The translations under genes and the position numbers were made by a program. A stretch of DNA of 64,000 nucleotides from Patescibacteria group bacterium (lineage in GTDB: Bacteria; Patescibacteriota; Microgenomatia; Levybacterales; UBA12049). This document shows, piece after piece, positions 1 through 64,000 of this stretch. Below the pieces are notes generated by a model. That model was given only the letters and a program-made list of their open reading frames with translations, made no database searches and had not been told where the DNA came from. The stretch is from assembly GCA_023484045.1 (NCBI GenBank), contig JAMDAA010000015.1:8659-72658 (forward strand), read 5' to 3'. Within the stretch, counting starts at the first letter, position 1. Every line of letters starts with the position of its first letter.

Positions 1-4
1 ATAT

Positions 5-739
5 TTATTTTCTTGACATTATGACTTTTTGTTCGCCATAAGCCCCCGGCGCAACCTGGTATTTTGGAAAATAAAAGATTATAGCATTGTCATTAAATGT
101 GAAATTTTTGAAATTATTTGCATTTGCTCCTGCGCCTGAATCGATCATGTCTTTCGGGACGCAATTATCATATGGGCAATTTGGCTGGTTTCGGAATTGT
201 CCTGTTAAATCATTAATCACGAATTCCGATATTTGCTGAGCATAATTAGGGTCGTTTTTAAATAAATCCGAAATAACGACGTCTTTTTTATTTACAATGT
301 CATAATTAAAAGTTTTTATTTCCTGCCGTTCGTTTGCACCACCTTCGAAAGCATTAACTCTTGTAATAAAACTGATATATTGGTTATTTAATTGTTCCGG
401 TGACCAAGTAATAGAGAGTGAATACATTTGTTCGGGAAATTTCGAAATTTCTTCGGGCGTCGAATTCTTCTCCAATAATTTATGATTTTCATCGGTGTTT
501 TTTTTGAACTCGTTTATACTATTGGATACAAAAGTTTTTATTTCCTCATCAAACGATTTTGGTAGAGTTTCAAATTGAGGATATCCTACTGAAATCTTGT
601 AAAGCTTAGTATTTTCTTTTACAAATTTTACTTTAAGTGAAAGCTCTTGGTTGTCCGTAATGTATTTTTGAAAAACAAAATATACTCCGGTTAGAATAAA
701 AAAGATTCCGATCAAAATGAGGATTTTATTGTTTTTCAT
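5..739 (-). CDS. Membrane-anchored protein, DUF4163/DUF3298-like (RsiV-type fold) candidate
   Basis: N-terminal signal-anchor (MKNNKILILIGIFFILTGVYFV). 'ISVGYPQF...' resembles the start of the DUF4163 domain. Identified from memory of the family only. Confidence 0.4.
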   Translation of the reverse strand: MKNNKILILIGIFFILTGVYFVFQKYITDNQELSLKVKFVKENTKLYKISVGYPQFETLPKSFDEEIKTFVSNSINEFKKNTDENHKLLEKNSTPEEISKFPEQMYSLSITWSPEQLNNQYISFITRVNAFEGGANERQEIKTFNYDIVNKKDVVISDLFKNDPNYAQQISEFVINDLTGQFRNQPNCPYDNCVPKDMIDSGAGANANNFKNFTFNDNAIIFYFPKYQVAPGAYGEQKVIMSRK

Positions 740-837
740 AAAATATCACTATATTTACATTAGCACAAATGTCCCCAAATTTAAATTATGTTTACAAAAG
801 GTATTTACTATTCTATGATTAGGTTAGCTTTTTTAGA

Positions 838-1926
838 ATGAATTTAGTTAATTATCTATCGGGGAAAAGACGCGTTTTATCGAATCAATATTTTATTCGT
901 GTGATCGACTTCGAAAGCATATTCGAAAGTTTTTTTGTTTCGGCTATTATCGCAATTTTAGGTATTAGAATATTTTTGCAACTTACCAATTATCCAAAGC
1001 TCGGCGGCGGAGGATTCCATATTGCGCACATGCTTTGGGGTGGGATGTTTATGCTTTTTGCGATAATTATCCTTCTTATTTTTTTAGGAAGACCGACGAG
1101 GAGAACAGCGGCAATTTTAGGAGGTTTGGGCTTTGGTGCTTTTATCGACGAGCTCGGAAAATTTATAACAAGCGACAATAATTATTTTTTTCAACCGACA
1201 TTCTCTTTAATTTATTTAATTTTTGTTATTTTATATGTCACTTTTTATTCATTCAGAAAATATTGGGATTTTTCTAAAAAAGAGTATCTCATAAACAGTC
1301 TGGAGTATATAAAAGAAGCAATAATGACAGACTTAAATAAAGAAGAAAAAAGACTCGCGATGCATTATTTGTCGCATTCTGACCAGAATAATCAGATTAC
1401 GATAACGCTTAAAGATTTATATAAAAAATTAGACACGATTCCAGAATCAGAACCGAACATCATTACTCGGATCAAAAAATTTCTGACTGATTTTTATTTG
1501 AACTTAGTACAAAAAAAATTATTCAAAATCGGGGTAAATGTATTTTTTATTGTTAAGTTTATTTTAAGTATCTTATTGGTTATATCGTCTCTTTCAGCCT
1601 TGATTCAGGTTTTTATCCTGCAAGGAATTACGATTAAGGAAATATATGGCAGTACAATTGAAATCCTAGATCTTTTCGCGAGTTCTGTTGCGGGTGTTTT
1701 TATAATAATAGGCGTTATAAAAATGCGCCGATCTCGACTCGAGGCGTATAAGATGTTCAAAAAAAGTGTGTATATCTCAATTTTTTTAGTTCAGGTTTTT
1801 TCTTTTTATCAGGAACAATTGAGCGCTTTTTTGGGACTTATTTTTAATATTTTAATTCTTATTGCGTTAAATAGTATGATTGATCAGGAAAGAGCAATTC
1901 TCCACAAAAATCAAGAAGAGGATTGA
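838..1926 (+). CDS. Polytopic membrane protein, unknown function
   Basis: 362-aa ORF with multiple hydrophobic segments. Composition is normal for this genome. No recognisable motif. Confidence 0.5.
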   Translation: MNLVNYLSGKRRVLSNQYFIRVIDFESIFESFFVSAIIAILGIRIFLQLTNYPKLGGGGFHIAHMLWGGMFMLFAIIILLIFLGRPTRRTAAILGGLGFGAFIDELGKFITSDNNYFFQPTFSLIYLIFVILYVTFYSFRKYWDFSKKEYLINSLEYIKEAIMTDLNKEEKRLAMHYLSHSDQNNQITITLKDLYKKLDTIPESEPNIITRIKKFLTDFYLNLVQKKLFKIGVNVFFIVKFILSILLVISSLSALIQVFILQGITIKEIYGSTIEILDLFASSVAGVFIIIGVIKMRRSRLEAYKMFKKSVYISIFLVQVFSFYQEQLSAFLGLIFNILILIALNSMIDQERAILHKNQEED

Positions 1927-2279
1927 GGATTTTTTTTCTTTCTGATTTTTTCCGCGCGTGAAGCGCCAACAATATCTCTTTCTTGAACGTTTAAACTAAT
2001 GGGTCCATTGGGACAGTCGCCTTTATATATCCTCGCTCGATGGCATGCTTCATAAGCCTGAAGACCTCCATATTTTTCTCCAAGATGTTTTATTACATAC
2101 ATATCAACAGTAGGTGTCCCCAAGGTAGGTCCTCTACGGGTTGGTACTTTAATTCGTCTTCCGTCGGCAATTATTATATGAGTTGCTCTAGATAGTCCTA
2201 AATCTAAGCCAGGAAGTCGATCAATACCTAAATTTTCACAGTTTTTCATGTAAGAGATTATAACAAAAAAGCTCATCAA
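1911..2279 (-). CDS. RlpA-like double-psi beta-barrel (DPBB) domain protein, short/possibly N-truncated
   Basis: 'ADGRRIKVPTRRGPTLGTPTVDMYVIKHLG' parallels the RlpA DPBB core 'NGRSVVVRVNDRGPF..GRIIDLS..AAKKLG'. The N-terminal half of the domain is missing. Confidence 0.35.
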   Translation of the reverse strand: MMSFFVIISYMKNCENLGIDRLPGLDLGLSRATHIIIADGRRIKVPTRRGPTLGTPTVDMYVIKHLGEKYGGLQAYEACHRARIYKGDCPNGPISLNVQERDIVGASRAEKIRKKKNPQSSS

Positions 2280-2384
2280 TTACAAACTATAGGTCGTGTA
2301 GATTCTAATTTTGTGATCATAAAAACTAAAGCCGATTATTTCTAGCTGAAACAAAAAAATAGAAAATCTGCTATAATAGTACCA

Positions 2385-2822
2385 ATGCATAAAAAGTTTT
2401 ATGCAAGCGGATTTTTTTATCACCCGCCTACACAGCAAATTCTCTTGCAACAAAAAAAGTCTGTAGTCAATTCATCGCCCGCATGGTCAATGTTCGGAGA
2501 TAGCTGTTCTTGTGAAGAAAGCGCCGCGATAACATTTCAACGTATTATTCATAAATTATTAAAAATAAAAATAAAACCCGATTTTATTCATCCGATATAT
2601 ACATATTTTTATAAAGATATAGGTAAGAATAATGTCGTTTTTTACGCAGAAGTGGAAGAGACAAAAAAATTTTCATCAAAAAAAGGTGTATTTACTTGGT
2701 TCACATTTAAACAAATACTTAAACTGCAATTAACAGATCAGATAAAACAAGACCTTATCGTCGGTCAACGCGTTATCGATGCGGGAATACGAAAGGGTCT
2801 CGGCCTCAAAACACTAGAGTAG
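2385..2822 (+). CDS. Nudix-fold protein with degenerate Nudix box (likely catalytically inactive)
   Basis: 'FGDSCSCEESAAITFQRIIHKLLKI' aligns with the Nudix box GX5EX7REUXEEXGU, but the REx2EE glutamates are replaced. Confidence 0.4.
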   Translation: MHKKFYASGFFYHPPTQQILLQQKKSVVNSSPAWSMFGDSCSCEESAAITFQRIIHKLLKIKIKPDFIHPIYTYFYKDIGKNNVVFYAEVEETKKFSSKKGVFTWFTFKQILKLQLTDQIKQDLIVGQRVIDAGIRKGLGLKTLE

Positions 2823-3034
2823 TAAATATTATTGGATTATTCCTTCTTCGATCGCTTTTCAATATTATAAATGTTATTTATAATTAAATACTGCAATAAA
2901 CCATAAATATTTATATTATTTTATTATCATTGCTTTCAGTTGGATTTATTGTGAGCATAACGCGTTACGGCTTAAGAAGTTTTAGTAATCCTGTTTTAAT
3001 GATATTCGGCTTATCAAATTCTTATTTTTAGGGA

Positions 3035-3490
3035 TTGTTTACAAATGGAGTCCTTTACGCGATAAGTGTTTTCGGAATATATTTTATCGCAAGTAACTAT
3101 TTAAGTAAATTAGCCTCATTCTTTGCTGCATTTATTTTTATCTTTTATGGTTGGACTCTTTTTTACACTCATTTTACTTATTCGGAAACAGCGACTTCAG
3201 TATTTTGTATTTGGACAATTTTATTTTTAATTAAATCCGATTGTTTTCAAAAGAGAAAATATGCGATTCTTTTTGGTCTTTTTTTTGGTTTTGGACTTTT
3301 AACACGGTGGATAACAATAGTTTTTGTTTTGGGACCATTAATTTATGTTTTTTATCAGTTTTTGAAGAAACGTTTGTTCAAAAAAAGGCCTGTTTTATTA
3401 AATATTTTATTTTCATTTTTGATTGTTTTGTTGTTGTCGGCATATCCCTATTATCTTAATTCTTATTGGGTATTTTTTATTTTATTTTAA
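3035..3490 (+). CDS. Membrane protein fragment resembling an internal TM region of GT-C (PMT_2/ArnT-like) glycosyltransferases; possible gene remnant
   Basis: 151-aa all-TM ORF. It lacks the N-terminal DE-containing loop and the C-terminal domain seen in the full-length GT-C paralogs of this window. It sits between AT-rich non-coding stretches. Confidence 0.3.
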   Translation: MFTNGVLYAISVFGIYFIASNYLSKLASFFAAFIFIFYGWTLFYTHFTYSETATSVFCIWTILFLIKSDCFQKRKYAILFGLFFGFGLLTRWITIVFVLGPLIYVFYQFLKKRLFKKRPVLLNILFSFLIVLLLSAYPYYLNSYWVFFILF

Positions 3491-3690
3491 TAATTATAGG
3501 GTTTATTTTAGGCTTCAGAAAAAAAAGAATGTGGACAGTGAGGAGTTAGAAAGATTAAGATTAAAATTTGTTAATCTCTTAAAAGATACGGATAAATAGT
3601 GCCGGGCCTTTTTCTGCAAGAAACTCTTAGAAAGAAATCATCATTTATAATTTATTTGCTTTTTTTAGGGACAATGATTAGTATAGGCGC

Positions 3691-4239
3691 ATGCGGAAAA
3701 TAAGGATATTATTTTTTTTCCTGACTTTTTTATTTTTTGGCTTAGTTATCTTTGTGTACACTTTATCTTCTCAAACAAAAATGGCGGGTTTGAATAAATT
3801 GGCAGATGTTAAGGTTCCGACACCGACTACAGCTCCGACGTTTACGCCTTCTCCTACGCCTTCTCCGACACCCATTCCGACTTCAACCCCAACCCAAACG
3901 CCAACGCCAGAGCTGACCTCAATTCCGACTCCGACAATAATTATTATCGCGTCCCCAGAACTCGACACGCTTTTTACAAAATACGCAAATGAATACAGTA
4001 TCGATAAAGAATTGCTTAAGAGGATTGCGAATTGCGAATCGACTCTCAACCCAAACGCGAGTACTAAATATTACGCGGGGCTTTTTCAATTTTCAGAAAG
4101 CTTGTGGATTCAGACAAGAACTCTTATAGGGAAAGACCCCGACGTAAATCTCCGTTACAATCCAGAAGAGGCGATCAGAACAGCCGCTTTTATGGTTTCA
4201 CAAGGTCGATTAGGAATTTGGCCAAATTGCGGGAGATAA
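3691..4239 (+). CDS. Rpf-like transglycosylase domain protein (TM anchor + Pro/Thr linker + transglycosylase-like domain)
   Basis: C-terminus 'CESTLNPNASTKYYAGLFQFSESLW' matches the Transglycosylase-like/Rpf motif 'CESGGN....GYYGLFQFSQSTW'. N-terminal TM, then a PTPTPS-rich linker. Confidence 0.7.
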   Translation: MRKIRILFFFLTFLFFGLVIFVYTLSSQTKMAGLNKLADVKVPTPTTAPTFTPSPTPSPTPIPTSTPTQTPTPELTSIPTPTIIIIASPELDTLFTKYANEYSIDKELLKRIANCESTLNPNASTKYYAGLFQFSESLWIQTRTLIGKDPDVNLRYNPEEAIRTAAFMVSQGRLGIWPNCGR

Positions 4240-4283
4240 AACAGCAACCCGACGGATAATAGCTTTCTTATATTAGATATATT

Positions 4284-5039
4284 TTAACGCCAACCACATA
4301 TCTTTGCTAGTAAATTTTCTGCAACGGATACCTCTTGAATAATTTTTGAAGGTTGTATTTCGGGAAACTTTTTAGCCGCCCAAAACCGACAGATTTCACT
4401 AAGAGCAAGGTTTGATAATCTTGATCTTATTTCTGATCTTATTGCATCTACGCTCTCAGATTCTTCGATTCCTGGTTTTCTTCCGCTTTTTGTATATTCC
4501 CCATTTTCTAATAAGTCATCAATTAATTGTTTAGACATTATTTGCCTTTGATCTAAATATTTTTCAGGAAGATAAAATTCTTCTGGATGTGTTGATTGTC
4601 TGTCTAAGTTCTCACTTCCGAGTCTCGTTACAGAAGATTCTTGAGCAACAGATTCGGGAATATCAACGTAGTAAGTCATTCCTCCATTCACGCCATAACA
4701 GTTAGCGGCAATATAAAGATACGGAGTCCACCATCTTCCGGCCCCTGGAGCTATCTTACTAAATTTTGCAAACTCTTTTCTATCTCTTTCGCCCCGAAAT
4801 AGTCTTACAAAGTCCTCTCCTGTTTTAGGTAACCCTGAATATTCTCTTGTAGGATATGGGGTAAAAAATTTATCAAAAAGAATGTTTAAATCATCGTTTG
4901 AAAACTCTTCCAAACCATGACAATCTCTCACTTCGTCTAGAATATTATTATCATTCTCTGGTAACTGACGCCATTTATCGTGTTCGGTAGAAAACAATTT
5001 TTTCTCTTCTTTTGTTTCTTTTTCAGAAAAGTCTTCCAC
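4284..5039 (-). CDS. Hypothetical cytoplasmic protein
   Basis: 251-aa ORF, acidic/charged, no TM segment. No recognisable motif. Confidence 0.5.
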   Translation of the reverse strand: MEDFSEKETKEEKKLFSTEHDKWRQLPENDNNILDEVRDCHGLEEFSNDDLNILFDKFFTPYPTREYSGLPKTGEDFVRLFRGERDRKEFAKFSKIAPGAGRWWTPYLYIAANCYGVNGGMTYYVDIPESVAQESSVTRLGSENLDRQSTHPEEFYLPEKYLDQRQIMSKQLIDDLLENGEYTKSGRKPGIEESESVDAIRSEIRSRLSNLALSEICRFWAAKKFPEIQPSKIIQEVSVAENLLAKICGWR

Positions 5040-5181
5040 TAGCAGATAATAGCAAATAAAAACCTTTTAGAGAACAAGGTTATTGTTCTAAGTTTTGAAT
5101 GTGTAATTTACTCCAGTATAATATAAAGGTATTTTTTCTATAAGGCCAATAAAATACTTGGGGGTAAAATTTTTAAAAAAA

Positions 5182-6984
5182 TTATTGGGGCAAACAATTA
5201 CAGCTTTTTTCTGATGTACAATCGGGGTTACGACACACGCTAGACCCTAAACCTTCTCCGGATACACAAGTTAAATTTCCATCACATTCATATCCGTTGC
5301 TGCCGCAAGTCTGGTTGCAGTAAGCAATTTTTGGTGTCGGAGTCGGAGCAGCTGTCGGTAAGGGCGTGGCAGTCGGCGTTGGTTGGGGAGTTGAAGTAGG
5401 CGCGGGACGACAATTCTGCTGACATTGGGTGAGCCCCGTGTTATTAAAAGGATAAGGAGGATTATTTTGTGTCGTAAGTTCACACGTATAAGATGATGTG
5501 TTGCATACATATCCTGTGTACGCAGGTCCGCCTCCACAGGAAAAAGGTGTTGACTGAGAAAAATTTGAAAAATTAGAATCATCACTGCAATTCATGCAGA
5601 GTGAATACGCGTATTGCGCGTAATACGATCTGTTGCCATCGATTTGCACCGTTATTTGGGGGTTGTTCGCCTGAATTTTACTATTATACATATCTGCAGT
5701 CGCCGCGCTTCTTCCGACCTGAATCCAATAATTACCCGCCGTTGATTGTCTGGGAAACGAAATAACCGCGTTATATTGGTTGTTTCCAAGACTATTACAT
5801 GCGTTTACAATAACATTTCCGCTCGGAGTGGGAATAAATACGCCGGTATTAAGAGTAAAATTAATATTTTGGGCGGGGACTGTAATAATTTGGGATTGTG
5901 TCGATGCAGTATTTTGTTGATTAACTTGCAAAACTCCTGTTATTTCGTACTGTTTTCCGACTGTTAAATTATTCCAGCTCCATGGTTGGCCATTGTGTGA
6001 AGGGTTATTAATACGGGTAATAACATTATAATTTTGGTTTCCGGGCAACCTCCATAACATAAGCAAGCTCGTATTTTCCTGTTCCGGTCCGTTAATAAAT
6101 ACTGTTCCAGTAATGTTTCCTGTTGTTTGTTGGGGAACAGGAGTAGGATTATTAGGAGAGGGAGATACAGGAGGATTAGCGGGCGGAACGGCTGTAGAAT
6201 TGAGGATAAAATCGATTTTACTATCTCCTCCGGCCGCAGTCACAGTCTCACTTGTCGCGAGTGTGATTACTCCCTGCATCAAAACCGCTTTGATCATATA
6301 ATCTTTTAACGGTACTGTTTTGTCCCATTTCCATCCGTTTTTTTGGCCGGCATTTGTTGTCGTTACGACTGTTTGAAAATCCTGATCGGTCGGTAATCTT
6401 GCCTGAATAAAAAGCGTGTTTTGTGGAGGGATATATCCGTTTATCGTAACAGTGCCCTTAATATAAGTTGTTTGTTCTATAACGACAGATTCAGGTAAAT
6501 CGTGCCAGGTCACGTGTAGATTTAGCTCTTGATTCGCGGCAGGCGCGGTAACGATAAGCGGTTCTGATGTTGTAACCAATTTTCCGTCGACTTGTAAACT
6601 TGCGATCATCTCATACGGCTGTCCAGAAACAGCGTCATTCCACGCCCATGGAGATTTTTCCGCCAAACCAGACGCGTATACAATAATATAATCTCCCGTA
6701 CTTTTATATTTGCGGTATTTTATTTGTACCTGCCCTCTGTCTCCCGGGTCGGGTTTTAATGCAGTGTAGTTAATGACTCCCGCGATCGTCGCGGCGCGGG
6801 ATTTACCGGTCAGGAAAAAAAGCAAAATAAATAAAACGATCAGTGCTCCGATTCCTGCGGCGATATATATAAACAATTTTGATTTTAGAAATGCAATTTT
6901 TTCTTGAGAGGGTGGATTTTCGATGCCTTGAGGAGGTAAACTTGGAGTACTTTGATTGTTTTGATTTTGAATTACCTGGCCCAT
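5182..6984 (-). CDS. Large surface protein: N-in TM anchor, three tandem ~100-aa repeats, Pro/Thr linker, Cys-rich C-terminal module
   Basis: Three repeats share W-x-W-[ND] ... G-[QK]-x-Y-[EM]-I ... L-Q-V (SPWAWND..QPYEMIASLQV / NGWKWDK..KDYMIKAVLMQ / QPWSWNN..KQYEITGVLQV). The C-terminus has more than 15 Cys (CNQTCGSNGYECDGNLTCVSGEG..CRNPDCTSEKSCNC). Confidence 0.6.
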   Translation of the reverse strand: MGQVIQNQNNQSTPSLPPQGIENPPSQEKIAFLKSKLFIYIAAGIGALIVLFILLFFLTGKSRAATIAGVINYTALKPDPGDRGQVQIKYRKYKSTGDYIIVYASGLAEKSPWAWNDAVSGQPYEMIASLQVDGKLVTTSEPLIVTAPAANQELNLHVTWHDLPESVVIEQTTYIKGTVTINGYIPPQNTLFIQARLPTDQDFQTVVTTTNAGQKNGWKWDKTVPLKDYMIKAVLMQGVITLATSETVTAAGGDSKIDFILNSTAVPPANPPVSPSPNNPTPVPQQTTGNITGTVFINGPEQENTSLLMLWRLPGNQNYNVITRINNPSHNGQPWSWNNLTVGKQYEITGVLQVNQQNTASTQSQIITVPAQNINFTLNTGVFIPTPSGNVIVNACNSLGNNQYNAVISFPRQSTAGNYWIQVGRSAATADMYNSKIQANNPQITVQIDGNRSYYAQYAYSLCMNCSDDSNFSNFSQSTPFSCGGGPAYTGYVCNTSSYTCELTTQNNPPYPFNNTGLTQCQQNCRPAPTSTPQPTPTATPLPTAAPTPTPKIAYCNQTCGSNGYECDGNLTCVSGEGLGSSVCRNPDCTSEKSCNCLPQ

Positions 6985-7074
6985 ATATTTATACTAAACT
7001 AGTATAGGAAAAAGTCAAGAACATCTGGAAAATTAATAAGTAAAGCGTTTGATATAATATTTTTAATTATCACT

Positions 7075-7728
7075 ATGTTTGAAACCTTAAGTTCAATTCT
7101 TCCTCTCGATATCGCATCTACCCTCAGTCCTTTAATTTTTGCCATAACGATTGTCCTTCTTTCCGACGAATCCCATAGAAAAGCAAAACTCACGGCATTT
7201 TTTATCGGATCTTTGATCGTCGGTATTATAATTACATCGATCGGTTTTAATCTCGGTCAAAAAACTTTGGCAGGAGGAAAGCAGAGCAATATCTCTTCAA
7301 TAGCAGATTTAATAATCGGTGTATTCTTTATTTTTTTCGCGATAAAATCTCTTCTTTCAAAAGAAAGAAAAGTTCATATTCAAGATTATCAACAAGGCAG
7401 AAAAATATTAAAATGGTTTGGTATCGGAATAATCGTAAACGCGACAAATTTTGACGCGCTTTTTTTAAATCTTACCGCAGCCAAAGAAGTTGGTATAGCA
7501 GGATTATCTTTAACAGTAAAAACTTTTTTTCTTTGTCTGAATTTATTATTTTTTACTCTTCCCATATCTTTTCCGATAGTTTTATATATTATTTTTCCTG
7601 TTGTTGCGACCAGAATCTTAGCAAGAATAAATCGCTTTCTGTTTAAATATTGTAAATATATAATCGCAGTAATGTTTATTCTTTTGGCAATAATCTTTTT
7701 AGAACGGGGACTTGTTTTTTTCTTGTAA
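7075..7728 (+). CDS. GAP-family (DUF2910-like) membrane protein
   Basis: Multi-TM. The N-terminal region 'ASTLSPLIFAITIVLLSDESHRKAKLTAFFIGSLIVGIIITSIG' is paralogous to the ORF at 10417..11082 ('AVALSPMPIAALILILLSSKAKANSISFLLGWFLGIIVNVTIFS'). Confidence 0.45.
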   Translation: MFETLSSILPLDIASTLSPLIFAITIVLLSDESHRKAKLTAFFIGSLIVGIIITSIGFNLGQKTLAGGKQSNISSIADLIIGVFFIFFAIKSLLSKERKVHIQDYQQGRKILKWFGIGIIVNATNFDALFLNLTAAKEVGIAGLSLTVKTFFLCLNLLFFTLPISFPIVLYIIFPVVATRILARINRFLFKYCKYIIAVMFILLAIIFLERGLVFFL

Positions 7729-7751
7729 TTTATTACACTAAAATATAGATT

Positions 7752-8693
7752 GTGTTTAGTCGTCATTATTTAAAAGTTGATATTTGGTTTTTAAGATCCG
7801 CGTTGGCTTGGGTTTTGCTCGTTATCGCTTTATTGATGGTTCCGGTATCGGTAATTTTTTTCTGGTTAAGATTTACGATTTTAAATACCGATCAATTTGT
7901 CAAAACTTTAAGCCCGATCAGTAAAAATGTCTACATTATAGGATCTTTGTCTAATAATTTAAGTAAAAATTTTTTTCAGAATATCGACGCTGAAGGAAAA
8001 ATCAGAGAAGCTCTTCCCGATAAGGCTAAATTTTTAGCCCCGGTATTAACGTTGGAACTTAAAGGCTTTGTCGCAGAGGAAAGCAGGGTTATTTTGACGT
8101 CAAACGCTTTTAATAATGTTTGGACGAAAGTGTTAAAGACTGTTCACCCTAAAATTATTAATATTCTAACCGGCCGGGGGGATTTGAACGTTAATAATCA
8201 AGGAGAAGTAGTTTTGGATTTCTCAGATGCTGTTAGCAGGCTTCAAAAAACCCTTAATAATAAAGGGGTCACAATTTTTAACAATATTTCGATCGAACCG
8301 CAAGTGACTCTTTTTAAATCGGGGAAATTAGCCTATTTTAAAAGCATTCTTAATTTTATTTCTGTTCTCGGGATCGCTTTGCCTGTAATAGGGGTTTTAT
8401 TAATCATCGGCGCAATTTTTTCTTCTCTGAAACGTCTACAGTTTCTGTTTTGGGTTGGTATCGGGATATTAGTTTTTTCAGCGATTCTATTTTTTATAAT
8501 TCAAATCGGAGAAAGTTATTTTGTGAAAATGACAGGAGAGATCGACGCTAAAGCTGCAGGGGCGTTATATCAGATATTGACAGATTCTCTTAAAAAACTG
8601 TCGATCGAAATTAGTATTTCCGGTTTAATTATCGCCTTAGCTTCAAAATTTCTACCAAACAACCGGTTTATAAAAAGGTACTTGACAAAGTAA
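7752..8693 (+). CDS. Membrane protein (N-terminal TM, large extracytoplasmic region, C-terminal TMs), unknown
   Basis: 313-aa ORF co-oriented with its neighbours. No recognisable motif. Confidence 0.5.
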   Translation: MFSRHYLKVDIWFLRSALAWVLLVIALLMVPVSVIFFWLRFTILNTDQFVKTLSPISKNVYIIGSLSNNLSKNFFQNIDAEGKIREALPDKAKFLAPVLTLELKGFVAEESRVILTSNAFNNVWTKVLKTVHPKIINILTGRGDLNVNNQGEVVLDFSDAVSRLQKTLNNKGVTIFNNISIEPQVTLFKSGKLAYFKSILNFISVLGIALPVIGVLLIIGAIFSSLKRLQFLFWVGIGILVFSAILFFIIQIGESYFVKMTGEIDAKAAGALYQILTDSLKKLSIEISISGLIIALASKFLPNNRFIKRYLTK

Positions 8694-8718
8694 TTCTATT
8701 AATGTTTTATTATTATAT

Positions 8719-9246
8719 ATGGCAAAAAACCTGTCCAAAAAATCTTCTGACTGGTGGATTTTTTTACTCGAAGGCGTTTTTCAATTAATTTTAGGACTCC
8801 TCCTCCTTTTTTCTACCGACATCACAGTTTTTCTTCTAGTCCAGCTTCTCGGTGTTTACTGGTTGATTAGAGGAATCATTATGATTATCCGGGTTCTAAT
8901 TGGTAAAGAAAGAAATTGGGGTTGGGTAATGCTTGGAGGAATTTTAGGAATCGTTTCCGGTATTATAGTTCTCCGCTATCCGATCTTTTCAAGCTTTATA
9001 ATACTAGAATTCTTGGTTGTTTTGATCGCGTTTGTCGGCATTATTCAGGGAACGATCTCCCTCGTCAGTGGATTTAGAGGCGGAAGTTTTGGCGAGGTAT
9101 TATTGGGAGCCGTGCTTTGGATAATCTGTCTACTTTTACTCTTCAATCCGTTAAGTTCGATAATAGCGCTTCCGGTTGTTATCGGTATACTTTGGATAGT
9201 AAGCGGAGCGATCCTCACGACGATGTCTTTCTATCTCCGAAAATAA
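8719..9246 (+). CDS. HdeD-family (DUF308) membrane protein
   Basis: Repeated 'W..L..GIL.I..GI..L..P' hairpin units typical of DUF308/HdeD. Four to six TM segments. Confidence 0.5.
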   Translation: MAKNLSKKSSDWWIFLLEGVFQLILGLLLLFSTDITVFLLVQLLGVYWLIRGIIMIIRVLIGKERNWGWVMLGGILGIVSGIIVLRYPIFSSFIILEFLVVLIAFVGIIQGTISLVSGFRGGSFGEVLLGAVLWIICLLLLFNPLSSIIALPVVIGILWIVSGAILTTMSFYLRK

Positions 9247-9287
9247 TTTATCCGTTGTTAGTAAAATTGATATAAGTCTGTTTGTAG

Positions 9288-10304
9288 TTAACGAGGTTTT
9301 ATATCAGCAAACCAATCTGTTCGATTAGGGTCCATCTTTATTATTCCCGGTTTTTTTAAATCAAAATCATCGAAGCCTACGCGTATAAAACCGGGATTAT
9401 CGTGCATGCGGACATAATATCGAAGATTAGCGAGATCCGAAATAGTTGTCCATTGGGTGTAATCGCAGATAATTTTTCCTCCCTCTGTGTTTCTTTCGAC
9501 TCCCGATACGAGATCAAAGTCGTTGATAACATGAAGTATAGTGATGATCGTTGAAGATACGTCTTCGGGCTGCGGAAACACAGATTGAGTAAGAACAATT
9601 GCTCTGATGAAGCGCGAAGTAGGTGTAAAATCACCCGGCAAGCCGAGCATTCCCGTACCCTCACCGAGTTGCGAAAAATTAATACCATCGAGAATCTTAC
9701 TAGACGCGTCATTTGGGGAGAGTTTAATATAATTTCTCAAATTTATAAGATGCCAGTCAAACGGAGGGGCGTTTGTGAGAACGCCGAGTGGATTATCATA
9801 GATTTTCAAATTACCGTCGATGTATTCAAAAACGGCTGCATTGCCATTTTTATCTTGAATACTGAAATGGAGTGGCAAAGACATGTTCATCTGCGGTACG
9901 ACTTCCTCCCAGACAAATACCTTTTGGATAATCTCTTTTGCCTCCGAAACCGTTTGAGCGCTACTCAATAAATATATTCCAACATCAATATTTCCGATAG
10001 TTTCGTTATATTGTTCGGGAGAAGGTTTTTGACATTTTGTAAAACCGGGAAGATAAAGTGCGCCAAAGTATAATCCGCATTCATTTATTCCATCAGAAAC
10101 ATTGTCTGCGCCCAATGAGTTAAGTCCTAAAAAGGCATATTTTCCCTGCCAGGTCAAACCATTTTTTCCTTCAGGAGCTCTGCTTGTAAAAGACGTACTT
10201 TGTGGGAAAAAAGTAAGTTGGGATTTTAAATCAAAATATAGATCCATTGTTCTGCCGATTACAACATCATTGCTTTTTGATTTTATGCGAAGATTGGTAC
10301 ACAT
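9288..10304 (-). CDS. Linear amide C-N hydrolase, choloylglycine hydrolase/penicillin V acylase family (Ntn hydrolase)
   Basis: Starts 'MCTNLRIKSKSNDVVIGRTMD': the nucleophile Cys2 directly after Met and the 'GRTMD' motif are hallmarks of the family. Confidence 0.75.
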   Translation of the reverse strand: MCTNLRIKSKSNDVVIGRTMDLYFDLKSQLTFFPQSTSFTSRAPEGKNGLTWQGKYAFLGLNSLGADNVSDGINECGLYFGALYLPGFTKCQKPSPEQYNETIGNIDVGIYLLSSAQTVSEAKEIIQKVFVWEEVVPQMNMSLPLHFSIQDKNGNAAVFEYIDGNLKIYDNPLGVLTNAPPFDWHLINLRNYIKLSPNDASSKILDGINFSQLGEGTGMLGLPGDFTPTSRFIRAIVLTQSVFPQPEDVSSTIITILHVINDFDLVSGVERNTEGGKIICDYTQWTTISDLANLRYYVRMHDNPGFIRVGFDDFDLKKPGIIKMDPNRTDWFADIKPR

Positions 10305-10416
10305 ATAATAATTCTACAAAACGGAAAAATAAAAAACAAGGAGTATTGTAATAAACCATAACATTCTCAGCTTGTGATTGACTTACGTCTTAAAATACTT
10401 CTTAATAAATATAGAC

Positions 10417-11082
10417 ATGGAGCATTTTATCGCACTTTTATTTCCCAATGCGGTTGCTGTTGCGCTTAGTCCGATGCCAATAGCCGCGCTTATCCTTATT
10501 CTTTTAAGTAGTAAAGCAAAAGCAAACAGTATTTCTTTTCTGCTTGGTTGGTTTTTGGGGATTATTGTAAATGTGACTATTTTTTCAACGATATATAGTC
10601 AGATAGGTAGCGGGAGTAAAAACACGACAGCGGTAATTGTCGATGGAATCCTGGGTGTTTTTCTTCTTTACCTCGCCATTAGAGAATGGAAAAGTCGTCC
10701 AAAAACGGGGGAATCACCGAAAACTCCAAAATGGATGCAAGCGATAGAATCTATTTCGCCTTTAAATTCATTCTTAATTGCGTTTTTATTGATCACGATT
10801 AATTCTAAAAATACTGTTTTAGATATTTCAACAGGAGTAATTATTAGCCGCTCTTCAGCATCGTTAACAGAGACAATAATAGCAATAGTTATTTATTCTA
10901 TTATCGCGAGTTTAACAATTATTGTTCCTGTTTTTGCGTTTATTCTTTTTGGGAAAAGGCTAGAAAAAAAATTAAAAGATGCTAAGACTTGGTTTATTTA
11001 TAACAGTTCTGCGATTCTTTTTGTATTATTCTTGATTCTCGGAGTGAGTTTGTTAAGTAAAGCCATAGGAAGTCAGATATGA
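10417..11082 (+). CDS. GAP-family (DUF2910-like) membrane protein, paralog of 7075..7728
   Basis: The ORF track begins at a TTG at 10378. The ATG at 10417 (MEHFIALLF..) is the more plausible start. Multi-TM. Confidence 0.45.
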   Translation: MEHFIALLFPNAVAVALSPMPIAALILILLSSKAKANSISFLLGWFLGIIVNVTIFSTIYSQIGSGSKNTTAVIVDGILGVFLLYLAIREWKSRPKTGESPKTPKWMQAIESISPLNSFLIAFLLITINSKNTVLDISTGVIISRSSASLTETIIAIVIYSIIASLTIIVPVFAFILFGKRLEKKLKDAKTWFIYNSSAILFVLFLILGVSLLSKAIGSQI

Positions 11083-11339
11083 AGAAAAAAGAATTAATTA
11101 ATATTGTCGGATGGTATGGTGCTTTGGCAACACTTGGTGCTTATATTATGGTAAGTTACGGAATTTTAACAGCACATGATTACTGGTATCAGATTTTAAA
11201 TTTATCAGGAGCGATTGGTTTGGGCACATTGTGTCACTATAAAAAAGCTTACCAGCCATTTGTAGTAAATATAATATGGGGAATTATTGCAGTTTCTGTA
11301 ATAATTCATCTTATTTATTCTGCTAATGTTTTTAACTAA
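11079..11339 (+). CDS. Small 2-3 TM membrane protein
   Basis: 86 aa. Overlaps the upstream gene's stop by 4 bp (ATGA), so it is probably translationally coupled. Confidence 0.45.
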   Translation: MKKKELINIVGWYGALATLGAYIMVSYGILTAHDYWYQILNLSGAIGLGTLCHYKKAYQPFVVNIIWGIIAVSVIIHLIYSANVFN

Positions 11340-11450
11340 TTTTTAAAATAAAATCCTATTGCTTTTTAAAAACACTTTCTTACTAATAGATTTAGATGAC
11401 AAAATAAAGTTAAGCGTTACGTGGTAAGGGTCACAGAATCTGCTAATTAT

Positions 11451-11675
11451 TTAATTCTTTCCAATCTCGAAAATTTTGTTTTTCGATTTTATTCCAGACA
11501 GAAGAAATATATTTCCTTTTTTCGCGTTAAAATGCTTGGCCAATGATTCGATAGCCGCCTTATTTGCTTTGCCTTCGAGTGGCGGTTGGTTTACGTAAAC
11601 GTGGAGCGTGTCGAGTAAATCTTTTTCGATCCGCGCTTTTTTAGAATTAGGATGAACGACAATAGAAATTTTCAT
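11451..11675 (-). CDS. DUF167 (YggU/UPF0235) family protein
   Basis: 'ISIVVHPNSKKARIE...LHVYVNQPPLEGKANKAAIESLAKHF' matches the DUF167 pattern 'V.V.PN.KK..I.....L.V.V...P..GKAN..L...LAK'. Confidence 0.7.
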   Translation of the reverse strand: MKISIVVHPNSKKARIEKDLLDTLHVYVNQPPLEGKANKAAIESLAKHFNAKKGNIFLLSGIKSKNKIFEIGKN

Positions 11676-12809
11676 GAGAGTATAATTATACCAAAGAATA
11701 TAATTCCTAATCGAGTTGCAAAGTTTTCCTTAAAATGTTTAACTAATATCAAAGTGAATTTTTTTAAAAAGTATAAAATTTTGCTTTTGATTATTCTTGT
11801 AATTTTTGGGGTAGGCTTCGGTTTTTTTCTTTTCAACCCAGAAAGATTTTTTGGTGTCTATAACCTATGGTTTCAAAAAACAAACAAGCTTTTGCCCCCG
11901 GTTGATGCTCCGAAAGGTGAAGTTTCTACTTACAAAGGTTTTTGGATGCCGTGTTCTTTTATGAATGATGGTTGTCAGCCGATGAATAACACGGAGTTGT
12001 TAAAAGAAATGAACGTTAATATTATCGGTATCGCTCCGAAAATAGTAATAAATTCCAAGGGCGAGATTAATTATTTTCCGATGGAATTTATGGAAAAAAG
12101 GCTAAGTCAGATAGTTAATAAATATCATTCGGAGGAAATCCGGGTTTTTATTTCCCCGGAGCTCGGTTTTTCTGAGAGTTTAGATTTGGGAGGAGGCGAG
12201 CCCAAACCAATTCCCAGAGAAGCAGCCTCAACCCCTGGGTTTTTGGATAAATACGATATTTTACTCGCTGATCTGGCAAAACTCGCAGAAAAATATCACG
12301 TTGAAATATTTTCTCCCATGAACGAACCGGATATGAAATTAGGAAACGGTGTTGTATCCGCGTGGGCTCAAAACATATTACCTGTAATAAAGAGTAATTA
12401 TACAGGTAAAACCCTGTGGAAAGTTGGAAGGGGTGACAACGCCGGAAATGAAATTACTTTTAAAGGATATGACATATTAGGTATTGACTTCACGGCACAC
12501 GGCGGAGACGAGAATCAAAGCTTAGCCGATTTTCCGTCAACGGCTAGGGGAATTATTGACGGGGCTTTGGCCTGGGCAAAAAGAGATGGCATAGAAACAG
12601 TTTTTCTGACCGAAGTAGGTGTTTGGGGAGGAACAATTAAATTTAGCGATCAGGGAAAAGCAATGATTCATAGGATTATTTTTCAGGAAGGGCAGGGGAA
12701 AGTTAGGGGATTTGTTATTCTTGACCCTCCGCCCGATCAGGGCTGGTCGATTAAAAATACTAAAAGCATGGATGAAATAAAAACTTGGTTTACGGAAAAA
12801 CTTAATTAG
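11652..12809 (+). CDS. Membrane-anchored glycoside hydrolase, clan GH-A (GH5-like)
   Basis: Catalytic acid/base motif 'SPMNEPD' (NEP) and nucleophile motif 'FLTEVGVWGG'. N-terminal signal-anchor. The 5' end overlaps the divergent DUF167 start. A GTG at 11754 (VNFFKKYKILLL...) is a plausible true start. Confidence 0.6.
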   Translation: MNDNRNFHESIIIPKNIIPNRVAKFSLKCLTNIKVNFFKKYKILLLIILVIFGVGFGFFLFNPERFFGVYNLWFQKTNKLLPPVDAPKGEVSTYKGFWMPCSFMNDGCQPMNNTELLKEMNVNIIGIAPKIVINSKGEINYFPMEFMEKRLSQIVNKYHSEEIRVFISPELGFSESLDLGGGEPKPIPREAASTPGFLDKYDILLADLAKLAEKYHVEIFSPMNEPDMKLGNGVVSAWAQNILPVIKSNYTGKTLWKVGRGDNAGNEITFKGYDILGIDFTAHGGDENQSLADFPSTARGIIDGALAWAKRDGIETVFLTEVGVWGGTIKFSDQGKAMIHRIIFQEGQGKVRGFVILDPPPDQGWSIKNTKSMDEIKTWFTEKLN

Positions 12810-12848
12810 TAAAATATTAACCGAGTAAGTGAAAAAAGATTAAGAAAA

Positions 12849-13658
12849 TTAATCTGGTTTGATACCGAAGACTCTTACGCTTGCGATTGAAGTAGCAAGT
12901 TTTTGAAATTGCTCCTGTGGCATTTTTAAATTCTTCATTATCGCCTTTACGGCCGGGTTATTTACCATGCTGTTAATGGGTATGGTGTTTTGGGCAATTA
13001 TTTTAACGTCATGAAATCCTGCTTCTTTTATGAAAGCCAGGTAATCTTTTTTTTCAACAGCACCGGCAATACAACCAACGTATGCTTCTATAGAACTTCT
13101 AATGGAGTCAGGAAGTCTTTTAAGTAAAACTATATCGGAGATCATTAGTCTTCCTCCGGGTTTTAAAACCCTGAACGTTTCACTAAAAACGTTCTTTTTA
13201 TCAGGTGAAAGGTTAATGACGCAATTTGAAATAATTATATCAATAAAATTATCATCGATAGGTAAATGTTCAATATCTCCAAGCTTAAACTCAACATTCT
13301 GATAGTTTCCCATTTGAGCATTATGTTTTGCCTTTTCAATCATCTCAGGTGTCATATCAACGCCAATAACTTTTCCCTTTTTGCCAACTTTATTAGCGGC
13401 CAGAAAGCAATCAAAACCTGCTCCAGAACCTAAATCAAGGACAGTTTCTCCTTCTTTAAGTGATGCAAGAGCGACGGGATTGCCGCAGCCAAGACCTAAA
13501 TTAGCTCCTTTGGGAACCGCTGTAAGTTCTTCCTTTGTGTAGCCAATCTTTTGGCTGATATCCTGCGTCGGGCTACATCCTCCGCAACATGAGCTATTCT
13601 GTTTAGCGACTTTTCCATAGTTATCTCTCACAATTTTCTTTATGTCTCTGTTTTTCAT
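12849..13658 (-). CDS. arsM: Arsenite S-adenosylmethionine methyltransferase (ArsM/AS3MT-like), class I SAM methyltransferase
   Basis: SAM motif 'VLDLGSGAGFD'. ArsM-typical Cys-bearing stretches 'CCGGC', 'LGLGCGNP', 'ISNCVINLSPDK' and 'YVGCIAGA'. Confidence 0.65.
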   Translation of the reverse strand: MKNRDIKKIVRDNYGKVAKQNSSCCGGCSPTQDISQKIGYTKEELTAVPKGANLGLGCGNPVALASLKEGETVLDLGSGAGFDCFLAANKVGKKGKVIGVDMTPEMIEKAKHNAQMGNYQNVEFKLGDIEHLPIDDNFIDIIISNCVINLSPDKKNVFSETFRVLKPGGRLMISDIVLLKRLPDSIRSSIEAYVGCIAGAVEKKDYLAFIKEAGFHDVKIIAQNTIPINSMVNNPAVKAIMKNLKMPQEQFQKLATSIASVRVFGIKPD

Positions 13659-13909
13659 TTTTTAGTTACTTTCTCCATGAGGGGACCAAGAATGTTTTTT
13701 ACTGTTTCTTCTAAGTCTTTTGCTTTCATTAAGGCCAGGCAGCAATTTTTTCCTCTATTTTGAAAACTGATAACTGCTAATTTATCCCCAGCTTTTATCT
13801 CGGCTTTATCTCTTACTGTTTTTGGTAATACCATCTGGCCTCGTTCGTCAACACTAATAAGAGCCTCTACTTTGCAATAATCGAAGTCGTTTTTAGTTTG
13901 TCTGGTCAT
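13655..13909 (-). CDS. AbrB/MazE/SpoVT-type (swapped-hairpin) small DNA-binding protein
   Basis: 'ISVDERGQMVLPKTVRDKAEIKAGDKLAV' is a looped-hinge helix motif. Overlaps arsM by 4 bp (operon). Paralog of 45296..45553. Confidence 0.6.
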   Translation of the reverse strand: MTRQTKNDFDYCKVEALISVDERGQMVLPKTVRDKAEIKAGDKLAVISFQNRGKNCCLALMKAKDLEETVKNILGPLMEKVTKK

Positions 13910-14014
13910 ATTTATCTAGTTATTGATATCTGATTATTCTGAAAAATCAGAATATACTGAATATAATAATTGTTGGTTTAAATTTTGTCAAGAGGTTAAA
14001 AATCACTTTGAAAT

Positions 14015-14536
14015 CTATTTTCCAGTCATCTTCATTACTTCACGCATAAAGAAGGGTAGATCCATCGGATGCCTTGAGGTTACTAAATTTCCGTCAACGA
14101 CAACGTCTTTATCTTCCCAAATTCCACCTGCTTTTTTAATATCTTCCGGAACTCCATCATGCCAATAGGAAGTTAAACGCCTTCCTTTAACAACGTCTGC
14201 TTCGACAAGCGTCCATGGACCATGACAAATTGAAGCAACCGGTTTATTTTTTTCAAAAAAAGAATTGGTAATTTCCTGTGCCTTTTTAATTTTGCGAACA
14301 GTTGCCGGCGCACCGTCTGGAGATCCTCCGGGAATAATTAAAAGGTCGTAATAATCCGGATTTACCTGATCGATAGTTTTATCGGGCATTAATGAGTATC
14401 CATTTTCACCACTAATTTCTATTTTTTTTGGTGCGGCTACATCAACCTGCCAACCTTCTTCTAAAAGCCTAAAAATTGGGACATAGACTTCCATGTCTTC
14501 AAACTTATCCGCTGTTAATACAATTGCTTTTTTCAT
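14015..14536 (-). CDS. DJ-1/PfpI family protein (class I glutamine amidotransferase-like)
   Basis: 'LLIIPGG' and nucleophile elbow 'ASICHGPW' with the conserved Cys-His. Confidence 0.85.
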   Translation of the reverse strand: MKKAIVLTADKFEDMEVYVPIFRLLEEGWQVDVAAPKKIEISGENGYSLMPDKTIDQVNPDYYDLLIIPGGSPDGAPATVRKIKKAQEITNSFFEKNKPVASICHGPWTLVEADVVKGRRLTSYWHDGVPEDIKKAGGIWEDKDVVVDGNLVTSRHPMDLPFFMREVMKMTGK

Positions 14537-14662
14537 TGTGCATGTATTATGTTAACTTAAATTATTGTGATAGTTCTGTGTTTTGGCTTACAAATAGGCG
14601 TCACTTTTTGAGGTTAAAATATCTTGTTCTGCCTAGTGGAAAACAGATGTTTTGTTTCAATT

Positions 14663-15145
14663 TTAGGCTTTCAAAGAATTTTTAAATATTTTTAAAGCCT
14701 TAAGTTGTATCGGACTGAAGTGAATTACTGGCCTTTTAGATTTTAAATATTCTATTGCTTCTTCGACCTCCGCCCCTTTTTTAATAAGATATGCCAGAAA
14801 TAGAGTTGGTGCTCTGCCGTGCCCGTTTCTGCAATGAATATAAACTTTTATTTTTCTACTTATTAAAAATTCCAAAGTCTGTACGCCGAGAGTCAATTTA
14901 TCGGGTGTTGGAGCTTCACGGTCTTTAGTTGGTAACCATAAAAAATAATCAACGCCTCTGGGTGCATCAATCCTATCTTCTTCCAGACTAATATCTGCTC
15001 TTACATTTTTTACCAACAATTCCTTATTAAAACCTAATTGACAACACATATTCGTACCTATAAAAACATTGTCGTCAATTTGATCATAATCAAAACCTTT
15101 ATGTCCTAAAGTATGGTTGTATATATCAACAATTTTATTTGTCAT
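14663..15145 (-). CDS. Dual-specificity/protein-tyrosine phosphatase (CX5R)
   Basis: Active-site signature 'VYIHCRNGHGRAPT' (HCxxGxxR[ST]). Confidence 0.75.
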   Translation of the reverse strand: MTNKIVDIYNHTLGHKGFDYDQIDDNVFIGTNMCCQLGFNKELLVKNVRADISLEEDRIDAPRGVDYFLWLPTKDREAPTPDKLTLGVQTLEFLISRKIKVYIHCRNGHGRAPTLFLAYLIKKGAEVEEAIEYLKSKRPVIHFSPIQLKALKIFKNSLKA

Positions 15146-15282
15146 AAATTAAATATAACACAGAAAGAAGGTTGAGTGATTCGGCAGGCTTGCCACTATA
15201 GTAAAAAGATCGAAAAATTAACGTGGTTGATTAAAAATGAAGTTTTTTTAGTTGACGTATTCAGAAACAAGAAAAGAGAATT

Positions 15283-15402
15283 TTATTTATGTCGTTTACT
15301 AGCTTTTTTTGCTAGCATTTGACGCTTTATCTCAAGCCTTTTCTTAGTTTTATGTGAGCGGGATTTCTTTTTCTTCCCAACTCCTGTAGGTCTTTTTGCC
15401 AT
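15283..15402 (-). CDS. Unannotated 39-aa highly basic small ORF (MAKRPTGVGKKKKSRSHKTKKRLEIKRQMLAKKASKRHK)
   Basis: Hand-translated from the minus strand. Below the 60-aa ORF-track cutoff. Lys/Arg-rich like a ribosomal or nucleic-acid-binding peptide. Sits directly downstream of 15437..15949. Confidence 0.25.
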   Translation of the reverse strand: MAKRPTGVGKKKKSRSHKTKKRLEIKRQMLAKKASKRHK

Positions 15403-15436
15403 AGATATGATTATACACTATTTGGACTCGAAAATA

Positions 15437-15949
15437 TTATTTATTTAATTCAGGAGTAAATCCAATAGGGGGATTTATATATACACCTTCTTTTATCATT
15501 TGCTCTACCCAATCTGCTAAAGTATTTCCTGCTTCAAGTTTTTCTGGAACTGCTTGCATAAAAGACGAATCCAATTCATATTTGCCTTTTCCAAGCGTGA
15601 CATCCGCAACTTCTGCTTCACCGATTTTTAAAGTAAGATTATATGGAAAAGATATTCCTTCCAAGCCATGATCAGTTAAAGCAAAAGTTATTTCTCTTCG
15701 GTTGTACCAAGACCAAGAGCTACTGTTACCTTCTACGCATACTTTTATAGTACCTTTGGCTGGTCCTAAATAGTCATGGCCTAATTCAAATCCTTCTATA
15801 AAGTCAATGCTCGCGCCATCTTTAAGTTTTGCGTCCCTGTGTCTTCCGCTTTCAAGTTGAGCACATACCTTATATTTTTGCGATAGTTCGTGCATGCGTT
15901 GATATGCAGATGGCGCAGGCCGAAGTTGTTCTAAATTTGGACTTATCAT
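15437..15949 (-). CDS. Hypothetical protein
   Basis: 170-aa ORF, co-oriented and probably co-transcribed with 16022..16930. No recognisable motif. Confidence 0.5.
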   Translation of the reverse strand: MISPNLEQLRPAPSAYQRMHELSQKYKVCAQLESGRHRDAKLKDGASIDFIEGFELGHDYLGPAKGTIKVCVEGNSSSWSWYNRREITFALTDHGLEGISFPYNLTLKIGEAEVADVTLGKGKYELDSSFMQAVPEKLEAGNTLADWVEQMIKEGVYINPPIGFTPELNK

Positions 15950-16021
15950 ATAAGTTAAAGGATACTAACACCAGGATAGTGATATGTCAAGGGCTAAAAA
16001 AGCACCAGGGAATAGATTGTA

Positions 16022-16930
16022 CTATTTTATTCTGATTGTTAAAAGAGCACCTAGCTCAAAGTATCTTGCTAATATAATTGCAACCTTTCTTGCCTCTGTT
16101 TCATCAAAATCAGCTAAATATTTATTGTGTTTTTTTGCCTCCGAACTGTCTTTGCTAACGATATTTCTTACTTTTCTTGCTATAAAATATGTGGGAATCG
16201 GGATAAGTTCTGTAGTTAAAACTCCCCAATTTATATCGGAAGTTATGCAAAACGTGACTGCGCCAACGGCCATACCTAATGTACCCGCAAGAGCAATTTC
16301 ACGGTTGTCTTTTTTGGCTCTATGAGCGACCTCTCTTAGGAGGAGGATAAATTTTTTTACAGTATTGTCGTTAGCATCAGCGGCATGTTTGGTTTCGTGT
16401 CCCAAAAAAGATTGAACTTCTCTGTGCATGGCTTTATTTAAAAGCCTTTCTGCAAATTTTGTCCCTCTTTCATAAGGCGTCTTTGTTAGATAGTCTGGCA
16501 ATCTTTTTGTCTTTAATAAAGACTCAAAAACTGTAGGACCTCCATAATATATTCCTCCTCTTGCTATATATTTTGCGTAATCAGAATAAGAAGCAAAATC
16601 GTTCCATTCGGGATCTATATATAAGGTGATAGACTTATCTTTTTTAGAGTGTTCTCCATATCGTATAATAGGATTGCCGTCAATAAATTCTTTTTCACCT
16701 GCGTATTCTCTTTCTATAACAATTTTATATTCAGAAACTGTTTTTGGAGACATTCCTAAAGAAATCAATAATTTTGCACAATTATCCGCATTTACATCTA
16801 CAATATAAGGACAAGATTCACTTAGAACACGTTCACCATAAACAACTGTGGGAGGCACGATTGGAGATTCATGAGATCTATTTATTTCTGCGTGTTTAAT
16901 AAGTCTTCGTCCTGTTTCTATAAACATCAT
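16022..16930 (-). CDS. Hypothetical protein with HExxH motif and C-terminal TM segment (putative membrane-anchored metallopeptidase-like)
   Basis: 'SFLGHETKHAADAND' carries HExxH. The TM helix is 'IALAGTLGMAVGAVTFCITS'. Preferred over the overlapping + ORF at 15984..16325 on composition. Confidence 0.45.
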   Translation of the reverse strand: MMFIETGRRLIKHAEINRSHESPIVPPTVVYGERVLSESCPYIVDVNADNCAKLLISLGMSPKTVSEYKIVIEREYAGEKEFIDGNPIIRYGEHSKKDKSITLYIDPEWNDFASYSDYAKYIARGGIYYGGPTVFESLLKTKRLPDYLTKTPYERGTKFAERLLNKAMHREVQSFLGHETKHAADANDNTVKKFILLLREVAHRAKKDNREIALAGTLGMAVGAVTFCITSDINWGVLTTELIPIPTYFIARKVRNIVSKDSSEAKKHNKYLADFDETEARKVAIILARYFELGALLTIRIK

Positions 16931-17089
16931 AGAAATAAATTATATAAAAAAGGAGGCAATTTGTCAAACTATAGGACTATTTTACTCGAGAATCGTAGTT
17001 ACAATATAATCAAATAAGAGTGAAGGATAAGTAAGAGAAGGACTAATGCAAAACCCCTGAAAAAAGTATGGCGAGTATAAGAATTGTAA

Positions 17090-17347
17090 TTACGGCAAAA
17101 ACAGCGACAGTTTTAAGAAAAAGATCGATGGCAATTTTCTTTTTGCCTTCAATATAAAGCTGGAATGGTTGATAGAAAAAAGGTAGCCCATCACGGCAGC
17201 AGAAAGCGTAAAAAGGGAAACAACGGCGATCGGGACAATAACCGAATTTACAGGACCGGTATTTTTAGTTCCAAAAAACATCACAGATGCAATAACAGTA
17301 ATATATAGTAATGCTACAGCGGCATTAATAAACGGGTTTTTAGTCAT
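17090..17347 (-). CDS. Small 2-TM membrane protein
   Basis: 85-aa hydrophobic ORF downstream of the hydrolase gene. Confidence 0.4.
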   Translation of the reverse strand: MTKNPFINAAVALLYITVIASVMFFGTKNTGPVNSVIVPIAVVSLFTLSAAVMGYLFSINHSSFILKAKRKLPSIFFLKLSLFLP

Positions 17348-17373
17348 ACGTTGTAAAATAAGTATAAACCTTT

Positions 17374-17955
17374 CTACTTTATTTTACAAAGTTCGTCTAA
17401 TATCGCTTGTATCCTTACGTTTTTCCCGCTAAAATGTCCCTGACCTTTTTTTACGATCAATTTTCCTCCTAACTGCTTAGATAGATATTTCGCGTGTTCC
17501 AAAGGGCAATAGGGATCATTATCTGAATGAATAAAAACAAATTCTTTTGCATGTTTTTTTATTTGTTTAAAATCAAATGGCTTAAGAAATAATTCCTTCA
17601 AGGAGTCCCATCCAAGATTATTCATAAAAGAGCCAACTAATATGCATTTATCAACTGTTGTGGTATTTGGAAGAGCTTCTAATAAACCGAGAATTTCAAC
17701 GGCCCCCGAAGAATGACCAATTATTACAGAATCATTATCGAATTCCCAGTCTTTATTTGAAAAAATAAAATTATTATATCTTTGGATATTTGGTTTTTCA
17801 GAAAAAGGCAGATTTGGTACCCATACTTTGTACCTTAACTTTTCTAATTCTTTTTTGAGCCAGGGAAACCAGTTGGCCGAAGAATTAGAATTTGTCCCGT
17901 GCAAAATCAGGGCATTTTTCATTACAGAAATTATATCAGTTTTATTTCCAACCAA
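17374..17955 (-). CDS. Alpha/beta serine hydrolase, RBBP9/YdeN-like
   Basis: Nucleophile elbow 'IIGHSSGA' (GxSxG), 'ALILHGTNSNS', C-terminal 'HFS' His. About 190 aa, typical for the YdeN/RBBP9 family. Confidence 0.65.
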   Translation of the reverse strand: MVGNKTDIISVMKNALILHGTNSNSSANWFPWLKKELEKLRYKVWVPNLPFSEKPNIQRYNNFIFSNKDWEFDNDSVIIGHSSGAVEILGLLEALPNTTTVDKCILVGSFMNNLGWDSLKELFLKPFDFKQIKKHAKEFVFIHSDNDPYCPLEHAKYLSKQLGGKLIVKKGQGHFSGKNVRIQAILDELCKIK

Positions 17956-18250
17956 TCTCGGAATAAATAATCTTTTTAAGAGAGTTTTGTACCGCTAGCC
18001 GTATGTGAAGAAGTCAACTTCGACGCCGAAAATCGCAGAAATTGCAGGCATCGCGATAGGGAACAAGAAGATCTATTTAAATCCCATCCAGAAAAACCAA
18101 GCGCCGATGAGTAATATTACTATGCCCCAAATTGTCTGCTTGCCTTTGAACATTTGCGCCTGTTTATGAACATGTTCCGGAAATCAAATTTTCATAGTTT
18201 CTAAATTGTATTACTTTTTTAATAAACAACCCACCGCTTCCTCTCTTTTA

Positions 18251-18955
18251 TTAACTCGTAATTTTTGATAGTTGAAACAATCTCCGGCCTACTATGATAA
18301 ACCACACCATCATCGGAATCAGTGAAAGAAAGGACATAATTAAACCTATTATTCCCACAGTTGGAGGTACGAGCATTAATATTCCCATGCCGATACCGAT
18401 ATACGCAGTTGTTTTGCTGAATAGCTCGCTTTTTAACATGGTTACGGAATCAATAAGAAGCGCTATGGCAACAAGAACGTAACTCGCATTAAAAGCCGTT
18501 CCTTGGTAGGTAGCCAAAAACATTTGTCCTGCCGATAGAAGTGCAGTTTTTTGAACTTCTGTCGTTGCAATAATATATTGATTGCTTAAGGAAAGCATTT
18601 CAAAGGCAACTCCTGAGGAAAAATAAATTGCTATACCCACTAAGCCTAAGGTTGTAGCCAATAGCGTATATGACTCATTTTTTCGTTTGAGAAGGATATA
18701 TAAAGTTAAAAACAATGGAATCTGCAAAATCCAATCGATAAACATGATTGCATCTAGAGACAGGAGGCCTAAGATTGTGTTCTTCTGAAACAAATTGAAA
18801 AAGCCGATGACATCCTTTGGAGGCGGACTTACTACATAAACGACTATCTGAATAATAACAAGGAAGACGATTGTGTATAAAGTAAATCCGGTAACCTTTA
18901 ATAGTGGTTTCCATACTGTTAAATTTATATTGGTATTATTTAAAAATTTATTCAT
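18251..18955 (-). CDS. Multi-TM membrane protein (DUF4386-like)
   Basis: 234 aa with about 6 TM segments. Family assignment is tentative. Confidence 0.4.
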   Translation of the reverse strand: MNKFLNNTNINLTVWKPLLKVTGFTLYTIVFLVIIQIVVYVVSPPPKDVIGFFNLFQKNTILGLLSLDAIMFIDWILQIPLFLTLYILLKRKNESYTLLATTLGLVGIAIYFSSGVAFEMLSLSNQYIIATTEVQKTALLSAGQMFLATYQGTAFNASYVLVAIALLIDSVTMLKSELFSKTTAYIGIGMGILMLVPPTVGIIGLIMSFLSLIPMMVWFIIVGRRLFQLSKITS

Positions 18956-18956
18956 G

Positions 18957-19346
18957 TTATGTGTTTTTAATTTTCAGAGATAGGTATATAATTCCGGCTG
19001 AAATTGCAGCTACGGTAAACTCAAGAAGCGTATAGCCCAACGGAGCAACTTCAGGTTGCATTAAATGTAGTTGATCAGCGATAACCTGCAGGATGTTTAA
19101 AACTCCCACAGCTATTCCAAATATACTTCCAAGCTTTGGCTTCTTAAACATTAACGGAATAGTGGCGATTTCAGTAATAACGATTGTTAAAAAGAAGAAC
19201 AACCACACAATAGATACATTACCTTGAGTGCGTGTTTCGAATCCAATAGGAGCAGGAAACTCTAAAATCGTGATAGCGATAATGGTAACGATACAACCAA
19301 TGACCTTAAATCTTGCCTTTTTGATAATTTGTTTCTTTTCTGTCAT
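18957..19346 (-). CDS. Membrane protein (4 TM), unknown
   Basis: 129-aa ORF. Its stop lies 1 bp upstream of the start of the next gene. Confidence 0.45.
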   Translation of the reverse strand: MTEKKQIIKKARFKVIGCIVTIIAITILEFPAPIGFETRTQGNVSIVWLFFFLTIVITEIATIPLMFKKPKLGSIFGIAVGVLNILQVIADQLHLMQPEVAPLGYTLLEFTVAAISAGIIYLSLKIKNT

Positions 19347-19611
19347 ACACGATCAGTATAGCAACTTATATACGTTTTAAAAAAGCGGTGAAAACTACTT
19401 TATAGAGACCTTGTAAAATACGGTTTAACACATGTTTGAAGCTAAATTGATTTATACCGTTTGAAATCAGCGATTGTGACCAGAGTTCATAATAAGGTTA
19501 AACTTGGCATATTAAATGCCGACTGGTTCTGTGGTTAGTCCTACCCCGGGATCTTCGCTCCGCTATGTTCGCTTCGAGACTCGAATCCCATTCTAATTTT
19601 TTAGTTCAGCA

Positions 19612-19686
19612 GGGCTCCGCAGCTAGGATTCGAACCTAGAACCTTGAAATTAACAGTTTCCTGCTCTACCGTTGAGCTACTGCGGA
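19612..19686 (-). tRNA. tRNA-Asn (anticodon GUU)
   Basis: Hand-folded on the minus strand: acceptor TCCGCAG/CTGCGGA, D-arm GCTC-AACGGTA-GAGC, anticodon loop CU-GUU-AA, T-arm CTAGG-TTCGAAT-CCTAG, discriminator G. No encoded CCA. Confidence 0.7.
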
Positions 19687-19831
19687 GCCCTGCTGCCTAA
19701 ATTAATTTTCAAGAACTTTTGCTATTCTAGCATCAAATTAAACAAAAATCTAGCCTCAAAAACAAGCCAGAATGGCTATACAAGCTTGACTAACTAAGCC
19801 AAAATTTGGTATATTACAAACCTATATTTAG

Positions 19832-19860
19832 CCCTGCGAGACGCAGGGTTTTAAAGTTTT
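19832..19860 (+). terminator. Intrinsic-terminator-like hairpin (CCCTGCG-AGA-CGCAGGG + TTTTAAAGTTTT) abutting the start codon of 19861
   Basis: Perfect 7-bp GC-rich stem, 3-nt loop, then a T-rich tract. It lies between a putative promoter (TTGACT-18 nt-TATATT at about 19778) and the ATG at 19861. Confidence 0.4.
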
Positions 19861-20580
19861 ATGGAAGAAGCAATAATCGGTTTAATAACCTTAATTTCGG
19901 TGATCATTACTCCGGTCCCCGAACAGCCAATATTGTATTTACAGCCGCAACAAAACGTCTTGGTGGATGTTCTAGCAGAGCATTCGATGGATTTGAGAAA
20001 TCGTATAGAAGACAAGTACGAAAACGAGGTTTTTTCTGACAACATAATACTCGCGCTCCATTATTTTAAAGGAGATGCAAATAATTTTAAAATCGACAAG
20101 AGTAAAACAGGTCCCCAAAACATCGAATGGGAAAAGATAAGAGAGCCGTTTAGTTTTTCGTTTGAGCTGAAGCCCGACGAGGTTTTTGCTTTCCATAGAA
20201 ATATCTCGAGAGATTATTTAAATTCCAATATCAAGACCGTTGGTTCGAGATATAATTTTGAAGACGGTTATAAAGCCGTCGCTGGCTTGAGTGGAAACGG
20301 CGTGTGTCATCTTGCGTCTTTTATAAACTGGACAGCGCAGGATGTGCCATTAATCGATGGAAAAAAACTTAAAGTAACTGCAAAAGTAAGTCATGATTTT
20401 GCAGAGATTCCCGGTGTTCCACAAGAATTTGGAACTTCGATTTTTTATTCTCCATTTGGCGCTGGAAATTCACAAAATCAAAATCTTTATATTAAAAATA
20501 CTTTTCCAAAACCATTAAAATTCACGTTTTCAGTAAAAAAAGAAAAAGTCGATCTTAAAATCCTCGAGGAAAAAAGTTAA
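19861..20580 (+). CDS. VanW-like domain protein
   Basis: 'AVAGLSGNGVCHLASFINWTAQ' resembles the VanW core 'G.GGGVCQVSTTLYNA'. N-terminal hydrophobic segment. Confidence 0.45.
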   Translation: MEEAIIGLITLISVIITPVPEQPILYLQPQQNVLVDVLAEHSMDLRNRIEDKYENEVFSDNIILALHYFKGDANNFKIDKSKTGPQNIEWEKIREPFSFSFELKPDEVFAFHRNISRDYLNSNIKTVGSRYNFEDGYKAVAGLSGNGVCHLASFINWTAQDVPLIDGKKLKVTAKVSHDFAEIPGVPQEFGTSIFYSPFGAGNSQNQNLYIKNTFPKPLKFTFSVKKEKVDLKILEEKS

Positions 20581-20632
20581 AGTTTGTGATCTTTATTACT
20601 GATTATGTTTTATGTATAATTAATATAGAATC

Positions 20633-21070
20633 ATGAAACTTTTAACGTTAATCGATAAACTTTTGCCTTCCCAAACTGTTTTTGCCCACTGTGATGTTCC
20701 GTGCGGAATTTATGACCCTAAGCCCGCGCAGATAGCCGCAGCGACAGTTTTAAAAATGGTCCAAAAAATAAACGAATTGCCAAAAGATGATTCGCTTCAA
20801 ACTCAAAACTCGCTAATCAGAATGGTTTGGACAAAAGAAGAACACGCGAGGATTTGTAAAGAAGAATTACTGATTTTATGGACCGATTATTTTAAACCCG
20901 AGCATCTGGAAATGTTTCCTAATCTCCACGATATATTTTGGAAAGCCGCAAAACTTTGCTCTAAAAATAAACAGGAGGTAAATTTAGAATCGGCAGAAAA
21001 TTTGGTAAAAGCGGTAAACGAAATCGCAGATATGTTTATTAAATCAAAATCTCTCCCTCAAAAAAAATAA
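20633..21070 (+). CDS. sodN: Nickel superoxide dismutase precursor
   Basis: Leader 'MKLLTLIDKLLPSQTVFA', then the Ni-hook 'HCDVPCGIYDP' (His1-Cys2...Cys6 of mature NiSOD). About 130-aa helical body. Confidence 0.85.
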   Translation: MKLLTLIDKLLPSQTVFAHCDVPCGIYDPKPAQIAAATVLKMVQKINELPKDDSLQTQNSLIRMVWTKEEHARICKEELLILWTDYFKPEHLEMFPNLHDIFWKAAKLCSKNKQEVNLESAENLVKAVNEIADMFIKSKSLPQKK

Positions 21071-21400
21071 ATGGTCAAAATTTTGCGATCGATATTTTTT
21101 AAACTTCCGATACTCAAATTTGAAGCAGAAGGTCGTAGTATGATTCCTCTAATAAAAAACGGGCAGACAGTTTTGATTAGTAAATTTTCATATATTTTTA
21201 AAAATCCCAAAATTGGAGATGTCGTTGTGTTAAGAAATCCTGAGAAAAAGTTAAAAGACAAAAAGTATATAATAAAAAAGATTAATAAAATCTACGGAGG
21301 AAAATATTTTGTGGTCGGAATGAATTTAAAAGAAAGTACAGACAGCCGGAGTTTTGGATTAGTCGCAAAAAAAGAAATTATCGGGAAAGTATTATTGTGA
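21071..21400 (+). CDS. sodX: NiSOD maturation peptidase (S26 signal-peptidase-like)
   Basis: 'GRSMIPLIKNGQ' Ser-nucleophile region of S26 peptidases. The 'GDVVV' and 'IIGKV' β-strands fit the S26 family. Immediately follows sodN (1-bp gap). Confidence 0.75.
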   Translation: MVKILRSIFFKLPILKFEAEGRSMIPLIKNGQTVLISKFSYIFKNPKIGDVVVLRNPEKKLKDKKYIIKKINKIYGGKYFVVGMNLKESTDSRSFGLVAKKEIIGKVLL

Positions 21401-21936
21401 TGGGCGCGATTATTTTTAATTCATTTTTATTTTTTATACTCATTTTTCTTCTTATTATTCTATCGATGGTTTGGCCTCCCGACAGTCCATGGAGTCCCTG
21501 GTGGAGGACTTCGAAAAACAAAGCGAGGGCAATGTGTAAACTCGCAAAAATCAGTAAAAAGGACATAGTCTATGATTTAGGGTGCGGGGAGGCAACGGCA
21601 TTAATAGTCGCGACAAAAGAATTCGGCGCAAATGGAGTAGGGATCGAAATCGATCCATTACGTTTTTTCATTTCAAAAATTAATGTTCTGGTAAACAGAG
21701 TTTCAACTAGAGTAAAAATTATCAAAGACAATTTTTTTAATCAGGACATATCAAAAGCGACAATAATATTTGTTTATCTTGTCCCAAAAGCATTAAAAAG
21801 ATTAAAACCGAAATTTTTAAAAGAATTAAAACCCGGGACAAAAATAGTAAGTTATAAATACGAAGTTGATTTACCTCTCGCATTGTACGATAAGGTTCAT
21901 GAGATCAGAGTTTACAAAATTCCTAATAACACTTAA
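21397..21936 (+). CDS. Membrane-anchored class I SAM-dependent methyltransferase
   Basis: N-terminal TM, then 'VYDLGCGEATALIVATKEFGANGVGIEIDP' (motif I / post-I). Overlaps sodX by 4 bp. Confidence 0.55.
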   Translation: MMGAIIFNSFLFFILIFLLIILSMVWPPDSPWSPWWRTSKNKARAMCKLAKISKKDIVYDLGCGEATALIVATKEFGANGVGIEIDPLRFFISKINVLVNRVSTRVKIIKDNFFNQDISKATIIFVYLVPKALKRLKPKFLKELKPGTKIVSYKYEVDLPLALYDKVHEIRVYKIPNNT

Positions 21937-23293
21937 AAAGATTAATTCGATTTGTAACTCCTTCTGCTTTTACGGGAAAACTCTCCAATAACTTACAAGA
22001 TTTTAAAACCAAGTCTTTGTTAAAGATTTCGTCGATAACCTTTTCCTCAATACTTATTTGAGGATAAGATACTCCGTGAGAAATAATAATCGTCTTTTTT
22101 TGAACCGCTTTTTTTGTCAAAAATTCTTTGTCTAAAATTTTTTTGGTAAAAAAATATTCATGGGCATCTGTAACGCCTTGAAGAGGGGGGATTTTAGTAA
22201 CGTACAAAAGCGCAGGCGTTATATCATTGACACCGTATAAATAGTCGGGATTTTCCTTTCGAATCAATTGCACGATTTTTTCAAAATTTTCGACTTTTTG
22301 TAGATTTCTGTAACCGGAGAAATAAACAGAAATATTTATAAGAATAAAAATAGACACAATAAAAAGAATAATCGGTCTTTTAAAATTAAGCTTTTTTGTT
22401 AAAAAATTATAAAATTCGTAAAAAGAAAGACAAAGAAAAGGGACTAAAAAATTAAGATATAAATAATACACGTCCTGAAAACCGAAGAAAAAAATAATGG
22501 AAGAAATTGAGACTAACGCAAAAAAAGTACTTTTTCTAATATCCAGAAGATTAAATATCAATATCATAAAAAGTAGAAAATCCTTACTTATAAAAAACCA
22601 CGCAACCTCGTTTTTCATAATTCCGGAAGGTCGGGAAAGTGAAAATCCAAAAATATCTCCAAAAAATTCCTTCGGTGCAAAGATTAAAAATGGGAGAACG
22701 ACGATAAAACCAGTTACTATAAAAGCGATGGAAAAGTTAAATATTTTTTTGTAATTTTTCTGTAAAATTAGGTAAACGAAAAAAGAGAAAGCGATTGGAA
22801 TATAATATGCTTTGGTAAGAAATGATAAGGCCATAAATACTCCGGATAAAAAATATTTTTTCTCCTGAAGAAACAAAAAACCTAGCACTGCAAATAGTGA
22901 GGCGGTAAAAACTCCTGTTTGATGATCAGATGTAGACAGGACAATAAAAGAAAAAATGTAAAGCGCAGAGCTTGTTAATGAAAGAAGAATATCCTTTGTT
23001 TTTTTATAAGTTATAAAATAAATAAGAGTAGTTATAATCATTACTTCGATTGCGGATGTAATATAAAAAATTTCGATATTTTTATTAGTCAATAAATAAT
23101 ACAAAGAGGATATATAAGAGAAAAAGGGAAAATTTGAAAAGAAAATATCTCTGTAAAGCAATTTTCCCTGGAATATTTGATAAACATCATTAAAATAAAT
23201 ATTTGTGTCGGAAAGACGAACGCCAATGTTTAAAACTTTTATAACGAAAAAAAATCCTAAAAAGCCGATAAGAGGAACGAGGCCTTTCTTCAT
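21923..23293 (-). CDS. GT-C fold glycosyltransferase-like membrane protein (PMT_2/ArnT-like)
   Basis: Multi-TM. First loop 'YFNDVYQIFQGKLLYRDIF' is paralogous to 'YGDEGIYQVVGMGINNNRLLYRDIW' of 54212..55669. Soluble C-terminal domain. Confidence 0.55.
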   Translation of the reverse strand: MKKGLVPLIGFLGFFFVIKVLNIGVRLSDTNIYFNDVYQIFQGKLLYRDIFFSNFPFFSYISSLYYLLTNKNIEIFYITSAIEVMIITTLIYFITYKKTKDILLSLTSSALYIFSFIVLSTSDHQTGVFTASLFAVLGFLFLQEKKYFLSGVFMALSFLTKAYYIPIAFSFFVYLILQKNYKKIFNFSIAFIVTGFIVVLPFLIFAPKEFFGDIFGFSLSRPSGIMKNEVAWFFISKDFLLFMILIFNLLDIRKSTFFALVSISSIIFFFGFQDVYYLYLNFLVPFLCLSFYEFYNFLTKKLNFKRPIILFIVSIFILINISVYFSGYRNLQKVENFEKIVQLIRKENPDYLYGVNDITPALLYVTKIPPLQGVTDAHEYFFTKKILDKEFLTKKAVQKKTIIISHGVSYPQISIEEKVIDEIFNKDLVLKSCKLLESFPVKAEGVTNRINLFKCY

Positions 23294-24342
23294 TTTTTGA
23301 TTTTTAGAATTAACCAGCGAAGTTTATCTGCGATTTTATAAAATTGATAAGTAAAAGGTTTAATCACTAGGTCATAGCTTCCGACGAATTCGACGAGTCT
23401 TGGTCCGTATCCCTGTTTAAAACGGTGAAACCCAAACCATGGATCATTTGCGTCCGGGTTTGGTCCTAAAGATCCCCACATATCAAATTTTTTAAGTCCC
23501 ATTTTTTTACCAAATTTTATTACTTCCCACATCATTAAATTAGATGCCATAACTTCCCGGTTTTCACTCGACGACGCGCCGTATGGATAATATAAGGTAT
23601 CATGAAAAATAAAAACAATCCAGGCGGCGAGAATTTTTGAATTATATTTTGCCAAAAAAAGACGAGCAGTCAGTTTGTCTTCCGAAGGCTTGTCCTGAGT
23701 TTGTCGAAGAGTCTCCCACATTAACTTGTGATAATTTTCGTTATGGGCAAAAAATTTCTGCCTGCTTGTTGTTACTTTTGTGAGCCTTAGATATTCTTTA
23801 AACGCTTCTTCGGAATTATCTTCGATTATTTTGACATTATGTTTTTGAGCGACTCTAATGTTATAACGCGTTTTAGGATGCATATTTTTTAAAAGTTCAT
23901 CCTCTGATTTTGTTAAATCGAGCTGAAAAGTATATTTGGTAAATAAGGGATGAGCAGAAGGCCTAAGGCCTAAATTTACAATTTTTAATTTACTCGCCTC
24001 GCTTCGCGGGCGAAGCGGGCAATTTTTAATATTGTCGACGTTTGGCTCGAGTTGGATAAATATACAATTTTCCTCTTTCCCGATTCTTTTAAGTTCATCG
24101 AGAATTTCTTTATCCGGTAATTCTCCCTTTGGAAAATAGCCGATTGTCAGGTTTGTTTTTGGAGTCTTATGAACAGTCAGCTGGAAGCCCGATTTTAATT
24201 TATTTTTTTCATAAAATCCTTTTCTTATTACTTTAAGACCTGTTTTTTCCCGAAATTTTCCCCATTCAAAAGACTGAAGGGGATGGGTCACGATTTTATT
24301 AAATTCTTTTTTTTCTTTTTCGGTTATATTTATTATTTTCAT
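23290..24342 (-). CDS. FemAB-family peptidoglycan interpeptide-bridge peptidyltransferase-like protein
   Basis: 'THPLQSFEWGKFREKTG' matches the FemX/FemAB N-terminal 'FLQS.EWGE.K' motif. About 350 aa, typical for the family. Confidence 0.7.
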   Translation of the reverse strand: MKIINITEKEKKEFNKIVTHPLQSFEWGKFREKTGLKVIRKGFYEKNKLKSGFQLTVHKTPKTNLTIGYFPKGELPDKEILDELKRIGKEENCIFIQLEPNVDNIKNCPLRPRSEASKLKIVNLGLRPSAHPLFTKYTFQLDLTKSEDELLKNMHPKTRYNIRVAQKHNVKIIEDNSEEAFKEYLRLTKVTTSRQKFFAHNENYHKLMWETLRQTQDKPSEDKLTARLFLAKYNSKILAAWIVFIFHDTLYYPYGASSSENREVMASNLMMWEVIKFGKKMGLKKFDMWGSLGPNPDANDPWFGFHRFKQGYGPRLVEFVGSYDLVIKPFTYQFYKIADKLRWLILKIKK

Positions 24343-26213
24343 AAAAATTCCGGCGCGTCATCATTCCCCAAAATATGTAAATTTTGGGAAATTACATTTT
24401 TCGGTAACTCGAAAATAAAACGTGATACGGTATTTGAAGTTTTTTGTCCGAAAAACATTCTTTTACGGGCATACGTTAAAAATAACCTTTCTTTCGCGCG
24501 TGTCATTCCGACATAACATAATCTTCTTTCTTCTTCGAGTTCGTGTCGGTCGAACAAAGACCTACTGTGTGGGAAAAGTCCTTCTTCCATGCCAACCATA
24601 AAAACGATCGGGAATTCGAGTCCCTTAGCGGCGTGCAGGGTCATAAGCGTTATCGCGTTTTTTTGCTTAGAGCTAAATATTGTCGGATGATCGGGCATAT
24701 ATTCCTGTTCGATTAACGCGACGTTTTCTAAAAATTGGGTAAGATCTGAAAACTCGATCGCGACGGACCGCAGTTCTTTAATATTCTCAAGTCTTTGTCT
24801 GTCGTCTTCGTCGCTCTCGTCGTATAAAGAAAGATAGTCAGTATTTTTAATGACGGAATCCAGAATATCGATCGTTGACTTATCTTTCTGTTCAAAAGAA
24901 GACTGAAATTCGATAAATTTTTTAAACCTTCCTTTTCCGAGTTTTTCGAGTCGTTTGTGAGATATCGTGTCTTTCGGGTTTTCGATATTTTTAAGATACG
25001 CGAGAATATCTTTTATTTCTTTTCTTTCATAAAATCGTGTCCCGCCAATTAACGTATAAGGAATGCTGTGGTGCAGCAGTACTTCTTCTAAGATTCTCGA
25101 CTGCGCGTTTGTCCTATAAAGGACTGCGACGTCGGAATAATTATAATGTGAGTCTTTGCTGTCAAAATATTTGAGATTTAATACCTGATTTATTATAAAT
25201 TCGACTTCATCGTGTTCATTTTTTGCTTCATTAACAATTACTTCATCGCCGATTGGATTTTTTGTCCAAAGCGACAAAACCGGATGAGTTGTGTTATTTG
25301 AGATTACGGAAGATGCAGCATCTAATATTTTTTGTGTCGATCTGTAATTTTGCGAAAGTGAAAATGTTTCTGTATTTTTAAAATCTTCTTTGAATTTTGA
25401 TAAATTTCTAAAATCTGCGCCGCGCCAGCTGTAAATACTCTGGGAAAAATCGCCGACGACGCACACGTTTTTGTACTCGGAAGAAAGCATTTTTGTTAAA
25501 ACGTATTGTGCGTGATTTGTGTCCTGGTATTCATCGACTAAGACGTATTTAAAACGTTCTTGATATTTTTTTAAAACGTCCTGATTTTTCTTAAATAGTT
25601 TTATTGTTTTTAAAATTAAATCGTCAAAATCGAGGGCGTTATTTTCGTCGAGGGTTTGTTGATATAAATTATAAACTTTTGCCGCCACTTCTTGAAAAAG
25701 TCCCCGGGCAATTTCCTGATATCGCTTTTCGTCGATTAATTCATTTTTTGCCCCAGAAATCGTCGTCAGAATAGAATTGGGTTTATAATCTTTCACTGAA
25801 ATATCGAGAGCTTTGAAAGCTTGTTTCACGGCATCGATCTGGTCTTGCTCATCGTATATAACGTATTTTGGTGAGATATTAATATATTTCCCATCGATTC
25901 TTAATATCTTGGCGCAGAGGGAGTGGAATGTTGAAACCCACGGTTTTATTTTTTTACCCGAAAGATATTTTTGAATTCTCTCGTTCATCTCTTTTGCCGC
26001 TTTATTCGTAAATGTGATCATGATTATATTTACTGGATTTACTTTTTTTTCTAAAATCAGATGCATAACTTTATGAACAAGGACTTTCGTTTTTCCGCTT
26101 CCTGCGCCGGCCAGAATTATCATGGGTCCATCGGTATTTATTACGGCCTTTTGCTGTTCGGGGTTTAAATCCTTGAGAAAATCGTTTGTCATACCGTATA
26201 ATGATATCACCAC
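24339..26213 (-). CDS. pcrA: ATP-dependent DNA helicase, UvrD/PcrA/Rep family
   Basis: Walker A 'AGAGSGKTKVL', motifs 'TFTNKAAKEM', 'VLVDEYQDTN', 'YRSTQKIL', 'TLHAAKGLEFP'. Confidence 0.9.
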   Translation of the reverse strand: MVISLYGMTNDFLKDLNPEQQKAVINTDGPMIILAGAGSGKTKVLVHKVMHLILEKKVNPVNIIMITFTNKAAKEMNERIQKYLSGKKIKPWVSTFHSLCAKILRIDGKYINISPKYVIYDEQDQIDAVKQAFKALDISVKDYKPNSILTTISGAKNELIDEKRYQEIARGLFQEVAAKVYNLYQQTLDENNALDFDDLILKTIKLFKKNQDVLKKYQERFKYVLVDEYQDTNHAQYVLTKMLSSEYKNVCVVGDFSQSIYSWRGADFRNLSKFKEDFKNTETFSLSQNYRSTQKILDAASSVISNNTTHPVLSLWTKNPIGDEVIVNEAKNEHDEVEFIINQVLNLKYFDSKDSHYNYSDVAVLYRTNAQSRILEEVLLHHSIPYTLIGGTRFYERKEIKDILAYLKNIENPKDTISHKRLEKLGKGRFKKFIEFQSSFEQKDKSTIDILDSVIKNTDYLSLYDESDEDDRQRLENIKELRSVAIEFSDLTQFLENVALIEQEYMPDHPTIFSSKQKNAITLMTLHAAKGLEFPIVFMVGMEEGLFPHSRSLFDRHELEEERRLCYVGMTRAKERLFLTYARKRMFFGQKTSNTVSRFIFELPKNVISQNLHILGNDDAPEFL

Positions 26214-26232
26214 GTCACACGTGGCTCAAGGC

Positions 26233-26904
26233 ATGAAAAAACTTTTCATAATTGCTAATTGGAAATCAAATAAAACAGAACATGAATCCATAAAATGGAT
26301 TCAAGAATTTCCAATTTCCTCCCGCTCAGCGGGACAATTTCCAAACAATAAAGAAATAATAATATGTCCTTCTTTTGTTTATCTCCCGCTTCTTAAATCA
26401 TATATCCTAGATCATAATTTACCGATAAAATTGGGGACACAGAATATTTCGAAATTTGACGAAGGTGCTTATACGGGCGAAATTAACGGAAAACAAATAA
26501 AAGACTTTGCCGATTACGTGATTATCGGTCATTCGGAAAGAAGACAAAATTTTTCCGAAAGTGAGGAGACGATTAATAAAAAAATCGAGCAGGCAAAAAA
26601 ATACAGACTAACGCCGATTCTCTGTGTCCAAAATCCAGATTTTAGAATTTCACAAAAGATAGAAATTATTGCTTACGAACCGGTTTTCGCAATCGGTACA
26701 AACTATCCGGACACGCCGGAAAATGCGAGTCTTGTCTCAGCTGAAATTAAGAAAAATAGTTTATCAAATCATGTTGTTTATGGAGGCAGCGTGACTTCGA
26801 AAAATGTAAAAGAATTTACCCAAAAATCTAATATCGACGGAGTTTTAGTCGGCAATGCAAGCTTAGATCCTCTCGAGTTTTTCGAAATCATAAAAAATGC
26901 GTAA
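26233..26904 (+). CDS. tpiA: Triosephosphate isomerase
   Basis: 'IIANWKSNK', catalytic 'IIGHSERR' and 'AYEPVFAIGT'. The ORF-track start at 26122 overlaps pcrA. The ATG at 26233 (MKKLFII...) is the real start. Confidence 0.85.
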   Translation: MKKLFIIANWKSNKTEHESIKWIQEFPISSRSAGQFPNNKEIIICPSFVYLPLLKSYILDHNLPIKLGTQNISKFDEGAYTGEINGKQIKDFADYVIIGHSERRQNFSESEETINKKIEQAKKYRLTPILCVQNPDFRISQKIEIIAYEPVFAIGTNYPDTPENASLVSAEIKKNSLSNHVVYGGSVTSKNVKEFTQKSNIDGVLVGNASLDPLEFFEIIKNA

Positions 26905-27991
26905 AAAGAAAGTCCTGATTATCGTTTTAGTCATTACATTATTTGTGCTTATAAAAGCGGGTTTGAGCTTGAGTAAGTATACGCCGGTTTTATTTCAATT
27001 AATTTTTAACCGCGACATTACACTTAAAAAATCAGATCATAATATTAATTTACTGCTTTTGGGGATCGGAGGAGGAAAACACGAAGGGCCGAATTTAACA
27101 GACACGATAATTTTTGCGAGTCTCGACCCCGAAAAAAAAACCGTTTCTCTTGTTTCGATTCCGCGGGATCTTTGGGTTTCGGATATCGACGGGAAAATTA
27201 ACACTGCTTATTCGATCGGAGAAAGTAAAAAAACAGGCGGTGGAATTTTGCTAACCCGTGCGCTTGTTTCTAAAATCCTTGGTCAACCGATCGATTACAC
27301 GATTAGAGTCGACTTTGATGGTTTTGTAAAAGCAGTTGATTCAGTTGGAGGATTAGATATCGATGTCGAAAACACATTCGACGATTACGAGTATCCGATC
27401 GAAGGCAAGGAAAATGATGCCTGTGGACACACAGAAGAAGAGATACAGGTGCTTGCGACGAGTTCTTCGATGGTTGACGCTTTTCCCTGCAGGTATATAC
27501 ATGTTCATTTTGACAAGGGCCTACGGCATATGGACGGAGATACTGTTTTGAAATTTGTCAGATCAAGACACGCAAAGGGGGAGGAAGGAACGGATTTTGC
27601 AAGAAATAAGAGACAGGAAAAGGTTATTGCTGCATTTAAAAATAAGCTTTTTTCAACAGATGTAATTTTAAATCCGGTAAAAGTCGTAAGTCTTTATTCT
27701 GCGATCAGCGATAATGTTGATACAGATATAGAGCAGACAGAATTTGATGATTTTGTGAGACTCGCGCAAAAGATGAAAGACGCAAAAATCCAAAGTATTG
27801 TTTTAGATACCGATAACGAAAAAAATCAGGGAAGCGGATTATTGATAAATCCGCCGATAGGAGAAGAGTATAACAATCAGTGGGTTTTAATTCCAAAACT
27901 CGGCAATAATGATTTTTCCGGAATTAAAAATTATGTCGCGTGCGAGATAAAAGCGGAAAATTGCCCGAGCATTAATTCAAAGAAGAATTGA
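26897..27991 (+). CDS. LytR-CpsA-Psr (LCP) family cell-envelope polymer transferase
   Basis: N-terminal TM. 'INLLLLGIGGG...TDTIIFASLDPEKKTVSLVSIPRDLWV' is the canonical LCP core. Confidence 0.85.
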   Translation: MRKKKVLIIVLVITLFVLIKAGLSLSKYTPVLFQLIFNRDITLKKSDHNINLLLLGIGGGKHEGPNLTDTIIFASLDPEKKTVSLVSIPRDLWVSDIDGKINTAYSIGESKKTGGGILLTRALVSKILGQPIDYTIRVDFDGFVKAVDSVGGLDIDVENTFDDYEYPIEGKENDACGHTEEEIQVLATSSSMVDAFPCRYIHVHFDKGLRHMDGDTVLKFVRSRHAKGEEGTDFARNKRQEKVIAAFKNKLFSTDVILNPVKVVSLYSAISDNVDTDIEQTEFDDFVRLAQKMKDAKIQSIVLDTDNEKNQGSGLLINPPIGEEYNNQWVLIPKLGNNDFSGIKNYVACEIKAENCPSINSKKN

Positions 27992-30158
27992 TTTTATAGA
28001 TTCTGGTCTGCCCGTTTTCGTAAACGATTTTACCAATCTCGCTAAATTTATCTTCATATAGAGCAGGATATTTTTCGCGCTCTAAATCGCCGACAAAAAC
28101 ATAAGAAATTTTGTATTTATCGATCAATTGCTTTACTAGATCGATATCTATCATTTCGTAAAGCTCCTTAACTTCGTTTATTCTCGGGGCTGGAATATCA
28201 TATGTTCCGCGCCACAACCACTCATGCACTGTCCAGCCTAAAACCGTCGGAAGACCTGTATTTGCTGAAACGCGGGCATAATTTGTGTAGGAATCACCTT
28301 GCGCTTCTAGAATTACAGGCTGATTTTTAATATTTTTATTTATCCAAAGAATCGCTTCGTAATCAGTCGGATAAAGTTTTTTTAGATATCGGGTTCCATC
28401 TAGTCCGTGGGTGATCTGTAAATTACCGTAATAAGAATTAATCGCAAAATATGGATAAACTGCGATTAAAAATAATCCGATACTACCAATAAATACAAAT
28501 ACTACTAATATTAAATTTTTAGTGAAATTTGATATTAATCGGAAAATAATATAACCGGAAGAAAGAGAAAGCATAATAAAAGCTTGGTAAACTAGCTTAA
28601 ACATCGTATTCGCGCGGTAATGGGCAGGATAGATGTCTTTAATATAAATAAATTCAGGGACGATTATAAGTAAAGTAGAAATAGAGATCAGAATAAGAGT
28701 AAAAAAATCAGCGACGGGAATTCGATATTCGTGTTTCGATTTTATTTTTTTAAATAAAACAATAATAAAAGCTATTGCCCAAAAATAAAAAAATCCATAA
28801 AGAATAGAAAGTTGCCATATTGGTGATTTTTGGCAATGATCGGCCTCGAATAAAAACGGTCCGATTTTTCCGATGTCGGTTAAAAATTTTGGCGCACATA
28901 AAACCCCGATTCCTGAAGCAAATGGTTTGAAGAAAATATTAAATGGAAGAGAAAAAATAAAAAAACAAATAACGATAATAAATATTATTTTTAATAATTC
29001 ATAAAGTTTTGTTTTAAAAAGCAACTCCTTGTTTAAAAATATGATAGAACCAAGCACAATTATACTGAGTAAAGCGTATATAGCACCATCCCAGGCATTG
29101 GTCATGTAAGCGGCCGCGATTAAAAAAGATACAACAACAAGTTTTTTTATATTAATTCTTTGACTCAAAAATTCATTCAGCAATAATGCGATTATTGTTA
29201 ATATTATCGGAATACCCAAAACATGTCCGTGAAGGTCTGATACAACAAACGAATAGATTGGAAATTCATGAATGGTGTTGTAAATAAAACGGGTGGCGTT
29301 TGGGTACCAATATGCGTTGGGAAATGTTTGTGGTGAGAAGATGAGTTGCCAAAAAGGAACAGGATTTTCATTGGGATATGGTTTAAAAAATGTGTAAATC
29401 GGGTGTAGATTTCCTCCGAGAGAAACCAAGAATGCTGTTAATAAGCCGCCCAATAAAATTTTGAGATTCGAGATTTTTGACTCGAATTTTCGATATATAA
29501 GGTTTACTCCGATCGAAAAAGACATAGCAAACGTAAAAGCAAACAAAGTTGCGAGCATTAAGTTATATGTTATCTGTGATGGAATTCCGGATATTTTTGT
29601 TAAAACAGCAGTTATTAAATGACCGAAATAATAATAGTTGATCGAAAACGGCGTGAACCACATATCTTTCGGCGGGAAATAGTCACTTCTTAAAATCGAA
29701 TTGACAAATCCAAAATCCATGAACTTTTCGAGTCCGTTAATATCGGGCTGGAAATTTCTGATATACGACCAAAAAAATAATCCGGCAACGAACAATAACT
29801 CCTCGAAAACAAATATTTTCCATTTTCTTTTGAACAACTCAGTTGCTGGTTTTAAGCTCAGTAATTTAGTTTTTAAATATGGATATAAAAAATAATTCGC
29901 GGAGGTGAGTAAAAGTAAAATAATAATCGAATTTAATCTTGTGAATTGCGCGATATGAGTTACTCCTAAAATAAATATTAGATAAGAAGTAATAATCGCG
30001 CTTATTATTTTTGAAAAAATATACCCCCGATCAAAAAAATTATGAAAAATGTATATAGAAAACGGCAAAAAACAAAAACCGATTATGAAAAACAATAACC
30101 ACCAATTAGCTGTAAAAAGTAAATCTAGAGATTGCATATTATTTTTTAATAACCCCAA
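27972..30158 (-). CDS. Large polytopic membrane protein with C-terminal soluble domain (DUF2298-like; GT-C-related)
   Basis: 728 aa with more than 12 TM segments, then an approximately 130-aa hydrophilic C-terminus. Last gene of the long minus-strand operon. Confidence 0.5.
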   Translation of the reverse strand: MGLLKNNMQSLDLLFTANWWLLFFIIGFCFLPFSIYIFHNFFDRGYIFSKIISAIITSYLIFILGVTHIAQFTRLNSIIILLLLTSANYFLYPYLKTKLLSLKPATELFKRKWKIFVFEELLFVAGLFFWSYIRNFQPDINGLEKFMDFGFVNSILRSDYFPPKDMWFTPFSINYYYFGHLITAVLTKISGIPSQITYNLMLATLFAFTFAMSFSIGVNLIYRKFESKISNLKILLGGLLTAFLVSLGGNLHPIYTFFKPYPNENPVPFWQLIFSPQTFPNAYWYPNATRFIYNTIHEFPIYSFVVSDLHGHVLGIPIILTIIALLLNEFLSQRINIKKLVVVSFLIAAAYMTNAWDGAIYALLSIIVLGSIIFLNKELLFKTKLYELLKIIFIIVICFFIFSLPFNIFFKPFASGIGVLCAPKFLTDIGKIGPFLFEADHCQKSPIWQLSILYGFFYFWAIAFIIVLFKKIKSKHEYRIPVADFFTLILISISTLLIIVPEFIYIKDIYPAHYRANTMFKLVYQAFIMLSLSSGYIIFRLISNFTKNLILVVFVFIGSIGLFLIAVYPYFAINSYYGNLQITHGLDGTRYLKKLYPTDYEAILWINKNIKNQPVILEAQGDSYTNYARVSANTGLPTVLGWTVHEWLWRGTYDIPAPRINEVKELYEMIDIDLVKQLIDKYKISYVFVGDLEREKYPALYEDKFSEIGKIVYENGQTRIYKINSSLN

Positions 30159-31647
30159 TATAAAAAGCTGGTCTTCCGTTTGGATAGTTTATCGTTTTTT
30201 TAATATTGAAATCAAAGCCATGAATCTCGCTTATTCGATCGTATCCTATTGCGAAAAGTTGATGCTTATTTTGGTCGAATGATTTTAGATCTCCGATAAG
30301 GCATTTAGATTCACATTTGTTTTCAGGGTCATAAAATTTAACAAAAATATTTGGTGAATTAAAATTGCCCATAATAAACATATTATCATACTGATTCTTA
30401 TTTTTTATAAAGTACTGCATGATAGGTTTTGGTCCATACTGCCATCCCCAAAAATCGGATGAATACAAAGGATATTGAATAAAATAAAATTTTGTGAAAA
30501 AGATTAAATTAATCGAAATAATAGAGACAATCATTGTGACAAGAGCAAAACTATTGATAAATCGTTTCCCGTATTGTGTCAAGATAGTAATACCGAGGCC
30601 AATAAATATTGCGAATAAAGGTGCACCAATAATTGAGCGACTGGTAAAAGGGGCGTTCGCCGTAACTGTACCTGCTATTGGATAAATAAAAAGCCAATAA
30701 ATTAGAAGTTGAGAGATTTTTTTATTTATTGTCAGAAAGGTGCTTATCAGGCCAACAAATAAAAAAGGAAGCGTTATTTTTAGTAAAGGAGTTAAACCTC
30801 CTGTAAAATGTCGAGTAATAAAGGTGGGTTCGCCTATCATAAAATATGATGGAGAAAGTTGTGCAAGATAATTCTGGATGATTCGTAAAATAGTTTGTGT
30901 AAAAGACAATTTTGCAGAAAAAACGGATACCATATTAAAACGAGCAATGCCCTCTCCGTTAAAAAAACTTAAGATAAGCGGTATGCTCAAGATAAAAAAT
31001 AATAACAATCCAGCAATAGTTTCTTTTTTGTGTAAAAAATATGCTTTCCTATAAATTAATAAAACTCCTATTAAGAGGAACGGTATTAAAAGTCTCGCTG
31101 GTTGATATGTGTATAATGTTAAAGCGGCAAGGATAAAAGCAGGTATAACAAAAAACTTATGACGTGTTGCTTTTATCAATAAAAAAATAGTGGCTATAAA
31201 GAATGTGTTGTAAATCGTGAACTCGAAACCCGTTCTATTGTAATGAATTAACCAAGGCATAGTAGCTGTTATAAAAGCAATTAAAAGCCCAAAACGTTTT
31301 GAGCGAATTTCTTTCCCCAAAAAATACATAAGAATTATTGTTATTAACCCGCAAAAGACCGATGGTAATCTTACGCTTGTCTCATTCAATCCAAAAATAA
31401 ATATAAAAGGAATTGTTAGATAGGTTGCTAATGGAGGGCGATAATCTCCAAAAGACCGAAAGAATATAGGGGAAGAGATACCGTATTCATCCTTTCCGGT
31501 GTTGAGAAGCGAATATGCATTGTAACCGATAGAAGCTTCATCATAGAAAAATCCAGAAGGGATATTAGAAAGTCCATATATTCTTAAAATAAATCCCAAA
31601 AAGACAATAAAAAATAATATTACGAATTCAATTTTTATTCTCCCCAT
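30139..31647 (-). CDS. GT-C fold glycosyltransferase (GT39/GT83, ArnT/PMT_2-like)
   Basis: 'FFYDEASIGYNAYSLLNTGKDEYGISSPIFFRSFGDYRPPL' is the canonical PMT_2/ArnT first periplasmic loop with the DE motif. Confidence 0.75.
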   Translation of the reverse strand: MGRIKIEFVILFFIVFLGFILRIYGLSNIPSGFFYDEASIGYNAYSLLNTGKDEYGISSPIFFRSFGDYRPPLATYLTIPFIFIFGLNETSVRLPSVFCGLITIILMYFLGKEIRSKRFGLLIAFITATMPWLIHYNRTGFEFTIYNTFFIATIFLLIKATRHKFFVIPAFILAALTLYTYQPARLLIPFLLIGVLLIYRKAYFLHKKETIAGLLLFFILSIPLILSFFNGEGIARFNMVSVFSAKLSFTQTILRIIQNYLAQLSPSYFMIGEPTFITRHFTGGLTPLLKITLPFLFVGLISTFLTINKKISQLLIYWLFIYPIAGTVTANAPFTSRSIIGAPLFAIFIGLGITILTQYGKRFINSFALVTMIVSIISINLIFFTKFYFIQYPLYSSDFWGWQYGPKPIMQYFIKNKNQYDNMFIMGNFNSPNIFVKFYDPENKCESKCLIGDLKSFDQNKHQLFAIGYDRISEIHGFDFNIKKTINYPNGRPAFYIGVIKK

Positions 31648-33271
31648 TTAGTATTTGAGATAGTGCTTCCTGAGTTAATCTTTTGGTGTTTTTAAAAATT
31701 ATTACTTTTGGATGATCGTATACTTGGAATGTTTCTTCGCTCGAATCATCTTTTATTGTCAATCCGAATAGCGAAGGATAAGAAGTAAATTCACCTACTT
31801 TTTTATATCCCAATTTTTTAGCAAAAAGCAATTTATAATATTTACTCGTGATCGGATATTTTTTATCGAGATTAATAAGAGTTCCGTATAATCGTCGACT
31901 ATTAATAACAATGTAATCAGCGGTTGATAATTTTTCAGTATAATAATTTATTTTATCGGAATTGTCAGGATCGTATATCGTTAATTGCTCGAATTGATAT
32001 TGGGCGGGGGAATAATTCTTAAAAGAAACAGGGAGGCCATCGTCCCAATGTTCTCCTAAGATTTTACTTCCACTCGGAATATTTTTATAAATCCATTTTG
32101 ACGCCGAAATTCGTGTTTGCTCTTTGACGTATATCGAGAAAAAAGCGAGCGCCCAAAAGATTGTTGTTATTGCGAAGAAATACAATAAAAATTTTCCAAT
32201 AAATTTTGTTTTTTTCGCGATAATATACAGGAGATAACTCGAAAAAATAATCAAAAAAGGTAAAATCGGCACCATAAAGCGTATGAATTTTGTGTGCCAC
32301 GAACCGACGTATAGAAAGTAGACGATCGGGAAAGATAATAAAATTATAAGTTTATAGTCTTTATTTTTTATAAGTTTAATAAAAATTAAGATTAATCCTA
32401 AAGGGATAATTATCGTAATTAATCCTAGTTGCCAGAAAAGATTTATAAACTGGAATAAATAAGAAGGCGTGTTAGTGAATTGAAGCGTATAAGGAACAAG
32501 TAGGGTTCCGAGCGCGACTCCTGATTCATAACGCATCGATTCGAGGAATTTATTCCAGGAAAAAAAAGTATACGGAGAAAAGATTATAAAAATACATAAA
32601 CTGATTATTAAATAAAAAATAAATAACGCGTTTTTTTTGATAAAGTTTTTCCGATCCAGAATTATGTTTATGAGATAAGCGGTTGTCGGCAAAATCAAAA
32701 AAGATAAAGCCGTTGTTTTTGCTGCGACAGCGAGCCCAGTAACGATACCACACCCAATATAATTTTTGAAGCTTGGCTTATTGAGTAGACTTAAAGACAA
32801 TAAAGAAATTATAACAACGGTCAATGCAAGAAAGTTTTCGGTTATTCCAAGATGCGACGTTTGTATAGAAGAAACAGAGAAGGTATAGAAAAAAGCAGAG
32901 ATTAAAGCAACTCTCTCATTAAAAAGTTTTTTTGCGAGAAGGTATAGAAAAAAGATGGTAATAGTAGAATAAAGTGCCGAATAAAATCTTGCAATTAAAT
33001 TAATGTGGCCCCAATCATAGGTCCAGATGGGATTATTAGTTACTCTTACCAGCATATCTCCGGTCGCGCGGATTAAATAAATCGAAAAACCGCCGTAAGC
33101 AAAAAAATCTGGATTTAATTGTTTGAAAAAAGAGATTCTCGTAACGGCATTTGCGATATTTCTTTCGTCGGGGTGAAACATGTTGCCCTGATCCCAATTA
33201 AGATTGTAAAATCTTAAAAAAGCCCCGATTAATAAAAAGACTATCAATATTATTTTTGTTTTAAATTTCAT
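31628..33271 (-). CDS. GT-C fold glycosyltransferase (ArnT/PMT_2-like)
   Basis: 'NMFHPDERNIANAVTRI' first-loop motif. About 13 TM segments and a C-terminal soluble domain. Confidence 0.65.
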   Translation of the reverse strand: MKFKTKIILIVFLLIGAFLRFYNLNWDQGNMFHPDERNIANAVTRISFFKQLNPDFFAYGGFSIYLIRATGDMLVRVTNNPIWTYDWGHINLIARFYSALYSTITIFFLYLLAKKLFNERVALISAFFYTFSVSSIQTSHLGITENFLALTVVIISLLSLSLLNKPSFKNYIGCGIVTGLAVAAKTTALSFLILPTTAYLINIILDRKNFIKKNALFIFYLIISLCIFIIFSPYTFFSWNKFLESMRYESGVALGTLLVPYTLQFTNTPSYLFQFINLFWQLGLITIIIPLGLILIFIKLIKNKDYKLIILLSFPIVYFLYVGSWHTKFIRFMVPILPFLIIFSSYLLYIIAKKTKFIGKFLLYFFAITTIFWALAFFSIYVKEQTRISASKWIYKNIPSGSKILGEHWDDGLPVSFKNYSPAQYQFEQLTIYDPDNSDKINYYTEKLSTADYIVINSRRLYGTLINLDKKYPITSKYYKLLFAKKLGYKKVGEFTSYPSLFGLTIKDDSSEETFQVYDHPKVIIFKNTKRLTQEALSQILNGENKN

Positions 33272-34538
33272 TTCTCTCGATCAATTTAGCTATTTTTTCT
33301 CCCATTTCAATAGCGTAATTTGTCCCCCGGTCCCATGGATAAACCTGTTCCATGTCTACGAGATAAACATTTTCTAAAGGAGTTTCACAAGGTAAAATAT
33401 TTTTTCCATAATTTGTGTCGACTACCGGTTGCGCAAATTCATCCTTAAACAAGCGGTAATCAACCAAAAATTCTTTATAATTTTTATTTATTTTTTTTAA
33501 AAAAGGATCATAAATTCTGATCAACTCATCTTTTGATTTTGAAAATAGTTTATCGTTGGATTGCAGATATTTTCCGAGATAGACAAGATGTTCATTATTA
33601 TAGTTACTCTTGTCGACGAAATTTGTGTGTTCGACGATCGCCATGATCGGCCAGGAGTTGTCGCAAATGCTTAGCCAGTATGTATTATCTTTTAAGAATT
33701 TTTCTTTAAGCCTCAATACTAAATTTAATACTCCGAGTGTTTTTATTTTTTCAGCCTTTTTTCGATAATCGTCCGGTAAGTTTTTTGTGATTTTTAGAAA
33801 TTGACGAGACGGAATTGTTACGATGACTTTATTAAATTCATAAAATTTATTAGCAGTCTTTATCGTGATTTTTTCATCGATTTTTTTTATTTCACTTACT
33901 TCACTTTTGAAAAAAACATTTCCTTTCAACACTTTAATTTTTTTTAAAATTGTATTTTCGAATTCTAAAAATCCGCCCTTTGGATAAGCGAGTTCTGTCG
34001 TACGTTTTTTAATTCTTGCCCAGAACCACGCTAAAGAAATATTTTTTGAAGAGTCGCCAAACTTGCCAATTAACTGAGGTTCCCAAATCATCCCGTAGGC
34101 TTTTTTACCCATCGCTTTCGGTAAAAAATCAGCGGTGTTTATATTCTCAAATATTTTCCAAAACGGATTAAATTTTAAGAAGGCCAAAACAGCAGCCATC
34201 CTTATTCTTTCAAAAATATTTAATTTCGAGAAACTTAATACTTTTGAAGGAGAATCGAGTTGATAAATTTTACCGTCGATGTAAACAGAAGTTTTTGGTC
34301 GGATTATTAAGACATCGTGCTCAATTTCTTTGGCAAAATTTAATGCGTTTTTGTCATTAGTAAAAAAATGATGGTAATACTTATCGAGCGTCCAGCGCCA
34401 ATTTTTTTCTTTAAATCCAGATGCGAGTCCGCCGGGTAAATCGCTCTTTTCAAAGATCGTTACGTCATGGCCTAATTTTAATAAATGTAAAGCTACTGAT
34501 AGTCCTTCGATTCCGGCGCCGATTATCGCGATTTTCAT
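33261..34538 (-). CDS. FAD/NAD(P)-binding Rossmann oxidoreductase (amine-oxidase/UDP-galactopyranose-mutase-like)
   Basis: 'MKIAIIGAGIEGLSVA...IFEKSDLPGGLASGF' dinucleotide-binding motif. 'YHHFFTNDKNALNF' resembles the Glf 'GPHIFHTN' region. The Glf-like call is tentative. Confidence 0.55.
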   Translation of the reverse strand: MKIAIIGAGIEGLSVALHLLKLGHDVTIFEKSDLPGGLASGFKEKNWRWTLDKYYHHFFTNDKNALNFAKEIEHDVLIIRPKTSVYIDGKIYQLDSPSKVLSFSKLNIFERIRMAAVLAFLKFNPFWKIFENINTADFLPKAMGKKAYGMIWEPQLIGKFGDSSKNISLAWFWARIKKRTTELAYPKGGFLEFENTILKKIKVLKGNVFFKSEVSEIKKIDEKITIKTANKFYEFNKVIVTIPSRQFLKITKNLPDDYRKKAEKIKTLGVLNLVLRLKEKFLKDNTYWLSICDNSWPIMAIVEHTNFVDKSNYNNEHLVYLGKYLQSNDKLFSKSKDELIRIYDPFLKKINKNYKEFLVDYRLFKDEFAQPVVDTNYGKNILPCETPLENVYLVDMEQVYPWDRGTNYAIEMGEKIAKLIERNEI

Positions 34539-35926
34539 AAACTAATATTACCGCGGGTTACGAGGAACAAAAGAACGCCAATGGTAGTTGTTGCTATCGC
34601 CGCGATGGCACCGATTATAGCAGATGAACTACCCGGTTTTGCAGGTGCAAGCGTCGGAGTTGCCGATGCCACCGGGGCTTGGGTAATAGTCGGCGTCGGG
34701 GTTAAAGTGGGCGACGGTATTTGTGTCGGAGAAGGTGTCGATAGAATAGGTGTTGGAGTCGACGTTATTTTTATCGTCGGAGTTGCCGATGGGGTCGCCG
34801 ATTCATTAACTTGCGAACCTTGCGCGTAAACGGTAAAAGATTGAGTTATTGTTTTAAGCACGCCGAATTTATCCGGGGCGATTATCGACACCGTGTGTTG
34901 TCCCGGAGAGAGCGTTTTTTGAGGACGGAAACTCCAATTGCCTTTATTGTCAACTATAACTTGAGTTTGAATATTTTCATCAGAATGAATAATCAATTTT
35001 ATACTTGCGCCGGGAGAAGCAACACCTTTAAATAATGGTTGCTGATCCGTAAACTTCTCTTCATCTTTCGGCGTTAAAATCTCGGCATTTTTATTCGATA
35101 CTTGATTTGCAGAAAATGCCGGAAAATTGACATTGGCAGATGCAGAAGACTCTTCTTCTGACACATTGATCGGCGAATTCCCGGTCGTAAAATCATAATC
35201 TTTAGAAAGCGTAATGGTTGGGACGACGTTTATCTGATTAGCAAATAACTTAACATTGGATCTGGCCGAAGGTCCGATAGCTAACATTTGAAGCTTCGTA
35301 TCTTTAGAAATAGGGAAAAAAGACTTAAGATCGTCTGTCCTCAACGCATTTAGTGGGATTATATAACTGCCGTCTCCTTTTACGATCGTCGATGTAGTTT
35401 GGGCTTTTGGGATAGTTATATATACAATTGCTTCTTGAGGATTGGTTCCGTCGGGCATGATTACTTTTCCGACAATCGGCTGTTGTGCAGAAGGAGAAGC
35501 CTCAATATTAGGCGCTATAGTTATCTCAAAAAGTGTTTCATTGTTCTGGAAAGTGTCTTGTCCGGATACAATATTAAAAAAATATTTCGCCGAAGGTTTT
35601 AATCCCCGAACCATAAAATAATGAAGTTTGTACGCCGCGACGTTTCCCGATTGCTGATCCCGTGTGTCCAGCGCCGTCGATCCTAAATTACTCGTTTCAC
35701 CGTAGGAAATCGATCCTAAAACACTCGCGTCTGTTTCGTAAGACACAGTAAAAGAAATTTCAGAAACATTCGTGATTCGGACATTTTTAGGTGTATTGGT
35801 CGGAGAAGCCTTGCTTACAAAAATCGTACCGTTTTTTACGAGAATAGAAGTCACAGTGATACCGATTATTATTAAAAATAATCCCAAAAGTGTCGGTATT
35901 CTTTTTCTCCAGATATTATTTTTCAT
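34535..35926 (-). CDS. Surface protein: N-terminal anchor, FN3/β-sandwich-like domains, Pro/Thr linker, C-terminal PG-[SD]...TM sorting-like tail
   Basis: 'VRITNVSEISFTVSYETD' is FN3-like. Linker 'PTPILSTPSPTQIPSPTLTPTPTIT'. C-terminus 'PAKPGSSSAIIGAIAAIATTTIGVLLFLVTRGNISL'. Confidence 0.55.
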   Translation of the reverse strand: MKNNIWRKRIPTLLGLFLIIIGITVTSILVKNGTIFVSKASPTNTPKNVRITNVSEISFTVSYETDASVLGSISYGETSNLGSTALDTRDQQSGNVAAYKLHYFMVRGLKPSAKYFFNIVSGQDTFQNNETLFEITIAPNIEASPSAQQPIVGKVIMPDGTNPQEAIVYITIPKAQTTSTIVKGDGSYIIPLNALRTDDLKSFFPISKDTKLQMLAIGPSARSNVKLFANQINVVPTITLSKDYDFTTGNSPINVSEEESSASANVNFPAFSANQVSNKNAEILTPKDEEKFTDQQPLFKGVASPGASIKLIIHSDENIQTQVIVDNKGNWSFRPQKTLSPGQHTVSIIAPDKFGVLKTITQSFTVYAQGSQVNESATPSATPTIKITSTPTPILSTPSPTQIPSPTLTPTPTITQAPVASATPTLAPAKPGSSSAIIGAIAAIATTTIGVLLFLVTRGNISL

Positions 35927-36258
35927 GGTGATTTACTCGCTCCTTGTGTGCCTTGCGTAACCGATTCCAGTTGTAAGACAACGGACGGCGTGGGTGTCGT
36001 GATTATAGTAGGAGAGCCAGTTGCGGAATTTGTTTCCGAAAGGCCTTTTTTAAATTCAAAGACAGGAGTTATTTGTTGTCTTTTTTTGAGCATATCGATT
36101 GTTTTTGTGTCGAAGTTAGGATTAATCGCAGATGTTTGGACATTTAATGTTTCGGGAATAGTCGATGTTGCAAAATTATGGTAAATACTGAATATAATCC
36201 AGAATACTACTAGAACAACAGAAGATATTAATAGAAATATTATTTCTCTTTTTTTCAT
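35923..36258 (-). CDS. Small N-terminal-TM protein in the pilNO operon
   Basis: 111 aa. Overlaps its neighbours by 4 bp and 1 bp. Unknown function. Confidence 0.45.
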   Translation of the reverse strand: MKKREIIFLLISSVVLVVFWIIFSIYHNFATSTIPETLNVQTSAINPNFDTKTIDMLKKRQQITPVFEFKKGLSETNSATGSPTIITTPTPSVVLQLESVTQGTQGASKSP

Positions 36259-36259
36259 G

Positions 36260-36874
36260 TTAAGTTTTGAAATAAGCCTTGGCTTTTAGATTCAATTGCA
36301 AGTCATTTTCATTAGATGAGCTTTTGGAAAGAGAAATCGTGTCGATCGTTACGATTCGATCAAAATCACTCAAAGAATAAAGAAAATTTTTTATGTTATC
36401 GTATGTGCCTGTAATATCGACTGAAAAATTAAACGAATAATTTATTGGTTCTTTTTTTGATTCAGAAATTTCGACCTGAGATACTTGAAGTCTTTTAATC
36501 GCAACACCTGAATTTCCCGCAATAGCTTGAATTTGTCCTGCTAAAATTGGGATCATCGGACTTTGCGGGATCGCGGACAAAACGATAGGGATATCGTTTG
36601 TTAATACATTATATTTTTGTTGAAGAATACTCAGGTTATTAATTTTTTCGGTTAATTCTTGGTCAACAAGCTGATTGTCGGCAAGCTGTCTCCTTAAATT
36701 GGATATCGTCGAAAGAGTCGGACTTATCGCAAATAAGCCAAAAACAGAAACCGCGATAAGTGTAAAAGCAATAGTCGTAAATGCTCTCGCTTTTTCCTGT
36801 TTAAAAGTATTCGAGATTACTTTAAGGTATTTCGCGTCTTTTAAATTTTTTAAAATATTTTTACGTGGTTCCAT
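36260..36874 (-). CDS. pilO: Type IV pilus assembly protein PilO-like
   Basis: Cytoplasmic N-terminus, single TM, coiled-coil 'ISNLRRQLADNQLVDQELTEKINNLSILQQKY', C-terminal β-rich domain. Sits directly downstream of pilN. Confidence 0.55.
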   Translation of the reverse strand: MEPRKNILKNLKDAKYLKVISNTFKQEKARAFTTIAFTLIAVSVFGLFAISPTLSTISNLRRQLADNQLVDQELTEKINNLSILQQKYNVLTNDIPIVLSAIPQSPMIPILAGQIQAIAGNSGVAIKRLQVSQVEISESKKEPINYSFNFSVDITGTYDNIKNFLYSLSDFDRIVTIDTISLSKSSSNENDLQLNLKAKAYFKT

Positions 36875-36876
36875 AT

Positions 36877-37431
36877 TTATTTAGTTTTTAATTTTATCGT
36901 TAAGCTTGTAATTATGATTCCACTAGACGTTTTGTTTTCGATTTTATCGATACTAATTGAGTCGGGCTTCAGTTGATTTTTTATAGATTTAATAAAAGAG
37001 GCTAAAGAGGTTATCGATCTGACATCGCCCTCGATTTTTATGCGGTCCTGCGAATATATTAAATTCGAAGTCATGAAATCACTCGGGGTTGATTCTACGA
37101 TACTACTAAATATTTTTGTTGTTTCGTTCCCCTTGTTGGATAATTTTGAAGCGAGAAGAAGACGGTCTTGGAGATCCCGGTACTTCGCTTCGTTTCCCTT
37201 CCAGCTTAATACAATTGCTTGTTTTTGTCTGATTTTATCGTGGAGATCGATCAATTGTCGATCAAGAGAGAAGCGATACAAAAAGGCCGAAAGTGCGATT
37301 ACTTCGGTCGCGATTACGATTAAGCGTCCGATCGTTAACGACCAGGTTATAAATTTTTCCAAAAGACTTTTTCGGTCTTTAAATAAATTGATCGACGGCG
37401 TTTTTGCCATACCAATGCTAAGTAACACCAA
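36877..37431 (-). CDS. pilN: Type IV pilus assembly protein PilN-like
   Basis: N-terminal 'INLFKDRK' (INLLP-type PilM-binding motif), single TM 'LTIGRLIVIATEVIALSAFLY', coiled coil. Confidence 0.6.
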   Translation of the reverse strand: MVLLSIGMAKTPSINLFKDRKSLLEKFITWSLTIGRLIVIATEVIALSAFLYRFSLDRQLIDLHDKIRQKQAIVLSWKGNEAKYRDLQDRLLLASKLSNKGNETTKIFSSIVESTPSDFMTSNLIYSQDRIKIEGDVRSITSLASFIKSIKNQLKPDSISIDKIENKTSSGIIITSLTIKLKTK

Positions 37432-37524
37432 AATTTGGTGCTATGTTTAGTCTATGAGGTTTTTAAATTTTTGTAAAGCGGGATATATTTTATTTTAAAA
37501 CCAGGATGTTATAATTAATGATCT

Positions 37525-38436
37525 ATGATTAAACAAAAAGTATTTTTTTATCCGATTAAAGATAGTAATCCAAACGATATTTCTCTAAAAGCAAGACATC
37601 TTCTGGAAAGAGTTATTGACGATAGCAAAATTGTTTTGGAAAAAGAAATCCCGGTAAAAGTTCATCCGGGACAGATGGGGAATATAACTTTTATTAAACC
37701 CGAAAACTTTGACGGAATTATCGATTATCTTCTGAAAAAAAATATTACAACTTATTTCGTCGAGACAGGAATGGTTACTGGACCCGGATCTAATACGGAT
37801 ATTCACAGGAGAATTGCGATGGAACATGGATTTACAAAAGTCTCTTTTGTTATAGCGGATGGAGAAGATGGAAAAGACCATATCGAAGTTGAAATCAAAA
37901 ATGGAAAGTTTTTTAAAAAATGTATGATTGGTAGAAAACTTGTCGAAGCAAAACAAGTTGTAGTCTTAAGCCATTTTAAGGGTCATGTCGACGCCGGATT
38001 TGGCGGAGCGATTAAAATGTTAGGTATTGGTTTTGCTTCGAGACAAGGCAAAATGGAGGCTCACAGTAAAGTTTACACACCCGACTTAAAGACAATTGAT
38101 TGGAGAAAGCATCAACAACTATATTACGGAAAAATCTTTAGGGAACGGGTTGCCGAATATGCTTTAGCTGCGGCTTACAATAAACGACATATCTATATTA
38201 ATTTTGCTTTATCGATTACAGATAATTGTGATTGCGATAACACGGTAATGACGCCAATATATAATGACCTGGGAATATTTGCCTCAATAGATCCAGTAGC
38301 CGTAGATAAGGCCTGTTTTGATTTGTTAAAAAGAAGAGAAGGAAAAAAACCTTTTGAGGGAGAGGATGTTTTTACTTACGCGGAGAAAATCGGGCTAGGG
38401 TCACAGAATTACGAATTAATAAATCTCTTCTTATAA
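37525..38436 (+). CDS. DUF362 domain protein
   Basis: 'VVLSHFKGHVDAGFGGAIKMLGIGFASRQGKMEAH' is the DUF362 core. Confidence 0.6.
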   Translation: MIKQKVFFYPIKDSNPNDISLKARHLLERVIDDSKIVLEKEIPVKVHPGQMGNITFIKPENFDGIIDYLLKKNITTYFVETGMVTGPGSNTDIHRRIAMEHGFTKVSFVIADGEDGKDHIEVEIKNGKFFKKCMIGRKLVEAKQVVVLSHFKGHVDAGFGGAIKMLGIGFASRQGKMEAHSKVYTPDLKTIDWRKHQQLYYGKIFRERVAEYALAAAYNKRHIYINFALSITDNCDCDNTVMTPIYNDLGIFASIDPVAVDKACFDLLKRREGKKPFEGEDVFTYAEKIGLGSQNYELINLFL

Positions 38437-38843
38437 TGTTTTAAATCGATTTTTGTTTTTATTGAGAGGGGTTTTGGTAGTTTATTTAATTTAAACCATC
38501 TGATTCCGTCGCATTTTTCCGGTTCTAATATTTTTGGCGTTTGTCCTTTTTTAATTCTTGCTAAAAAAGTGCTCGGGACCCAATGCTGTTTTTCATTTGG
38601 AATTATATGATCGGTTGCAGGGAATTGCTCTAAAATCTTTATTTCTATCCCGTATTCTTCCATCATCTCTCGTTTTATTGCTTCTTCGAGTTTTTCTCCA
38701 AAACGAACCGCTCCTCCAGGAACTTCCCAACAGCCGATTTCGTTTCTACATTTTGTCCCTCTTTTTGACAAAAACAATTCATTTTTATCATTAAAAATCA
38801 TCGCTCCGACACCGACTCCGATAAAATCAATGCCCTTTTTCAT
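38409..38843 (-). CDS. NUDIX hydrolase
   Basis: Intact Nudix box 'GGAVRFGEKLEEAIKREMMEEYGIE'. Confidence 0.85.
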   Translation of the reverse strand: MKKGIDFIGVGVGAMIFNDKNELFLSKRGTKCRNEIGCWEVPGGAVRFGEKLEEAIKREMMEEYGIEIKILEQFPATDHIIPNEKQHWVPSTFLARIKKGQTPKILEPEKCDGIRWFKLNKLPKPLSIKTKIDLKHYKKRFINS

Positions 38844-38850
38844 AGCGTAA

Positions 38851-39444
38851 TTATAAATTAACTCGTAGTTTTATCAGTTCTGTTTTTAATTGTTTTGGAT
38901 CATGAAAATGAATAGTATGAATATTTAGTTTCTTCGCCGCTTTTATATTTTCTAGCCAATCGTCGACAAAAATGCATTCTTGCGGGGTTACTTTAAGTTT
39001 TTTAAGAATTAATTCAAACGCTTTTAATTCTGGTTTACATATTCCTACTTCAAAAGAATACATTGTTGAGTGAAATAGCCTGTGATAATCAAATTTTTGT
39101 TCGCAATGTTCAACCCATTCTTTTGCGTGAACGGACAATAATCCGAGTCTATATCCGTTTTCTTTAAGCTTTTCGATAATTTCTCTAGTGCCTTTTATCT
39201 CGACCATGTTTTCGCGGATAAGCGCCTTTAATTTATTTGTGGTGATGTCCCATTTATATTTTTTTATTATTTTTTTCCAGTATTCTTCTTCTGTAATTTT
39301 CCCGTGAAATAACTGTTCTGATTCATCTTCGAAACATATTTTAGATGTTATTTCGGCCCCAGTAATTTTAGTTATCCTTTTTTCGATACCTCGCATTCCG
39401 GAAAAAAATACTTCCGATAAATCAAAAATAATTGTCGTAATCAT
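38851..39444 (-). CDS. HAD-superfamily hydrolase
   Basis: Motif I 'IIFDLSEV' (DxD/DxS nucleophile loop) and C-terminal 'FVDD' motif IV. Confidence 0.65.
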   Translation of the reverse strand: MITTIIFDLSEVFFSGMRGIEKRITKITGAEITSKICFEDESEQLFHGKITEEEYWKKIIKKYKWDITTNKLKALIRENMVEIKGTREIIEKLKENGYRLGLLSVHAKEWVEHCEQKFDYHRLFHSTMYSFEVGICKPELKAFELILKKLKVTPQECIFVDDWLENIKAAKKLNIHTIHFHDPKQLKTELIKLRVNL

Positions 39445-39499
39445 AGAATGAATTATAACATGTCTAGAATTTAGTGGGCCTAAGAGGTAAAGCTAAAGA

Positions 39500-39790
39500 C
39501 TATTTAGTTTTCTTAGATTTTGGTTTTTTTGCGGCTACAGGTTTTACGGTCTTTTTTGCCGGCATTAATTTTGAAAGTCTCGATTTAATCCTCGCGGCTT
39601 TATTTTTATGGATAATTTTATTTTTCGCCGCTTTATCGACTGTTTTTGTGGCAATCAATATAGTTTTTTCCGAAGGTTTTTTCCCAGCCTTTTTAATGGC
39701 TTCGCTCAAAAGTTTTTTAAATTTTGCGTTTTTTACGCTTCTTTTCTTGTCTTGTCGTAATTTCTTTTTTGCCGATTTTATTACTGGCAT
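39500..39790 (-). CDS. rpsT: 30S ribosomal protein bS20
   Basis: 'MPVIKSAKKKLRQDKKR...IIHKNKAARIKSRLSKL' matches bS20 ('IKSAKKR' ... 'HKNKAARHKA'). Confidence 0.85.
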   Translation of the reverse strand: MPVIKSAKKKLRQDKKRSVKNAKFKKLLSEAIKKAGKKPSEKTILIATKTVDKAAKNKIIHKNKAARIKSRLSKLMPAKKTVKPVAAKKPKSKKTK

Positions 39791-39824
39791 AGCGTTATTT
39801 TATCATGCTATACTGGTAAATACA

Positions 39825-41492
39825 ATGCCTAAGGATTTTTTAAGAAAAAGCCTCAACATACTTCTTGCCAGACAGACAAACATTTTATCGGCCGCTTTTA
39901 TTATCATGCTGACGATTGTTTTGTCTCAGTTACTCGGTCTTATAAGACAAAGATTATTAGTCAGTATTTTTGGTGCGTCGGATACTTTAGGAGTATATCT
40001 GGCATCACAAAAACTTCCGGATTTTTTATTTCAACTTATTATTGCGGGCGCGTTGTCTTCTTCTTTTATTCCTGTTTTTTCGGAATACTTAAACAAGGGC
40101 AAAGAAAAAGAGGCGCACGAAATGGCTTCGACGCTTCTTGTTTTGTGTTTCGGAATTTTTTTGGTTTTGTCTTTGATCCTATTTATATTCGCTCCGTTTT
40201 TCCTTCACGTATTAAACCTTGGATCGGGATTCTCAGATAAAGAAATGATTTTAATGAGCGATCTAATGAGGATTATTATTTTCGGTCAACTTCTTTTTAT
40301 ACTCGGGACATTCTTTTCGGCAATCTTGCAGTCGTACAATCATTTTTTTATTCCGGGGATCGCAGCGGCTTTATACAATTTAGGAATAATAATCGGAATA
40401 GTTGTTTTTTCGTCGGTTTTTGGGATATATTCTGCTGCGATCGGTGTGGTTTTGGGTGCGTTTATATTTTTTATAGTACAGCTACCGATGAGTAAAAGGG
40501 TCGGATTTTCTTTCCGACCGTCGTTAAAAAACATAAAAGAAGACGGCGTACTGGAAGTTGTAAAACTTATGTGGCCGAGAACCATTTCGATCGCGGTTTT
40601 CCAATTCGGAACGATCGCGACCGTAACACTTATTTCATTCTTGTCATCTCCGGGAAGAAACTACGTAATATTCGATTACGCACAAACCTTAGCGTTTGCG
40701 CCGGTCGTGTTGTTTGGGCAGACGATCGCGCAAGCGGCATTTCCAGTATTATCGAGGGAAAGAGAAAAACTTGAGGAATTTAAGACAACTTTTACGACGA
40801 GTTTTAATCAAATAGCGTATCTTATAATTCCCGTTTCTGTGATTTTTATAGTTTTAAGAGTCCCGGTTATTCGCTTATTTTTCGGCGCCGGACAATTTGA
40901 CTGGAGCGCGACGCTTTTAACCGGAAAAGCTTTAGCAATTTTATCGCTTTCGATCTTTGCACAGGCGCTAATATACCTGGTTTCGCGTGGTTTTTACGCT
41001 TTTCACGACACAAGGACGCCGCTTATAATAGGGAGCGTAACAACAGTCTTAATGCTTTTAGTAAACGCTTTATTTATTTTTGTTTATCATTTTGGCATCG
41101 AGAGCGTTGCGATCGCAACTTCGATCGGCGCTGTAATAAATTTGATATTACTTCTTACATTCCTGGACATAAAAATTAAAGGTTTTAACAGAAAGTTTTT
41201 AATAGTACCATTTGTAAAAATAACTTTGGCGAGTTTTTTAAGCGGTTTTGCGTTGTATATTCCGATTAAGCTTTTAGATCAATTAGTTTTTGATACAACA
41301 AAAACAGTAAACCTTCTTTTCTTAACCGGAATATCGAGTTTTGCGGGACTTAGTTTCTACCTTCTCCTTACGTGGTTGTTTGATGTCAAAGAAGCGAGTA
41401 TGTTTATACATTTGTTTAGAAAAGTGAGCGGCTGGAGAGAGATATTGGGGAAAAGCGAAGAAACGATCGACGGCACGCGAATTAATCCTTAA
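39825..41492 (+). CDS. murJ: Lipid II flippase MurJ/MviN
   Basis: 'LSQLLGLIRQRLLVSIFGASDTLGVYLASQKLPDFLFQLIIAGALSSSFIPVFSEY' is the canonical MurJ N-terminus. The ORF-track start at 39474 is an artefact over rpsT. The ATG at 39825 (MPKDFLRK) follows a TATACT -10-like box. Confidence 0.85.
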   Translation: MPKDFLRKSLNILLARQTNILSAAFIIMLTIVLSQLLGLIRQRLLVSIFGASDTLGVYLASQKLPDFLFQLIIAGALSSSFIPVFSEYLNKGKEKEAHEMASTLLVLCFGIFLVLSLILFIFAPFFLHVLNLGSGFSDKEMILMSDLMRIIIFGQLLFILGTFFSAILQSYNHFFIPGIAAALYNLGIIIGIVVFSSVFGIYSAAIGVVLGAFIFFIVQLPMSKRVGFSFRPSLKNIKEDGVLEVVKLMWPRTISIAVFQFGTIATVTLISFLSSPGRNYVIFDYAQTLAFAPVVLFGQTIAQAAFPVLSREREKLEEFKTTFTTSFNQIAYLIIPVSVIFIVLRVPVIRLFFGAGQFDWSATLLTGKALAILSLSIFAQALIYLVSRGFYAFHDTRTPLIIGSVTTVLMLLVNALFIFVYHFGIESVAIATSIGAVINLILLLTFLDIKIKGFNRKFLIVPFVKITLASFLSGFALYIPIKLLDQLVFDTTKTVNLLFLTGISSFAGLSFYLLLTWLFDVKEASMFIHLFRKVSGWREILGKSEETIDGTRINP

Positions 41493-41503
41493 TTTTCTAA
41501 AAA

Positions 41504-42202
41504 ATGGTATCAGTCGAAAATTTTAGACATAAGGAACAGGAAGAAAAAGCAAAGCCCGTACAACTTGCTGTTTTAATTTCAAATAAGGGCACGGGTACAA
41601 ATCTGCAAGCTGTAATAGATGCAATAGAAGATAGATCAATTAATGCCAGTATTGCAATAGTAGTAAGCGATAAACCTGATGCAAAGGGATTTGAGAGGGT
41701 TAAAAACCGTAATATACCGAAAGGGGTCATATCTTTTAATAGATCAACACAAACTAGGAAGGCTTATGGGGCAGATTTAGGAATCACTTTAAATAGATAT
41801 GGTACTCAGATTGCGATTCTAGCCGGGTTTTCAACAGTACTGCCTCATTCCTATTTCGAAACATTTAATGGTATAACAATAAATATTCACCCGGGCCTTT
41901 TACCCGACAAAGAAGATGGGCAATATCTTTTTCCCGACGGTTCACCAGCGCCTTGGAATAAAGGTCTTATGACGAATGATGCTGTTAAAAATTTTATCGG
42001 CCTTAAGTATGCGGGGTCGACATGGCACATTGTAACCGAAGAAGCAGATACGGGCCCAGTTTTACAGCGAGTAGTAGTTGAAACTCAGCCTGAAGATACA
42101 GTCGAAACTCTTTATTCGCGATTAAAACGAGCTGAGCATAAAGGTTTAATAGAGATATTAAAAAACCCTCAGAGAATCATGAACAGTGCTTCCCAATTAT
42201 GA
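41504..42202 (+). CDS. Formyltransferase-domain protein (PurN/GART-like) with an internal insertion
   Basis: 'LAVLISNKGTGTNLQAVIDA', 'INIHPGLLP' (HPSLLP catalytic His) and 'GSTWHIVTEEADTGPVL' (Asp). Confidence 0.6.
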   Translation: MVSVENFRHKEQEEKAKPVQLAVLISNKGTGTNLQAVIDAIEDRSINASIAIVVSDKPDAKGFERVKNRNIPKGVISFNRSTQTRKAYGADLGITLNRYGTQIAILAGFSTVLPHSYFETFNGITINIHPGLLPDKEDGQYLFPDGSPAPWNKGLMTNDAVKNFIGLKYAGSTWHIVTEEADTGPVLQRVVVETQPEDTVETLYSRLKRAEHKGLIEILKNPQRIMNSASQL

Positions 42203-42235
42203 TTTTAGCCTCGTAGTCTGTTATAATCTTTCAGT

Positions 42236-44014
42236 ATGGAACAAAATATCAGAAATTTTGCGATCGTGGCGCATATCGATCACGGTAAATCAACTCTAGC
42301 AGACAGGTTTTTGGAGATCACAAAAACTGTCTCTAAAGAAAAAATAATAAATCAATTTTTAGACCAAAATCCGATAAGCAGAGAACGCGGAATCACGATA
42401 AAGCTCGCGCCGGTTCGGATGAACTATGAATATAATGGCGTTAATTATATCCTAAATCTGATCGACACTCCCGGTCATGTTGATTTCTCTTACGAGGTGT
42501 CGCGAACCCTCGCGTGTTGTGAGGGCGTAATTCTATTGGTCGACGCAACGCAGGGGATTCAGGCTCAGACCGTTGCCCATTTCAATGCGGCAAAAAAACA
42601 AAATCTCGTTATAATCCCGGTTATAAATAAAATAGACATGCCAAACGCCCAAAGCAAAATCGTGGCAAAGGCGATGTGCAATATTTTTGGATTTAATGAA
42701 GAAGAGATTTTATATATTTCTGCAAAAACAGGAGAAAACACAGGCATTGTTTTAAAAAAAGTCGTTGAAAAAATTCCTGCACCAACGGGTAACAAAAATT
42801 TATCGCTTCGGGCGCTTGTTTTTGATGCGGTTTACGACGAACACAGGGGGGTTATCGCTTTTGTCCGGATCGTTGACGGGAATATAAAACATAGAGAAAA
42901 AATAAAACTTATTCAGGAAGAAACTTTAACCCAAGGGACGGAGGTTGGTTATTTCTCTCCTTTTCTCTCTCCGTCAGCCGAACTCAAAACAGGAGAGATA
43001 GGATATATAATAACAGGCGTAAAAGACATTCATGAATGTCGGGTCGGGGATACGATTACGAATTCAGAATTCCCCAGCCTCGCCAAGCGAAGCGGGGCGG
43101 GCAAAATTCAGAATTCAAAATTTGAAAAAGTAGAACCGTTGCCAGGTTACGAACCACCTAAACCCATGGTTTTCTTCGGTGTTTATCCTAAAAATCCCGA
43201 TGACTTTGTTCGTCTTAAAGAAGGATTGTCAAGACTTACTCTCAAAGATGCCTCACTCACTTTTTCCGAAGATTACTCATCTTTTTTAGGAAGCGGATTC
43301 AGAGTCGGTTTTTTAGGACTGCTGCATGCAGAGATTATTAAAGAAAGGCTGAAAAGGGAAGAAAAAGTCGAGCCGCTTTTAACTATCCCGCAAGTTTTGT
43401 ATAAGAAAAATCCCGATGGCTCGATGCTTGAGCCATATATTAGTTTATTGATTTATTCTCCGGTCGATTTTATCGGAAATATTATGTCTCTCTGCCAAAG
43501 AAGAAAAGGTAAGCTTATTAACACTTTATACCATGATACGTACGCGGTTTTGGAGTATGAACTACCGTATAGTATGTTTATAAGAGGGTTGTCATCGGAA
43601 TTAAAATCTGCATCTTCGGGATTTGCGAGTGTCGATTATGAGTTTATCGGTTTTAGAAGCGCAAATTTAATAAATTTAGAGATTATAATCAATGATCATC
43701 CGATCGATGTTTTATCGGAATATGTTTATAAAGATGAGGTTATTTATAAGGCCCGGGAAAAAACAGAAAAATTAAAAGAATTATTACCAAGACAACAGTT
43801 TAGACAAATTATCCAAGGTGTTATTGATGGAAAAATTATTGCGAGAGAAGAAATTCCGCCGTTCAGAAAAGATGTTGTCGCAAAACTTTCCGGAGGAGAC
43901 AGAACAAGAAAAGATAAACTCCTAAAAAAACAAAAGAAAGGAAAGAGAAGGTTGGAAAATTATTCAAAAGTTAACTTACCACAAGAAGCCCTGCTTTCTT
44001 TTTTGGAGAAATAG
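42236..44014 (+). CDS. lepA: Elongation factor 4 (LepA)
   Basis: 'FAIVAHIDHGKSTLADR', 'NLIDTPGHVDFSYEVSR', 'NKIDMP'. LepA-specific C-terminal domain. Confidence 0.95.
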   Translation: MEQNIRNFAIVAHIDHGKSTLADRFLEITKTVSKEKIINQFLDQNPISRERGITIKLAPVRMNYEYNGVNYILNLIDTPGHVDFSYEVSRTLACCEGVILLVDATQGIQAQTVAHFNAAKKQNLVIIPVINKIDMPNAQSKIVAKAMCNIFGFNEEEILYISAKTGENTGIVLKKVVEKIPAPTGNKNLSLRALVFDAVYDEHRGVIAFVRIVDGNIKHREKIKLIQEETLTQGTEVGYFSPFLSPSAELKTGEIGYIITGVKDIHECRVGDTITNSEFPSLAKRSGAGKIQNSKFEKVEPLPGYEPPKPMVFFGVYPKNPDDFVRLKEGLSRLTLKDASLTFSEDYSSFLGSGFRVGFLGLLHAEIIKERLKREEKVEPLLTIPQVLYKKNPDGSMLEPYISLLIYSPVDFIGNIMSLCQRRKGKLINTLYHDTYAVLEYELPYSMFIRGLSSELKSASSGFASVDYEFIGFRSANLINLEIIINDHPIDVLSEYVYKDEVIYKAREKTEKLKELLPRQQFRQIIQGVIDGKIIAREEIPPFRKDVVAKLSGGDRTRKDKLLKKQKKGKRRLENYSKVNLPQEALLSFLEK

Positions 44015-44017
44015 ATA

Positions 44018-45130
44018 CTATAGTGCTAAGAAAACAAGCGCCCCGATTATCGTAGCCGCGATTCCAAAAGCGCCTGCACCGAGAATAATATCTCCCGGTC
44101 CCGGTGCTTGCGGAGTAGTAACGACTGTAGTCGGAGTTGCTGTGGCCGCCGGCCGTGTTGTTCCGCCCGTTGCACTTCCCCCAGAGATAGTTATTGTTTT
44201 ACTGCAAGTTGCAATATCGCTCACAGCGCCTTTATCGTCTGTTAATACAGCAGATGTGTTAAACGTTCCCGAATTATTAAAAGTATGGGCGATTTGAACG
44301 CTTACGTTATTTGTTCCGATTCCGCCGGCTTGAGTAACATCCTGGACCGGCCCGTCTCCGAAATTAAATGTTGCTTTATTTATCGTGCTATCGGGGTCAT
44401 TACCAGAAGCAGTGAATGTAATCGAAAGAGGAGCTGTTCCCGACGCTTCGCGATCTAAAGCGAAGGACGTACAAACCGGAGATTGATTTGTGGCGCTTGG
44501 AGTGGCAGTTATCGAAGGTTGAATAGTCGGCGTTGGCACTACTCCTCCAATTTTTATATAAGCAGGAATTGTATTTTTTATAGAATTTTCGGTATAAGGG
44601 TCGCCCGCAGCAGAAGATCGCGCTTGAGTCTGCGGTGTGTAACTTATTTCAGTTGGGGCGTCTGTCGCTTCGATCGCGTTAAAAGATATGGTTCCAAGTT
44701 TTGTCGCCGATTGAATAACCTTGGTCGGGTCAGCGCCCTGACTGCTACTTACAATAACAGAAAGCAATGCGTATACGCTCCCCGAATTATATGTTGGACC
44801 TTCAAGCGCGGTTACAACGGCAGAGTTCGGGACAAATCCATTCTGTATAACTGCTAGCTTTTTCGGATCATATTTAATGTAAAGTTTAACGACCGTGATA
44901 ATATTTTTCCCCGGATCCATCATTATGTCCATGTCCGCTTTATCTCCGACGTTTTTTTGTATCGGTGAAGCGAGTGTCGAATCCGGTTTAAAAGAAACAA
45001 CGGTTAAAGGTGCGGCACTACTTCTTATTTCTTGTTGCCTTTGGAGCAAATATAATGTTACAGGTATCGCTCCGAGAAGAACTAAAATAAAGCCTAATAA
45101 AAGTATCTTTTTGCCGGAGAAAAGACTCAT
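44018..45130 (-). CDS. Secreted/anchored PKD-domain protein with Pro/Thr/Ala-rich C-terminus and PG-x-G...TM tail
   Basis: PKD signature 'FNFGDGPVQDV...IAHTFNNSGTFNTSAVLTDDKGAVS'. C-terminus 'PGPGDIILGAGAFGIAATIIGALVFLAL'. Confidence 0.6.
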   Translation of the reverse strand: MSLFSGKKILLLGFILVLLGAIPVTLYLLQRQQEIRSSAAPLTVVSFKPDSTLASPIQKNVGDKADMDIMMDPGKNIITVVKLYIKYDPKKLAVIQNGFVPNSAVVTALEGPTYNSGSVYALLSVIVSSSQGADPTKVIQSATKLGTISFNAIEATDAPTEISYTPQTQARSSAAGDPYTENSIKNTIPAYIKIGGVVPTPTIQPSITATPSATNQSPVCTSFALDREASGTAPLSITFTASGNDPDSTINKATFNFGDGPVQDVTQAGGIGTNNVSVQIAHTFNNSGTFNTSAVLTDDKGAVSDIATCSKTITISGGSATGGTTRPAATATPTTVVTTPQAPGPGDIILGAGAFGIAATIIGALVFLAL

Positions 45131-45211
45131 ACAATAAAACCCATAATTTCTGGGATATTTTTATAGTAAAGAACAGCAAACATCCTGTCAAGTAGGTGCT
45201 AGTCTTAGGAC

Positions 45212-45266
45212 TTGCAATTGCTGTAAAGACGGTGTATAATTTGAACGGAAAGTAGGAAATTCCGTT
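45212..45266 (+). promoter_or_regulatory. Near-consensus sigma70-type promoter (TTGCAA-17 nt-TATAAT), then a 23-bp palindrome AACGGAAAGTAGGAAATTCCGTT (putative operator)
   Basis: -35 at 45212..45217, -10 at 45235..45240. Inverted repeat at 45244..45266. SD-like 'AAAGGCGGGTGA' precedes the ATG at 45296. Confidence 0.5.
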
Positions 45267-45295
45267 TATTTCATATTAAAGGCGGGTGAAAAAAG

Positions 45296-45553
45296 ATGTT
45301 TATAGATAATAAAAAGTTTTACGGTTCAACCACCGTTGGAGAGAAGGGTCAGGTAGTCCTCCCAGCCGATTTAAGGCGAGATCTCAAAGTTGAGGCAGGT
45401 GATAAATTGGCTGTTTTGGTTTTGAAAAAGTCAGGTTTTTCGGGTATCGTCATGATTCAGACTGGACTTCTCACTGTTATTCTCGAGAAGTTTTTCGGCG
45501 GGAAGTTGGCAGAATTTATTAAAGATAAGAAATCGACAGAAAAAGTTAAATAA
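45296..45553 (+). CDS. AbrB/MazE/SpoVT-type small DNA-binding protein (paralog of 13655..13909)
   Basis: 'TTVGEKGQVVLPADLRRDLKVEAGDKLAV' shares '..G[EQ].GQ[VM]VLP....R....[IV].AGDKLAV' with the arsM-linked paralog. Confidence 0.6.
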   Translation: MFIDNKKFYGSTTVGEKGQVVLPADLRRDLKVEAGDKLAVLVLKKSGFSGIVMIQTGLLTVILEKFFGGKLAEFIKDKKSTEKVK

Positions 45554-45559
45554 ATACCT

Positions 45560-46606
45560 ATGATTAAAAGGTTTTTTATCAGGAGAAATATTTTGATTGC
45601 CTTGGCATTTCTAGCAATTCTTTTTATTGGTTTTCGGGTGTATCCATCTTTTTCGAGCGCAGCCCGGGAGGAAACGATCGAAGTAAAAAGAGATACTATT
45701 ATGCAGAGAGTAACTGCTTCCGGAGAAATCAAATCCGAAGACGAAGTCGAGCTAAAATTTCCAGTGAGTGGGAAATTAGTTTATCTCGCAGTTGAAAAAA
45801 ATGAGCCGGTTAAAAAAGGAAGTTATATCGCCTCTTTAGACAAAGAAAAACTAGAAGCAAGCTTACGACAAGCCTGGCAAGATTTTACCGCTGCCAAAGC
45901 CGAATCCGAAAAAGTTTACGACGAACTTAAAAGAAAAGTAGACGAATCTTTTGACGAAAAAATAAGAAGGACAGCCGTAGATGCAAAACAGAATAAAGCC
46001 TATGACTCGATTAAAAAAGCAGAACAAGATTTAAAAGACGCCGATTTATACTCGCCGATTACAGGAGTTGTCACCAAAGTTTATGTTCAAGCGGGAACAG
46101 GAATTACCAATACCACTTCCATTGTCACGATCGCAAATCCGAATAACATGGTTTTTTTAGCAAGGGTAGGCGAATCGGATATTGGCGATGTTTCGATTGG
46201 TCAAGAAGCTTCGGTTGCCCTCGACGCTTTTGAAGGGAAAACGTTTAAAGGGCATGTTTCCGAAATCGACTATGCAGCAACAGTTAACGGCGGCAAAAGC
46301 TATCTTGTCAAAATTGTTTTAGAAGACCTTACTAAAGTAAAACTCGATATGAGCGGAGACGCAGAAATAATAACGGTTTCTCGTCCCGATGCCTTAATTA
46401 TTCCGCGAAGCGCAGTCCAAGAAAAAAACGGCCCCACTTCGCCAGGGCTTCGCGGGGCAAGCAAAAAATACGTCGAGATTTTGGAAGGAAAAAACACCAG
46501 ACAAAAGGAAATAACAACCGGCATAAAAGGTACCGGCGGAGTTGTCGAGATTCTTTCGGGACTTGATGTTTTTGAGAAAGTAATAGTTCCAAAACCTGCA
46601 AAATAG
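45560..46606 (+). CDS. Efflux periplasmic adaptor (HlyD/MacA family)
   Basis: N-terminal TM, biotinyl/lipoyl-like hairpins ('SGEIKSEDEVELKFPVSGKL', 'DLYSPITGVVTKVYVQAG'), long coiled coil. Confidence 0.75.
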   Translation: MIKRFFIRRNILIALAFLAILFIGFRVYPSFSSAAREETIEVKRDTIMQRVTASGEIKSEDEVELKFPVSGKLVYLAVEKNEPVKKGSYIASLDKEKLEASLRQAWQDFTAAKAESEKVYDELKRKVDESFDEKIRRTAVDAKQNKAYDSIKKAEQDLKDADLYSPITGVVTKVYVQAGTGITNTTSIVTIANPNNMVFLARVGESDIGDVSIGQEASVALDAFEGKTFKGHVSEIDYAATVNGGKSYLVKIVLEDLTKVKLDMSGDAEIITVSRPDALIIPRSAVQEKNGPTSPGLRGASKKYVEILEGKNTRQKEITTGIKGTGGVVEILSGLDVFEKVIVPKPAK

Positions 46607-46607
46607 C

Positions 46608-47837
46608 ATGGCAAGAAACATAAAGATAGCCGCATTTTTAGCATTTAAATCGATTGTTAAAGGCAACAAAGCAACAACAGCGCTTATAATTTTTATTTTG
46701 TCTTTGGCCTTTGTTAATTTAGTTTTTATCGCAGGGATTCTAAACGGTGTTCTCGAAGGGATTAATAAGCAGGTCGTAACTAACCTTGTTTCAAATATTG
46801 TTATCGAGCCCCAAGAAGAGCCGACAAAAAAAGACTTCATTATTCACGCAAGGGACATCATGGATCAAGTTGAAAAGATTCCGGGAGTTACAGCCGTTAC
46901 CAGTCGTTATAAATTGGCCGGGACGTTGGCTTTCGACAAGGAAAAAAACGGAAAATTCAAGTTTAGGTCAGGAGAAATAATCGGAGTTGATCCGGAAAAC
47001 GAAAAGAACATCTCGAATATTGCTTCGAAAATAATTAGCGGAGAGTATCTAGAAGGTTTAGGTAATGGCGAAATTCTTTTGGGATCGTCCTTAGCCGGAG
47101 GATACGGAGATTCCGAAGATCTTATCGACTTAGGAGGAGTTAGAGTTGGAGATAAAGTTCAGGTTACTTTCTCAAACCAAACGGTCAAAGAGTATAAAGT
47201 GAAAGGTATTTTTAGAGTTCAATTCGGTTTTGTTGATAGATTAGCTTTTATTACTACCAAAGAAGCAGAATCGATACTCGGTGTTCACGATAATGCGTCT
47301 CAAATCCTCGTAAAAATTAAAGATACAGGTAGCGAAGACGGCTATGTTGACCAAATTAAAACTTTTTTTCCCAATTTAAGAGTTGATAAATGGAATAATT
47401 TTGTCGGGGCATTGGGTAATGTTTCTAAAAGCTTTGACATGATTACACTTATCATTAGCGCCATTGGGTTGGCGGTGGCAGCGATCACGATCTTTATCTT
47501 AATTTATGTTGAGGTGGTTCATAAAAGGCGGCAGATCGGAATTTTAAAGGCGATCGGTATTAAACAAAATATTATTATCTACTCTTATATTTTTCAGGCG
47601 CTTTTTTATGTCAGTTTAGGGGTTGTTATCGGAACACTTCTAACGCTTTATGTATTGGTGCCATTCTTTTCTGGTCACCCACTAAGACTTCCGGTCGGCG
47701 AGACGGGTTTGGCGTTAAATAAATTAGGGCTTATCTATAATGCGCTCAGCTTATTTTTAGCGGCTTTGATCGCCGGGTTTATTCCGTCGTGGCGAGGAGC
47801 GAAGGAAAACATTCTTAAAGCTATTTGGGGAGCATGA
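46608..47837 (+). CDS. ABC transporter permease, MacB/FtsX-like
   Basis: N-terminal TM, large periplasmic domain, FtsX-like 3-TM C-terminal bundle ('RRQIGILKAIGIK'). Confidence 0.8.
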   Translation: MARNIKIAAFLAFKSIVKGNKATTALIIFILSLAFVNLVFIAGILNGVLEGINKQVVTNLVSNIVIEPQEEPTKKDFIIHARDIMDQVEKIPGVTAVTSRYKLAGTLAFDKEKNGKFKFRSGEIIGVDPENEKNISNIASKIISGEYLEGLGNGEILLGSSLAGGYGDSEDLIDLGGVRVGDKVQVTFSNQTVKEYKVKGIFRVQFGFVDRLAFITTKEAESILGVHDNASQILVKIKDTGSEDGYVDQIKTFFPNLRVDKWNNFVGALGNVSKSFDMITLIISAIGLAVAAITIFILIYVEVVHKRRQIGILKAIGIKQNIIIYSYIFQALFYVSLGVVIGTLLTLYVLVPFFSGHPLRLPVGETGLALNKLGLIYNALSLFLAALIAGFIPSWRGAKENILKAIWGA

Positions 47838-47838
47838 T

Positions 47839-48549
47839 ATGGAAAAATCAAATCTCAAAACTCAAAGATCAAAAATAAACAATATAATTAAAGTAGAAAA
47901 TCTTAAAAAAATTTATCCCGGTAGAGTTCCAACACCAGCGTTAAAAGGTGTCTCTTTTGACGTGAAAGCGGGAGAATTTATCGCGATTATGGGGCGAAGT
48001 GGCTCTGGTAAATCAACCCTTCTTCACCAACTGGGGTTAATCGATACACCAACCGAAGGGCAAATTCTTATTAATGACACTGATGTTTTAAAACTTTCTG
48101 ATTCAGGAAAAACTTTATATCGTCTGCAAAACTTAGGCTATGTATTTCAGGAATACGCGTTAATCGCAGAACTAACAGCTTTAGAAAATGTGTATTTACC
48201 GGCATTTGCTTTGGGTGGAAACAATGATGGCTATAAAAAACGGGCCCAAGAAATGTTGGAAATTGTCGGCTTAGGCGAGCGGGTAGACCATTATCCCAAT
48301 GAACTCTCGGGCGGTGAACAACAAAGAGTCGCTATTGCCAGAGCGCTTATTAACAAACCCAAAATACTTTTTGCCGACGAGCCCTGTGCAAATCTTGACA
48401 GCGTTTCCTCAAAAGTCGTTTTAGAGTTATTCAAAAAACTGAATAAGGAGTTAGGACAAACTATTGTCATGGTCACACACGAACCGGAAGATGAGAAGTT
48501 TGTCGACAGAGTAATCTGGATGAGAGATGGGCTTTCGGAGTCCCCGTAA
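47839..48549 (+). CDS. ABC transporter ATP-binding protein (MacB/LolD type)
   Basis: Walker A 'GRSGSGKSTLL', signature 'LSGGEQQRVAIARAL', Walker B 'ILFADEP'. Confidence 0.9.
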   Translation: MEKSNLKTQRSKINNIIKVENLKKIYPGRVPTPALKGVSFDVKAGEFIAIMGRSGSGKSTLLHQLGLIDTPTEGQILINDTDVLKLSDSGKTLYRLQNLGYVFQEYALIAELTALENVYLPAFALGGNNDGYKKRAQEMLEIVGLGERVDHYPNELSGGEQQRVAIARALINKPKILFADEPCANLDSVSSKVVLELFKKLNKELGQTIVMVTHEPEDEKFVDRVIWMRDGLSESP

Positions 48550-48562
48550 TTACTACAGGGTA

Positions 48563-48618
48563 TTGACAATAAAAAAACTTTGTTGTATAAATTAGCAGTC
48601 ACTTTTAACAAGTGATAT
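48563..48618 (+). promoter_or_regulatory. groESL promoter (TTGACA-17 nt-TATAAA) with overlapping CIRCE-like element TTAGCAGTC-N9-AAGTGATAT
   Basis: -35 at 48563..48568, -10 at 48586..48591. The left CIRCE half-site matches TTAGCACTC at 8 of 9 positions. The right half is degenerate (6 of 9). hrcA is present in the window. Confidence 0.5.
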
Positions 48619-48647
48619 TTTATTAAGACAGGAGTTTATTTATATAT

Positions 48648-48989
48648 ATGAAAAAAACCAAATCAAAAGCTTCAGGGCAATCTCACTTAACTCATGATCT
48701 ATTTAAAATAAAGCCTCTTTTTGACAACGTATTGGTAAAACCTTTGGAAGCCGAAGAAAAAACCGCGAGCGGAATTCTTCTTCCGGATACCGTAAAAGAA
48801 AAACCCCAAACAGGACTTGTTATGGCAATTGGTTCGGGCGCGACAAATGATGAAGGAAAATTTATTCCAATGGTCGTTAGGCCAGGACAAAAAGTTATGT
48901 ATAAAAAATGGGGCGGAAATGAAGTAAAGGTAAAAGGCGAAGAATGGATGCTCGTTGAACAAAAAGATATACTCGCAATTGTAGAATAG
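48648..48989 (+). CDS. groES: Co-chaperonin GroES
   Basis: 'IKPLFDNVLVKPLEAEEKTASGILLPDT' with a mobile loop. About 20-aa N-terminal extension. Confidence 0.9.
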   Translation: MKKTKSKASGQSHLTHDLFKIKPLFDNVLVKPLEAEEKTASGILLPDTVKEKPQTGLVMAIGSGATNDEGKFIPMVVRPGQKVMYKKWGGNEVKVKGEEWMLVEQKDILAIVE

Positions 48990-49043
48990 CGTCTAGGAAT
49001 TAGCGTTCAGTGACTAGTTTTAATAACTAAACGCTAGACGCTA
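48987..49043 (+). other. groES-groEL intercistronic imperfect hairpin (TAGCGTCTAG..TAGCGTT / AACGCTAGACGCTA)
   Basis: The 10-bp perfect inverted repeat TAGCGTCTAG/CTAGACGCTA plus an inner 7-bp repeat starts at the groES stop codon. Confidence 0.4.
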
Positions 49044-49058
49044 AAAACTAAAAGCTAA

Positions 49059-50717
<1,659 letters not shown>

Positions 50718-50757
50718 AAAAGATCAAAAATCAAACCTCAAAAATCAAAACTGATAA

Positions 50758-50780
50758 GAATCGCCGAAAGGCATTTTTTT
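50758..50780 (+). terminator. Weak intrinsic terminator after groEL (GCC-GAAA-GGC tetraloop hairpin + T7)
   Basis: Short stem with a GNRA loop, then 'TTTTTTT'. Low stability. Confidence 0.3.
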
Positions 50781-51017
50781 GACAACTTGTTTTTTTTGCT
50801 CGAAACACACTTTTTGTTTTCGCTCAGAATGTGATTTTTCTTGTCACCCACCTTTTGTCTGTTAATATCATTTGGTACCCAATAATTCATTACTTTGTAT
50901 TTTATAATATCAGCTATTTTATCATTCGTTCCTTCGAAAAATCACATTCCTCGCTCATCTATGTTAAAAATAAATACTTCAATAAACGTATTTTTTATGT
51001 TATATTAATTTCACTTT

Positions 51018-51851
51018 ATGCTAAAAAAACTTCTTCTCTATTTAACCCCTCTGGTACTTGCTTCGATTATTTTGGTAATTTTTATTTTTTACATAAATAA
51101 TAATTCAGGAAAGGGTGCTTTACAGGTAACTTCGGTTCCAAAAGCAGATGTTTATTTAAACGATAAATTAATCGGTCAAACGCCGCTTTGTAAATGTGAC
51201 CTATCCGATATGATTTCGGTCGGAGATTACACTGTCCGTCTTGTTCCGAAAGAAGACGGATTTTCTCCTTTTGAGGAAAAAATAAAAATAACAAAATCTA
51301 TTTTAACAGTTGTCGACAGAACTTTTGGAAAGGCGGGAAATTCCGAAGGAAGTGTTATATCGCTTGTCCCCCTTACCGATTCAAAAAAAACGGAGCTTAT
51401 GATTTTGTCTTTTCCGGACAACGCACGAGTTTTATTAGATAATAATTCCGTGGGTAATACGCCTCTTCTTTTAAAAGATATTACCGAATCGGATCACGAA
51501 ATAAGATTGGTAAAAGACGGTTACACTGAAAAAATGATTAAAATAAGGACAGTCGCCGGTTATAAACTCACGTTGCTCGGATTTTTGGGCGTAAACCTAA
51601 GTGAATTATCAGCACCGGTTGTTTTAACAATTACTCCTACTCCGATAGTAATCGTTTCAAAAATAAAAATTCTTCAGACGCAAACGGGATTTTTGAGGGT
51701 TCGGGAAACCGGTTCGCTAAATTCAGCAGAGATCGGAAAGGCCTATCCGGGAGAGGAATACGAAATTATAAAAGAAGAAAATGGTTGGTTTGAAATAAAG
51801 TTCAAAGACGTAACTGGCTGGGTTAATTCCCAATACGTCGCAAAGCAGTAG
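51018..51851 (+). CDS. PEGA-domain + bacterial SH3-domain membrane-anchored protein
   Basis: Two PEGA-like units ('VTSVPKADVYLNDKLIGQTP', 'ILSFPDNARVLLDNNSVGNTP'). C-terminal SH3b 'LRVRETGSLNSAEIGKAYPGEEYEII.EENGWFEI...GWVNSQYV'. Confidence 0.65.
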   Translation: MLKKLLLYLTPLVLASIILVIFIFYINNNSGKGALQVTSVPKADVYLNDKLIGQTPLCKCDLSDMISVGDYTVRLVPKEDGFSPFEEKIKITKSILTVVDRTFGKAGNSEGSVISLVPLTDSKKTELMILSFPDNARVLLDNNSVGNTPLLLKDITESDHEIRLVKDGYTEKMIKIRTVAGYKLTLLGFLGVNLSELSAPVVLTITPTPIVIVSKIKILQTQTGFLRVRETGSLNSAEIGKAYPGEEYEIIKEENGWFEIKFKDVTGWVNSQYVAKQ

Positions 51852-51854
51852 GGT

Positions 51855-52799
51855 TTACGACCCGATGGCATAGATAATGCCGATTACTAAGAAGAGCCAA
51901 ATTATAACGGTCGTTAAAAGCTGCTTATCTTCGATTAAAATTCTTTCGGGATTTTCGCCTTCTTGCTTTTCGTACATTACCTGCATATAACGCATAATTC
52001 CGTATACGACAGGAATAATAGTGATCATTAACCATTTCCTCTGAAAAAACGCAGGAAGAAAATCAGGTAAAAATAATCCAAAAGATATTTTAAACCCTTG
52101 CGGATTTTCCAAAAAAGTAAAAAGTGAATATGAGATAAAAGTCGAAGTCGCAAAAACCGAGAGATAAAGGTCCAAAAGTTTTTCTGAGTAATGGGAAAGC
52201 GCTTGTCGTGTTGAGTAGGCTTTTGATTCAAGATGTTGAGATATTAGTGCGAGTTCGGACCGTCTTTTGCCGACGGCGATAAAAAGCGAAATTGAAATCG
52301 TTGTTAATAAAAGCCATACAGAAATATGAAATCCAGAAGCGAACTCTCCTCCGTAAACTCTTAAAATATATCCTGCGGCAAGGGCTAAAATATCGATAAG
52401 CGCAATATTTTTCAAAAACATCGAGTAAGCGACCTGGAGAATCGCAAAAACGATAATCAAGATAAAAAACGCGGGTGTTACGTAATGACTTATTATAAGC
52501 GAAGCAACGCCTAAAATAACCGCGATTATAAGGCCTGTAGGAATCGAAATATCACCGTGGGCCAGGGGGCGGTATTTTTTAAAAGGGTGCAGTTTATCTT
52601 TTTTAATATCGAAAATATCGTTTATTATATATATCGCCGATGATAAAAAACAAAACGTAATAAAACCGAGTATTATTTTTTGAAGCACCAAAATTTCAAA
52701 AAGCTGTCCCGTGAACAGGATCGCCGGAAAGATCGCAAAGTTTTTAATCCATTGTCTCGGACGAAGAAGTCTTATTATGTTATATAATTTCTTTTTCAT
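51855..52799 (-). CDS. UbiA-family prenyltransferase, decaprenyl-phosphate phosphoribosyltransferase (DPPR synthase)-like
   Basis: N-terminal 'LLRPRQWIKNFAIF' typical of the Rv3806c-like DPPR synthase branch. Asp-rich motifs in 'DIFDIKKDK'. About 8 TM segments. Confidence 0.65.
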   Translation of the reverse strand: MKKKLYNIIRLLRPRQWIKNFAIFPAILFTGQLFEILVLQKIILGFITFCFLSSAIYIINDIFDIKKDKLHPFKKYRPLAHGDISIPTGLIIAVILGVASLIISHYVTPAFFILIIVFAILQVAYSMFLKNIALIDILALAAGYILRVYGGEFASGFHISVWLLLTTISISLFIAVGKRRSELALISQHLESKAYSTRQALSHYSEKLLDLYLSVFATSTFISYSLFTFLENPQGFKISFGLFLPDFLPAFFQRKWLMITIIPVVYGIMRYMQVMYEKQEGENPERILIEDKQLLTTVIIWLFLVIGIIYAIGS

Positions 52800-53868
52800 C
52801 TTTCTCCAAACTAAGATGTAAAAAAAGCAATAGTCCTCCGACGAGTACGATTAACATTAATATTGTAAAAATTTTCCCCTGGCTCGTTAAGCTCAGAGAA
52901 ATCGTTCCTAATATAGCAGAAATAACCCAGTAAAACAACGCGATCTGTCTTTGCCCAAAGCCTAAACTTAAAAGAATGTGATGAAGATGTTTATTATCGT
53001 GCCAGAAAGGTGATTTGCCGGAAAAAATTCTTCGAAGAATTGTGAATACCCCGTCGATCATCGGGATTCCCATAACAAGAATTGCCGTCGCGAGTTTTGC
53101 GCCGGATAGCATCGACGTTGCGGCCAAAAGTAGGTATAAAGAAGTAGCGCCATACCCAGGGAAAATTTTTGCAGGATAAAAATTAAAAATTAAAAAACCT
53201 AAACTAGCGCCTGCGATCGCAAAAGACAGGTTTGCCGAGATAAAGGTATCTTGTTCTGATATCGGAAAACGCAAACTTAAGATTCCGATCACGATCGCCG
53301 AGATTGCGACGATTCCGGGCATTTGTCCATCCACTCCTTTACTCCAATTTAACATGTTCATAACCCACGTGATCCAAAAAAGAGCGATTATATCGGCGAG
53401 CGATATCGTTAGACTCGCTCCTAAAAAAGACAGTGTCGTGTTTATCGAATCGAAATGAAGAATTCCGCCCGCAGGATTTGTTATAAAAGGTATGGTTATG
53501 CCGCTTGCGACTACCATCAGAGAAACAGCGATGTTTACAAAAAATCTTAAATATGGAGACAGATCAAATTTATCGTCTAAAACACCGATGACAAGCGCAA
53601 TAAAAGATGCAGAAAACAAAATTAACGTAGTTTGATTTAATGGGAGGAATATTATTCCGGCGACAAGAACTCCGAAAAAAAGCGGGATGCCACCGCCTCT
53701 TGGAATCGGTTTTTTATGAATAACGCCCGGATGTTTGTGTGTTTTTGGGTCGTCGACGATATTTAATTTTTTAAGAAAATAAATACAAATTGGCGTTATG
53801 AATACGGTTACGAAAAAAGCGACTAATAACGGTAGCACAAGAGAAAGATTATTACCGACGATTTGCAT
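52780..53868 (-). CDS. Polyprenyl-phosphate N-acetylhexosamine-1-phosphate transferase (WecA/MraY family)
   Basis: 'NIVDDPKTHKHPGVIHKKPIPRGGG', 'GVLDDKFDLSP', 'HLHHIL' (carbohydrate-recognition and HHH motifs of PNPT enzymes). Confidence 0.8.
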   Translation of the reverse strand: MQIVGNNLSLVLPLLVAFFVTVFITPICIYFLKKLNIVDDPKTHKHPGVIHKKPIPRGGGIPLFFGVLVAGIIFLPLNQTTLILFSASFIALVIGVLDDKFDLSPYLRFFVNIAVSLMVVASGITIPFITNPAGGILHFDSINTTLSFLGASLTISLADIIALFWITWVMNMLNWSKGVDGQMPGIVAISAIVIGILSLRFPISEQDTFISANLSFAIAGASLGFLIFNFYPAKIFPGYGATSLYLLLAATSMLSGAKLATAILVMGIPMIDGVFTILRRIFSGKSPFWHDNKHLHHILLSLGFGQRQIALFYWVISAILGTISLSLTSQGKIFTILMLIVLVGGLLLFLHLSLEKDEKEII

Positions 53869-53874
53869 AAATAA

Positions 53875-54237
53875 TTAAACTATGATTTGCACGGTTCTGA
53901 TAATAAAAAGAAAAACTAGAAAAGAAACTAAAAAACCGGTTGCAAAAATTAATCTTCCGATGAGCGGCATTTTTTGATAGATCGTATTCGAAAGCGTAAA
54001 ATTAATCCCCAAAAAAATAAACGCGATTGAGATCGGAATTAAAATCTCGAGTTTCGTTCCGAGTCTTTCCTCCCCCCAGGGCATTTGATTAAAAAGAGGT
54101 ATGAATGGCGGCATTTTTTGGTACGAAAAAAATATGATGGCGATGGTTAAAAAAATAAATAAAATCGTTCCAAAAAAAGATGCAAAAATAATTCTGTCGG
54201 CAAAAGCCTTTTTAAAAAAGTCGTTCATAAATAACAC
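53875..54237 (-). CDS. Small 3-TM membrane protein
   Basis: 120 aa, between the WecA-like and GT-C genes in the same operon. Confidence 0.4.
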   Translation of the reverse strand: MLFMNDFFKKAFADRIIFASFFGTILFIFLTIAIIFFSYQKMPPFIPLFNQMPWGEERLGTKLEILIPISIAFIFLGINFTLSNTIYQKMPLIGRLIFATGFLVSFLVFLFIIRTVQIIV

Positions 54238-55669
54238 TATTTCCGATACTTATCCATTGTCTGTAACCGTTTAGTTCATATGGAACTGGATTGTTCGGGG
54301 AAGTGATAATGATAAATTTAGGATTTATTTTTTCTAGGTCCATTTTTGTTTCGTCAATATTATTACTTTTCATCGAAATATGATAGGCAACGATGAATTT
54401 TCCCGGCGGTAATTTATTTACGAGTTTATACACCTGCGCATTGTTTCCCCAGATGAAAAGATTATCTTTCCCGATCCTGTTTTTAATGAATTGAGCGAGT
54501 TCGTAATCGATTGGAGTTTGTTTATCAAAAAATTCCTGATAAGAGTAAACGCTTTCTTGATTAAGCACAAAAGATAAATAATTTTGGTAGTAGGCTATAT
54601 TTTTATCATATAATTTAAAGTTACTCAAAATTAAAATAATAACGGCGATAAATAAAACGGATATCAATTTCGAATATTTCTTGTCGAAAAAAATAAGCCC
54701 GATCATTAAAGAGAAACTTGGAAGAAGCATTAAAAGATAATGAGTATAAGGTCTTTGCGCAAAAAATGCGCTGAATGTCGAAAACAAAAACCACAATAAA
54801 ATAAATATTGTTGCGGGATTCATTTTATCTCTTTTTTTAAACAGAAAAAAAATAAAACCCGATAAAATTATAAGTTTTATAATTAACAATCCTTGCGGTA
54901 TTAATAGTTTGTTTCCGTATCCGATATAACCGACGTTTTGTATAAATACAGCAGTATAAAAATCCCAGAAAGCGCCTTTTATAAAGAAAAACAAAAAAGC
55001 GAAAATGATCGGGATAAAAAAACCGAGTAAAAATGGATAAACTTTTTTTATTAAGGCAGTTAAATGTTGTCTTTTATAGTTAATAAATATTAAAGAAAGC
55101 AAGAAAGCGGTAAATTCAAATACGGCAACAACTTTAAATAAAAATGCGACAGATAATAAAAGTCCGGAAGTAAAAAGAATCATTTTGGGTAACTTATGAA
55201 ATTCGCTTTGAGTTAATTTAAATAGTAAAAAAGCAGATAATATAATCGGAAGAAGCATAAAATTTTCTGCGTTTGCGATATTGCCTTCGATTATCGGCAA
55301 GCCAAAAAAAAGGGCAAAAAAAGAAGTGGAAACAAAAACAATCTTTTTATTTTCAAATAGCGTCTTTGCTAGATGGAAAAAGACGATTACAGATGAAAGA
55401 CCGACGATTAAAGATACAAATCTTAACATAAATTGGTCAGAAGAAAAAAATGAATAGAGTAGATACAAGAGAGGAGGTTTGTTGTCCCAAATATCTCTGT
55501 ATAACAGTCTATTGTTATTTATGCCCATTCCGACTACTTGATATATTCCTTCGTCGCCGTACCAATATGGTTCAAAAAGAGAAGGTAATCTTAAGAAAAA
55601 AAACACAAATAATATAGAAAGTAAAAACCAACAGTTTCGGCTTTTTTCGAGTCGTGCAAGTTTTTTCAT
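54212..55669 (-). CDS. GT-C fold glycosyltransferase (ArnT/PMT_2-like)
   Basis: 'YWYGDEGIYQVVGMGINNNRLLYRDIWDNKPPL' DE-loop. More than 10 TM segments and a C-terminal soluble domain. Confidence 0.65.
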   Translation of the reverse strand: MKKLARLEKSRNCWFLLSILFVFFFLRLPSLFEPYWYGDEGIYQVVGMGINNNRLLYRDIWDNKPPLLYLLYSFFSSDQFMLRFVSLIVGLSSVIVFFHLAKTLFENKKIVFVSTSFFALFFGLPIIEGNIANAENFMLLPIILSAFLLFKLTQSEFHKLPKMILFTSGLLLSVAFLFKVVAVFEFTAFLLSLIFINYKRQHLTALIKKVYPFLLGFFIPIIFAFLFFFIKGAFWDFYTAVFIQNVGYIGYGNKLLIPQGLLIIKLIILSGFIFFLFKKRDKMNPATIFILLWFLFSTFSAFFAQRPYTHYLLMLLPSFSLMIGLIFFDKKYSKLISVLFIAVIILILSNFKLYDKNIAYYQNYLSFVLNQESVYSYQEFFDKQTPIDYELAQFIKNRIGKDNLFIWGNNAQVYKLVNKLPPGKFIVAYHISMKSNNIDETKMDLEKINPKFIIITSPNNPVPYELNGYRQWISIGNSVIYERLF

Positions 55670-55679
55670 TCTCTATAAA

Positions 55680-57173
55680 TTATAGTTTCTCGGTGACTTT
55701 GTATTCAAGTCGCTTCCCAAACATGAGTTGCGTGTGAGATATTAAAGCCGGAAGAGCGGTCAGAAAAAATCCGACGATCGGTAAAAGTACAAATTCGAGC
55801 GGGAAAATAAACTGCCGCTTTATCGAAACAGAAGAATTTTTCGGCCGGCTTTTGTAATCAATAATGATCATCGCAAGGAGCGAAAAAAGACAGGATGTTA
55901 ATATGAAACCGGCGAGTCTTGGCAGGTTATAGCCGATCGCGGTTCTTGAGAAAACAGGATTGACTAAAGGAATAATATTGGCAGCGATTGTTACGATGAA
56001 CCAGTTAACCGGCCAAAGAATGTGATCGAGTAAAACATTGTAAAGAATTATGGTCTTTTTAAAAAATGGGACTCCCGGAACAGTTAACCACCATTTGATA
56101 AAAAGAGGATTGTCAGACGCGCCCCATGACCACCTGCGTTCTTGCTGATATTTATTTTTCAAACTTTTTATATAACTTGTAGAAAGCGCGGCATCCATAG
56201 ACGTTCTTAAAAATATCGGTACAACAGAAACATCTCCCTTTAACGCGTAAAACGCTTTAAAAAATATTCTGTAATCTTCGGGGATAACGTCGACGTCCCA
56301 AAAGCCAATATTTTTTAAAGTCAAAAATGATAAAGTGTACGTCGAATTTGTTATTAGTCTGTTACCTTGAAGTAAAACTCCTGTTCTCCAAAGACTTCCG
56401 AAAAACGAAACGATTCTAGTCGGCGCAGGAACTTTCCAGATATTGTTGTAATAAACTGTTGCCGATTGCCAAAAAAGATGGTGTCTATTTGGGTGAATTA
56501 AAAAGCTATGGGTTAAGTACGCAAAATATTGTCGGTCGAAAATTGAGTCCGCATCGACAGACGAAACCGTTGTGTAATTTATATCAATGATACCTCCTTC
56601 AACGAGTCTTTTGTACGCTTCTTTTCCGGCAAAAGCCTCATTAGATGATTTTCCTTTTATTTCTCCAAGAATATCGGGATGGTAGGCCGCGAATATGTCT
56701 CCGAAATTTTTCTTAAATTTGTTTATAAGATAATCAGCTTTTTCTTTAGCTTCTTTTTCTCTTTCTTCCATGCCTAAGACGATATAGATCTGTTTTGTGG
56801 GTAAGGTTTGATCTGCGATCGCTTTAATCGTGATTTCGAGTTTCGTTACGCTTTCTGTGTAATTTGGGATTACTATAATGTGGCTTACTTTATCAAATTT
56901 ATCCAATTGTTTAGCTTTTTTTAGCCAATCTTCTTTTTCTGCTTCTCTAATTTTTTTGGATGCGATATAGGCCGTGATCGTGAGAGAGAAAGACTTATAA
57001 AACCAATATACATCGAAAAAAACGATAAAATAGGCGATTATATAGGGCGCAAAAAGCGATCCCCATATAGGAGATAATATTAAAATCCAAACTATAAGTC
57101 CCGATAAAATTTCGATTGTGCGTATCGTCTTAATCGGATAACGGTCAAATATTTTTTTAAAAAAACCGGTCAT
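55680..57173 (-). CDS. Membrane-embedded processive family-2 glycosyltransferase (cellulose/chitin-synthase-like, QxxRW)
   Basis: N-terminal TMs, 'IIVIPNYTE' (UDP-binding), 'SSVDADS' (DxD), 'QQERRWSWG' (Q-x-x-R-W), C-terminal TMs. Confidence 0.7.
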   Translation of the reverse strand: MTGFFKKIFDRYPIKTIRTIEILSGLIVWILILSPIWGSLFAPYIIAYFIVFFDVYWFYKSFSLTITAYIASKKIREAEKEDWLKKAKQLDKFDKVSHIIVIPNYTESVTKLEITIKAIADQTLPTKQIYIVLGMEEREKEAKEKADYLINKFKKNFGDIFAAYHPDILGEIKGKSSNEAFAGKEAYKRLVEGGIIDINYTTVSSVDADSIFDRQYFAYLTHSFLIHPNRHHLFWQSATVYYNNIWKVPAPTRIVSFFGSLWRTGVLLQGNRLITNSTYTLSFLTLKNIGFWDVDVIPEDYRIFFKAFYALKGDVSVVPIFLRTSMDAALSTSYIKSLKNKYQQERRWSWGASDNPLFIKWWLTVPGVPFFKKTIILYNVLLDHILWPVNWFIVTIAANIIPLVNPVFSRTAIGYNLPRLAGFILTSCLFSLLAMIIIDYKSRPKNSSVSIKRQFIFPLEFVLLPIVGFFLTALPALISHTQLMFGKRLEYKVTEKL

Positions 57174-57182
57174 ATTTTGATT

Positions 57183-57983
57183 TTAATCTTTTATAATAAA
57201 AAGAGTAAGAGTGTTTTTTATTGTTTGTTCTTTGACTTTTTCAAAGGGAATATTTTTAATTTTTGCGATCGATTCAGCCACTATTATAACATACTCTGGG
57301 CTATTTCTCGTACCCCGATGAGGTTCCGGAGTTAAAAAAGGGCTGTCTGTTTCTGTTAAAATCCGGTCGATCGGCGCGAACTTTGCAAGATCTTTAAGGC
57401 TAGTCGTTTCTCCTTTTGCTAAACCTTTGTAAGTTATGTTTCCATCGAATCCAATATAAAAGCCAAGATTAAGCACTTTCTTCAGGAATTCAATGTCTCC
57501 CGAAAAACAATGGAATACGCCCGGCGGATTTAAAAGATAAGATTTATGATTCAAGAGAATTTCTAAGATTTCTTTTCCTGCATGACGGTTATGGATTTGG
57601 AGCGGAAGTTCTAATTTATGCGCGATTTCGATTTGTTTTATAAATAAGGATTTCTGATTTTTTTGATCTGTAATTCCATTTGATTCATAATTAAAAAAAT
57701 CCAACCCGATTTCTCCGATCGCGACGACTTTTGGATGCTTTGCAAGTTCCTCAAGCTTATATATCCAATTCTTTTCGAGTTTGTCGGCATGATGAGGATG
57801 AATTCCGACGGTTGCGTAAAGCCCATCATATTTTTCAGCGATTTCAATAGCCTTTTTACTCGAATCAAGATCAGCTCCGACGTTAATAATTTTTGTAATC
57901 CCAGCTGCAAATGCCTTTTTAATCACTTCATCAACATCTTTTTCAAAAGCATGGAAATTCAAATGACAATGGGTATCGACCAT
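57183..57983 (-). CDS. tatD: TatD-family metal-dependent deoxyribonuclease
   Basis: 'MVDTHCHLNF', 'GEIGLDF', 'LPLQIHNR', 'GVFHCFSG', 'TETDSPFL'. Confidence 0.9.
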   Translation of the reverse strand: MVDTHCHLNFHAFEKDVDEVIKKAFAAGITKIINVGADLDSSKKAIEIAEKYDGLYATVGIHPHHADKLEKNWIYKLEELAKHPKVVAIGEIGLDFFNYESNGITDQKNQKSLFIKQIEIAHKLELPLQIHNRHAGKEILEILLNHKSYLLNPPGVFHCFSGDIEFLKKVLNLGFYIGFDGNITYKGLAKGETTSLKDLAKFAPIDRILTETDSPFLTPEPHRGTRNSPEYVIIVAESIAKIKNIPFEKVKEQTIKNTLTLFIIKD

Positions 57984-58061
57984 AATATTTAAAGAAAAGA
58001 TTATTGTTTTTTCTTGACAGACGAGATATAATATCCTACTCTGTAAATATAGATAAATAAC

Positions 58062-58259
58062 ATGAAAAAAACAACTCTTGGGAAAAGGTATACGATCTCA
58101 AAAAGTAAAATTCCAATAGCATACCTTATTGATTACATAAAGGAGGGTTTATCGATCTCTGATTTTATTTCTTCCTATCCATGGTTAAAGAAAAAAGATG
58201 TTGAGGATGCATTAGATGAAATAAAAAAGAGAGAATTTACCTCTCGATATGCCATCTAA
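58062..58259 (+). CDS. DUF433 family protein (antitoxin-like partner)
   Basis: 'IAYLIDYIKEGLSISDFISSYPWLKKKDVEDALDEI' matches the DUF433 pattern '..G.S.EEI...YP.LT.EDI.AAL'. Confidence 0.6.
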   Translation: MKKTTLGKRYTISKSKIPIAYLIDYIKEGLSISDFISSYPWLKKKDVEDALDEIKKREFTSRYAI

Positions 58260-58653
58260 AAAACCTCGTATTCAACTTTACGCTGACGAGTGTTTTCCTG
58301 TTCCCTCCGCAACTTATTTGAAATCGTTAGGTTATTCTGTGGTACATGCTTATGATAGAAACTATATCAAAAGAAGTGATTATTTCCACTTTTCAGTAAG
58401 TAAGAAATTAAACAGAACTCTTATAACTTTAGATCGCGACTTTATTAAATACGGAAAATTAAACGTGGAAAATTCTTTGGGAATTATTATTATTTCTACA
58501 GGAACTGCTACTTATTTGAGTGTTAATAAGGTTTGTAATAAATTATTAAAATTAATCAGCGAAGATTTTGTTAAAAATTCTTTAATCAAAGTGACTATAG
58601 ACAAGATAATTAAAATAAAGAATGGAAAAGTTGTAATGGAGAAAAAGCTGTAA
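58249..58653 (+). CDS. DUF5615 (PIN-like/Mut7-C fold) protein, toxin-like partner of the DUF433 protein
   Basis: 'IQLYADECFP...LKSLGYSVVHA' and 'RTLITLDRDF' fit DUF5615. Overlaps the DUF433 gene by 11 bp. Confidence 0.55.
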   Translation: MPSKKPRIQLYADECFPVPSATYLKSLGYSVVHAYDRNYIKRSDYFHFSVSKKLNRTLITLDRDFIKYGKLNVENSLGIIIISTGTATYLSVNKVCNKLLKLISEDFVKNSLIKVTIDKIIKIKNGKVVMEKKL

Positions 58654-58699
58654 TTTAAATTAAACTTTTATCAACTTTTAGGTATAATTATTTACAATT

Positions 58700-59230
58700 A
58701 TGAAAATAGTGGTTGGGTCGAAAAATCCGACAAAAATACAAGCAGCAAAAGAAGCATTTTTGATGGTTTTTCCGAATAAAAAATGGGAAGTCGTTGGGAT
58801 TGATGTTGAATCTGGGGTCGTAAGCCAGCCGATGAGCGATGACGAAAGCATAAAAGGCGCCAGAAACAGGGCAAAAGCTGCGATAAAAAAAATTAAGGCA
58901 AATTATGGGGTTGGACTCGAAGGCGGATTACAAAAAATCGATGGAATGTGGTTTGATTGCGGATGGATCGTAATTATTGATAAAGAAGGAAACGAAGGGA
59001 TTGGGTCGACGATAAAAATGCACACGCCAAAGAAATTCATGAAACTTATAGATAAGGGCATAGAACTGGGTATTGTAAACGACATGATATTTAAGACAAA
59101 AAACTCAAAACACGCCGAAGGGCACTTCGGGCTAATGACGAATGGAGCGATTACTAGAACAAAAGGCTATAGAGACGGAGTTATTTCGGCCCTTAGCCGA
59201 TTCATCCATCCGGAATTATTTAAAAAATGA
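58700..59230 (+). CDS. Non-canonical purine NTP phosphatase (YjjX/DUF84, inosine/xanthosine triphosphatase-like)
   Basis: 'MKIVVGSKNPTKIQAAKEAF' N-terminal P-loop-like motif of YjjX. About 175 aa. Confidence 0.65.
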   Translation: MKIVVGSKNPTKIQAAKEAFLMVFPNKKWEVVGIDVESGVVSQPMSDDESIKGARNRAKAAIKKIKANYGVGLEGGLQKIDGMWFDCGWIVIIDKEGNEGIGSTIKMHTPKKFMKLIDKGIELGIVNDMIFKTKNSKHAEGHFGLMTNGAITRTKGYRDGVISALSRFIHPELFKK

Positions 59231-59298
59231 GAGTAGTTAAATAGAAAGGGTGTAAAGCTATAACACTTGAAGGGTGTGAAGTACATAAGAACCTATAG

Positions 59299-60129
59299 TT
59301 GCATTGGATAGGCAATTATGCCATAATCCTTTTTCTACTTATGTCACTGCCAGAGCCCGAAGCAAAAGCTATCAAGGAAAGAATCGCTGAACATGAAAAT
59401 ACAGCAGAGATTCTTTGGGGGCAAGGAAGTACAGCATACTGCGGTGTTCCCATCAAGTTACATCCAGAGTTTAAAAGGGCTTTTATCAGAAGACAGCCTT
59501 TTTTTAAAGATCAGTTTCCTAAACGCCAATTTCATAAAATGACAGATAGTTTATGCGTGTGCATTGATAAAAGTACCTCATTACTCGCTGCTTTTCCAGG
59601 ATTACAAATAGCTTTTGAAGACAAAACTGCTAAGTTTGGAACTACTAGTACAGAAGTTGTTGTAAACGGTGCTTATATTGCTACTATACAATCACAAACA
59701 ATATATATCTCATCAATCGAGCGACCGGAAGAATCGGTAGAGGATGTTTTTTCTCATGAGTTTGGTCACCACATCCACTTTTATTTTACTCCGGAGCAGC
59801 ATATGGAGTTTTTTGAGCGACAACAATGGTATGTAGGTGACGGTCGTTACCGAAGAGTCGCAACGCCAAGTGATATTATCTCTGAAAAATACACCAATAA
59901 AGAGATAAGTACGCCGCGTTGGGAGCTATTCGACAAGTATGGAATAATAAGAAATCAATATAGATATGTTCATCCACATGAAATGGTCGCTACGGTCGTT
60001 GAGGAAAATTGGAGAAACTTACTACAATTTCTTCAGTTAACTGGTGAATCCAACCAAACAGGAATAATTAGGTTTATTCTAGATAAAATTCCTTTGGTTC
60101 CAAATAGTACATCTGAAATTAGAACTTAA
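59299..60129 (+). CDS. Hypothetical HExxH-motif protein (putative metallopeptidase-like), possibly secreted
   Basis: 'FSHEFGHHIHFYF'. Hydrophobic N-terminus. Codon usage looks slightly GC-richer than its neighbours (qualitative). Confidence 0.45.
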   Translation: MHWIGNYAIILFLLMSLPEPEAKAIKERIAEHENTAEILWGQGSTAYCGVPIKLHPEFKRAFIRRQPFFKDQFPKRQFHKMTDSLCVCIDKSTSLLAAFPGLQIAFEDKTAKFGTTSTEVVVNGAYIATIQSQTIYISSIERPEESVEDVFSHEFGHHIHFYFTPEQHMEFFERQQWYVGDGRYRRVATPSDIISEKYTNKEISTPRWELFDKYGIIRNQYRYVHPHEMVATVVEENWRNLLQFLQLTGESNQTGIIRFILDKIPLVPNSTSEIRT

Positions 60130-60171
60130 TTGAATACTATTTAGAGAAAAAGATTTGCATTTCAGAATAAC

Positions 60172-61581
60172 TTAAATTCTTGGGAAAAGGGGAGGTTGAG
60201 ATTTAATCTGATTTTCAGAAAATTGTTTTTCGATTTTTTCGGCAGTTTCGGGCAAGAAAGGTTTTAGATTAAATGCGATATTTTGAATTTCAATAACATA
60301 GTTTTTTAATTTATTTTTCGCCTCATCCCTGTTTAATTCCCACGGTTTTTCTTCGTTAATTTTTTTATCAACATCTGTTATTTTTCTCCAAATCTCTTTT
60401 AATCCATCGTTTAATCGATATTCACGAATCGCTTTTTCGACATTTTCGTCAAATTTCACTTCAAAATTTTCCCCCTCGACTCCATTTTTTTCGCAAAGTT
60501 TTGCGACTCGAGCAACTAAGTTTCCCAATCCATTTGCTAAATCAGAATTATAAGCTTGTTTTAATTTTTCTTCTGAAACATCACTGTCTTCGGTTACTGT
60601 GCAATAGCGCAAAAGATAATATCTCACGCCGTCTGTCCCATATTTTTTAACCCATTCAGAAGGTCGAATAATATTACCAAGAGATTTACTGATTTTTTCG
60701 CCGTTTAATTTTAAAAATCCATTAACAAGAATTGTCTTTGGAAGTTCGATTCCCGCTGATTTTAGCATCGCCGGCCACAAAAGCGAATGCCAGCGCAGAT
60801 TATCTTTTCCTAAAACATGAACGTCAGCCGGCCAGAATTTTTCAAACAGAGTTTCGTCTTCCAAAAAACCAACGCCGGTTAAATAATTTATTAATGCGTC
60901 AAACCAAACGTAAATTACCTGACCTGGATCATTTGGTACTTTAATTCCCCAGGTAAAATTAGTGCGTGATACAGGAACATCTTTAATGTTTTTTGCAAAT
61001 TCGAGCATTTCGTTTCTCCGCGCTTTTGGAAAAATAGAATCTTGATTTTTTTTGATGTGGTCGATCAAAAAATTGCTATATTTTGACCATTTAAAAAAAT
61101 AATTTTTTTCTGTTATTTTTTTAACTTCAAGATTTAAATGAAGGGGACATTTCCCGTTTTTTAGATCATCTTCAAAATAATACGCCTCGCACCCTTCACA
61201 ATATATTCCCGTGTATTCTCCGAGATAAATGTCATCGTTATTATTCACCCTGTTCCATATTTCCGAAACTACTTTTTCGTGATCTGGATCGGTTGTTCTT
61301 ATAAACCTGTCATAAGAAATATTTAGAGAATCTTGTTCTTTTTGATCGGTGTCAGAGATCTCTTTTACGAACTCGGCAGGGGAAACACCCTTGTCTTTTG
61401 CCGCTTTTTCCGATTTTTTGCCATACTCGTCCGTGCCGGTTAGAAAAAAAACATTTTCTTTTCCGATTTTTATTCGATAGTACCGCGCTAAAACATCGGC
61501 GATTATCTTTTGAAAAGCGTGGCCGATGTGGATAGTGTCGTTTACGTAATCGATAGCTGTTGTTACATAAAATTTATTCAT
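60172..61581 (-). CDS. metG: Methionine--tRNA ligase (short form)
   Basis: 'YVTTAIDYVNDTIHIGHA' (HIGH), Zn-knuckle 'CEGCEAYYFEDDLKNGKCPLH', 'KISKSLGN' (KMSKS). Confidence 0.9.
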   Translation of the reverse strand: MNKFYVTTAIDYVNDTIHIGHAFQKIIADVLARYYRIKIGKENVFFLTGTDEYGKKSEKAAKDKGVSPAEFVKEISDTDQKEQDSLNISYDRFIRTTDPDHEKVVSEIWNRVNNNDDIYLGEYTGIYCEGCEAYYFEDDLKNGKCPLHLNLEVKKITEKNYFFKWSKYSNFLIDHIKKNQDSIFPKARRNEMLEFAKNIKDVPVSRTNFTWGIKVPNDPGQVIYVWFDALINYLTGVGFLEDETLFEKFWPADVHVLGKDNLRWHSLLWPAMLKSAGIELPKTILVNGFLKLNGEKISKSLGNIIRPSEWVKKYGTDGVRYYLLRYCTVTEDSDVSEEKLKQAYNSDLANGLGNLVARVAKLCEKNGVEGENFEVKFDENVEKAIREYRLNDGLKEIWRKITDVDKKINEEKPWELNRDEAKNKLKNYVIEIQNIAFNLKPFLPETAEKIEKQFSENQIKSQPPLFPRI

Positions 61582-61651
61582 ATATTAAGAAATTCTACCA
61601 GAAAATGAGATTACACACAACGATTATAGTTCAATGATTTGAACCATTAAA

Positions 61652-62110
61652 CTATAATAAATGTCTTCGGAGTCTTCTTTTGAATATTTCCTTTCCTTTT
61701 TTTTGTTTCTTTTCAAATCCTATACTGCCATACATTTTTGGAGGAGATAGTTTAAGCAGTAATTCCTCTATTTTATCGACAAACTCTTCTTTTTTCTGAT
61801 TCACAAAAATTTTATTAATGACTTTTTGATATCCGCTTTTGCCATGTTTTAGAAAGTAGGAAACATTCATAATGGTCGGTCTTGAAACTTTTATTTTATC
61901 GACTATTTCGTCGTAAGTATAATTTCTTGAAAGAAGTATCGCTATGGCCAACCGCTTTGTTAACATAACCTTTTCTGTTGGAGAGAGAAGGTCTTCTATG
62001 AAATTTTGGGCGTCGGTCGGATTTTTAAGTTCTATAACCGTTTCGATAAATAATCGAAAAATAGATTCCGCGAGCTCCCTATTAAGAATTCTTCTAGATA
62101 TTCTCCCCAT
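61652..62110 (-). CDS. TrpR/YerC/YecD-family small DNA-binding protein
   Basis: 'EDLLSPTEKVMLTKRLAIAILLSRNYTYDEIVDKIKVSRPTIMNVSYFLKHG' is a TrpR-like HTH core. Confidence 0.6.
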   Translation of the reverse strand: MGRISRRILNRELAESIFRLFIETVIELKNPTDAQNFIEDLLSPTEKVMLTKRLAIAILLSRNYTYDEIVDKIKVSRPTIMNVSYFLKHGKSGYQKVINKIFVNQKKEEFVDKIEELLLKLSPPKMYGSIGFEKKQKKGKEIFKRRLRRHLL

Positions 62111-62194
62111 TCAGTTCAATAGTTTGAACCATTGAACTAAATTTGTCAAGATTTAATATTTCAATATTAAGATTCATTAAGATTATTGTTAAGA

Positions 62195-62533
62195 TTATTG
62201 CTTGCGGCTGAAGAAAAGCTCGATGGTTAGAAAGAGCGCGATTAAAACGATTAGAAAGAATACATGTGTTAAGTTCAATAGTCTTAAAATAAGAAAACTT
62301 ATAACAAATAATCCAAGCAGTAATCCCCGTCGAAAGTTACTCAAAACTAAAGCTATCAAAAAACTGATTAGAAAAAATAAGGTTGTTAAAAATAAGGGAA
62401 TGATCGGGATTTTAAGATCGAATAAAGATAATTTAGAATCAGGAGACAAAAATAATAACAAATATAAAAATAACCCCAAAAAAATAATAGTTGAGAGTAA
62501 ATTAATAAACCTCTGCCTTCTTTTCTTCCGCAT
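62195..62533 (-). CDS. Small polytopic membrane protein
   Basis: 112 aa, 3-4 TM segments. Preferred over the Lys-rich antisense ORF at 62202..62546. Confidence 0.35.
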   Translation of the reverse strand: MRKKRRQRFINLLSTIIFLGLFLYLLLFLSPDSKLSLFDLKIPIIPLFLTTLFFLISFLIALVLSNFRRGLLLGLFVISFLILRLLNLTHVFFLIVLIALFLTIELFFSRKQ

Positions 62534-62574
62534 AGATTTAGTTTAACATAAAAGCTATAATAGGCCCATCAAAT

Positions 62575-63240
62575 ATGACTCAAAAACAAATTAAAATTAT
62601 CGAAAAAGTAAAATCAGAAGTTAAAAAATCTTTAAAAAATGATTCGACCGGTCATGATTATTGGCACGCGGAAAGGGTCAGAAAAATGGCCAGAAGAATT
62701 GTTGAAACAGAAAAAGTGAAAGTTAATTTATTTGTAGTAGAATTAGCATCCCTTTTGCATGATATTGCGGATTGGAAGTTTTATGAAGGCGATTTGGAAG
62801 TCGGACCAAAAAAAGCAAAGAAAATGCTGTCTCGATATAAAGTAGAAAAAAAAGTAGTCGATCACGTTGTCAAAATAATCAAAAACATTTCTTTTAAAGG
62901 CGCAGGGGTTTTAAATACGATGAGAACTTTAGAAGGTAAAATAGTTCAGGATGCGGACAAACTTGATGCTATAGGTGCAATCGGGATTGCGAGGATTTTT
63001 GCATTCGGCGGAAAAATGAATTTTCCGATTCACGATCCAAACATAAAGCTAACATTTCATAAAACTTTCGAGGAATATAAAACAAAATCGACAACCACGA
63101 TTAATCACTTTTATGAAAAATTGCTTTTACTGAGGGACAGAATGAATACAAAAACAGGAAGAGAGATTGCAGAAAAGAGACATAAGTTTCTGAAGCGTTA
63201 TTTAGATAGATTTTTAGAGGAATGGGAAGGGAAGAATTGA
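62575..63240 (+). CDS. HD-domain phosphohydrolase
   Basis: 'GHDYWHAERV', 'LLHDIAD', 'QDADKLDAIGAIGIARIFAF' (H...HD...D metal ligands). Confidence 0.8.
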   Translation: MTQKQIKIIEKVKSEVKKSLKNDSTGHDYWHAERVRKMARRIVETEKVKVNLFVVELASLLHDIADWKFYEGDLEVGPKKAKKMLSRYKVEKKVVDHVVKIIKNISFKGAGVLNTMRTLEGKIVQDADKLDAIGAIGIARIFAFGGKMNFPIHDPNIKLTFHKTFEEYKTKSTTTINHFYEKLLLLRDRMNTKTGREIAEKRHKFLKRYLDRFLEEWEGKN

Positions 63241-63322
63241 CTTCTTGACCCTCCTAATCTTAGCATTCGCCTTACCTACTATTCGTAGCGCGGCTCATGC
63301 TGCGATTTTAGGAAGGGTCGGC

Positions 63323-63340
63323 GCCCCAATAAATTGGGGC
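63323..63340 (+). terminator. GC-rich perfect palindrome GCCCCAATAAATTGGGGC after the HD gene (terminator-like or protein-binding)
   Basis: Seen directly. Not followed by a T-run (TTGACAAG follows), so it is not a canonical intrinsic terminator. Confidence 0.35.
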
Positions 63341-63378
63341 TTGACAAGAAATTGGCAGTCATGTTAAGATACTGCTAA
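63341..63378 (+). promoter_or_regulatory. hrcA promoter (TTGACA-17 nt-TTAAGAT) overlapped by CIRCE-like inverted repeat TTGGCAGTC-N9-TACTGCTAA
   Basis: Both half-sites match TTAGCACTC/GAGTGCTAA at 7 of 9 positions. The arms are mutually complementary at 7 of 8 positions. Confidence 0.5.
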
Positions 63379-63430
63379 TCCTTCGACAAGCTCAGGATCT
63401 TCGATCCTCAACGAGCTCAGGATTTTCAAT

Positions 63431-64000
63431 ATGCATGATTTAACTCAACGACAAGTCGAAATATTAAAAAGCGTAATCGAAGAATACATCGAAACCGCAG
63501 AACCTGTTGGTTCTGAAACCCTCGAAAAAAAACACAGTTTAAGTACGTCTCCGGCGACGATCAGAAACGAAATGGTCCGGCTCACAGAGCTAGGATATCT
63601 TAAAAAACAGCATGTTTCTGCGGGTCGTGTCCCGACCCCAAAGGGAATGAAATTTTACGTCAGACAGCTCATGAAAGAAAAAGAGCTTTCGACAGCAGAA
63701 GAAGTCGCAGTAAAAGAAGGGCTTTGGGATTATCGTAATCAGACGGATAAATTTATGAGAGAACTCACAAAATCATTAGCAGAAAAAACAAAAGCTTTGG
63801 CCATTGTTACGACTGATCAAGGTGATTTCTATTGCGCGGGTTACGCAAATATTTTGGAAATGCCCGAATTTTTTGACATAAATATCACAAGATCGCTTCT
63901 TGAGATGCTTGACGAATCGGACTATTTCATTAAAAATTTTATGGACATACAAGACGAAGAAGATGTTCATATTTTTTTAGAAGATGAATTAGGGCCCAAA
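63431..64000 (+). CDS. hrcA: Heat-inducible transcription repressor HrcA (3'-truncated by the window edge)
   Basis: 'LTQRQVEILKSVIEEYIETAEPVGSETLEKKHSLSTSPATIRNEMVRLTELGYL' is the canonical HrcA N-terminal winged helix. Confidence 0.85.
   Translation, partial: MHDLTQRQVEILKSVIEEYIETAEPVGSETLEKKHSLSTSPATIRNEMVRLTELGYLKKQHVSAGRVPTPKGMKFYVRQLMKEKELSTAEEVAVKEGLWDYRNQTDKFMRELTKSLAEKTKALAIVTTDQGDFYCAGYANILEMPEFFDINITRSLLEMLDESDYFIKNFMDIQDEEDVHIFLEDELGPK

Follow-up and report, generated by a model that had tools for sequence, protein, structure and literature searches.

The locus studied here raises the question of how a GC-rich palindrome, set between two 11-nt direct repeats, came to lie inside a FemX/FemAB-family gene, and how the reading frame of that gene was kept. 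The features that bear on this question are given in the coordinates of the window, i.e., the whole 64,000-nucleotide stretch of DNA that was analysed:

23290-24342, minus strand: gene for a FemX/FemAB-family peptidoglycan bridge transferase, 350 aa (Pfam PF02388 (FemAB), E=7e-35)
23958-23973, no strand assigned: adjoining 7-nt tandem repeat AAGGCCT x2.3 (from TRF), which at the loop's end codes for part of ..LGLRPS..
23973-23992, minus strand: native heptanucleotide-periodic array, downstream part in the sense of the gene, TAAATT AAAAATTGTAAATT on the coding strand; includes the left 11-nt repeat, 23979-23989
23993-24019, plus strand: the insertion proper, a 27-nt GC-rich imperfect palindrome, CTCGCCTCGCTTCGCGGGCGAAGCGGG
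24000-24017, no strand assigned: perfect palindrome (8-2-8), CGCTTCGC-GG-GCGAAGCG, containing GCTTCGC/GCGAAGC
24020-24030, minus strand: native array, upstream part in the sense of the gene, ..ATTAAAAATTG on the coding strand; equals the right 11-nt repeat

The 11-nt repeat, CAATTTTTAAT, occurs at 23979-23989 and again at 24020-24030, with a period of 41 nt, and encloses a 30-nt core, TTACTCGCCTCGCTTCGCGGGCGAAGCGGG (23990-24019), whose flanks match at 12 of 14 positions on each side. The open reading frame of the host runs through the feature as ...NIKNCPLRPRSEASKLKIVN..., and one predicted peptide across the insert is NCPLRPRSEASK. The coordinates stated in an earlier sequence-only reading, and with them the 11-nt repeats, the palindrome, its peptide and the unbroken frame, were all confirmed in the sequence. 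The host protein belongs to the FemAB/FemX family both by the Pfam match given above and by its match to the nearest solved structure, that of S. aureus FemX (6SNR, E=9e-23), and it exactly matches a protein from an NCBI Patescibacteria metagenome-assembled genome (MAG). An Rfam scan of the window returned one tRNA only, and the element is covered by no known RNA family. Shuffles of the 64-kb window give an expectation of 0.02 occurrences for the pattern of the 18-mer palindrome; a GC-rich perfect 8-bp stem closing a loop of 6 nt or less was found at least once in 19 of 200 first-order Markov simulations, and such a stem is by itself not very rare. The stronger argument against chance is the sequence that the core has in common with other inserts, described below.

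We compared 69 Levybacteria FemAB loci, measuring the loop between FIQLEPN and HPLFT. Its commonest length is 20 aa (28/69 loci), and in the window gene it is 29 aa. Removal of 27 nt from the latter leaves a 60-nt, 20-aa loop, VDNIKNCKLKIVNLGLRPSA, and a perfect tandem repeat, (AAAAATTGTAAATT)x2; a deletion of exactly this size maximises the lag-7/lag-14 repeat score, and the resulting loop aligns with that of another locus, L063 (VENSENLKLKIENLGLISAA). Because this deletion restores both the commonest loop and a perfect repeat, the 41-nt period is therefore the sum of 27 nt of insert and 14 nt of native repeat (2 x 7). That is, assuming an ancestral loop of the commonest length, the comparison indicates a net insertion of 27 nt, or nine codons, in frame and without duplication of the target, although a duplication of 7 or 14 bp, later offset by heptamer slippage, is formally conceivable. 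The insertion could equally be placed 1 nt further on, at 23994-24020; its sequence on the minus strand, which is the coding one, is CCCGCTTCGCCCGCGAAGCGAGGCGAG, and it contributes about nine extra residues, CPLRPRSEA. The GC-rich palindromic segment had been taken for an insertion in the FemAB-family gene, and the homolog comparison bears this out: an indel is present at this loop, and the homologs do not align through it in a conserved, ungapped manner. The architecture first implied, namely a 30-nt core with an 11-bp duplication forming a 41-nt unit, gives way to the net 27 nt obtained from homolog loop lengths. It had also been remarked that the two repeat copies lie in different phases and yet the frame stays open. 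The observation stands, and is resolved by 27 + 14; if the 41 nt of the core and one repeat are deleted, the frame ends in a stop codon, ...NCKFRP*.

The 11-nt "direct repeats" are thus a pre-existing heptanucleotide-periodic array and not a target-site duplication. Tandem arrays fill the FemAB loop in most Levybacteria that have no GC-rich insert there, with about four perfect heptamers such as AAATTTC, GAAATTC, GGAAATT, ATTTCGG or ACTCTCA. When exact tandem repeats are counted over 1.36 Mb of Levybacteria DNA, periods of 7, 14 and 21 account for 64, 26 and 17 cases, and any other period for at most 4. GC-rich palindromic islands lie in a period-7 context, by a junction-spanning lag-7 score, in 7 of 94 cases, as against 19 of 1880 control positions, an enrichment of about 7x; a strict test for an array beside the island is positive for only 2 of 94, because an insert halves the array. 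A scan of the same 1.36 Mb of relatives for GC islands with flanking repeats of at least 9 nt found almost none outside the window. This had first suggested an element specific to the window, an idea that was rejected once the result was explained by inserts splitting repeat arrays. Another FemAB locus, L077, carries an insert of about 30 nt in a loop otherwise of the commonest length, in the orientation opposite to that of the window copy.

In the host protein the variable loop comprises residues ~102-130. An AF2 model has a mean pLDDT of 88.7, and its sole segment below 50, residues 107-112 (NCPLRP), sits between a strand (93-98) and a helix (115-123). The insertion lies in a hypervariable surface loop that is modelled as disordered, a site compatible with the modelled protein fold, as are those of Rickettsia palindromic elements (RPEs).

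Related sequences are found at three more sites in the window:

26320-26335, plus strand: related 16-nt palindrome in tpiA (ORF 26236-26904, plus strand), TCCCGCTCAGCGGGAC
43073-43102, plus strand: 30-nt insert in lepA (ORF 42236-44014, plus strand), CCCAGCCTCGCCAAGCGAAGCGGGGCGGGC, encoding PSLAKRSGAG
46433-46462, plus strand: 30-nt insert in the gene of an RND/HlyD-type periplasmic adaptor (ORF 45560-46606, plus strand), CCCACTTCGCCAGGGCTTCGCGGGGCAAGC, encoding PTSPGLRGAS

The FemAB core has the 10-mer GCGAAGCGGG in common with the lepA insert and GCTTCGCGGG in common with the RND-adaptor insert, which bears out the earlier suggestion of a family with further copies in the window. These 64 kb hold three family copies and one related 16-mer, all four inside open reading frames, and the inserts of 27, 30 and 30 nt leave the frames of their unrelated genes open. 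That the FemAB and tpiA inserts are of one family holds in part: the tpiA palindrome is related, and in our reading its 16 nt resemble the family consensus with the central 12 nt deleted. It lies between AATTTCC heptamers (26306-26319 and 26336-26342) and is in frame only when the heptamer count is included. The lepA insert lies within the array (AATTCAGAATTCAA)x2+AATTTGA, the repeat period of 44 being 30 + 14. Loop lengths at this site were compared in 120 lepA homologs; three other species carry inserts of the same family at the same loop, each inside a heptamer array of its own, and in all four species orientation, frame and position are the same. This could reflect a single old insertion, often lost, instead of repeated targeting. 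No heptamer array was found around the RND-adaptor insert. Its boundary is ambiguous by 2 nt, no flanking residues are duplicated, and exactly these 10 residues are missing in 40 of the 40 closest homologs, in which QEKNG is followed by KKYVE without a gap.

The closest relative, with 80% aa identity in FemAB, has neither the FemAB 27-mer, nor the tpiA 16-mer, nor the lepA array with its insert (its lepA loop is 9 aa, TLSDANVDQ). The inserts thus appear to be lineage-specific, being missing from this relative at all three comparable sites. Its FemAB loop (L001/L003) contains a different 16-nt palindrome, TCCGGCTCTGCCGGAG, which is near-identical to the 16-mer of tpiA. No strain polymorphism, empty versus filled, was found for the three host proteins, whose 90%-identity clusters are single-member. 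Neither a transposition intermediate nor, among the ORFs scanned in these 64 kb, a transposase was seen.

By its sequence, the core belongs to a REP-like family with the consensus CTCGCCTCGC-TGRAGCTYCG-GCGAAGCGGG. Further members occur in L065, L004, L006, L046, L076, L077 and L071, and family-type inserts recur at the FemAB, lepA and tpiA loops in several species. In a metagenome pattern scan about 90% of the matches listed are high-GC contigs and may be due to chance, and only the 14 low-GC contigs were interpreted; among these listed matches, 10 of the 14 carry the 30-nt consensus, ctcGCCTCGCTGRAGCTYCGGCGAAGCGGG. Some copies lie between genes and others within long ORFs, and one is nested in another palindrome. 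The consensus, including its mismatched positions, is kept in contigs of 28-44% GC and even of ~68% GC. Intergenic and clustered copies are seen in L133, L137, L161 and L162. A scan of viral contigs gave nine high-GC matches, of which some contain the consensus in full. When palindromic islands were clustered on their k-mers by single linkage, unrelated families were chained together, and the result served only as a list; the orientation of the third copy with respect to replication was excluded, as calls are too uncertain for a quasi-palindromic element.

With a probability of about 0.6, we interpret the insert as a non-autonomous, selfish hairpin element whose copies persist only where a loop is permissive. 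With its 27 nt it would belong to a family of very small, GC-rich, imperfect palindromes (REP-like) that insert without target-site duplication into an AT-rich heptanucleotide array, itself the native FemX/FemAB loop of the Levybacteria (Patescibacteria/CPR). By splitting the native (AAAAATTGTAAATT)x2 array, the insert would make two neighbouring units look like 11-nt direct repeats. Since it is nine codons long and has no stop codon, it would simply be translated as an extra loop, CPLRPRSEA, and tolerated, while selection would purge copies that land at other places or out of frame. We infer that the family is or was mobile, with AT-rich heptamer arrays as its likely preferred landing sites. 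Movement would probably involve a single-stranded hairpin intermediate, handled by a trans-acting enzyme (e.g., an HUH transposase of the IS200/IS605 or RAYT type) or arising by template switching at the array.

More tentatively, inserts and arrays may be parts of one, hitherto undescribed, loop-remodelling system of the Levybacteria. AT-rich heptamer arrays of fast turnover, seeded at permissive loops of housekeeping genes (FemAB, tpiA, lepA and others), would act as landing pads for cross-phylum GC hairpins of 16-33 nt that insert without duplication, the two processes being coupled. Rapid turnover would explain why orthologous loops carry different perfect heptamers in each species, and the frame would be rescued by changes in heptamer copy number, given that 7 = 1 mod 3 (e.g., 16-7=9, 16+14=30). 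The link between the two could be hairpin-induced slippage or array-targeted transposition of single-stranded DNA.

The selfish hairpin element resembles, in our best reading, the RPEs at about one fifth of their size. RPEs are palindromic repeats of ~100-150 bp that lie in frame within various unrelated housekeeping genes, where the protein fold can accommodate them, and that are translated as additional peptide (PMC10969869). As in Rickettsia, the genome is AT-rich and reduced, and the window inserts (27 and 30 nt in frame) affect four unrelated genes, the FemAB copy in a disordered loop. RPEs are confined to Rickettsia, whereas the present elements, of 16-33 nt and without sequence relation to them, are found in a CPR lineage, sit within heptanucleotide arrays, and share their consensus with unrelated contigs; in size and in their Levybacteria host they fall outside RPE families 1-10. 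REP/REPIN sequences, associated with RAYTs (IS200/IS605-like Y1 transposases), are dispersed GC-rich imperfect palindromes of 20-40 nt, sometimes clustered or nested, which form hairpins in single-stranded DNA or mRNA and cause no target duplication; small dispersed repeats (SDR) are listed as a repeat type in the same source (PMC3116915). The FemAB element is similar to REPs in its 27 nt, its perfect 8-bp inner stem and its hairpin fold of -20 kcal/mol, in the insertion without target-site duplication (net 27 nt and a continuous array phase in FemAB, no duplicated residues in the RND adaptor), and in that intergenic, clustered family copies exist. An extragenic location is part of the definition of REPs, whereas each of the four window copies is genic, and neither a 5' GTAG-type tetranucleotide nor a REPIN doublet organisation was seen in the present family. 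The cyanobacterial SDR, reportedly described by Elhai et al. in 2008 as "very small mobile repeated elements", are palindrome-containing units of ~20-30 nt. They are found within conserved genes and within one another, and their mobility was deduced from ortholog comparisons. The present elements share with the SDR, as generally described, the extremely small palindrome-containing unit within conserved genes, and differ from them in sequence and phylum.

Alternatively, the palindrome could be a selected functional hairpin in mRNA or DNA. It might, for example, make translation pause between two folding units, act as a signal for an RNase or for stability, or serve as a site of protein binding or of recombination. 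The predicted folds are indeed strong: the 61-nt sense-strand RNA of FemAB folds at -20 kcal/mol with z=-4.7 (z=-3.0 for the opposite strand), and the lepA copy at -27.4 kcal/mol with z=-4.75. Recurrence at the same loops and conservation of the consensus across phyla, mismatches and range of GC contents included, might also reflect function. However, the RND-adaptor copy folds no better than shuffles (z=+0.56), the closest relative has the hairpin at none of the comparable sites, most orthologs lack it too, and its sequence, length and orientation vary by species at one and the same loop, those of the window and of L077 being opposite. The sites are, moreover, those where any insertion would be tolerated. 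We therefore regard selection for function as unlikely.

Still less probable is the transposition of a MITE-like element that duplicated 11 bp of its target site, or 14 bp if the copies are imperfect. Like MITEs, the present elements are short and non-autonomous and have an inverted-repeat structure; the exact 11-nt repeats and the 12 of 14 matching flank positions on each side of the FemAB core would fit, as would the flanking repeats in lepA (12 nt) and tpiA (9 nt), and a continuous array phase across the insert agrees with a duplication of 0, 7 or 14 bp. However, the FemAB flanks are a native array of 14-nt period, and excision of the core with one repeat breaks the frame, with a stop after NCKFRP in FemAB and a frameshift in lepA; the loop before insertion would have had 46 nt, against the commonest 60 nt. 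Similar arrays occupy the FemAB loop in species without any GC-rich insert, duplication at the RND-adaptor copy is at most 2 nt, and the repeats vary in length (9, 11 and 12 nt), yet every period equals the insert plus 14. The elements are also well under the usual 50-500 bp of MITEs, each being a single hairpin throughout. Target-site duplication was thus rejected on reading frame and loop length.

It is very improbable that the palindrome was made in place, as a copy of nothing, when an unstable array underwent slippage, repair or hairpin-templated synthesis. The FemAB loop is a hotspot for indels and repeat turnover, and many unrelated palindromes occupy it elsewhere (e.g., in L044, L029, L016, L028 and L033). 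Against this stand the 10-mers that recur between inserts of unrelated genes within this genome, each expected ~0.01 times in 64 kb on a composition-based estimate, and the 30-nt consensus common to many unrelated contigs, which largely refutes an origin in place.

The contig comes from a metagenome-assembled genome, and an assembly or sequencing artefact would be one explanation; it is hardly credible, given that the identical FemAB gene is present in an independent Logan assembly of SRR10252151, that related inserts occur in many independent assemblies, and that the reading frame is kept.

Yeast mitochondrial GC clusters and byp elements are GC-rich palindromic mini-inserts, sometimes coding, in very AT-rich genomes. 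A GC-rich hairpin between identical flanks in an AT-rich gene recalls byp and T4 gene 60, i.e., programmed translational bypass with the repeats as take-off and landing sites and the hairpin left untranslated, but this can be dismissed on the frame: byp elements, organellar and unrelated in sequence, break the frame, and the ribosome hops over them. Inserts of 27 and 30 nt without a stop codon, by contrast, leave no coding gap that requires skipping, read-through gives a full-length conserved protein, and a hop of 41 or 44 nt from repeat to repeat would change the frame and, in the case of FemAB, meet a stop codon.

Our literature searches found no report of palindromic in-frame inserts in CPR bacteria or of heptanucleotide repeats in Patescibacteria. 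If the selfish hairpin reading is true, CPR/Patescibacteria would carry ultra-small hairpin elements written into essential proteins, RPE-like at one fifth of the size. Such inserts would inflate and diversify surface loops and give rise to spurious "low-complexity" CPR peptides (PLRPRSEAS, PSLAKRSGAG) that may mislead alignment and annotation. Arguably more surprising are the heptanucleotide arrays, in that the tandem repeats of this lineage are nearly all of period 7, lie in coding regions, and differ in sequence at orthologous sites. Together, inserts and arrays would offer a tractable case for studying the choice of targets by minimal mobile DNA and the maintenance of reading frames in tiny genomes.

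The GC-rich insert lies in a gene for a FemAB-family protein (Pfam PF02388, E=7e-35) whose closest solved structure is S. aureus FemX (6SNR). The protein has an exact match in an NCBI Patescibacteria MAG, the gene occurs with identical DNA in an independent Logan assembly, and the best genomic relatives are all Levybacteria/Levyibacteriota; the window has a GC content of ~35%. The sequence-only reading had described 11-bp direct repeats around a GC-rich, palindromic core, and this description was borne out exactly:

23290..24342, minus strand: host ORF, FemAB-family, 350 aa
23979-23989 and 24020-24030: direct repeat CAATTTTTAAT, two copies, with the GC-rich core of 30 nt between them
24000-24017: perfect palindrome CGCTTCGC-GG-GCGAAGCG, inside the 30-nt core

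Taken alone, the palindrome is just mildly improbable; 19/200 Markov simulations produced one or more comparable hairpins. For the 18-mer pattern, the expectation is 0.02 occurrences in the window. The feature is taken as real because of the family evidence, i.e., sequence shared with other copies.

The loop that carries the insert, bounded by the invariant motifs FIQLEPN and HPLFT, was compared across 69 Levybacteria loci. It is hypervariable, ranging from 17-40 aa with 20 aa the commonest length (28/69 loci); in the window it has 29 aa (VDNIKNCPLRPRSEASKLKIVNLGLRPSA), and the homologs show an indel here in place of a conserved, ungapped alignment. The closest relative, GCA_023485715.1 (loci L001/L003), is syntenic, with 80% amino-acid and ~79% nucleotide identity, and its loop of 22 aa contains a different small palindrome, TCCGGCTCTGCCGGAG. 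At the DNA level, this loop consists in most species of ~4 perfect heptanucleotide repeats with a species-dependent unit (AAATTTC in L046/L080/L004, GAAATTC in L047, GGAAATT in L037, ATTTCGG in L041, ACTCTCA in L043, AGAAGCT in L053 and CAACCAT in L015).

Every possible 27-nt deletion was then tried in the window's loop. The best one takes out CCCGCTTCGCCCGCGAAGCGAGGCGAG (23993-24019, plus strand) and leaves GTCGACAATATT-AAAAATTGTAAATT-AAAAATTGTAAATT-TAGG..., a perfect tandem repeat of a 14-mer (2 x 7), and the product, VDNIKNCKLKIVNLGLRPSA, has the commonest length and aligns with, e.g., VENSENLKLKIENLGLISAA of L063. If the core is removed together with one repeat copy (41 nt), the reading ends at ...NCKFRP-stop. 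The 41-nt period therefore results from a 27-nt insert and a 14-nt native repeat. This sum, 41 = 27 + 14, explains the different reading phases of the two 11-mers within an open frame, as observed in the sequence-only reading. Its architecture of a 30-nt core with an 11-bp duplication gives way to a 27-nt insert within a native array of 14-nt period; that is, the direct repeats appear to be this array, and not a target-site duplication. On these comparisons, we regard the feature as a genuine mini-palindrome insertion, in-frame and lineage-specific.

Palindromic inserts unrelated to this one are found in the FemAB loops of L028, L033, L044, L029, L016 and L011; those of the cattctgg..ccagaatg type are translated as ..DSGQARMT.. 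or ..MLNQVQHD.., and L044 carries CCCCTCTCCCTTGAGGGGAGAGGG. The loop is a sink for hairpin inserts in general. The gene also has a second indel hotspot at ~23680-23700 (QTQ-DKPSEDKL in the window versus PDGL in L001), which elsewhere holds heptamer arrays, e.g., AAAAATC, AAAAGTC or AATCATC (L079 10526, L015 10617, L037 10592, L061 10556).

A scan for local GC islands identified three further inserts in the window:

43073-43102, in ORF 42236..44014, plus strand: lepA insert CCCAGCCTCGCCAAGCGAAGCGGGGCGGGC (PSLAKRSGAG), 30 nt
46433-46462, in ORF 45560..46606, plus strand: RND/HlyD-type adaptor insert PTSPGLRGAS, 30 nt, 10 aa
26320-26335: tpiA palindrome TCCCGCTCAGCGGGAC, 16 nt, between AATTTCC heptamers

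Two stretches of the FemAB core recur in other inserts, GCGAAGCGGG in that of lepA and GCTTCGCGGG in that of the adaptor. The lepA insert splits a (AATTCAGAATTCAA)x2+AATTTGA array, with a period of 44 = 30 + 14. Between GDTIT and LPGY, lepA has a loop of 9 aa in 27 homologs, including that of the closest relative (P0122, 85% identity, TLSDANVDQ). A further 39 have a 14-aa loop of heptamer-type sequence (e.g., TNSEFRIQNSEFTP), and the loop of the window reaches 27 aa. In the adaptor, where no heptamer array surrounds the insert, exactly the ten residues PTSPGLRGAS are missing from 40/40 closest homologs; the flanks QEKNG/KKYVE align ungapped with no residue duplicated, and any duplication is therefore <=2 nt.

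The 16-mer is missing from the tpiA of the closest relative. Other species have heptamer arrays in the same place (ATTTACG in L029, AATTTCC in L050, AATTCAG in L037, AATATCA in L082/L014), and the loop of L044 has another palindrome. As 16 is not divisible by 3, the tpiA frame holds only when the palindrome is counted together with the heptamers (e.g., 16-7=9). The 16-nt palindromes TCCCGCTCAGCGGGAC of tpiA and TCCGGCTCTGCCGGAG of the L003 FemAB loop (10319-10337) are near-identical and each flanked by heptamers, in two related genomes and in a different gene in each; since their lengths are not divisible by 3, the frame at both depends on heptamer count. Further copies of the 16-nt palindrome are found at L026 4697 and L009 15031.

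Two other sites in the window were noted. A GC-rich palindromic island, TCCCGCGATCGTCGCGGCGCGGGA, at 6774-6803 near the N-terminus (..LTGKSRAATIAGV..) of ORF 5182..6993 (minus strand) may be a further in-frame mini-insert. Between the uvrD-like start and the tpiA start, at 26211-26232, lies the 22-nt GCCTTGAGCCACGTGTGACGTG (minus-strand reading), which includes the palindrome CCACGT-CAC-ACGTGG and is missing from L001.

The sequence-only reading had also proposed folding the RNA, and the FemAB insert region does fold strongly (sense RNA, -20 kcal/mol, z=-4.7), as does that around the lepA insert (-27.4 kcal/mol, z=-4.75). The tpiA copy gave z=-2.1, and the fold of the adaptor copy was not significant. 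No Rfam family matched the element in a scan of the window, whose sole match is a tRNA gene (19615-19686, minus strand). An AlphaFold2 model of the host protein, built from 26 homologs, is confident overall (mean pLDDT 88.7), and only residues 107-112 (NCPLRP) have pLDDT <50. These residues are the insert itself and lie between strand 93-98 and helix 115-123.

Related cores occur in other Levybacteria loci, L065, L004, L006, L046 and L076, and L071 has a related insert, NPLRPVEDEAS, in its FemAB loop. The FemAB loop of L077 holds a family insert (VEIGNWKL-LAPRSLGEAG-KIGNLGLKPSF) inside a (GAAATTG)n array, in the orientation opposite to that of the window. In lepA, the DNA of three other species carries family inserts in the same loop, orientation and frame as the window, each inside the species' own heptamer array. 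L212 has CTCGCCTCGCGGCGAAGCGGGC, L213 a longer version that is apparently duplicated, and L214 CCCTCCTTCGCCAAGGCTTCGGAGGGCGGGC. Metagenome contigs were scanned for GCCTCGC-N(0-12)-CGAAGCGGG; most of the matches listed were high-GC contigs, possibly by chance, and 10/14 low-GC contigs among the matches listed had the consensus ctcGCCTCGCTGRAGCTYCGGCGAAGCGGGyc. The low-GC copies are both intergenic and within long ORFs (e.g., ...GPLRHSDSEAS..., ...GPLRRSSSEAR...), and are clustered with other palindromes, one being nested in another palindrome. The full 30-nt consensus, CTCGCCTCGCTGAAGC(T/G)CCGGCGAAGCGGG, also lies inside long ORFs of IMG/VR loci L203-L207 and L211 (GC 0.67-0.69), twice in L204; its presence in these high-GC viral contigs may reflect cross-phylum spread or convergence. 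A different perfect palindrome family, CCTGCCTGCCGGCAGGCAGG, was seen in several Levybacteria genomes, at L004 1814 (followed by an ATTTCGG-type heptamer run), L006 899, L015 9679, L016 13863 and L028 14003.

The distribution of the inserts, patchy and variable in orientation, disfavours a selected function of the hairpin. A de novo local origin of the palindrome is contradicted by the shared consensus, a MITE with target-site duplication by frame and loop length, and translational bypass of the segment by frame; an assembly artefact is ruled out by the independent assemblies.

The heptamer arrays are a separate phenomenon, possibly more novel than the insert; we found no description of them in CPR bacteria in the literature. 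In 1.36 Mb of Levybacteria DNA (L003-L082), 107/130 exact tandem repeats have period 7, 14 or 21 (64, 26 and 17), and no other period in the range 4-21 accounts for more than 4. The arrays have ~4 copies, and of those outside the FemAB loop, 75 in number, most are within ORFs. Arrays in the window include:

47843-47876: array
49027-49060: array
50719-50750: array
53177-53196: array

The arrays in the loops of FemAB, tpiA, lepA and a DUF2298 gene differ in heptamer unit from one species to the next at orthologous sites. A period-7 context surrounds 7/94 GC palindromic islands versus 19/1880 control positions (~7x more often), an association compatible with targeting of arrays and equally with both features gathering in permissive loops.

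The functionally closest known system is the Rickettsia palindromic elements, in-frame palindromic repeats of housekeeping genes at fold-compatible sites (PMC10969869), than which the window element is far smaller. In sequence style, REP/REPIN elements (PMC3116915) and cyanobacterial very small dispersed repeats are closest; unlike REP elements the window element is intragenic, and unlike MITEs it has no target duplication. It belongs to none of these groups, and our literature search found no description of such in-frame palindromic inserts in CPR bacteria.

The inserts are in-frame and stop-free, belong to one sequence family, and lie in permissive loops of unrelated genes; they are absent from the closest relative and show no target duplication. 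No transposase, intermediate or polymorphism came to light. We propose that members of the family are selfish and non-autonomous, or were so in the past; they would spread as single-stranded hairpins, by a route like that of REP/RAYT or IS200/IS605, or by template switching. Selection would then spare only in-frame copies in tolerant loops.

Follow-up and report, generated by a model that had tools for sequence, protein, structure and literature searches.

A palindrome in a patescibacterial tpiA gene and a family of very small GC-rich inserts in Patescibacteria and Planctomycetota

The gene for triosephosphate isomerase (tpiA) in a 64-kb stretch of bacterial DNA (hereafter, the window) contains a short, perfect, GC-rich palindrome that is flanked by AT-rich direct repeats. 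The question raised by this locus is whether the palindrome is a peculiarity of a single gene or a member of a recurring class of very small inserts that are tolerated by coding sequences, and if the latter is the case, how such inserts arise. The reading that we favor, with a probability of roughly 0.7, is that the palindrome in tpiA represents a degraded member of a family of small, dyad-symmetric, GC-rich dispersed repeats that are copied as exact insertions, without target-site duplication.

The window has a GC content of 35.7% and belongs to a Levybacteria-like member of the Patescibacteria (candidate phyla radiation, CPR); Levybacteria are the best named relatives of its LepA and TpiA proteins, both of which have counterparts with 100% identity in an assembly of a 'Patescibacteria group bacterium'. 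The closest relative, contig JAMCZG010000054.1 (loci L001 and L005), is syntenic with the window and shares 85% identity in LepA and 73% in TpiA.

The tpiA palindrome and other inserts in the window

The tpiA site consists of the following features, with coordinates counted from the start of the window and the repeats and palindrome read directly from the sequence.

26233..26904, plus strand: tpiA (triosephosphate isomerase), the host gene; 100% identity to P0121, Pfam TIM, AlphaFold2 mean pLDDT 90
26320-26334, no strand assigned: TCCCGCTCAGCGGGA, 15-nt perfect GC-rich palindrome in tpiA
26306-12 and 26313-19, plus strand: AATTTCC, two units in tandem, the left 'direct repeat' of the tpiA core
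26336-42, plus strand: AATTTCC, third unit, the right 'direct repeat' of the tpiA core

The order of the segments is GAATTTCC-AATTTCC-TCCCGCTCAGCGGGA-C-AATTTCC-AAAC, and the peptide encoded across the palindrome is ...EFPISSRSAGQFPNNKE. The core is 73% GC and the flanks are AT-rich. On folding, the 15-nt palindrome forms a 6-bp stem (z = -3.7). Only 5 perfect GC-rich palindromes with a 7-bp stem, a rare class, are present in the window, against 0.9 +/- 1.2 in first-order Markov simulations; these occupy four distinct places, two of which are element sites.

The initial annotation of this DNA described the site as a perfect 15-bp palindrome bracketed by repeats that resemble target-site duplications, with a 24-nt in-frame period that adds eight residues, ISSRSAGQ, to a loop of TpiA. 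The palindrome and the repeats around it are indeed there, but the repeats are units of a heptamer array rather than target-site duplications. The two copies of CAATTTCC that bracket the palindrome (26312-19 and 26335-42) are spaced by 23 nt, not 24, and the sole in-frame repeat at the site is AATTTCCAA (26306/26336), with a period of 30. Compared with the closest relative, the loop is replaced, with no clean extension by eight residues. In the AlphaFold2 model of the TpiA protein, confidence is lowest at residues 21-40, the stretch that contains the insert; this stretch is situated between helix a1 (16-25) and strand b2 (40-45), on what is predicted to be the side of the barrel away from the active site.

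Three other genes of the window harbor related cores; all the features below were read from the sequence except for the (AAGGCCT) array, which comes from an array search.

23993-24019, plus strand: CTCGCCTCGCTTCGCGGGCGAAGCGGG, exact 27-nt family member in a FemAB-like gene (23290..24342, minus strand)
23973-23992, plus strand: heptamer units AATTTAC/AATTTTT/AATTTAC beside the femAB copy
24021-24034, plus strand: AATTTTT AATATTG, right-hand partner of the femAB heptamers
23958-23973, no strand assigned: (AAGGCCT)x2.3 array adjoining the femAB heptamers
43073-43102, plus strand: CCCAGCCTCGCCAAGCGAAGCGGGGCGGGC, 30-nt variant copy in lepA (42236..44014, plus strand)
43060-43072, plus strand: GAATTCA/GAATTC heptamer units to the left of the lepA copy
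43103-43123, plus strand: CAAAATT-type right-hand partner of the lepA heptamers
46433-46462, minus strand: 30-nt copy of a second subfamily in an HlyD-like gene (45560..46606, plus strand)

The femAB copy is in frame, in reverse orientation, and encodes PLRPRSEA; identical 27-mers are found in several metagenome loci, and the ortholog in L006 lacks it. The lepA copy encodes PSLAKRSGAG and includes CCAGCCTCGCCAAGCGAAGCGGG, with 2 mismatches to the family consensus. It splits NSEF from KIQNSKF, which are contiguous in orthologs and encoded there by a heptamer array, and the same loop of LepA carries canonical copies, namely SPRGEAG in P0093 and LASRRSG in P0064. The hlyD copy follows, on the minus strand, the pattern CTTGCCCCGCGAAGC-N4-GCGAAGTGGG, encodes PTSPGLRGAS and, on the same strand, contains CTTGCCCCGCGAAGCCCTGGCGAAGTGGG, with 3 mismatches to the consensus; this second subfamily occurs again in L199 (11585-11613). 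Two weaker palindromes, at 1955 and at 6775, had been put forward as relatives, but neither matches the family or recurs elsewhere. A search of the window against Rfam at the gathering threshold yielded one tRNA as the sole match and no Rfam family for the element, and no transposase is present among the best 25 of the 89 Pfam families of the window.

A dispersed family of 21- and 27-nucleotide palindromes

Common sequence unites the femAB, lepA and hlyD cores in one DNA family, as had been surmised in the initial annotation. The 21-nt consensus reads CTCGCCTCGC-N-GCGAAGCGGG; in a longer form, of 27 nt, the center is a variable 7-nt segment. A scan of metagenome contigs with the pattern CTCGCCTCGC-N(0-8)-GCGAAGCGGG detected at least 120 loci; because the arms are set by this pattern, their conservation partly reflects the way in which the copies were collected. 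Among the matches listed, 88 are in contigs with less than 50% GC, mostly 31-50%, where the 20 GC-rich bases specified by the pattern would practically never be matched by chance, and about 12 are in contigs with more than 60% GC, which by our estimate is near the chance expectation.

The 88 copies listed from AT-rich contigs fall mainly into two length classes, 21 nt (n=55) and 27 nt (n=21), with few others. The center of the 21-nt copies is T, G or A, and that of the 27-nt copies is TTCGCGG and its variants. Among the copies listed, 61% have G at position -1 and 53% have C at position +1; farther out, the flanks show no relationship. The arms are 10 nt long and include two non-Watson-Crick positions; the element is an imperfect palindrome. 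The hairpins formed by the consensus are within the range of shuffled GC-rich sequences (z = -1 to -2.4).

The host range extends beyond CPR: in L238, the host gene is a class II ribonucleotide reductase (RNR) from Sedimentisphaerales (Planctomycetota), and further hosts include AcrB and a type IX secretion (T9SS)-tail protein. The sequence remains near-identical across contigs of 31-57% GC and two distant phyla. Such near-identity of patescibacterial and planctomycetal copies is a poor fit to vertical descent of a selfish element and might instead reflect a conserved function. In viral contigs, the pattern CTCGCC-N(4-13)-GAAGCGGG gave chance matches in GC-rich phages only, and the strict family pattern had 3 matches in the viral collection, all GC-rich, so a phage origin of the family is unsupported.

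Copies of the element are also found inside the loops of other copies (L192, L225, L193 and L238), and copies are centered in other GC-rich palindromes, such as CCTGCCTG...CCGGCAGG at about nine loci.

Several tpiA orthologs from other samples carry recognizable family members at the loop in question. The ortholog in L131 has CTCGCCTCGCGGCGAAGCGGG, encoding LASRRSG; that in L130 has the reverse complement of CTCGCCTCGCGGCGAAGCGGG, encoding PASQRGE; and those in L006 and L007, which are two independent assemblies, have TCGCCTGCCGGAGAAGCGGGA, a 3-mismatch version that encodes SPAGEAG. The apparently disparate peptides in the TpiA and LepA alignments, such as SPAGEAG, PPAGEAG, LRGEAG, SPASPRGE, LASRRSG, SPRGEAG and SFAKASEGG, are a single sequence read in various frames and orientations.

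How does the palindrome of the window relate to these copies? The initial annotation took it for the prototype of the recurring element, which is untenable: the short perfect form is scarce (n=3 in 672 kb), as opposed to at least 120 loci with the 21/27-mer. Judging from its position and partial similarity to other copies, the palindrome is probably a shortened, degenerate derivative of the 21-nt family. It occupies the same place within the (AATTTCC)n array as the 21-mer of L130 and shares CCCGCT..CAGCG with it; TC(A/G)GCGGG..CAA is common to the tpiA core and the degenerate copy in L128. Derivation from the L130 form requires several small deletions, and an independent small palindrome could also account for the core.

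This last possibility can be put more specifically: slippage or snap-back synthesis within (AATTTCC)n might have produced a chance GC-rich hairpin that is local to tpiA and unrelated to the 21/27-mer family. The slippage-prone heptamer array at the site and the rarity of the perfect 15-nt form, which has no family match within 3 mismatches, are compatible with such an origin. However, the AT-rich flanks cannot template a core of 73% GC; the tpiA lineage of L130 has a canonical 21-mer at the matching position of the array; degenerate intermediates exist in L128 as well as in P0151, P0163 and P0230; and three clear family copies are located within the same 64-kb window. Repeat-mediated slippage, which the initial annotation had offered as an alternative, accounts for the heptamer flanks but not for the GC-rich core, and we consider a purely local origin of the core unlikely although by no means negligible.

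Insertion sites, coding tolerance and possible mechanisms

Two pairs of filled and empty sites, compared nucleotide by nucleotide, show how the elements enter. At the tpiA loop that bears the palindrome in the window, the empty site in L258 reads ...AACAATTTA joined directly to CCAGTAAC..., and the filled site in L131 reads ...AACAATTCA, then CTCGCCTCGCGGCGAAGCGGG, then CCAGTAAC...; the two CPR sequences differ by exactly +21 nt, without duplication. In Planctomycetota, the RNR site is empty in L257 (GAGACCTC joined directly to GCCTATAGG), and L238 has there an additional 57 nt, namely a degenerate outer copy with a 27-mer nested inside it. L238 and L257 have almost identical flanks, the ambiguity of the junction is just 3 nt (GCC), and there is no duplication; the site itself lies within an older palindromic insert that is lacking in P0242. 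Protein alignments display +7-residue steps for L006 and L130, and presence or absence of the inserts among orthologs is seen in the alignments of TpiA, LepA, FemAB and RNR. In the closest relative, the inserts in tpiA and lepA (L001 in the latter case) are missing, and another short segment is found in FemAB (L005). The alignments of TpiA, LepA and FemAB bear out the earlier notion that the GC-rich segments are lineage-specific insertions. In both filled and empty pairs, the insertion is exact, with no target-site duplication.

The flanking repeats have a different source. The tpiA gene in L252 contains GC(AATTTCC)3(AATTTTC), and the lepA gene in L253 contains (AAATTCA)4AAATTCG, in both cases with the GC core absent, which indicates that the repeats pre-exist as heptamer arrays; L001 has neither array nor core. 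The arrays encode ISNFQFPISN in tpiA and NSKFKIQNS in lepA. Heptanucleotide arrays are the dominant tandem repeat, and the dominant microsatellite, of these genomes, within genes too: in ~600 kb of AT-rich loci, there are 133 arrays with period 7 compared to at most 78 for any other period, and with 3 or more copies, 89 compared to at most 14. The distribution of copy numbers among the period-7 arrays has its maximum at 4.3-4.9, as would result from selection for steps of +21 nt (3 units) in coding sequence.

Family copies are found next to such arrays more often than expected, with 8 of 74 located within 25 nt of a period-7 array versus 3% expected (p = 0.0016). The AATTTC^C position was filled in opposite orientations in the tpiA gene of L130 and a dprA-like gene in L169. 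Direct repeats of at least 7 nt across the core, of variable length, occur in 20% of the copies versus 7% of the controls. In 7 of the 16 copies with such flanking repeats, the repeats are spaced by a multiple of 7, which is what insertion of a 21-nt unit into a heptamer array would produce.

These observations bear on the interpretation of the inserts as classical miniature transposons (MITE-like) that generate 8-12-bp target-site duplications. Direct repeats of 8-12 nt do surround the tpiA, femAB and lepA cores, and these prompted the initial reading of the flanks as target-site duplications. The filled and empty pairs (+21 and +57 nt) are, however, free of duplication; orthologs have the same repeats as heptamer arrays with the core absent; and 80% of the copies lack flanking repeats of at least 7 nt. 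Furthermore, repeat periods of 23 (tpiA), 41 (femAB) and 44 (lepA), none of them in frame, would break the reading frame. The family also has neither of the defining traits of classical MITEs, that is, a target-site duplication of fixed length and terminal inverted repeats, the latter being absent apart from the palindrome itself. A MITE-like nature of the elements appears very improbable.

Among the copies listed, 43 of 87 are inside long ORFs, fewer than the coding density (88%) predicts (p ~2e-18), although the number remains large. The host genes are diverse housekeeping genes, including those for TsaD, TopA, GatB, DnaA, LigA, GAPDH, aminoacyl-tRNA synthetases and others. The forward copies are in phase 2 (xSPRGEAG) in 19 of 27 cases, and the reverse copies are in phase 0 (PASPRGE) in 10 of 16; coding copies use at least 5 frame/orientation classes, and the bias over the six classes is significant (p = 1.7e-5). 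As 21 and 27 are multiples of three and the element contains no stop codon, 7-10 extra residues are read through. With respect to transcription, the two orientations occur in a ratio of 27:16, which is no more than a slight skew (p = 0.13); this disfavors a function at the RNA level. The in-frame copies in conserved genes and the spread across metagenomes substantiate the view that this is a recurring family of very small, coding-tolerant inserts. Of the two properties to which the initial annotation had drawn attention, flanking repeats and reading-frame phase, the former turned out to be confined to one-fifth of the copies, and the latter is clearly biased.

The inserts could conceivably remain untranslated, being excised from the transcript or skipped in translation, similarly to the 'byp' elements derived from GC clusters in Magnusiomyces mitochondria. 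GC-rich hairpin inserts with matching flanking codons in AT-rich coding sequence recall the byp elements (PMC8811140), and NSEF..NSKF and FP..FP, which flank the inserts, are conceivable take-off and landing sites. Nevertheless, the host ORFs are uninterrupted and keep their frame across all copies examined, the lengths of the elements are multiples of three, the strong frame bias implies that the peptides are exposed to selection, and jumps of 23, 41 or 44 nt from repeat to repeat would lose the frame. The byp elements are bypassed in translation, whereas the present inserts are in frame, without the frame-breaking gap and matching take-off and landing codons that characterize programmed bypass (byp, T4 gene 60). 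We see next to no chance that the inserts escape translation in this manner.

Another view is that the 21/27-mer serves a function at the level of DNA or RNA: it might be bound by a conserved protein, or it might signal DNA uptake or recombination. In this case, the motif would have been gathered by selection or uptake-biased recombination instead of selfish transposition, and the coding copies would be tolerated side effects, comparable to the uptake sequences of Neisseria and Haemophilus. The need of CPR bacteria for DNA uptake can be counted in favor of this view, as can the near-identity of the sequence across GC contents and phyla, the occurrence of both orientations (27:16) and the frame bias of the coding copies. 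The density of the family is low, ~one copy per 10-20 kb, which speaks against a signal of this kind, as do the whole-unit insertions and nesting, which do not fit a drive by point mutation. A single dimer site on double-stranded DNA could not accommodate half-sites spaced by either 1 or 7 nt, and Rfam has no match for the element in the window. An origin of the family as a functional signal is, in our assessment, quite unlikely.

We return to the insertion of a dispersed repeat. The comparisons show copy-and-paste of a defined 21/27-nt unit in both orientations, with a preference for arrays and loops, and with composites that move or accumulate. Under the scenario that we favor, AT-rich heptanucleotide microsatellite arrays, which are the source of the 'direct repeats' of tpiA, lepA and femAB, would be over-used landing sites, and other copies would enter the loops of existing palindromic copies, giving rise to nested composites. 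Copies that reach surface loops or linkers would be translated as added residues, and selection would retain mostly those frames that yield Ser/Pro/Gly/Glu-rich peptides (xSPRGEAG, PASPRGE).

The nesting and the association with heptamer arrays suggest that the targets are transiently single-stranded DNA, so that integration might occur into hairpin loops and slipped repeats. One option is a trans-acting enzyme that recognizes hairpins in single-stranded DNA, of the REP/RAYT (HUH tyrosine transposase) type; the alternative is template switching or gene conversion during repair. We regard the two options as about equally likely. The consensus hairpins, being little more stable than shuffled GC-rich sequence, lend no particular weight to a hairpin intermediate, and the low density of copies also counts against the scenario as a whole. 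A first, stricter HUH/Tyr regular expression found zero candidates in 2,405 open frames; a looser one, used subsequently, detected two Y1 transposase-like (RAYT-like) ORFs, on the element-bearing contigs L150 and L201. The ORF in L150 scores 76.6 bits against the model of REP-associated tyrosine transposases, for which the cut-off is 80, and has a DnaA helix-turn-helix domain at the C terminus. The ORF in L201 scores 38.7 bits; this gene is flanked by a different palindrome of its own, and a family copy is located ~700 nt away.

A broader proposition is that the 21/27-nt palindromes are genuinely mobile DNA, among the smallest known, which is present in Patescibacteria, Planctomycetota and possibly other bacteria, integrates without duplication into single-stranded loops, remodels surface loops of essential proteins and represents the same phenomenon as the small dispersed repeats of cyanobacteria. 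We advance it tentatively, at somewhat less than even odds. If the palindromes are mobile, the lower size limit of mobile DNA would be ~21 nt, with no coding capacity, terminal repeats or target duplication, and thousands of natural insertion events would be available for finding the enzyme by co-occurrence. The copies in CPR and Planctomycetota offer many independent filled and empty sites as well as nested composites and clearly preferred targets, so the mechanism can be addressed by comparative genomics. The inserts also generate variation in the length of loops in essential proteins (TpiA, LepA, DnaA, TopA, RNR and others) and are, in practice, a nuisance that creates spurious 'motifs' (SPRGEAG), inflates alignment gaps and can mislead phylogenies of uncultivated bacteria.

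Comparison with known systems of small repeats

REPs and REPINs are imperfect palindromes of ~20-30 nt that are dispersed and non-autonomous, and are expected to insert without duplication. REPs are extragenic, usually arranged as inverted doublets, and flank the cognate RAYT. The present family resembles the REP/REPIN-RAYT system in the imperfect palindrome, within a size range of ~20-40 nt, and in the presence of RAYT-like genes on two element-bearing contigs. Unlike REPs, however, about half of the copies are intragenic; only one inverted pair (L184) is found among the copies listed, the other multi-copy loci being direct or nested; and of the two RAYT-like genes, the one with clear flanks, in L201, is bordered by a different palindrome. 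REP/RAYT is the best mechanistic analogy, albeit one in which several defining features are absent.

The Rickettsia palindromic elements (RPE) are palindromic, inserted in frame into unrelated metabolic genes, and encode peptides compatible with the protein fold; their size is ~150 bp (PMC10969869). The likeness to RPE noted in the initial annotation holds for the habit of in-frame insertion into unrelated housekeeping or metabolic genes, and so does the caveat that the present elements, at 21-30 nt, are much smaller. RPE are 100-150 bp long, with a conserved peptide and a single frame, and are confined to Rickettsia, whereas the present family lacks all these features, uses several frames and both orientations, and is equally often found outside genes.

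The GC clusters of yeast mitochondria are short GC-rich palindromes in AT-rich genomes, with in-frame insertions in var1; they merge and shuffle into composites, and tandem arrays occur at their targets (PMC8811140). With the present family they share the GC-rich palindromic form, the AT-rich genomic setting, in-frame copies and composites. The GC clusters, however, are organellar, usually 30-50 nt long, and have AG/TAG terminal repeats that are taken as target duplications, whereas the present elements reside in bacterial hosts, with no AG/TAG repeats at the junctions and no duplication.

Heptameric repeats are over-represented in many bacteria and in cyanobacteria, including the genomes that host small dispersed repeats (PMC4692102). 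The heptanucleotide tandem repeats (STRR) of Calothrix and Nostoc and the flanks described here are alike in being period-7 arrays and the dominant class of microsatellites. The arrays described here differ from STRR in that they are mostly in coding sequence, peak at 4.3-4.9 copies and are landing sites for GC cores.

The closest precedent by size, insertion precision and heptamer-rich hosts, as far as can be judged from published descriptions, is the small dispersed repeats (SDR1-8) of Nostoc and Anabaena. SDRs are reportedly 21-27 nt in size, nested and associated with heptamer repeats, and are said to lack target duplications. Much the same profile emerges here: a 21-27-nt unit, many near-identical dispersed copies, and discrete insertion relative to orthologous loci. 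By their description, SDRs and the present family are both tiny dispersed repeats that are regarded as mobile, insert precisely and encode no protein. These cyanobacterial repeats were described by Elhai et al. (2008, Genome Res 18:1484; cited in PMC5861425, PMC4390886 and PMC3116915); SDR5 is located between nucleotides 3 and 4 of HIP1 (PMC4390886), and SDRs are reported solely from Nostocaceae (PMC5861425). The present family, so far as the descriptions allow comparison, differs from SDRs in sequence, and its hosts are Patescibacteria and Planctomycetota rather than cyanobacteria. A further difference is that in-frame copies in housekeeping genes make up about half of the family here, with a bias in the frame used. 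The family was called undescribed at the outset; this holds insofar as we found no description of it in the literature on CPR or Planctomycetota, but not with respect to the kind of element, for which the 21-27-nt cyanobacterial repeats are a close precedent. The family is real, and its members are ~21/27-nt inserts that are akin to the known small dispersed repeats and new in these hosts.

Period-7 tandem arrays and their distribution

Among the microsatellites of these genomes, tandem arrays of period 7 dominate by a wide margin. A tandem-repeat count over the loci examined (~600 kb) recovered 133; of these, 89 have at least 3 copies, and no other period gives more than 14 arrays of that size. 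The distribution of copy number has its maximum at 4.3-4.9. Many of these arrays lie within genes, where 3 units add 7 residues, and two of them flank groEL in the window. The following arrays are referred to here:

window 23958-23973: period-7 tandem array
window 47843-47876: period-7 tandem array
window 49027-49060: period-7 tandem array
window 50719-50750: period-7 tandem array
window 53177-53196: period-7 tandem array
L006:7280-7313: (GAATTCT)x4.9 array, FemAB ortholog of a comparison locus

The L006 array encodes NSEFRIQ, a peptide repeat also present in LepA loops of other lineages, and similar heptamer arrays thus recur in unrelated genes.

GC-rich palindromes

The second subfamily of GC-rich elements, of the form CTTGCCCCGCGAAGC-N4-GCGAAGTGGG, is read as PTSPGLRGAS or relatives of this peptide. 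Segments resembling these, PSFAKASAGK and HFAEASRGKE, occur in other proteins of L199, a comparison locus, and in the LepA protein P0024. A class II ribonucleotide reductase of Sedimentisphaerales carries in its C-terminal linker (L238:2540-2700) GC-rich palindromic inserts nested 3 levels deep, every one in frame, as seen by comparison with a Planctomycetota locus that lacks the 57-nt composite (L257) and with the related protein P0242. Related reductases range from 967 to 1107 residues.

window 46433-46462: second-subfamily copy, HlyD-like gene
L199:11585-11613: second-subfamily copy
window 6779-6800: GC-rich palindrome CCCGCGATCGTCGCGGCGCGGG, in ORF 5182..6984 (-), after a predicted membrane helix
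window 19832-19848: perfect GC-rich palindrome CCCTGCGAGACGCAGGG, near the tRNA at 19615-19686
window 63323-63340: perfect GC-rich palindrome GCCCCAATAAATTGGGGC

CCCGCGATCGTCGCGGCGCGGG has no second occurrence among all loci examined and was rejected as a member of the 21/27-mer family; CCCTGCGAGACGCAGGG and GCCCCAATAAATTGGGGC may both be terminators. The mechanical ORF of tpiA begins at 26122 and overlaps a UvrD-like gene on the opposite strand (window 26122-26232); the true start is the ATG at 26233, in agreement with database protein P0121.

Y1 and LAGLIDADG-like genes on repeat-bearing loci

L149:5981-8533 (including the bracketing 21-mers): 741-residue ORF with repeated LAGLIDADG-like motifs
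L201:2108-2860 (-): Y1 (IS200-like) protein gene
L150:1676-2608 (+): Y1 (IS200-like) protein gene

Two direct 21-mer copies (L149 5981-6001 and 8513-8533) enclose the LAGLIDADG-like ORF, which is neighboured by ftsZ on one side and a HicAB-like pair on the other. Two metagenome contigs bearing 21/27-nt copies encode Y1 proteins, that of L150 ending in a C-terminal DnaA helix-turn-helix domain. The palindrome TTACGAGGTTCAACCTCGTAA, found on both sides of the L201 gene, belongs to a different repeat family from the 21/27-mers. Both Y1 proteins best match the REP-associated tyrosine transposase model.

Follow-up and report, generated by a model that had tools for sequence, protein, structure and literature searches.

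Eight consecutive minus-strand open reading frames occupy positions 27972-37431 of the window, by which we mean the whole 64-kb stretch of Patescibacteria MAG sequence that was analyzed. In order of transcription, these encode homologues of PilN and PilO, a small bitopic protein, an Ig/FN3-like surface protein, an FAD-dependent oxidoreductase, two GT-C glycosyltransferases and a DUF2298 membrane protein. Read from pilN to DUF2298, the junctions are a 2-bp gap, a 1-bp gap and overlaps of 4, 4, 11, 20 and 20 bp, where the last overlap becomes a 1-bp gap if the DUF2298 ATG start at 30137 is used. The co-directional run described in the initial annotation is thus present, but it comprises eight genes rather than nine (eight are also what that annotation lists), and the 1-20-bp overlaps claimed throughout are found at five junctions (4-20 bp), the other two being 1-2-bp gaps. 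A promoter for the whole set could lie only in the 93 bp (37432-37524) that separate pilN from a divergent DUF362 gene, where scanning returned a weak promoter-like match on the minus strand at 37477-37449. The number of promoter and terminator sites in the operon region does not exceed that of shuffled sequence, so it is gene packing, not such signals, that suggests an operon. The eight genes probably form one transcript, a conserved envelope operon of the Levybacteria-type lineage.

The first two genes encode homologues of type IV pilus components. The pilO product (36260-36874, 204 aa) matches PF04350 with E=1.3e-16 and 61.5 bits against a Pfam gathering score of 22, and a protein identical to it carries the NCBI name 'type 4a pilus biogenesis protein PilO'. 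The pilN gene (36877-37431, 184 aa), which probably starts at the ATG at 37410, has a product with no Pfam match of its own; 21 of its 33 orthologues match PilN PF05137 (best E=6e-12), and the orthologue profile finds a single, colinear match in the PDB, Myxococcus xanthus PilN 3jc8. Comparison of the PilN family with the PilO-like family by hhalign gives a probability of 68%. A cytoplasmic 'SINLF' motif at the N-terminus of the bitopic pilN product precedes its TM helix. Residues I14, N15 and L16 are near-invariant among orthologues, with I-N-L at least 90% conserved. As judged from sequence, the two proteins show true homology to the alignment proteins of type IV pili. The initial annotation saw no pilM or pilin adjacent to this pair, and indeed no pilM, pilB, pilC, pilT, prepilin, prepilin peptidase or sortase was found anywhere in the 64-kb window. 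Related loci with inspected gene tables also lack PilM, PilB, PilC, prepilin peptidase and pilins within ±10 kb.

Directly downstream are genes for two envelope proteins. The small protein (35923-36258, 111 aa) consists of an N-terminal TM helix, a conserved segment of ~40 residues (W20, H27, S32-T33, F49-D50 and R60 being the conserved positions) and a Pro/Thr/Ser-rich tail; it has no match in Pfam, NCBIfam or the PDB. Its 34 orthologues are lineage-specific, and in every case the gene is flanked by pilO and the Ig-like gene. The Ig-like protein (34535-35926, 463 aa) is organized as a conserved N-terminal TM anchor, an FN3-like domain (weak fn3/Pur_ac_phosph_N matches in Pfam), a Big_13 Ig-like domain (E=1e-9), a Pro/Thr/Ser linker of ~75 residues and a C-terminal tail. 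Among 37 proteins encoded upstream of the FAD gene, 35 have linkers with a P/T/S content of 43-68% (53% in the window copy), and 16 carry a strict [LIVAM]Px[TSA]G motif. The C-terminus resembles a sorting signal, with 'PG', a TM helix and RG in succession. Three of ten orthologue tails score above the 15.9 cutoff of the LPXTG_anchor model TIGR01167 and two more reach 15.4-15.7; the window protein, with its degenerate anchor motif ('AKPGSSS', TM helix, 'TRGNISL'), does not match this model. Given the Pro/Thr/Ser-rich stretches of both proteins and the LPxTG-type anchors of Ig-like orthologues, glycosylation of the surface protein, as first proposed for this locus, is plausible from sequence.

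The FAD enzyme (33261-34538, 425 aa) had been described as Glf-like, and it is here that our results depart from the initial annotation, whose other gene identities are all borne out. The predicted cytoplasmic protein belongs to NCBIfam PRK07233 (NF005560; 385.2 bits, cutoff 252, covering residues 1-423 of 425), with >5500 homologues, and matches the Pfam families Amino_oxidase (E=2e-24) and NAD_binding_8. After PRK07233, the NCBIfam ranking continues with HpnE, PPOX and CrtI models, each of which falls below its cutoff: HpnE (TIGR03467) at 68.7 bits against 283, HemY (TIGR00562) at 42.7 bits against an equivalog cutoff of 97.85 and over residues 2-170 only, and the CrtI/phytoene desaturase models TIGR02734 and TIGR02731 at 42.2 bits against 238 and 28.7 bits against 569, respectively. 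An AF2 model (pLDDT 91.8) most resembles protoporphyrinogen oxidase, MAO and phytoene desaturase, where the best Foldseek matches are PPOX 2ivd/2ive (E=8e-27) and PDS 5mog (TM 0.83). Kinship with HemY- or CrtI-type oxidases is what the initial annotation had itself named as speaking against a Glf-like enzyme. This fold is common to enzymes acting on long isoprenoid or hydrophobic substrates, namely phytoene desaturase, HpnE and PPOX. An assignment as UDP-galactopyranose mutase (UGM; Glf, PF03275/TIGR00031) is not supported, with no GLF match at E<=0.01, no UGM model among the best 25 of 63 NCBIfam matches and no UGM among the top 50 Foldseek matches. Alignment to bacterial UGMs is limited to residues 2-94 (E~1.6e-5). 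This stretch includes the 'YHHFFTND' on which the Glf assignment rested, an instance of the invariant motif 'YHH[WF]FTND'; an Hx[FI]F motif region is found across the superfamily as a whole.

The remaining three genes encode predicted or candidate glycosyltransferases. Both GT-C proteins match PMT_2 (PF13231; cutoff 26.1 bits), the first (31628-33271, 547 aa) with E=2.5e-15 and 57.5 bits and the second (30139-31647, 502 aa) with E=1.7e-11 and 45 bits. Each retains an Asp-Glu motif in its first extracytoplasmic loop: of the 'HPDER' in the former, D35 and E36 recur in 51 of 53 homologues, and in the 'YDEAS' of the latter, D36 is present in 13/13 and the D-E motif in 11-13 of the 13. The two families align to one another with 100% hhalign probability, and neither protein has a sequence match in the PDB. 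A score of 28.8 bits against the Agl23 (TIGR03663) cutoff of 126.25 is too weak for the second enzyme to be a member of that family. The DUF2298/Chlor_Arch_YYY protein (27972-30158, 728 aa, or 721 aa from the ATG at 30137) matches PF10060 with E=4e-95 and TIGR03662 over its full length with 496 bits against a cutoff of 300, and its 'NYYYFGH' (YYYFG) motif is conserved in 28-30 of 31 homologues. Its AF2 model (pLDDT 76.5, pTM 0.81) finds as sole significant PDB matches in Foldseek the GT-C enzymes DPY19 (7zli) and AftA (8if8), with E=3e-5 to 6e-4 and probability 1.0 but a low TM of 0.31-0.43 (0.37-0.43 for 7zli and 8if8). Comparison with the PMT_2 family by hhalign gives a probability of 80%. 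DUF2298 is on its model a candidate third GT-C-fold enzyme, DPY19/AftA-like. The 3' end of its gene is overlapped by 20 bp by a convergent, plus-strand gene (26897-27991) for an LCP (LytR-CpsA-Psr) glycopolymer transferase (PF03816, E=5.5e-34; TIGR00350, 99 bits). Among 18 module loci that extend downstream for 9 kb or more, 16 have an LCP gene there, which is convergent wherever mapped.

Of about 60 related loci that could be evaluated at species level, 28 show the order PilN-PilO-small protein-Ig-like-FAD-GT-C-DUF2298 together with a convergent LCP gene. The same order appears in all ten contexts reached via FAD or PilO homologues, so that the synteny which the initial annotation asked to check is conserved. 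All loci with the full PilN-to-DUF2298 order are Levybacteria-type. The core genes persist where the flanks differ, at loci L005, L024 and L030, of which L024 keeps PilN through FAD and has no GT-C or DUF2298 gene adjoining. Within the clade, a neighbourhood of ~20 kb is collinear and includes unrelated genes for MurJ, S20, TIM, UvrD, FemAB, LepA and GroEL. With such housekeeping flanks collinear too, conserved order alone is no proof of a single assembly line, and the adjacency may be inherited rather than selected. The proposed pilus-glycosylation coupling is restricted to this lineage. Outside this clade, in other Microgenomates and in Chloroflexota, the FAD gene has as neighbours GT-C genes, UbiA, a flippase-like LPG_synthase_TM, UDP-glucose dehydrogenase and SDR epimerases/dehydratases, and the inspected Roizman-, Woese-, Davies-, Gottesmanbacteria and Chloroflexota loci carry the FAD/GT-C module without pilN/pilO. 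The presence of the FAD gene elsewhere among glycan-synthesis genes, and not beside pilN/pilO, suggests two modules juxtaposed in one lineage. An Ig-like gene also directly precedes the FAD gene in L033 (Blackburnbacteria), L040, L044 and the Gottesmanbacteria loci L056 and L066; pilO or pilN-pilO lies further upstream in L033 and L044, and no pilN/pilO was detected nearby in L056 and L066. The Ig-like/FAD junction, a 4-bp overlap in the window, is tight in most loci, and the insertions found there (L033, L044) are further surface proteins, not unrelated genes.

Several known systems share parts of this arrangement. With the type IVa pilus alignment subcomplex (pilM-pilN-pilO-pilP-pilQ), the locus shares the adjacency and order of pilN and pilO as well as the N-terminal INL(L) motif of PilN, and two further envelope proteins take the positions that pilP and pilQ have in diderm bacteria. 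In contrast to that system, no pilM lies upstream, neither a secretin nor other pilus machinery is nearby, and the two downstream proteins (the small TM protein and the Ig-like protein with an LPxTG-type anchor) are unrelated to PilP and PilQ. PMT-type O-mannosylation (actinobacterial Pmt, eukaryotic PMT1/2) offers a parallel for the two GT-C enzymes, which match PMT_2, keep the loop-1 Asp-Glu motif and have candidate Pro/Thr/Ser-rich acceptors encoded directly upstream, although the resemblance does not go beyond the superfamily (PMT_2 matches of E=1e-11 to 1e-15). According to the TIGRFAM description, TIGR03662 and TIGR03663 genes are paired in Archaea and Chloroflexi; DUF2298 here is likewise a full-length TIGR03662 member beside PMT-like GT-C genes, but the neighbouring GT-C is far below the Agl23 cutoff (28.8 against 126 bits). 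The flavoenzyme shares with PPOX, phytoene desaturase and HpnE its fold (TM 0.76-0.83), FAD-binding motifs and Amino_oxidase Pfam family, yet it is only 15-16% identical to them, belongs to the separate family PRK07233 and has a gene context of glycan synthesis rather than haem or carotenoid synthesis. The flavoenzyme of the TfpW pathway of Pseudomonas aeruginosa is DprE1-like and of a different fold family, whereas that encoded here has the PPOX/PDS fold. That pathway otherwise provides a likeness: in P. aeruginosa group IV, the GT-C enzyme TfpW, which uses a polyprenyl-phosphate sugar, glycosylates the type IV pilin in a D-arabinofuranose pathway (bioRxiv 10.1101/2020.04.19.049825), so that pilus genes are again linked to a GT-C. 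It requires a UbiA-type phosphoribosyltransferase and a flavoenzyme, and the window encodes a UbiA homologue of this type (51855-52799); the linked pilus gene there is, however, the pilin, and no pilin is adjacent here. In the Actinomyces oris LcpA-GspA-SrtA pathway, glycosylation of an LPXTG surface protein involves an LCP enzyme and precedes its anchoring by sortase (PMC6381275). Genes for an LPxTG-type protein, for putative glycosylation enzymes and for an LCP enzyme cluster here too; in contrast, no GT-C or flavoenzyme is known there, and no sortase was found in the 64-kb window. For Agl23 itself, a role as Dol-P-hexose/LLO flippase has been reported (PMC11182771).

We consider there to be about an even chance that the locus joins a pilus-alignment/wall-tether module and a lipid-linked glycosylation module in one conserved, probably single-transcript operon. 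The first module would comprise pilN, pilO, the small bitopic protein and the membrane-plus-wall-anchored Ig-like protein. PilN and PilO presumably dock a PilM encoded elsewhere via the retained INL motif, and the small and Ig-like proteins may tie this membrane complex to peptidoglycan, the latter through its N-terminal TM anchor, Pro/Thr stalk and sortase-type C-terminal signal. The second module would be formed by the PRK07233 flavoenzyme, the two PMT_2 GT-C enzymes and DUF2298 as the third GT-C, beside the LCP ligase gene, and would act as a lipid-linked glycosylation line. Here, our guess for the flavoenzyme is that it modifies, in the cytoplasm, a polyprenyl-phosphate carrier or a polyprenyl-phosphate sugar; sugar transfer by the three GT-C enzymes would follow on the external side of the membrane. 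Likely acceptors would be the Pro/Thr-rich stalks of the first module, a wall glycopolymer later attached by LCP, or both. Functional coupling between the two modules is plausible. This reading is favored by the gene packing, the PilN/PilO homology with its INL motif, the synteny, the Ig-like gene ahead of the FAD gene also in other lineages, the linkers and LPxTG-type tails of orthologues, the GT-C 'DE' motifs, the DUF2298 model, the glycan-related neighbours and fold of the flavoenzyme, and the A. oris and TfpW precedents. Weighing against it are the collinearity of unrelated flanking genes, the FAD/GT-C modules of other lineages that lack pilN/pilO, the gene content of L024, the degenerate anchor motif of the window's Ig-like protein and the failure to find sortase, pilM, ATPase or pilin genes in the 64-kb window.

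It is also possible, if rather unlikely, that two unrelated envelope units simply abut in a compact genome and are kept together by clade-wide collinearity without shared function. The equally conserved housekeeping flanks, the FAD/GT-C modules of other lineages that lack pilN/pilO and the absence of GT-C genes at L024 all favor such chance neighbourhood, while the tight Ig-like/FAD junction, the survival of the core through flank changes in L005, L024 and L030, the surface-protein nature of the junction insertions and the Ig-like gene preceding the FAD gene in Gottesmanbacteria loci argue against it. An improbable reading is that the PilN/PilO-like pair has lost its place in a pilus machine and serves as a bitopic membrane scaffold that assembles or positions the wall-anchored glycoprotein and the glycosylation enzymes. 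This would fit the lack of pilM, ATPase, platform protein and pilin genes within ±10 kb in inspected loci, as well as the 62 detectable PilO homologues of the subfamily, of which those sampled all occur in the present context and not in pilus loci. The N-terminal INL motif of PilN, however, is the PilM-binding motif, and its near-invariance argues for an existing PilM partner; type IV pilus genes are, moreover, reported to be widely conserved in Patescibacteria (bioRxiv 10.1101/2024.11.25.624915). Very improbable, finally, is the Glf-type reading, in which a sugar pyranose/furanose mutase would provide furanose donors to a line that makes a glycosylated fibre or S-layer. The alignment of the first ~94 residues to bacterial UGMs, the UDP-glucose dehydrogenase and SDR epimerase/dehydratase genes adjoining in other lineages and the resemblance of DUF2298 to the arabinofuranosyltransferase AftA would be compatible with this role, but over its full length the enzyme resembles MAO, PPOX and PDS in sequence and fold, with no GLF match and no UGM among the best 25 of 63 NCBIfam or the top 50 Foldseek matches.

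Returning to the proposed two-module operon, the points that are new are DUF2298 as a candidate GT-C, LPxTG-type signals in orthologues of the surface protein and an INL motif kept in PilN. Although it does not prove that the parts work jointly, the locus suggests a dedicated, still unstudied cell-surface glycosylation line in one ultra-small CPR/Patescibacteria lineage.

Inspection of the minus strand between 27972 and 37431 reveals eight consecutive open reading frames in a window of ~35% G+C: pilN, pilO, and the genes of a small protein, an Ig-like surface protein, a FAD flavoenzyme, two GT-C glycosyltransferases and a DUF2298 protein. Their junctions are, in gene order, a 2-bp gap, a 1-bp gap and overlaps of 4, 4, 11, 20 and 20 bp, and no non-coding space for internal promoters exists within the cluster. 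The initial annotation had described a nine-gene operon; the tight co-directional arrangement stands, and the gene number is corrected to eight, which is also how many genes that description names. The eight genes are probably co-transcribed, as judged from gene packing alone, because a promoter and terminator scan of the region yielded no more sites than shuffled sequence. At 27972-27991 the 3' ends of the DUF2298 gene and a convergent LytR-CpsA-Psr (LCP) gene (26897-27991, plus strand) overlap by 20 bp, and this pair is adjacent in most related loci. A DUF362 gene (37525-38436, plus strand) diverges from pilN in the window; in L004, a FAD-gene locus from the species survey described below, a DUF362 gene (15161-16216) lies inside the cluster between GT-C and DUF2298, a position that suggests a tie to the glycosylation module.

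The first three genes encode putative membrane components of a pilus base. The pilO product (36260-36874, minus strand) matches Pfam PilO at E=1e-16. The pilN copy in the window (36877-37431, minus strand) has no Pfam match; 21 of 33 orthologues match Pfam PilN, and searching the PDB with the orthologue profile returned Myxococcus xanthus PilN as the sole, colinear match. The N-terminal I-N-L motif, which binds PilM in studied systems, is at least 90% conserved. The small protein (35923-36258, minus strand) joins a transmembrane helix to a short stretch of conserved residues and a Pro/Thr/Ser tail, and has no Pfam, NCBIfam or PDB relatives. Neither pilM, pilB, pilC, a sortase gene nor any other pilus gene was found in the 64-kb window, and a six-frame scan of the entire window for the class III signal motif G|F-T-L-x-E was likewise empty; the earlier observation that no pilM or pilin gene adjoins the operon is thus confirmed. 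In Saccharibacteria, pilM-pilN-pilO are located within pilus loci (bioRxiv 10.1101/2024.11.25.624915), and the location of pilN and pilO here is therefore unusual.

The Ig-like surface protein (34535-35926, minus strand) comprises an N-terminal transmembrane anchor, a FN3-like domain, a Big_13 domain, a linker and a C-terminal motif followed by a transmembrane segment and a basic tail. Its anchor is strongly conserved, with 'W-x-K/R-R/K-I-P-T-L-L-G' and a transmembrane helix preceding A-[SG]-P, where the proline at +1 should block signal peptidase cleavage. The linker spans ~75 residues, and Pro, Thr and Ser make up 43-68% of it in 35 of 37 such proteins. A strict C-terminal [LIVAM]Px[TSA]G motif occurs in 16 of the 37, and the curated LPXTG_anchor cutoff is passed by 3 of 10 tails tested, with 2 more just below; the tail of the window protein, 'AKPGSSS', falls below this cutoff. 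The protein was also considered as a pilin, an identity ruled out by an N-terminus that lacks the class III signal. Elsewhere on the minus strand, a surface protein that combines a PKD domain with a Pro/Thr linker (44018-45130) ends in 'PQAPGPGD' and a hydrophobic tail, a C-terminal signal of the same kind as that of the Big_13 protein, and genes related to it, detected with the Big_13-family HMM, adjoin groES/groEL in related loci. The same strand also encodes a 600-residue secreted protein (5182-6984) with Pro-rich linkers, a Cys-rich C-terminus and no Pfam or NCBIfam match.

Downstream of the surface protein lies the flavoenzyme gene (33261-34538, minus strand), a full-length member of PRK07233 (385 bits versus a cutoff of 252), an NCBIfam family of unknown function. 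The enzyme is predicted to be cytoplasmic because its N-terminus opens on the Rossmann motif and carries no signal peptide. Its confident structure model (pLDDT 91.8) finds protoporphyrinogen oxidases as top fold matches (E=8e-27), the other best matches being 3ka7, an oxidoreductase of uncharacterised function from an archaeon, together with monoamine oxidases and plant phytoene desaturase (TM 0.83). Its best 50 fold matches include no UDP-galactopyranose mutase (UGM), and the family profile aligns over its full length to MAO-B versus only residues 2-94 to UGMs. These residues contain the invariant 'YHH[WF]FTND' motif, for which the initial annotation had called the enzyme Glf-like. The likeness is real, yet it is a feature of the superfamily rather than of Glf, given the short UGM alignment and the absence of UGM from those 50 folds. 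The Glf assignment itself is refuted, as the initial annotation had foreseen for an enzyme that sides with HemY- or CrtI-type oxidases: profile comparison gave no GLF domain, and the modelled fold is that of protoporphyrinogen oxidase, monoamine oxidase and phytoene desaturase. Membership of HemY, CrtI or HpnE is also rejected: although the fold is common to them, scores lie far under the HpnE, PPOX and CrtI/PDS family cutoffs. By sequence comparison, the flavoenzyme is neither HemY nor CrtI but forms a separate, very large family, whose homologues in CPR and Chloroflexota number over 5500 at E<=1e-5. Enzymes of related fold use phytoene, squalene derivatives and protoporphyrinogen as substrates.

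The remaining three genes encode membrane proteins with likely roles in glycan transfer. Both GT-C enzymes (31628-33271 and 30139-31647, minus strand) are of PMT_2 type and conserve the loop-1 Asp-Glu pair; membership of the second in Agl23 was ruled out by family score. The DUF2298 protein (27972-30158, minus strand) is a full-length TIGR03662 member (496 bits). Its AlphaFold model (pLDDT 76.5, pTM 0.81) has significant PDB matches to four chains only, all of them GT-C enzymes (C-mannosyltransferase DPY19 and arabinosyltransferase AftA), and because of this we take it as a probable third GT-C, with fold-match TM-scores that are low (0.31-0.43). None of these three proteins has a sequence-level relative in the PDB. 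Elsewhere in the window, a second lipid-linked glycan cluster (51855-57173, minus strand) encodes a UbiA homologue, a WecA/MraY-like GT4, a 120-residue transmembrane protein, a PMT_2 GT-C and a GT2; the UbiA homologue (51855-52799) reaches 214.7 bits with one 'decaprenyl-phosphate phosphoribosyltransferase' model, whose cutoff is 207. A PMT_2/GT87-like gene (21923-23293, minus strand) adjoins FemAB, and a short GT-C-like fragment (3035-3490, plus strand) was judged by eye only. The 64 kb hold no fewer than five genes of GT-C type, counting four PMT_2 and DUF2298.

One genome per species (GTDB representatives) was searched with the FAD alignment, and the 80 loci recovered, flanked by at most 10 kb per side, were annotated with HMMs iterated from the window proteins; in high-GC Chloroflexota loci some of these labels may overlook divergent GT-C genes. 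In 27 loci the FAD gene is immediately preceded by the genes for PilN, PilO, the small protein and the Ig-like protein; one more locus (L044) has an extra Ig-like gene between, for a total of 28. The module is not directly upstream in 31 of the 80 loci, all of which have 3.3 kb or more of sequence on that side; 19 loci with too little upstream sequence and 2 without a full FAD ORF call were not evaluable. Where 2 kb or more of downstream sequence is available (23 module loci), a GT-C or DUF2298 gene lies within 9 kb downstream in 22; where it extends to 9 kb or more (18 loci), DUF2298 and LCP genes are each found in 16, the LCP gene being convergent in every locus map that shows one. The same order was kept in all 10 neighbourhoods located by way of FAD or PilO homologues, including the most distant PilO match (35% identity). 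FAD proteins of module-positive loci are 47-59% identical to that of the window, and the records are titled Levybacteria/Levyibacteriota, Microgenomates or Patescibacteria, with a few 'uncultured Gammaproteobacteria'; the latter titles (L010-L012, L023, L028 and others) are probably automatic mislabels. In L024 (7042-12461), PilN-PilO-small-Ig-like-FAD runs directly up to the convergent LCP gene, and both GT-C and DUF2298 are missing.

The conserved synteny expected from the initial annotation therefore holds within the Levybacteria-type lineage and fails beyond it, and a universal link between the FAD gene and pilN/pilO is ruled out by the survey. In Roizman-, Woese-, Davies- and Gottesmanbacteria and in Chloroflexota, no pilN or pilO lies near the FAD gene in surveyed loci; its neighbours there are GT-C, DUF2298, UbiA, GT4 and SDR sugar epimerase/dehydratase genes. 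In L050-L086 (Chloroflexota; e.g. L071, 8994-10004), an LPG_synthase_TM flippase-like gene precedes the FAD gene, often with a 4-bp overlap, and makes up 16 of the 80 upstream neighbours; a UDP-glucose dehydrogenase gene comes after the FAD gene in 8 loci. Gottesmanbacteria (L056, L066) have a UbiA homologue directly after the FAD gene and a small Ig-like (Big_1) secreted-protein gene directly before it. In Blackburnbacteria the association is looser: in L033 (177-14949), 8 kb and five further surface-protein genes separate PilO-small-Ig-like from the FAD gene downstream; several of the five bear LPxxG tails (including LPKAG/LPVSG), and dockerin-like repeats occur among them. An Ig-like surface-protein gene just upstream is a recurrent partner of the FAD gene also beyond the Levybacteria-type clade, and pilN-pilO-small is joined to this unit only within it and, more loosely, in Blackburnbacteria. 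These neighbourhoods suggest that the FAD enzyme belongs to glycan synthesis, working with GT-C enzymes.

Adjacency of the pilN/pilO and glycosylation modules could be pure chance, and conserved order alone is weak evidence for function, because in the Levybacteria-type lineage the unrelated flanking genes MurJ, S20, TIM, UvrD, FemAB, LepA and GroES/EL are likewise collinear. Against chance, however, the core is kept where flanks differ (L005, L024, L030), the Ig-like/FAD junction is usually an overlap, and insertions at this junction are further surface proteins. We read the cluster as a lineage-specific juxtaposition, probably co-transcribed, of a pilus-alignment/wall-protein module with a lipid-linked glycosylation module. 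Functional coupling of the two is plausible, and we hold the case for it to be evenly balanced. The interpretation of the initial annotation, a glycosylated-fibre or S-layer-like assembly line, is supported in part, without its Glf element.

In the mechanism that we propose, PilN and PilO would pair in their usual bitopic heterodimer and engage a PilM whose gene lies elsewhere, with the small and Ig-like proteins standing in for PilP/PilQ. The conserved N-terminal helix would anchor the Ig-like protein in the membrane, and in most orthologues sortase would link its C-terminus to peptidoglycan, so that the protein could tether the PilN/PilO complex to the wall. On the cytoplasmic side, the flavoenzyme would alter either a lipid carrier or a lipid-linked sugar, a step beside which we note the UbiA homologue in the window and the resemblance of DUF2298 to AftA. 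After flipping, three GT-C enzymes would move sugars outside the membrane to Pro/Thr-rich stalks, a wall glycopolymer or both, and the adjoining LCP enzyme could attach glycopolymer to the wall. Published precedents for such a mechanism are the LcpA-dependent glycosylation of the LPXTG protein GspA in Actinomyces oris (PMC6381275) and the arabinosylation of type IV pilin by the GT-C TfpW in Pseudomonas aeruginosa (bioRxiv 10.1101/2020.04.19.049825). Joined into one reading, Levybacteria-type PilN/PilO would have gained a lineage-specific small protein and a membrane-to-peptidoglycan Ig-like tether replacing PilP/PilQ, with tether and/or pilus decorated by a dedicated extracytoplasmic glycosylation line; PRK07233 would make the donor for this line by working on a polyprenyl-phosphate carrier or polyprenyl-phospho-sugar, in a role comparable to that of DprE1 or a polyprenol reductase. 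We regard this full combination as unlikely.

Our literature search turned up no earlier account of PRK07233, of what DUF2298 does, of Levybacteria pili or of CPR PilN/PilO genes arranged with glycosyltransferases as here. To our knowledge, hardly any work has been done on the CPR/Patescibacteria cell envelope, and these organisms need surface structures, pili above all, for host attachment. The cluster is built of known kinds of parts, and its most promising unknowns are the PRK07233 flavoenzyme and DUF2298, candidates for missing steps of lipid-linked glycan synthesis in CPR and Chloroflexota. If the modules are merely neighbours, the arrangement is ordinary conserved gene order; if the joint reading is true, the flavoenzyme would add to lipid-linked glycan synthesis a step that is both new and widespread. 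The cluster points to how these monoderms may fasten the base of the pilus to the wall and to proteins that may be glycosylated.
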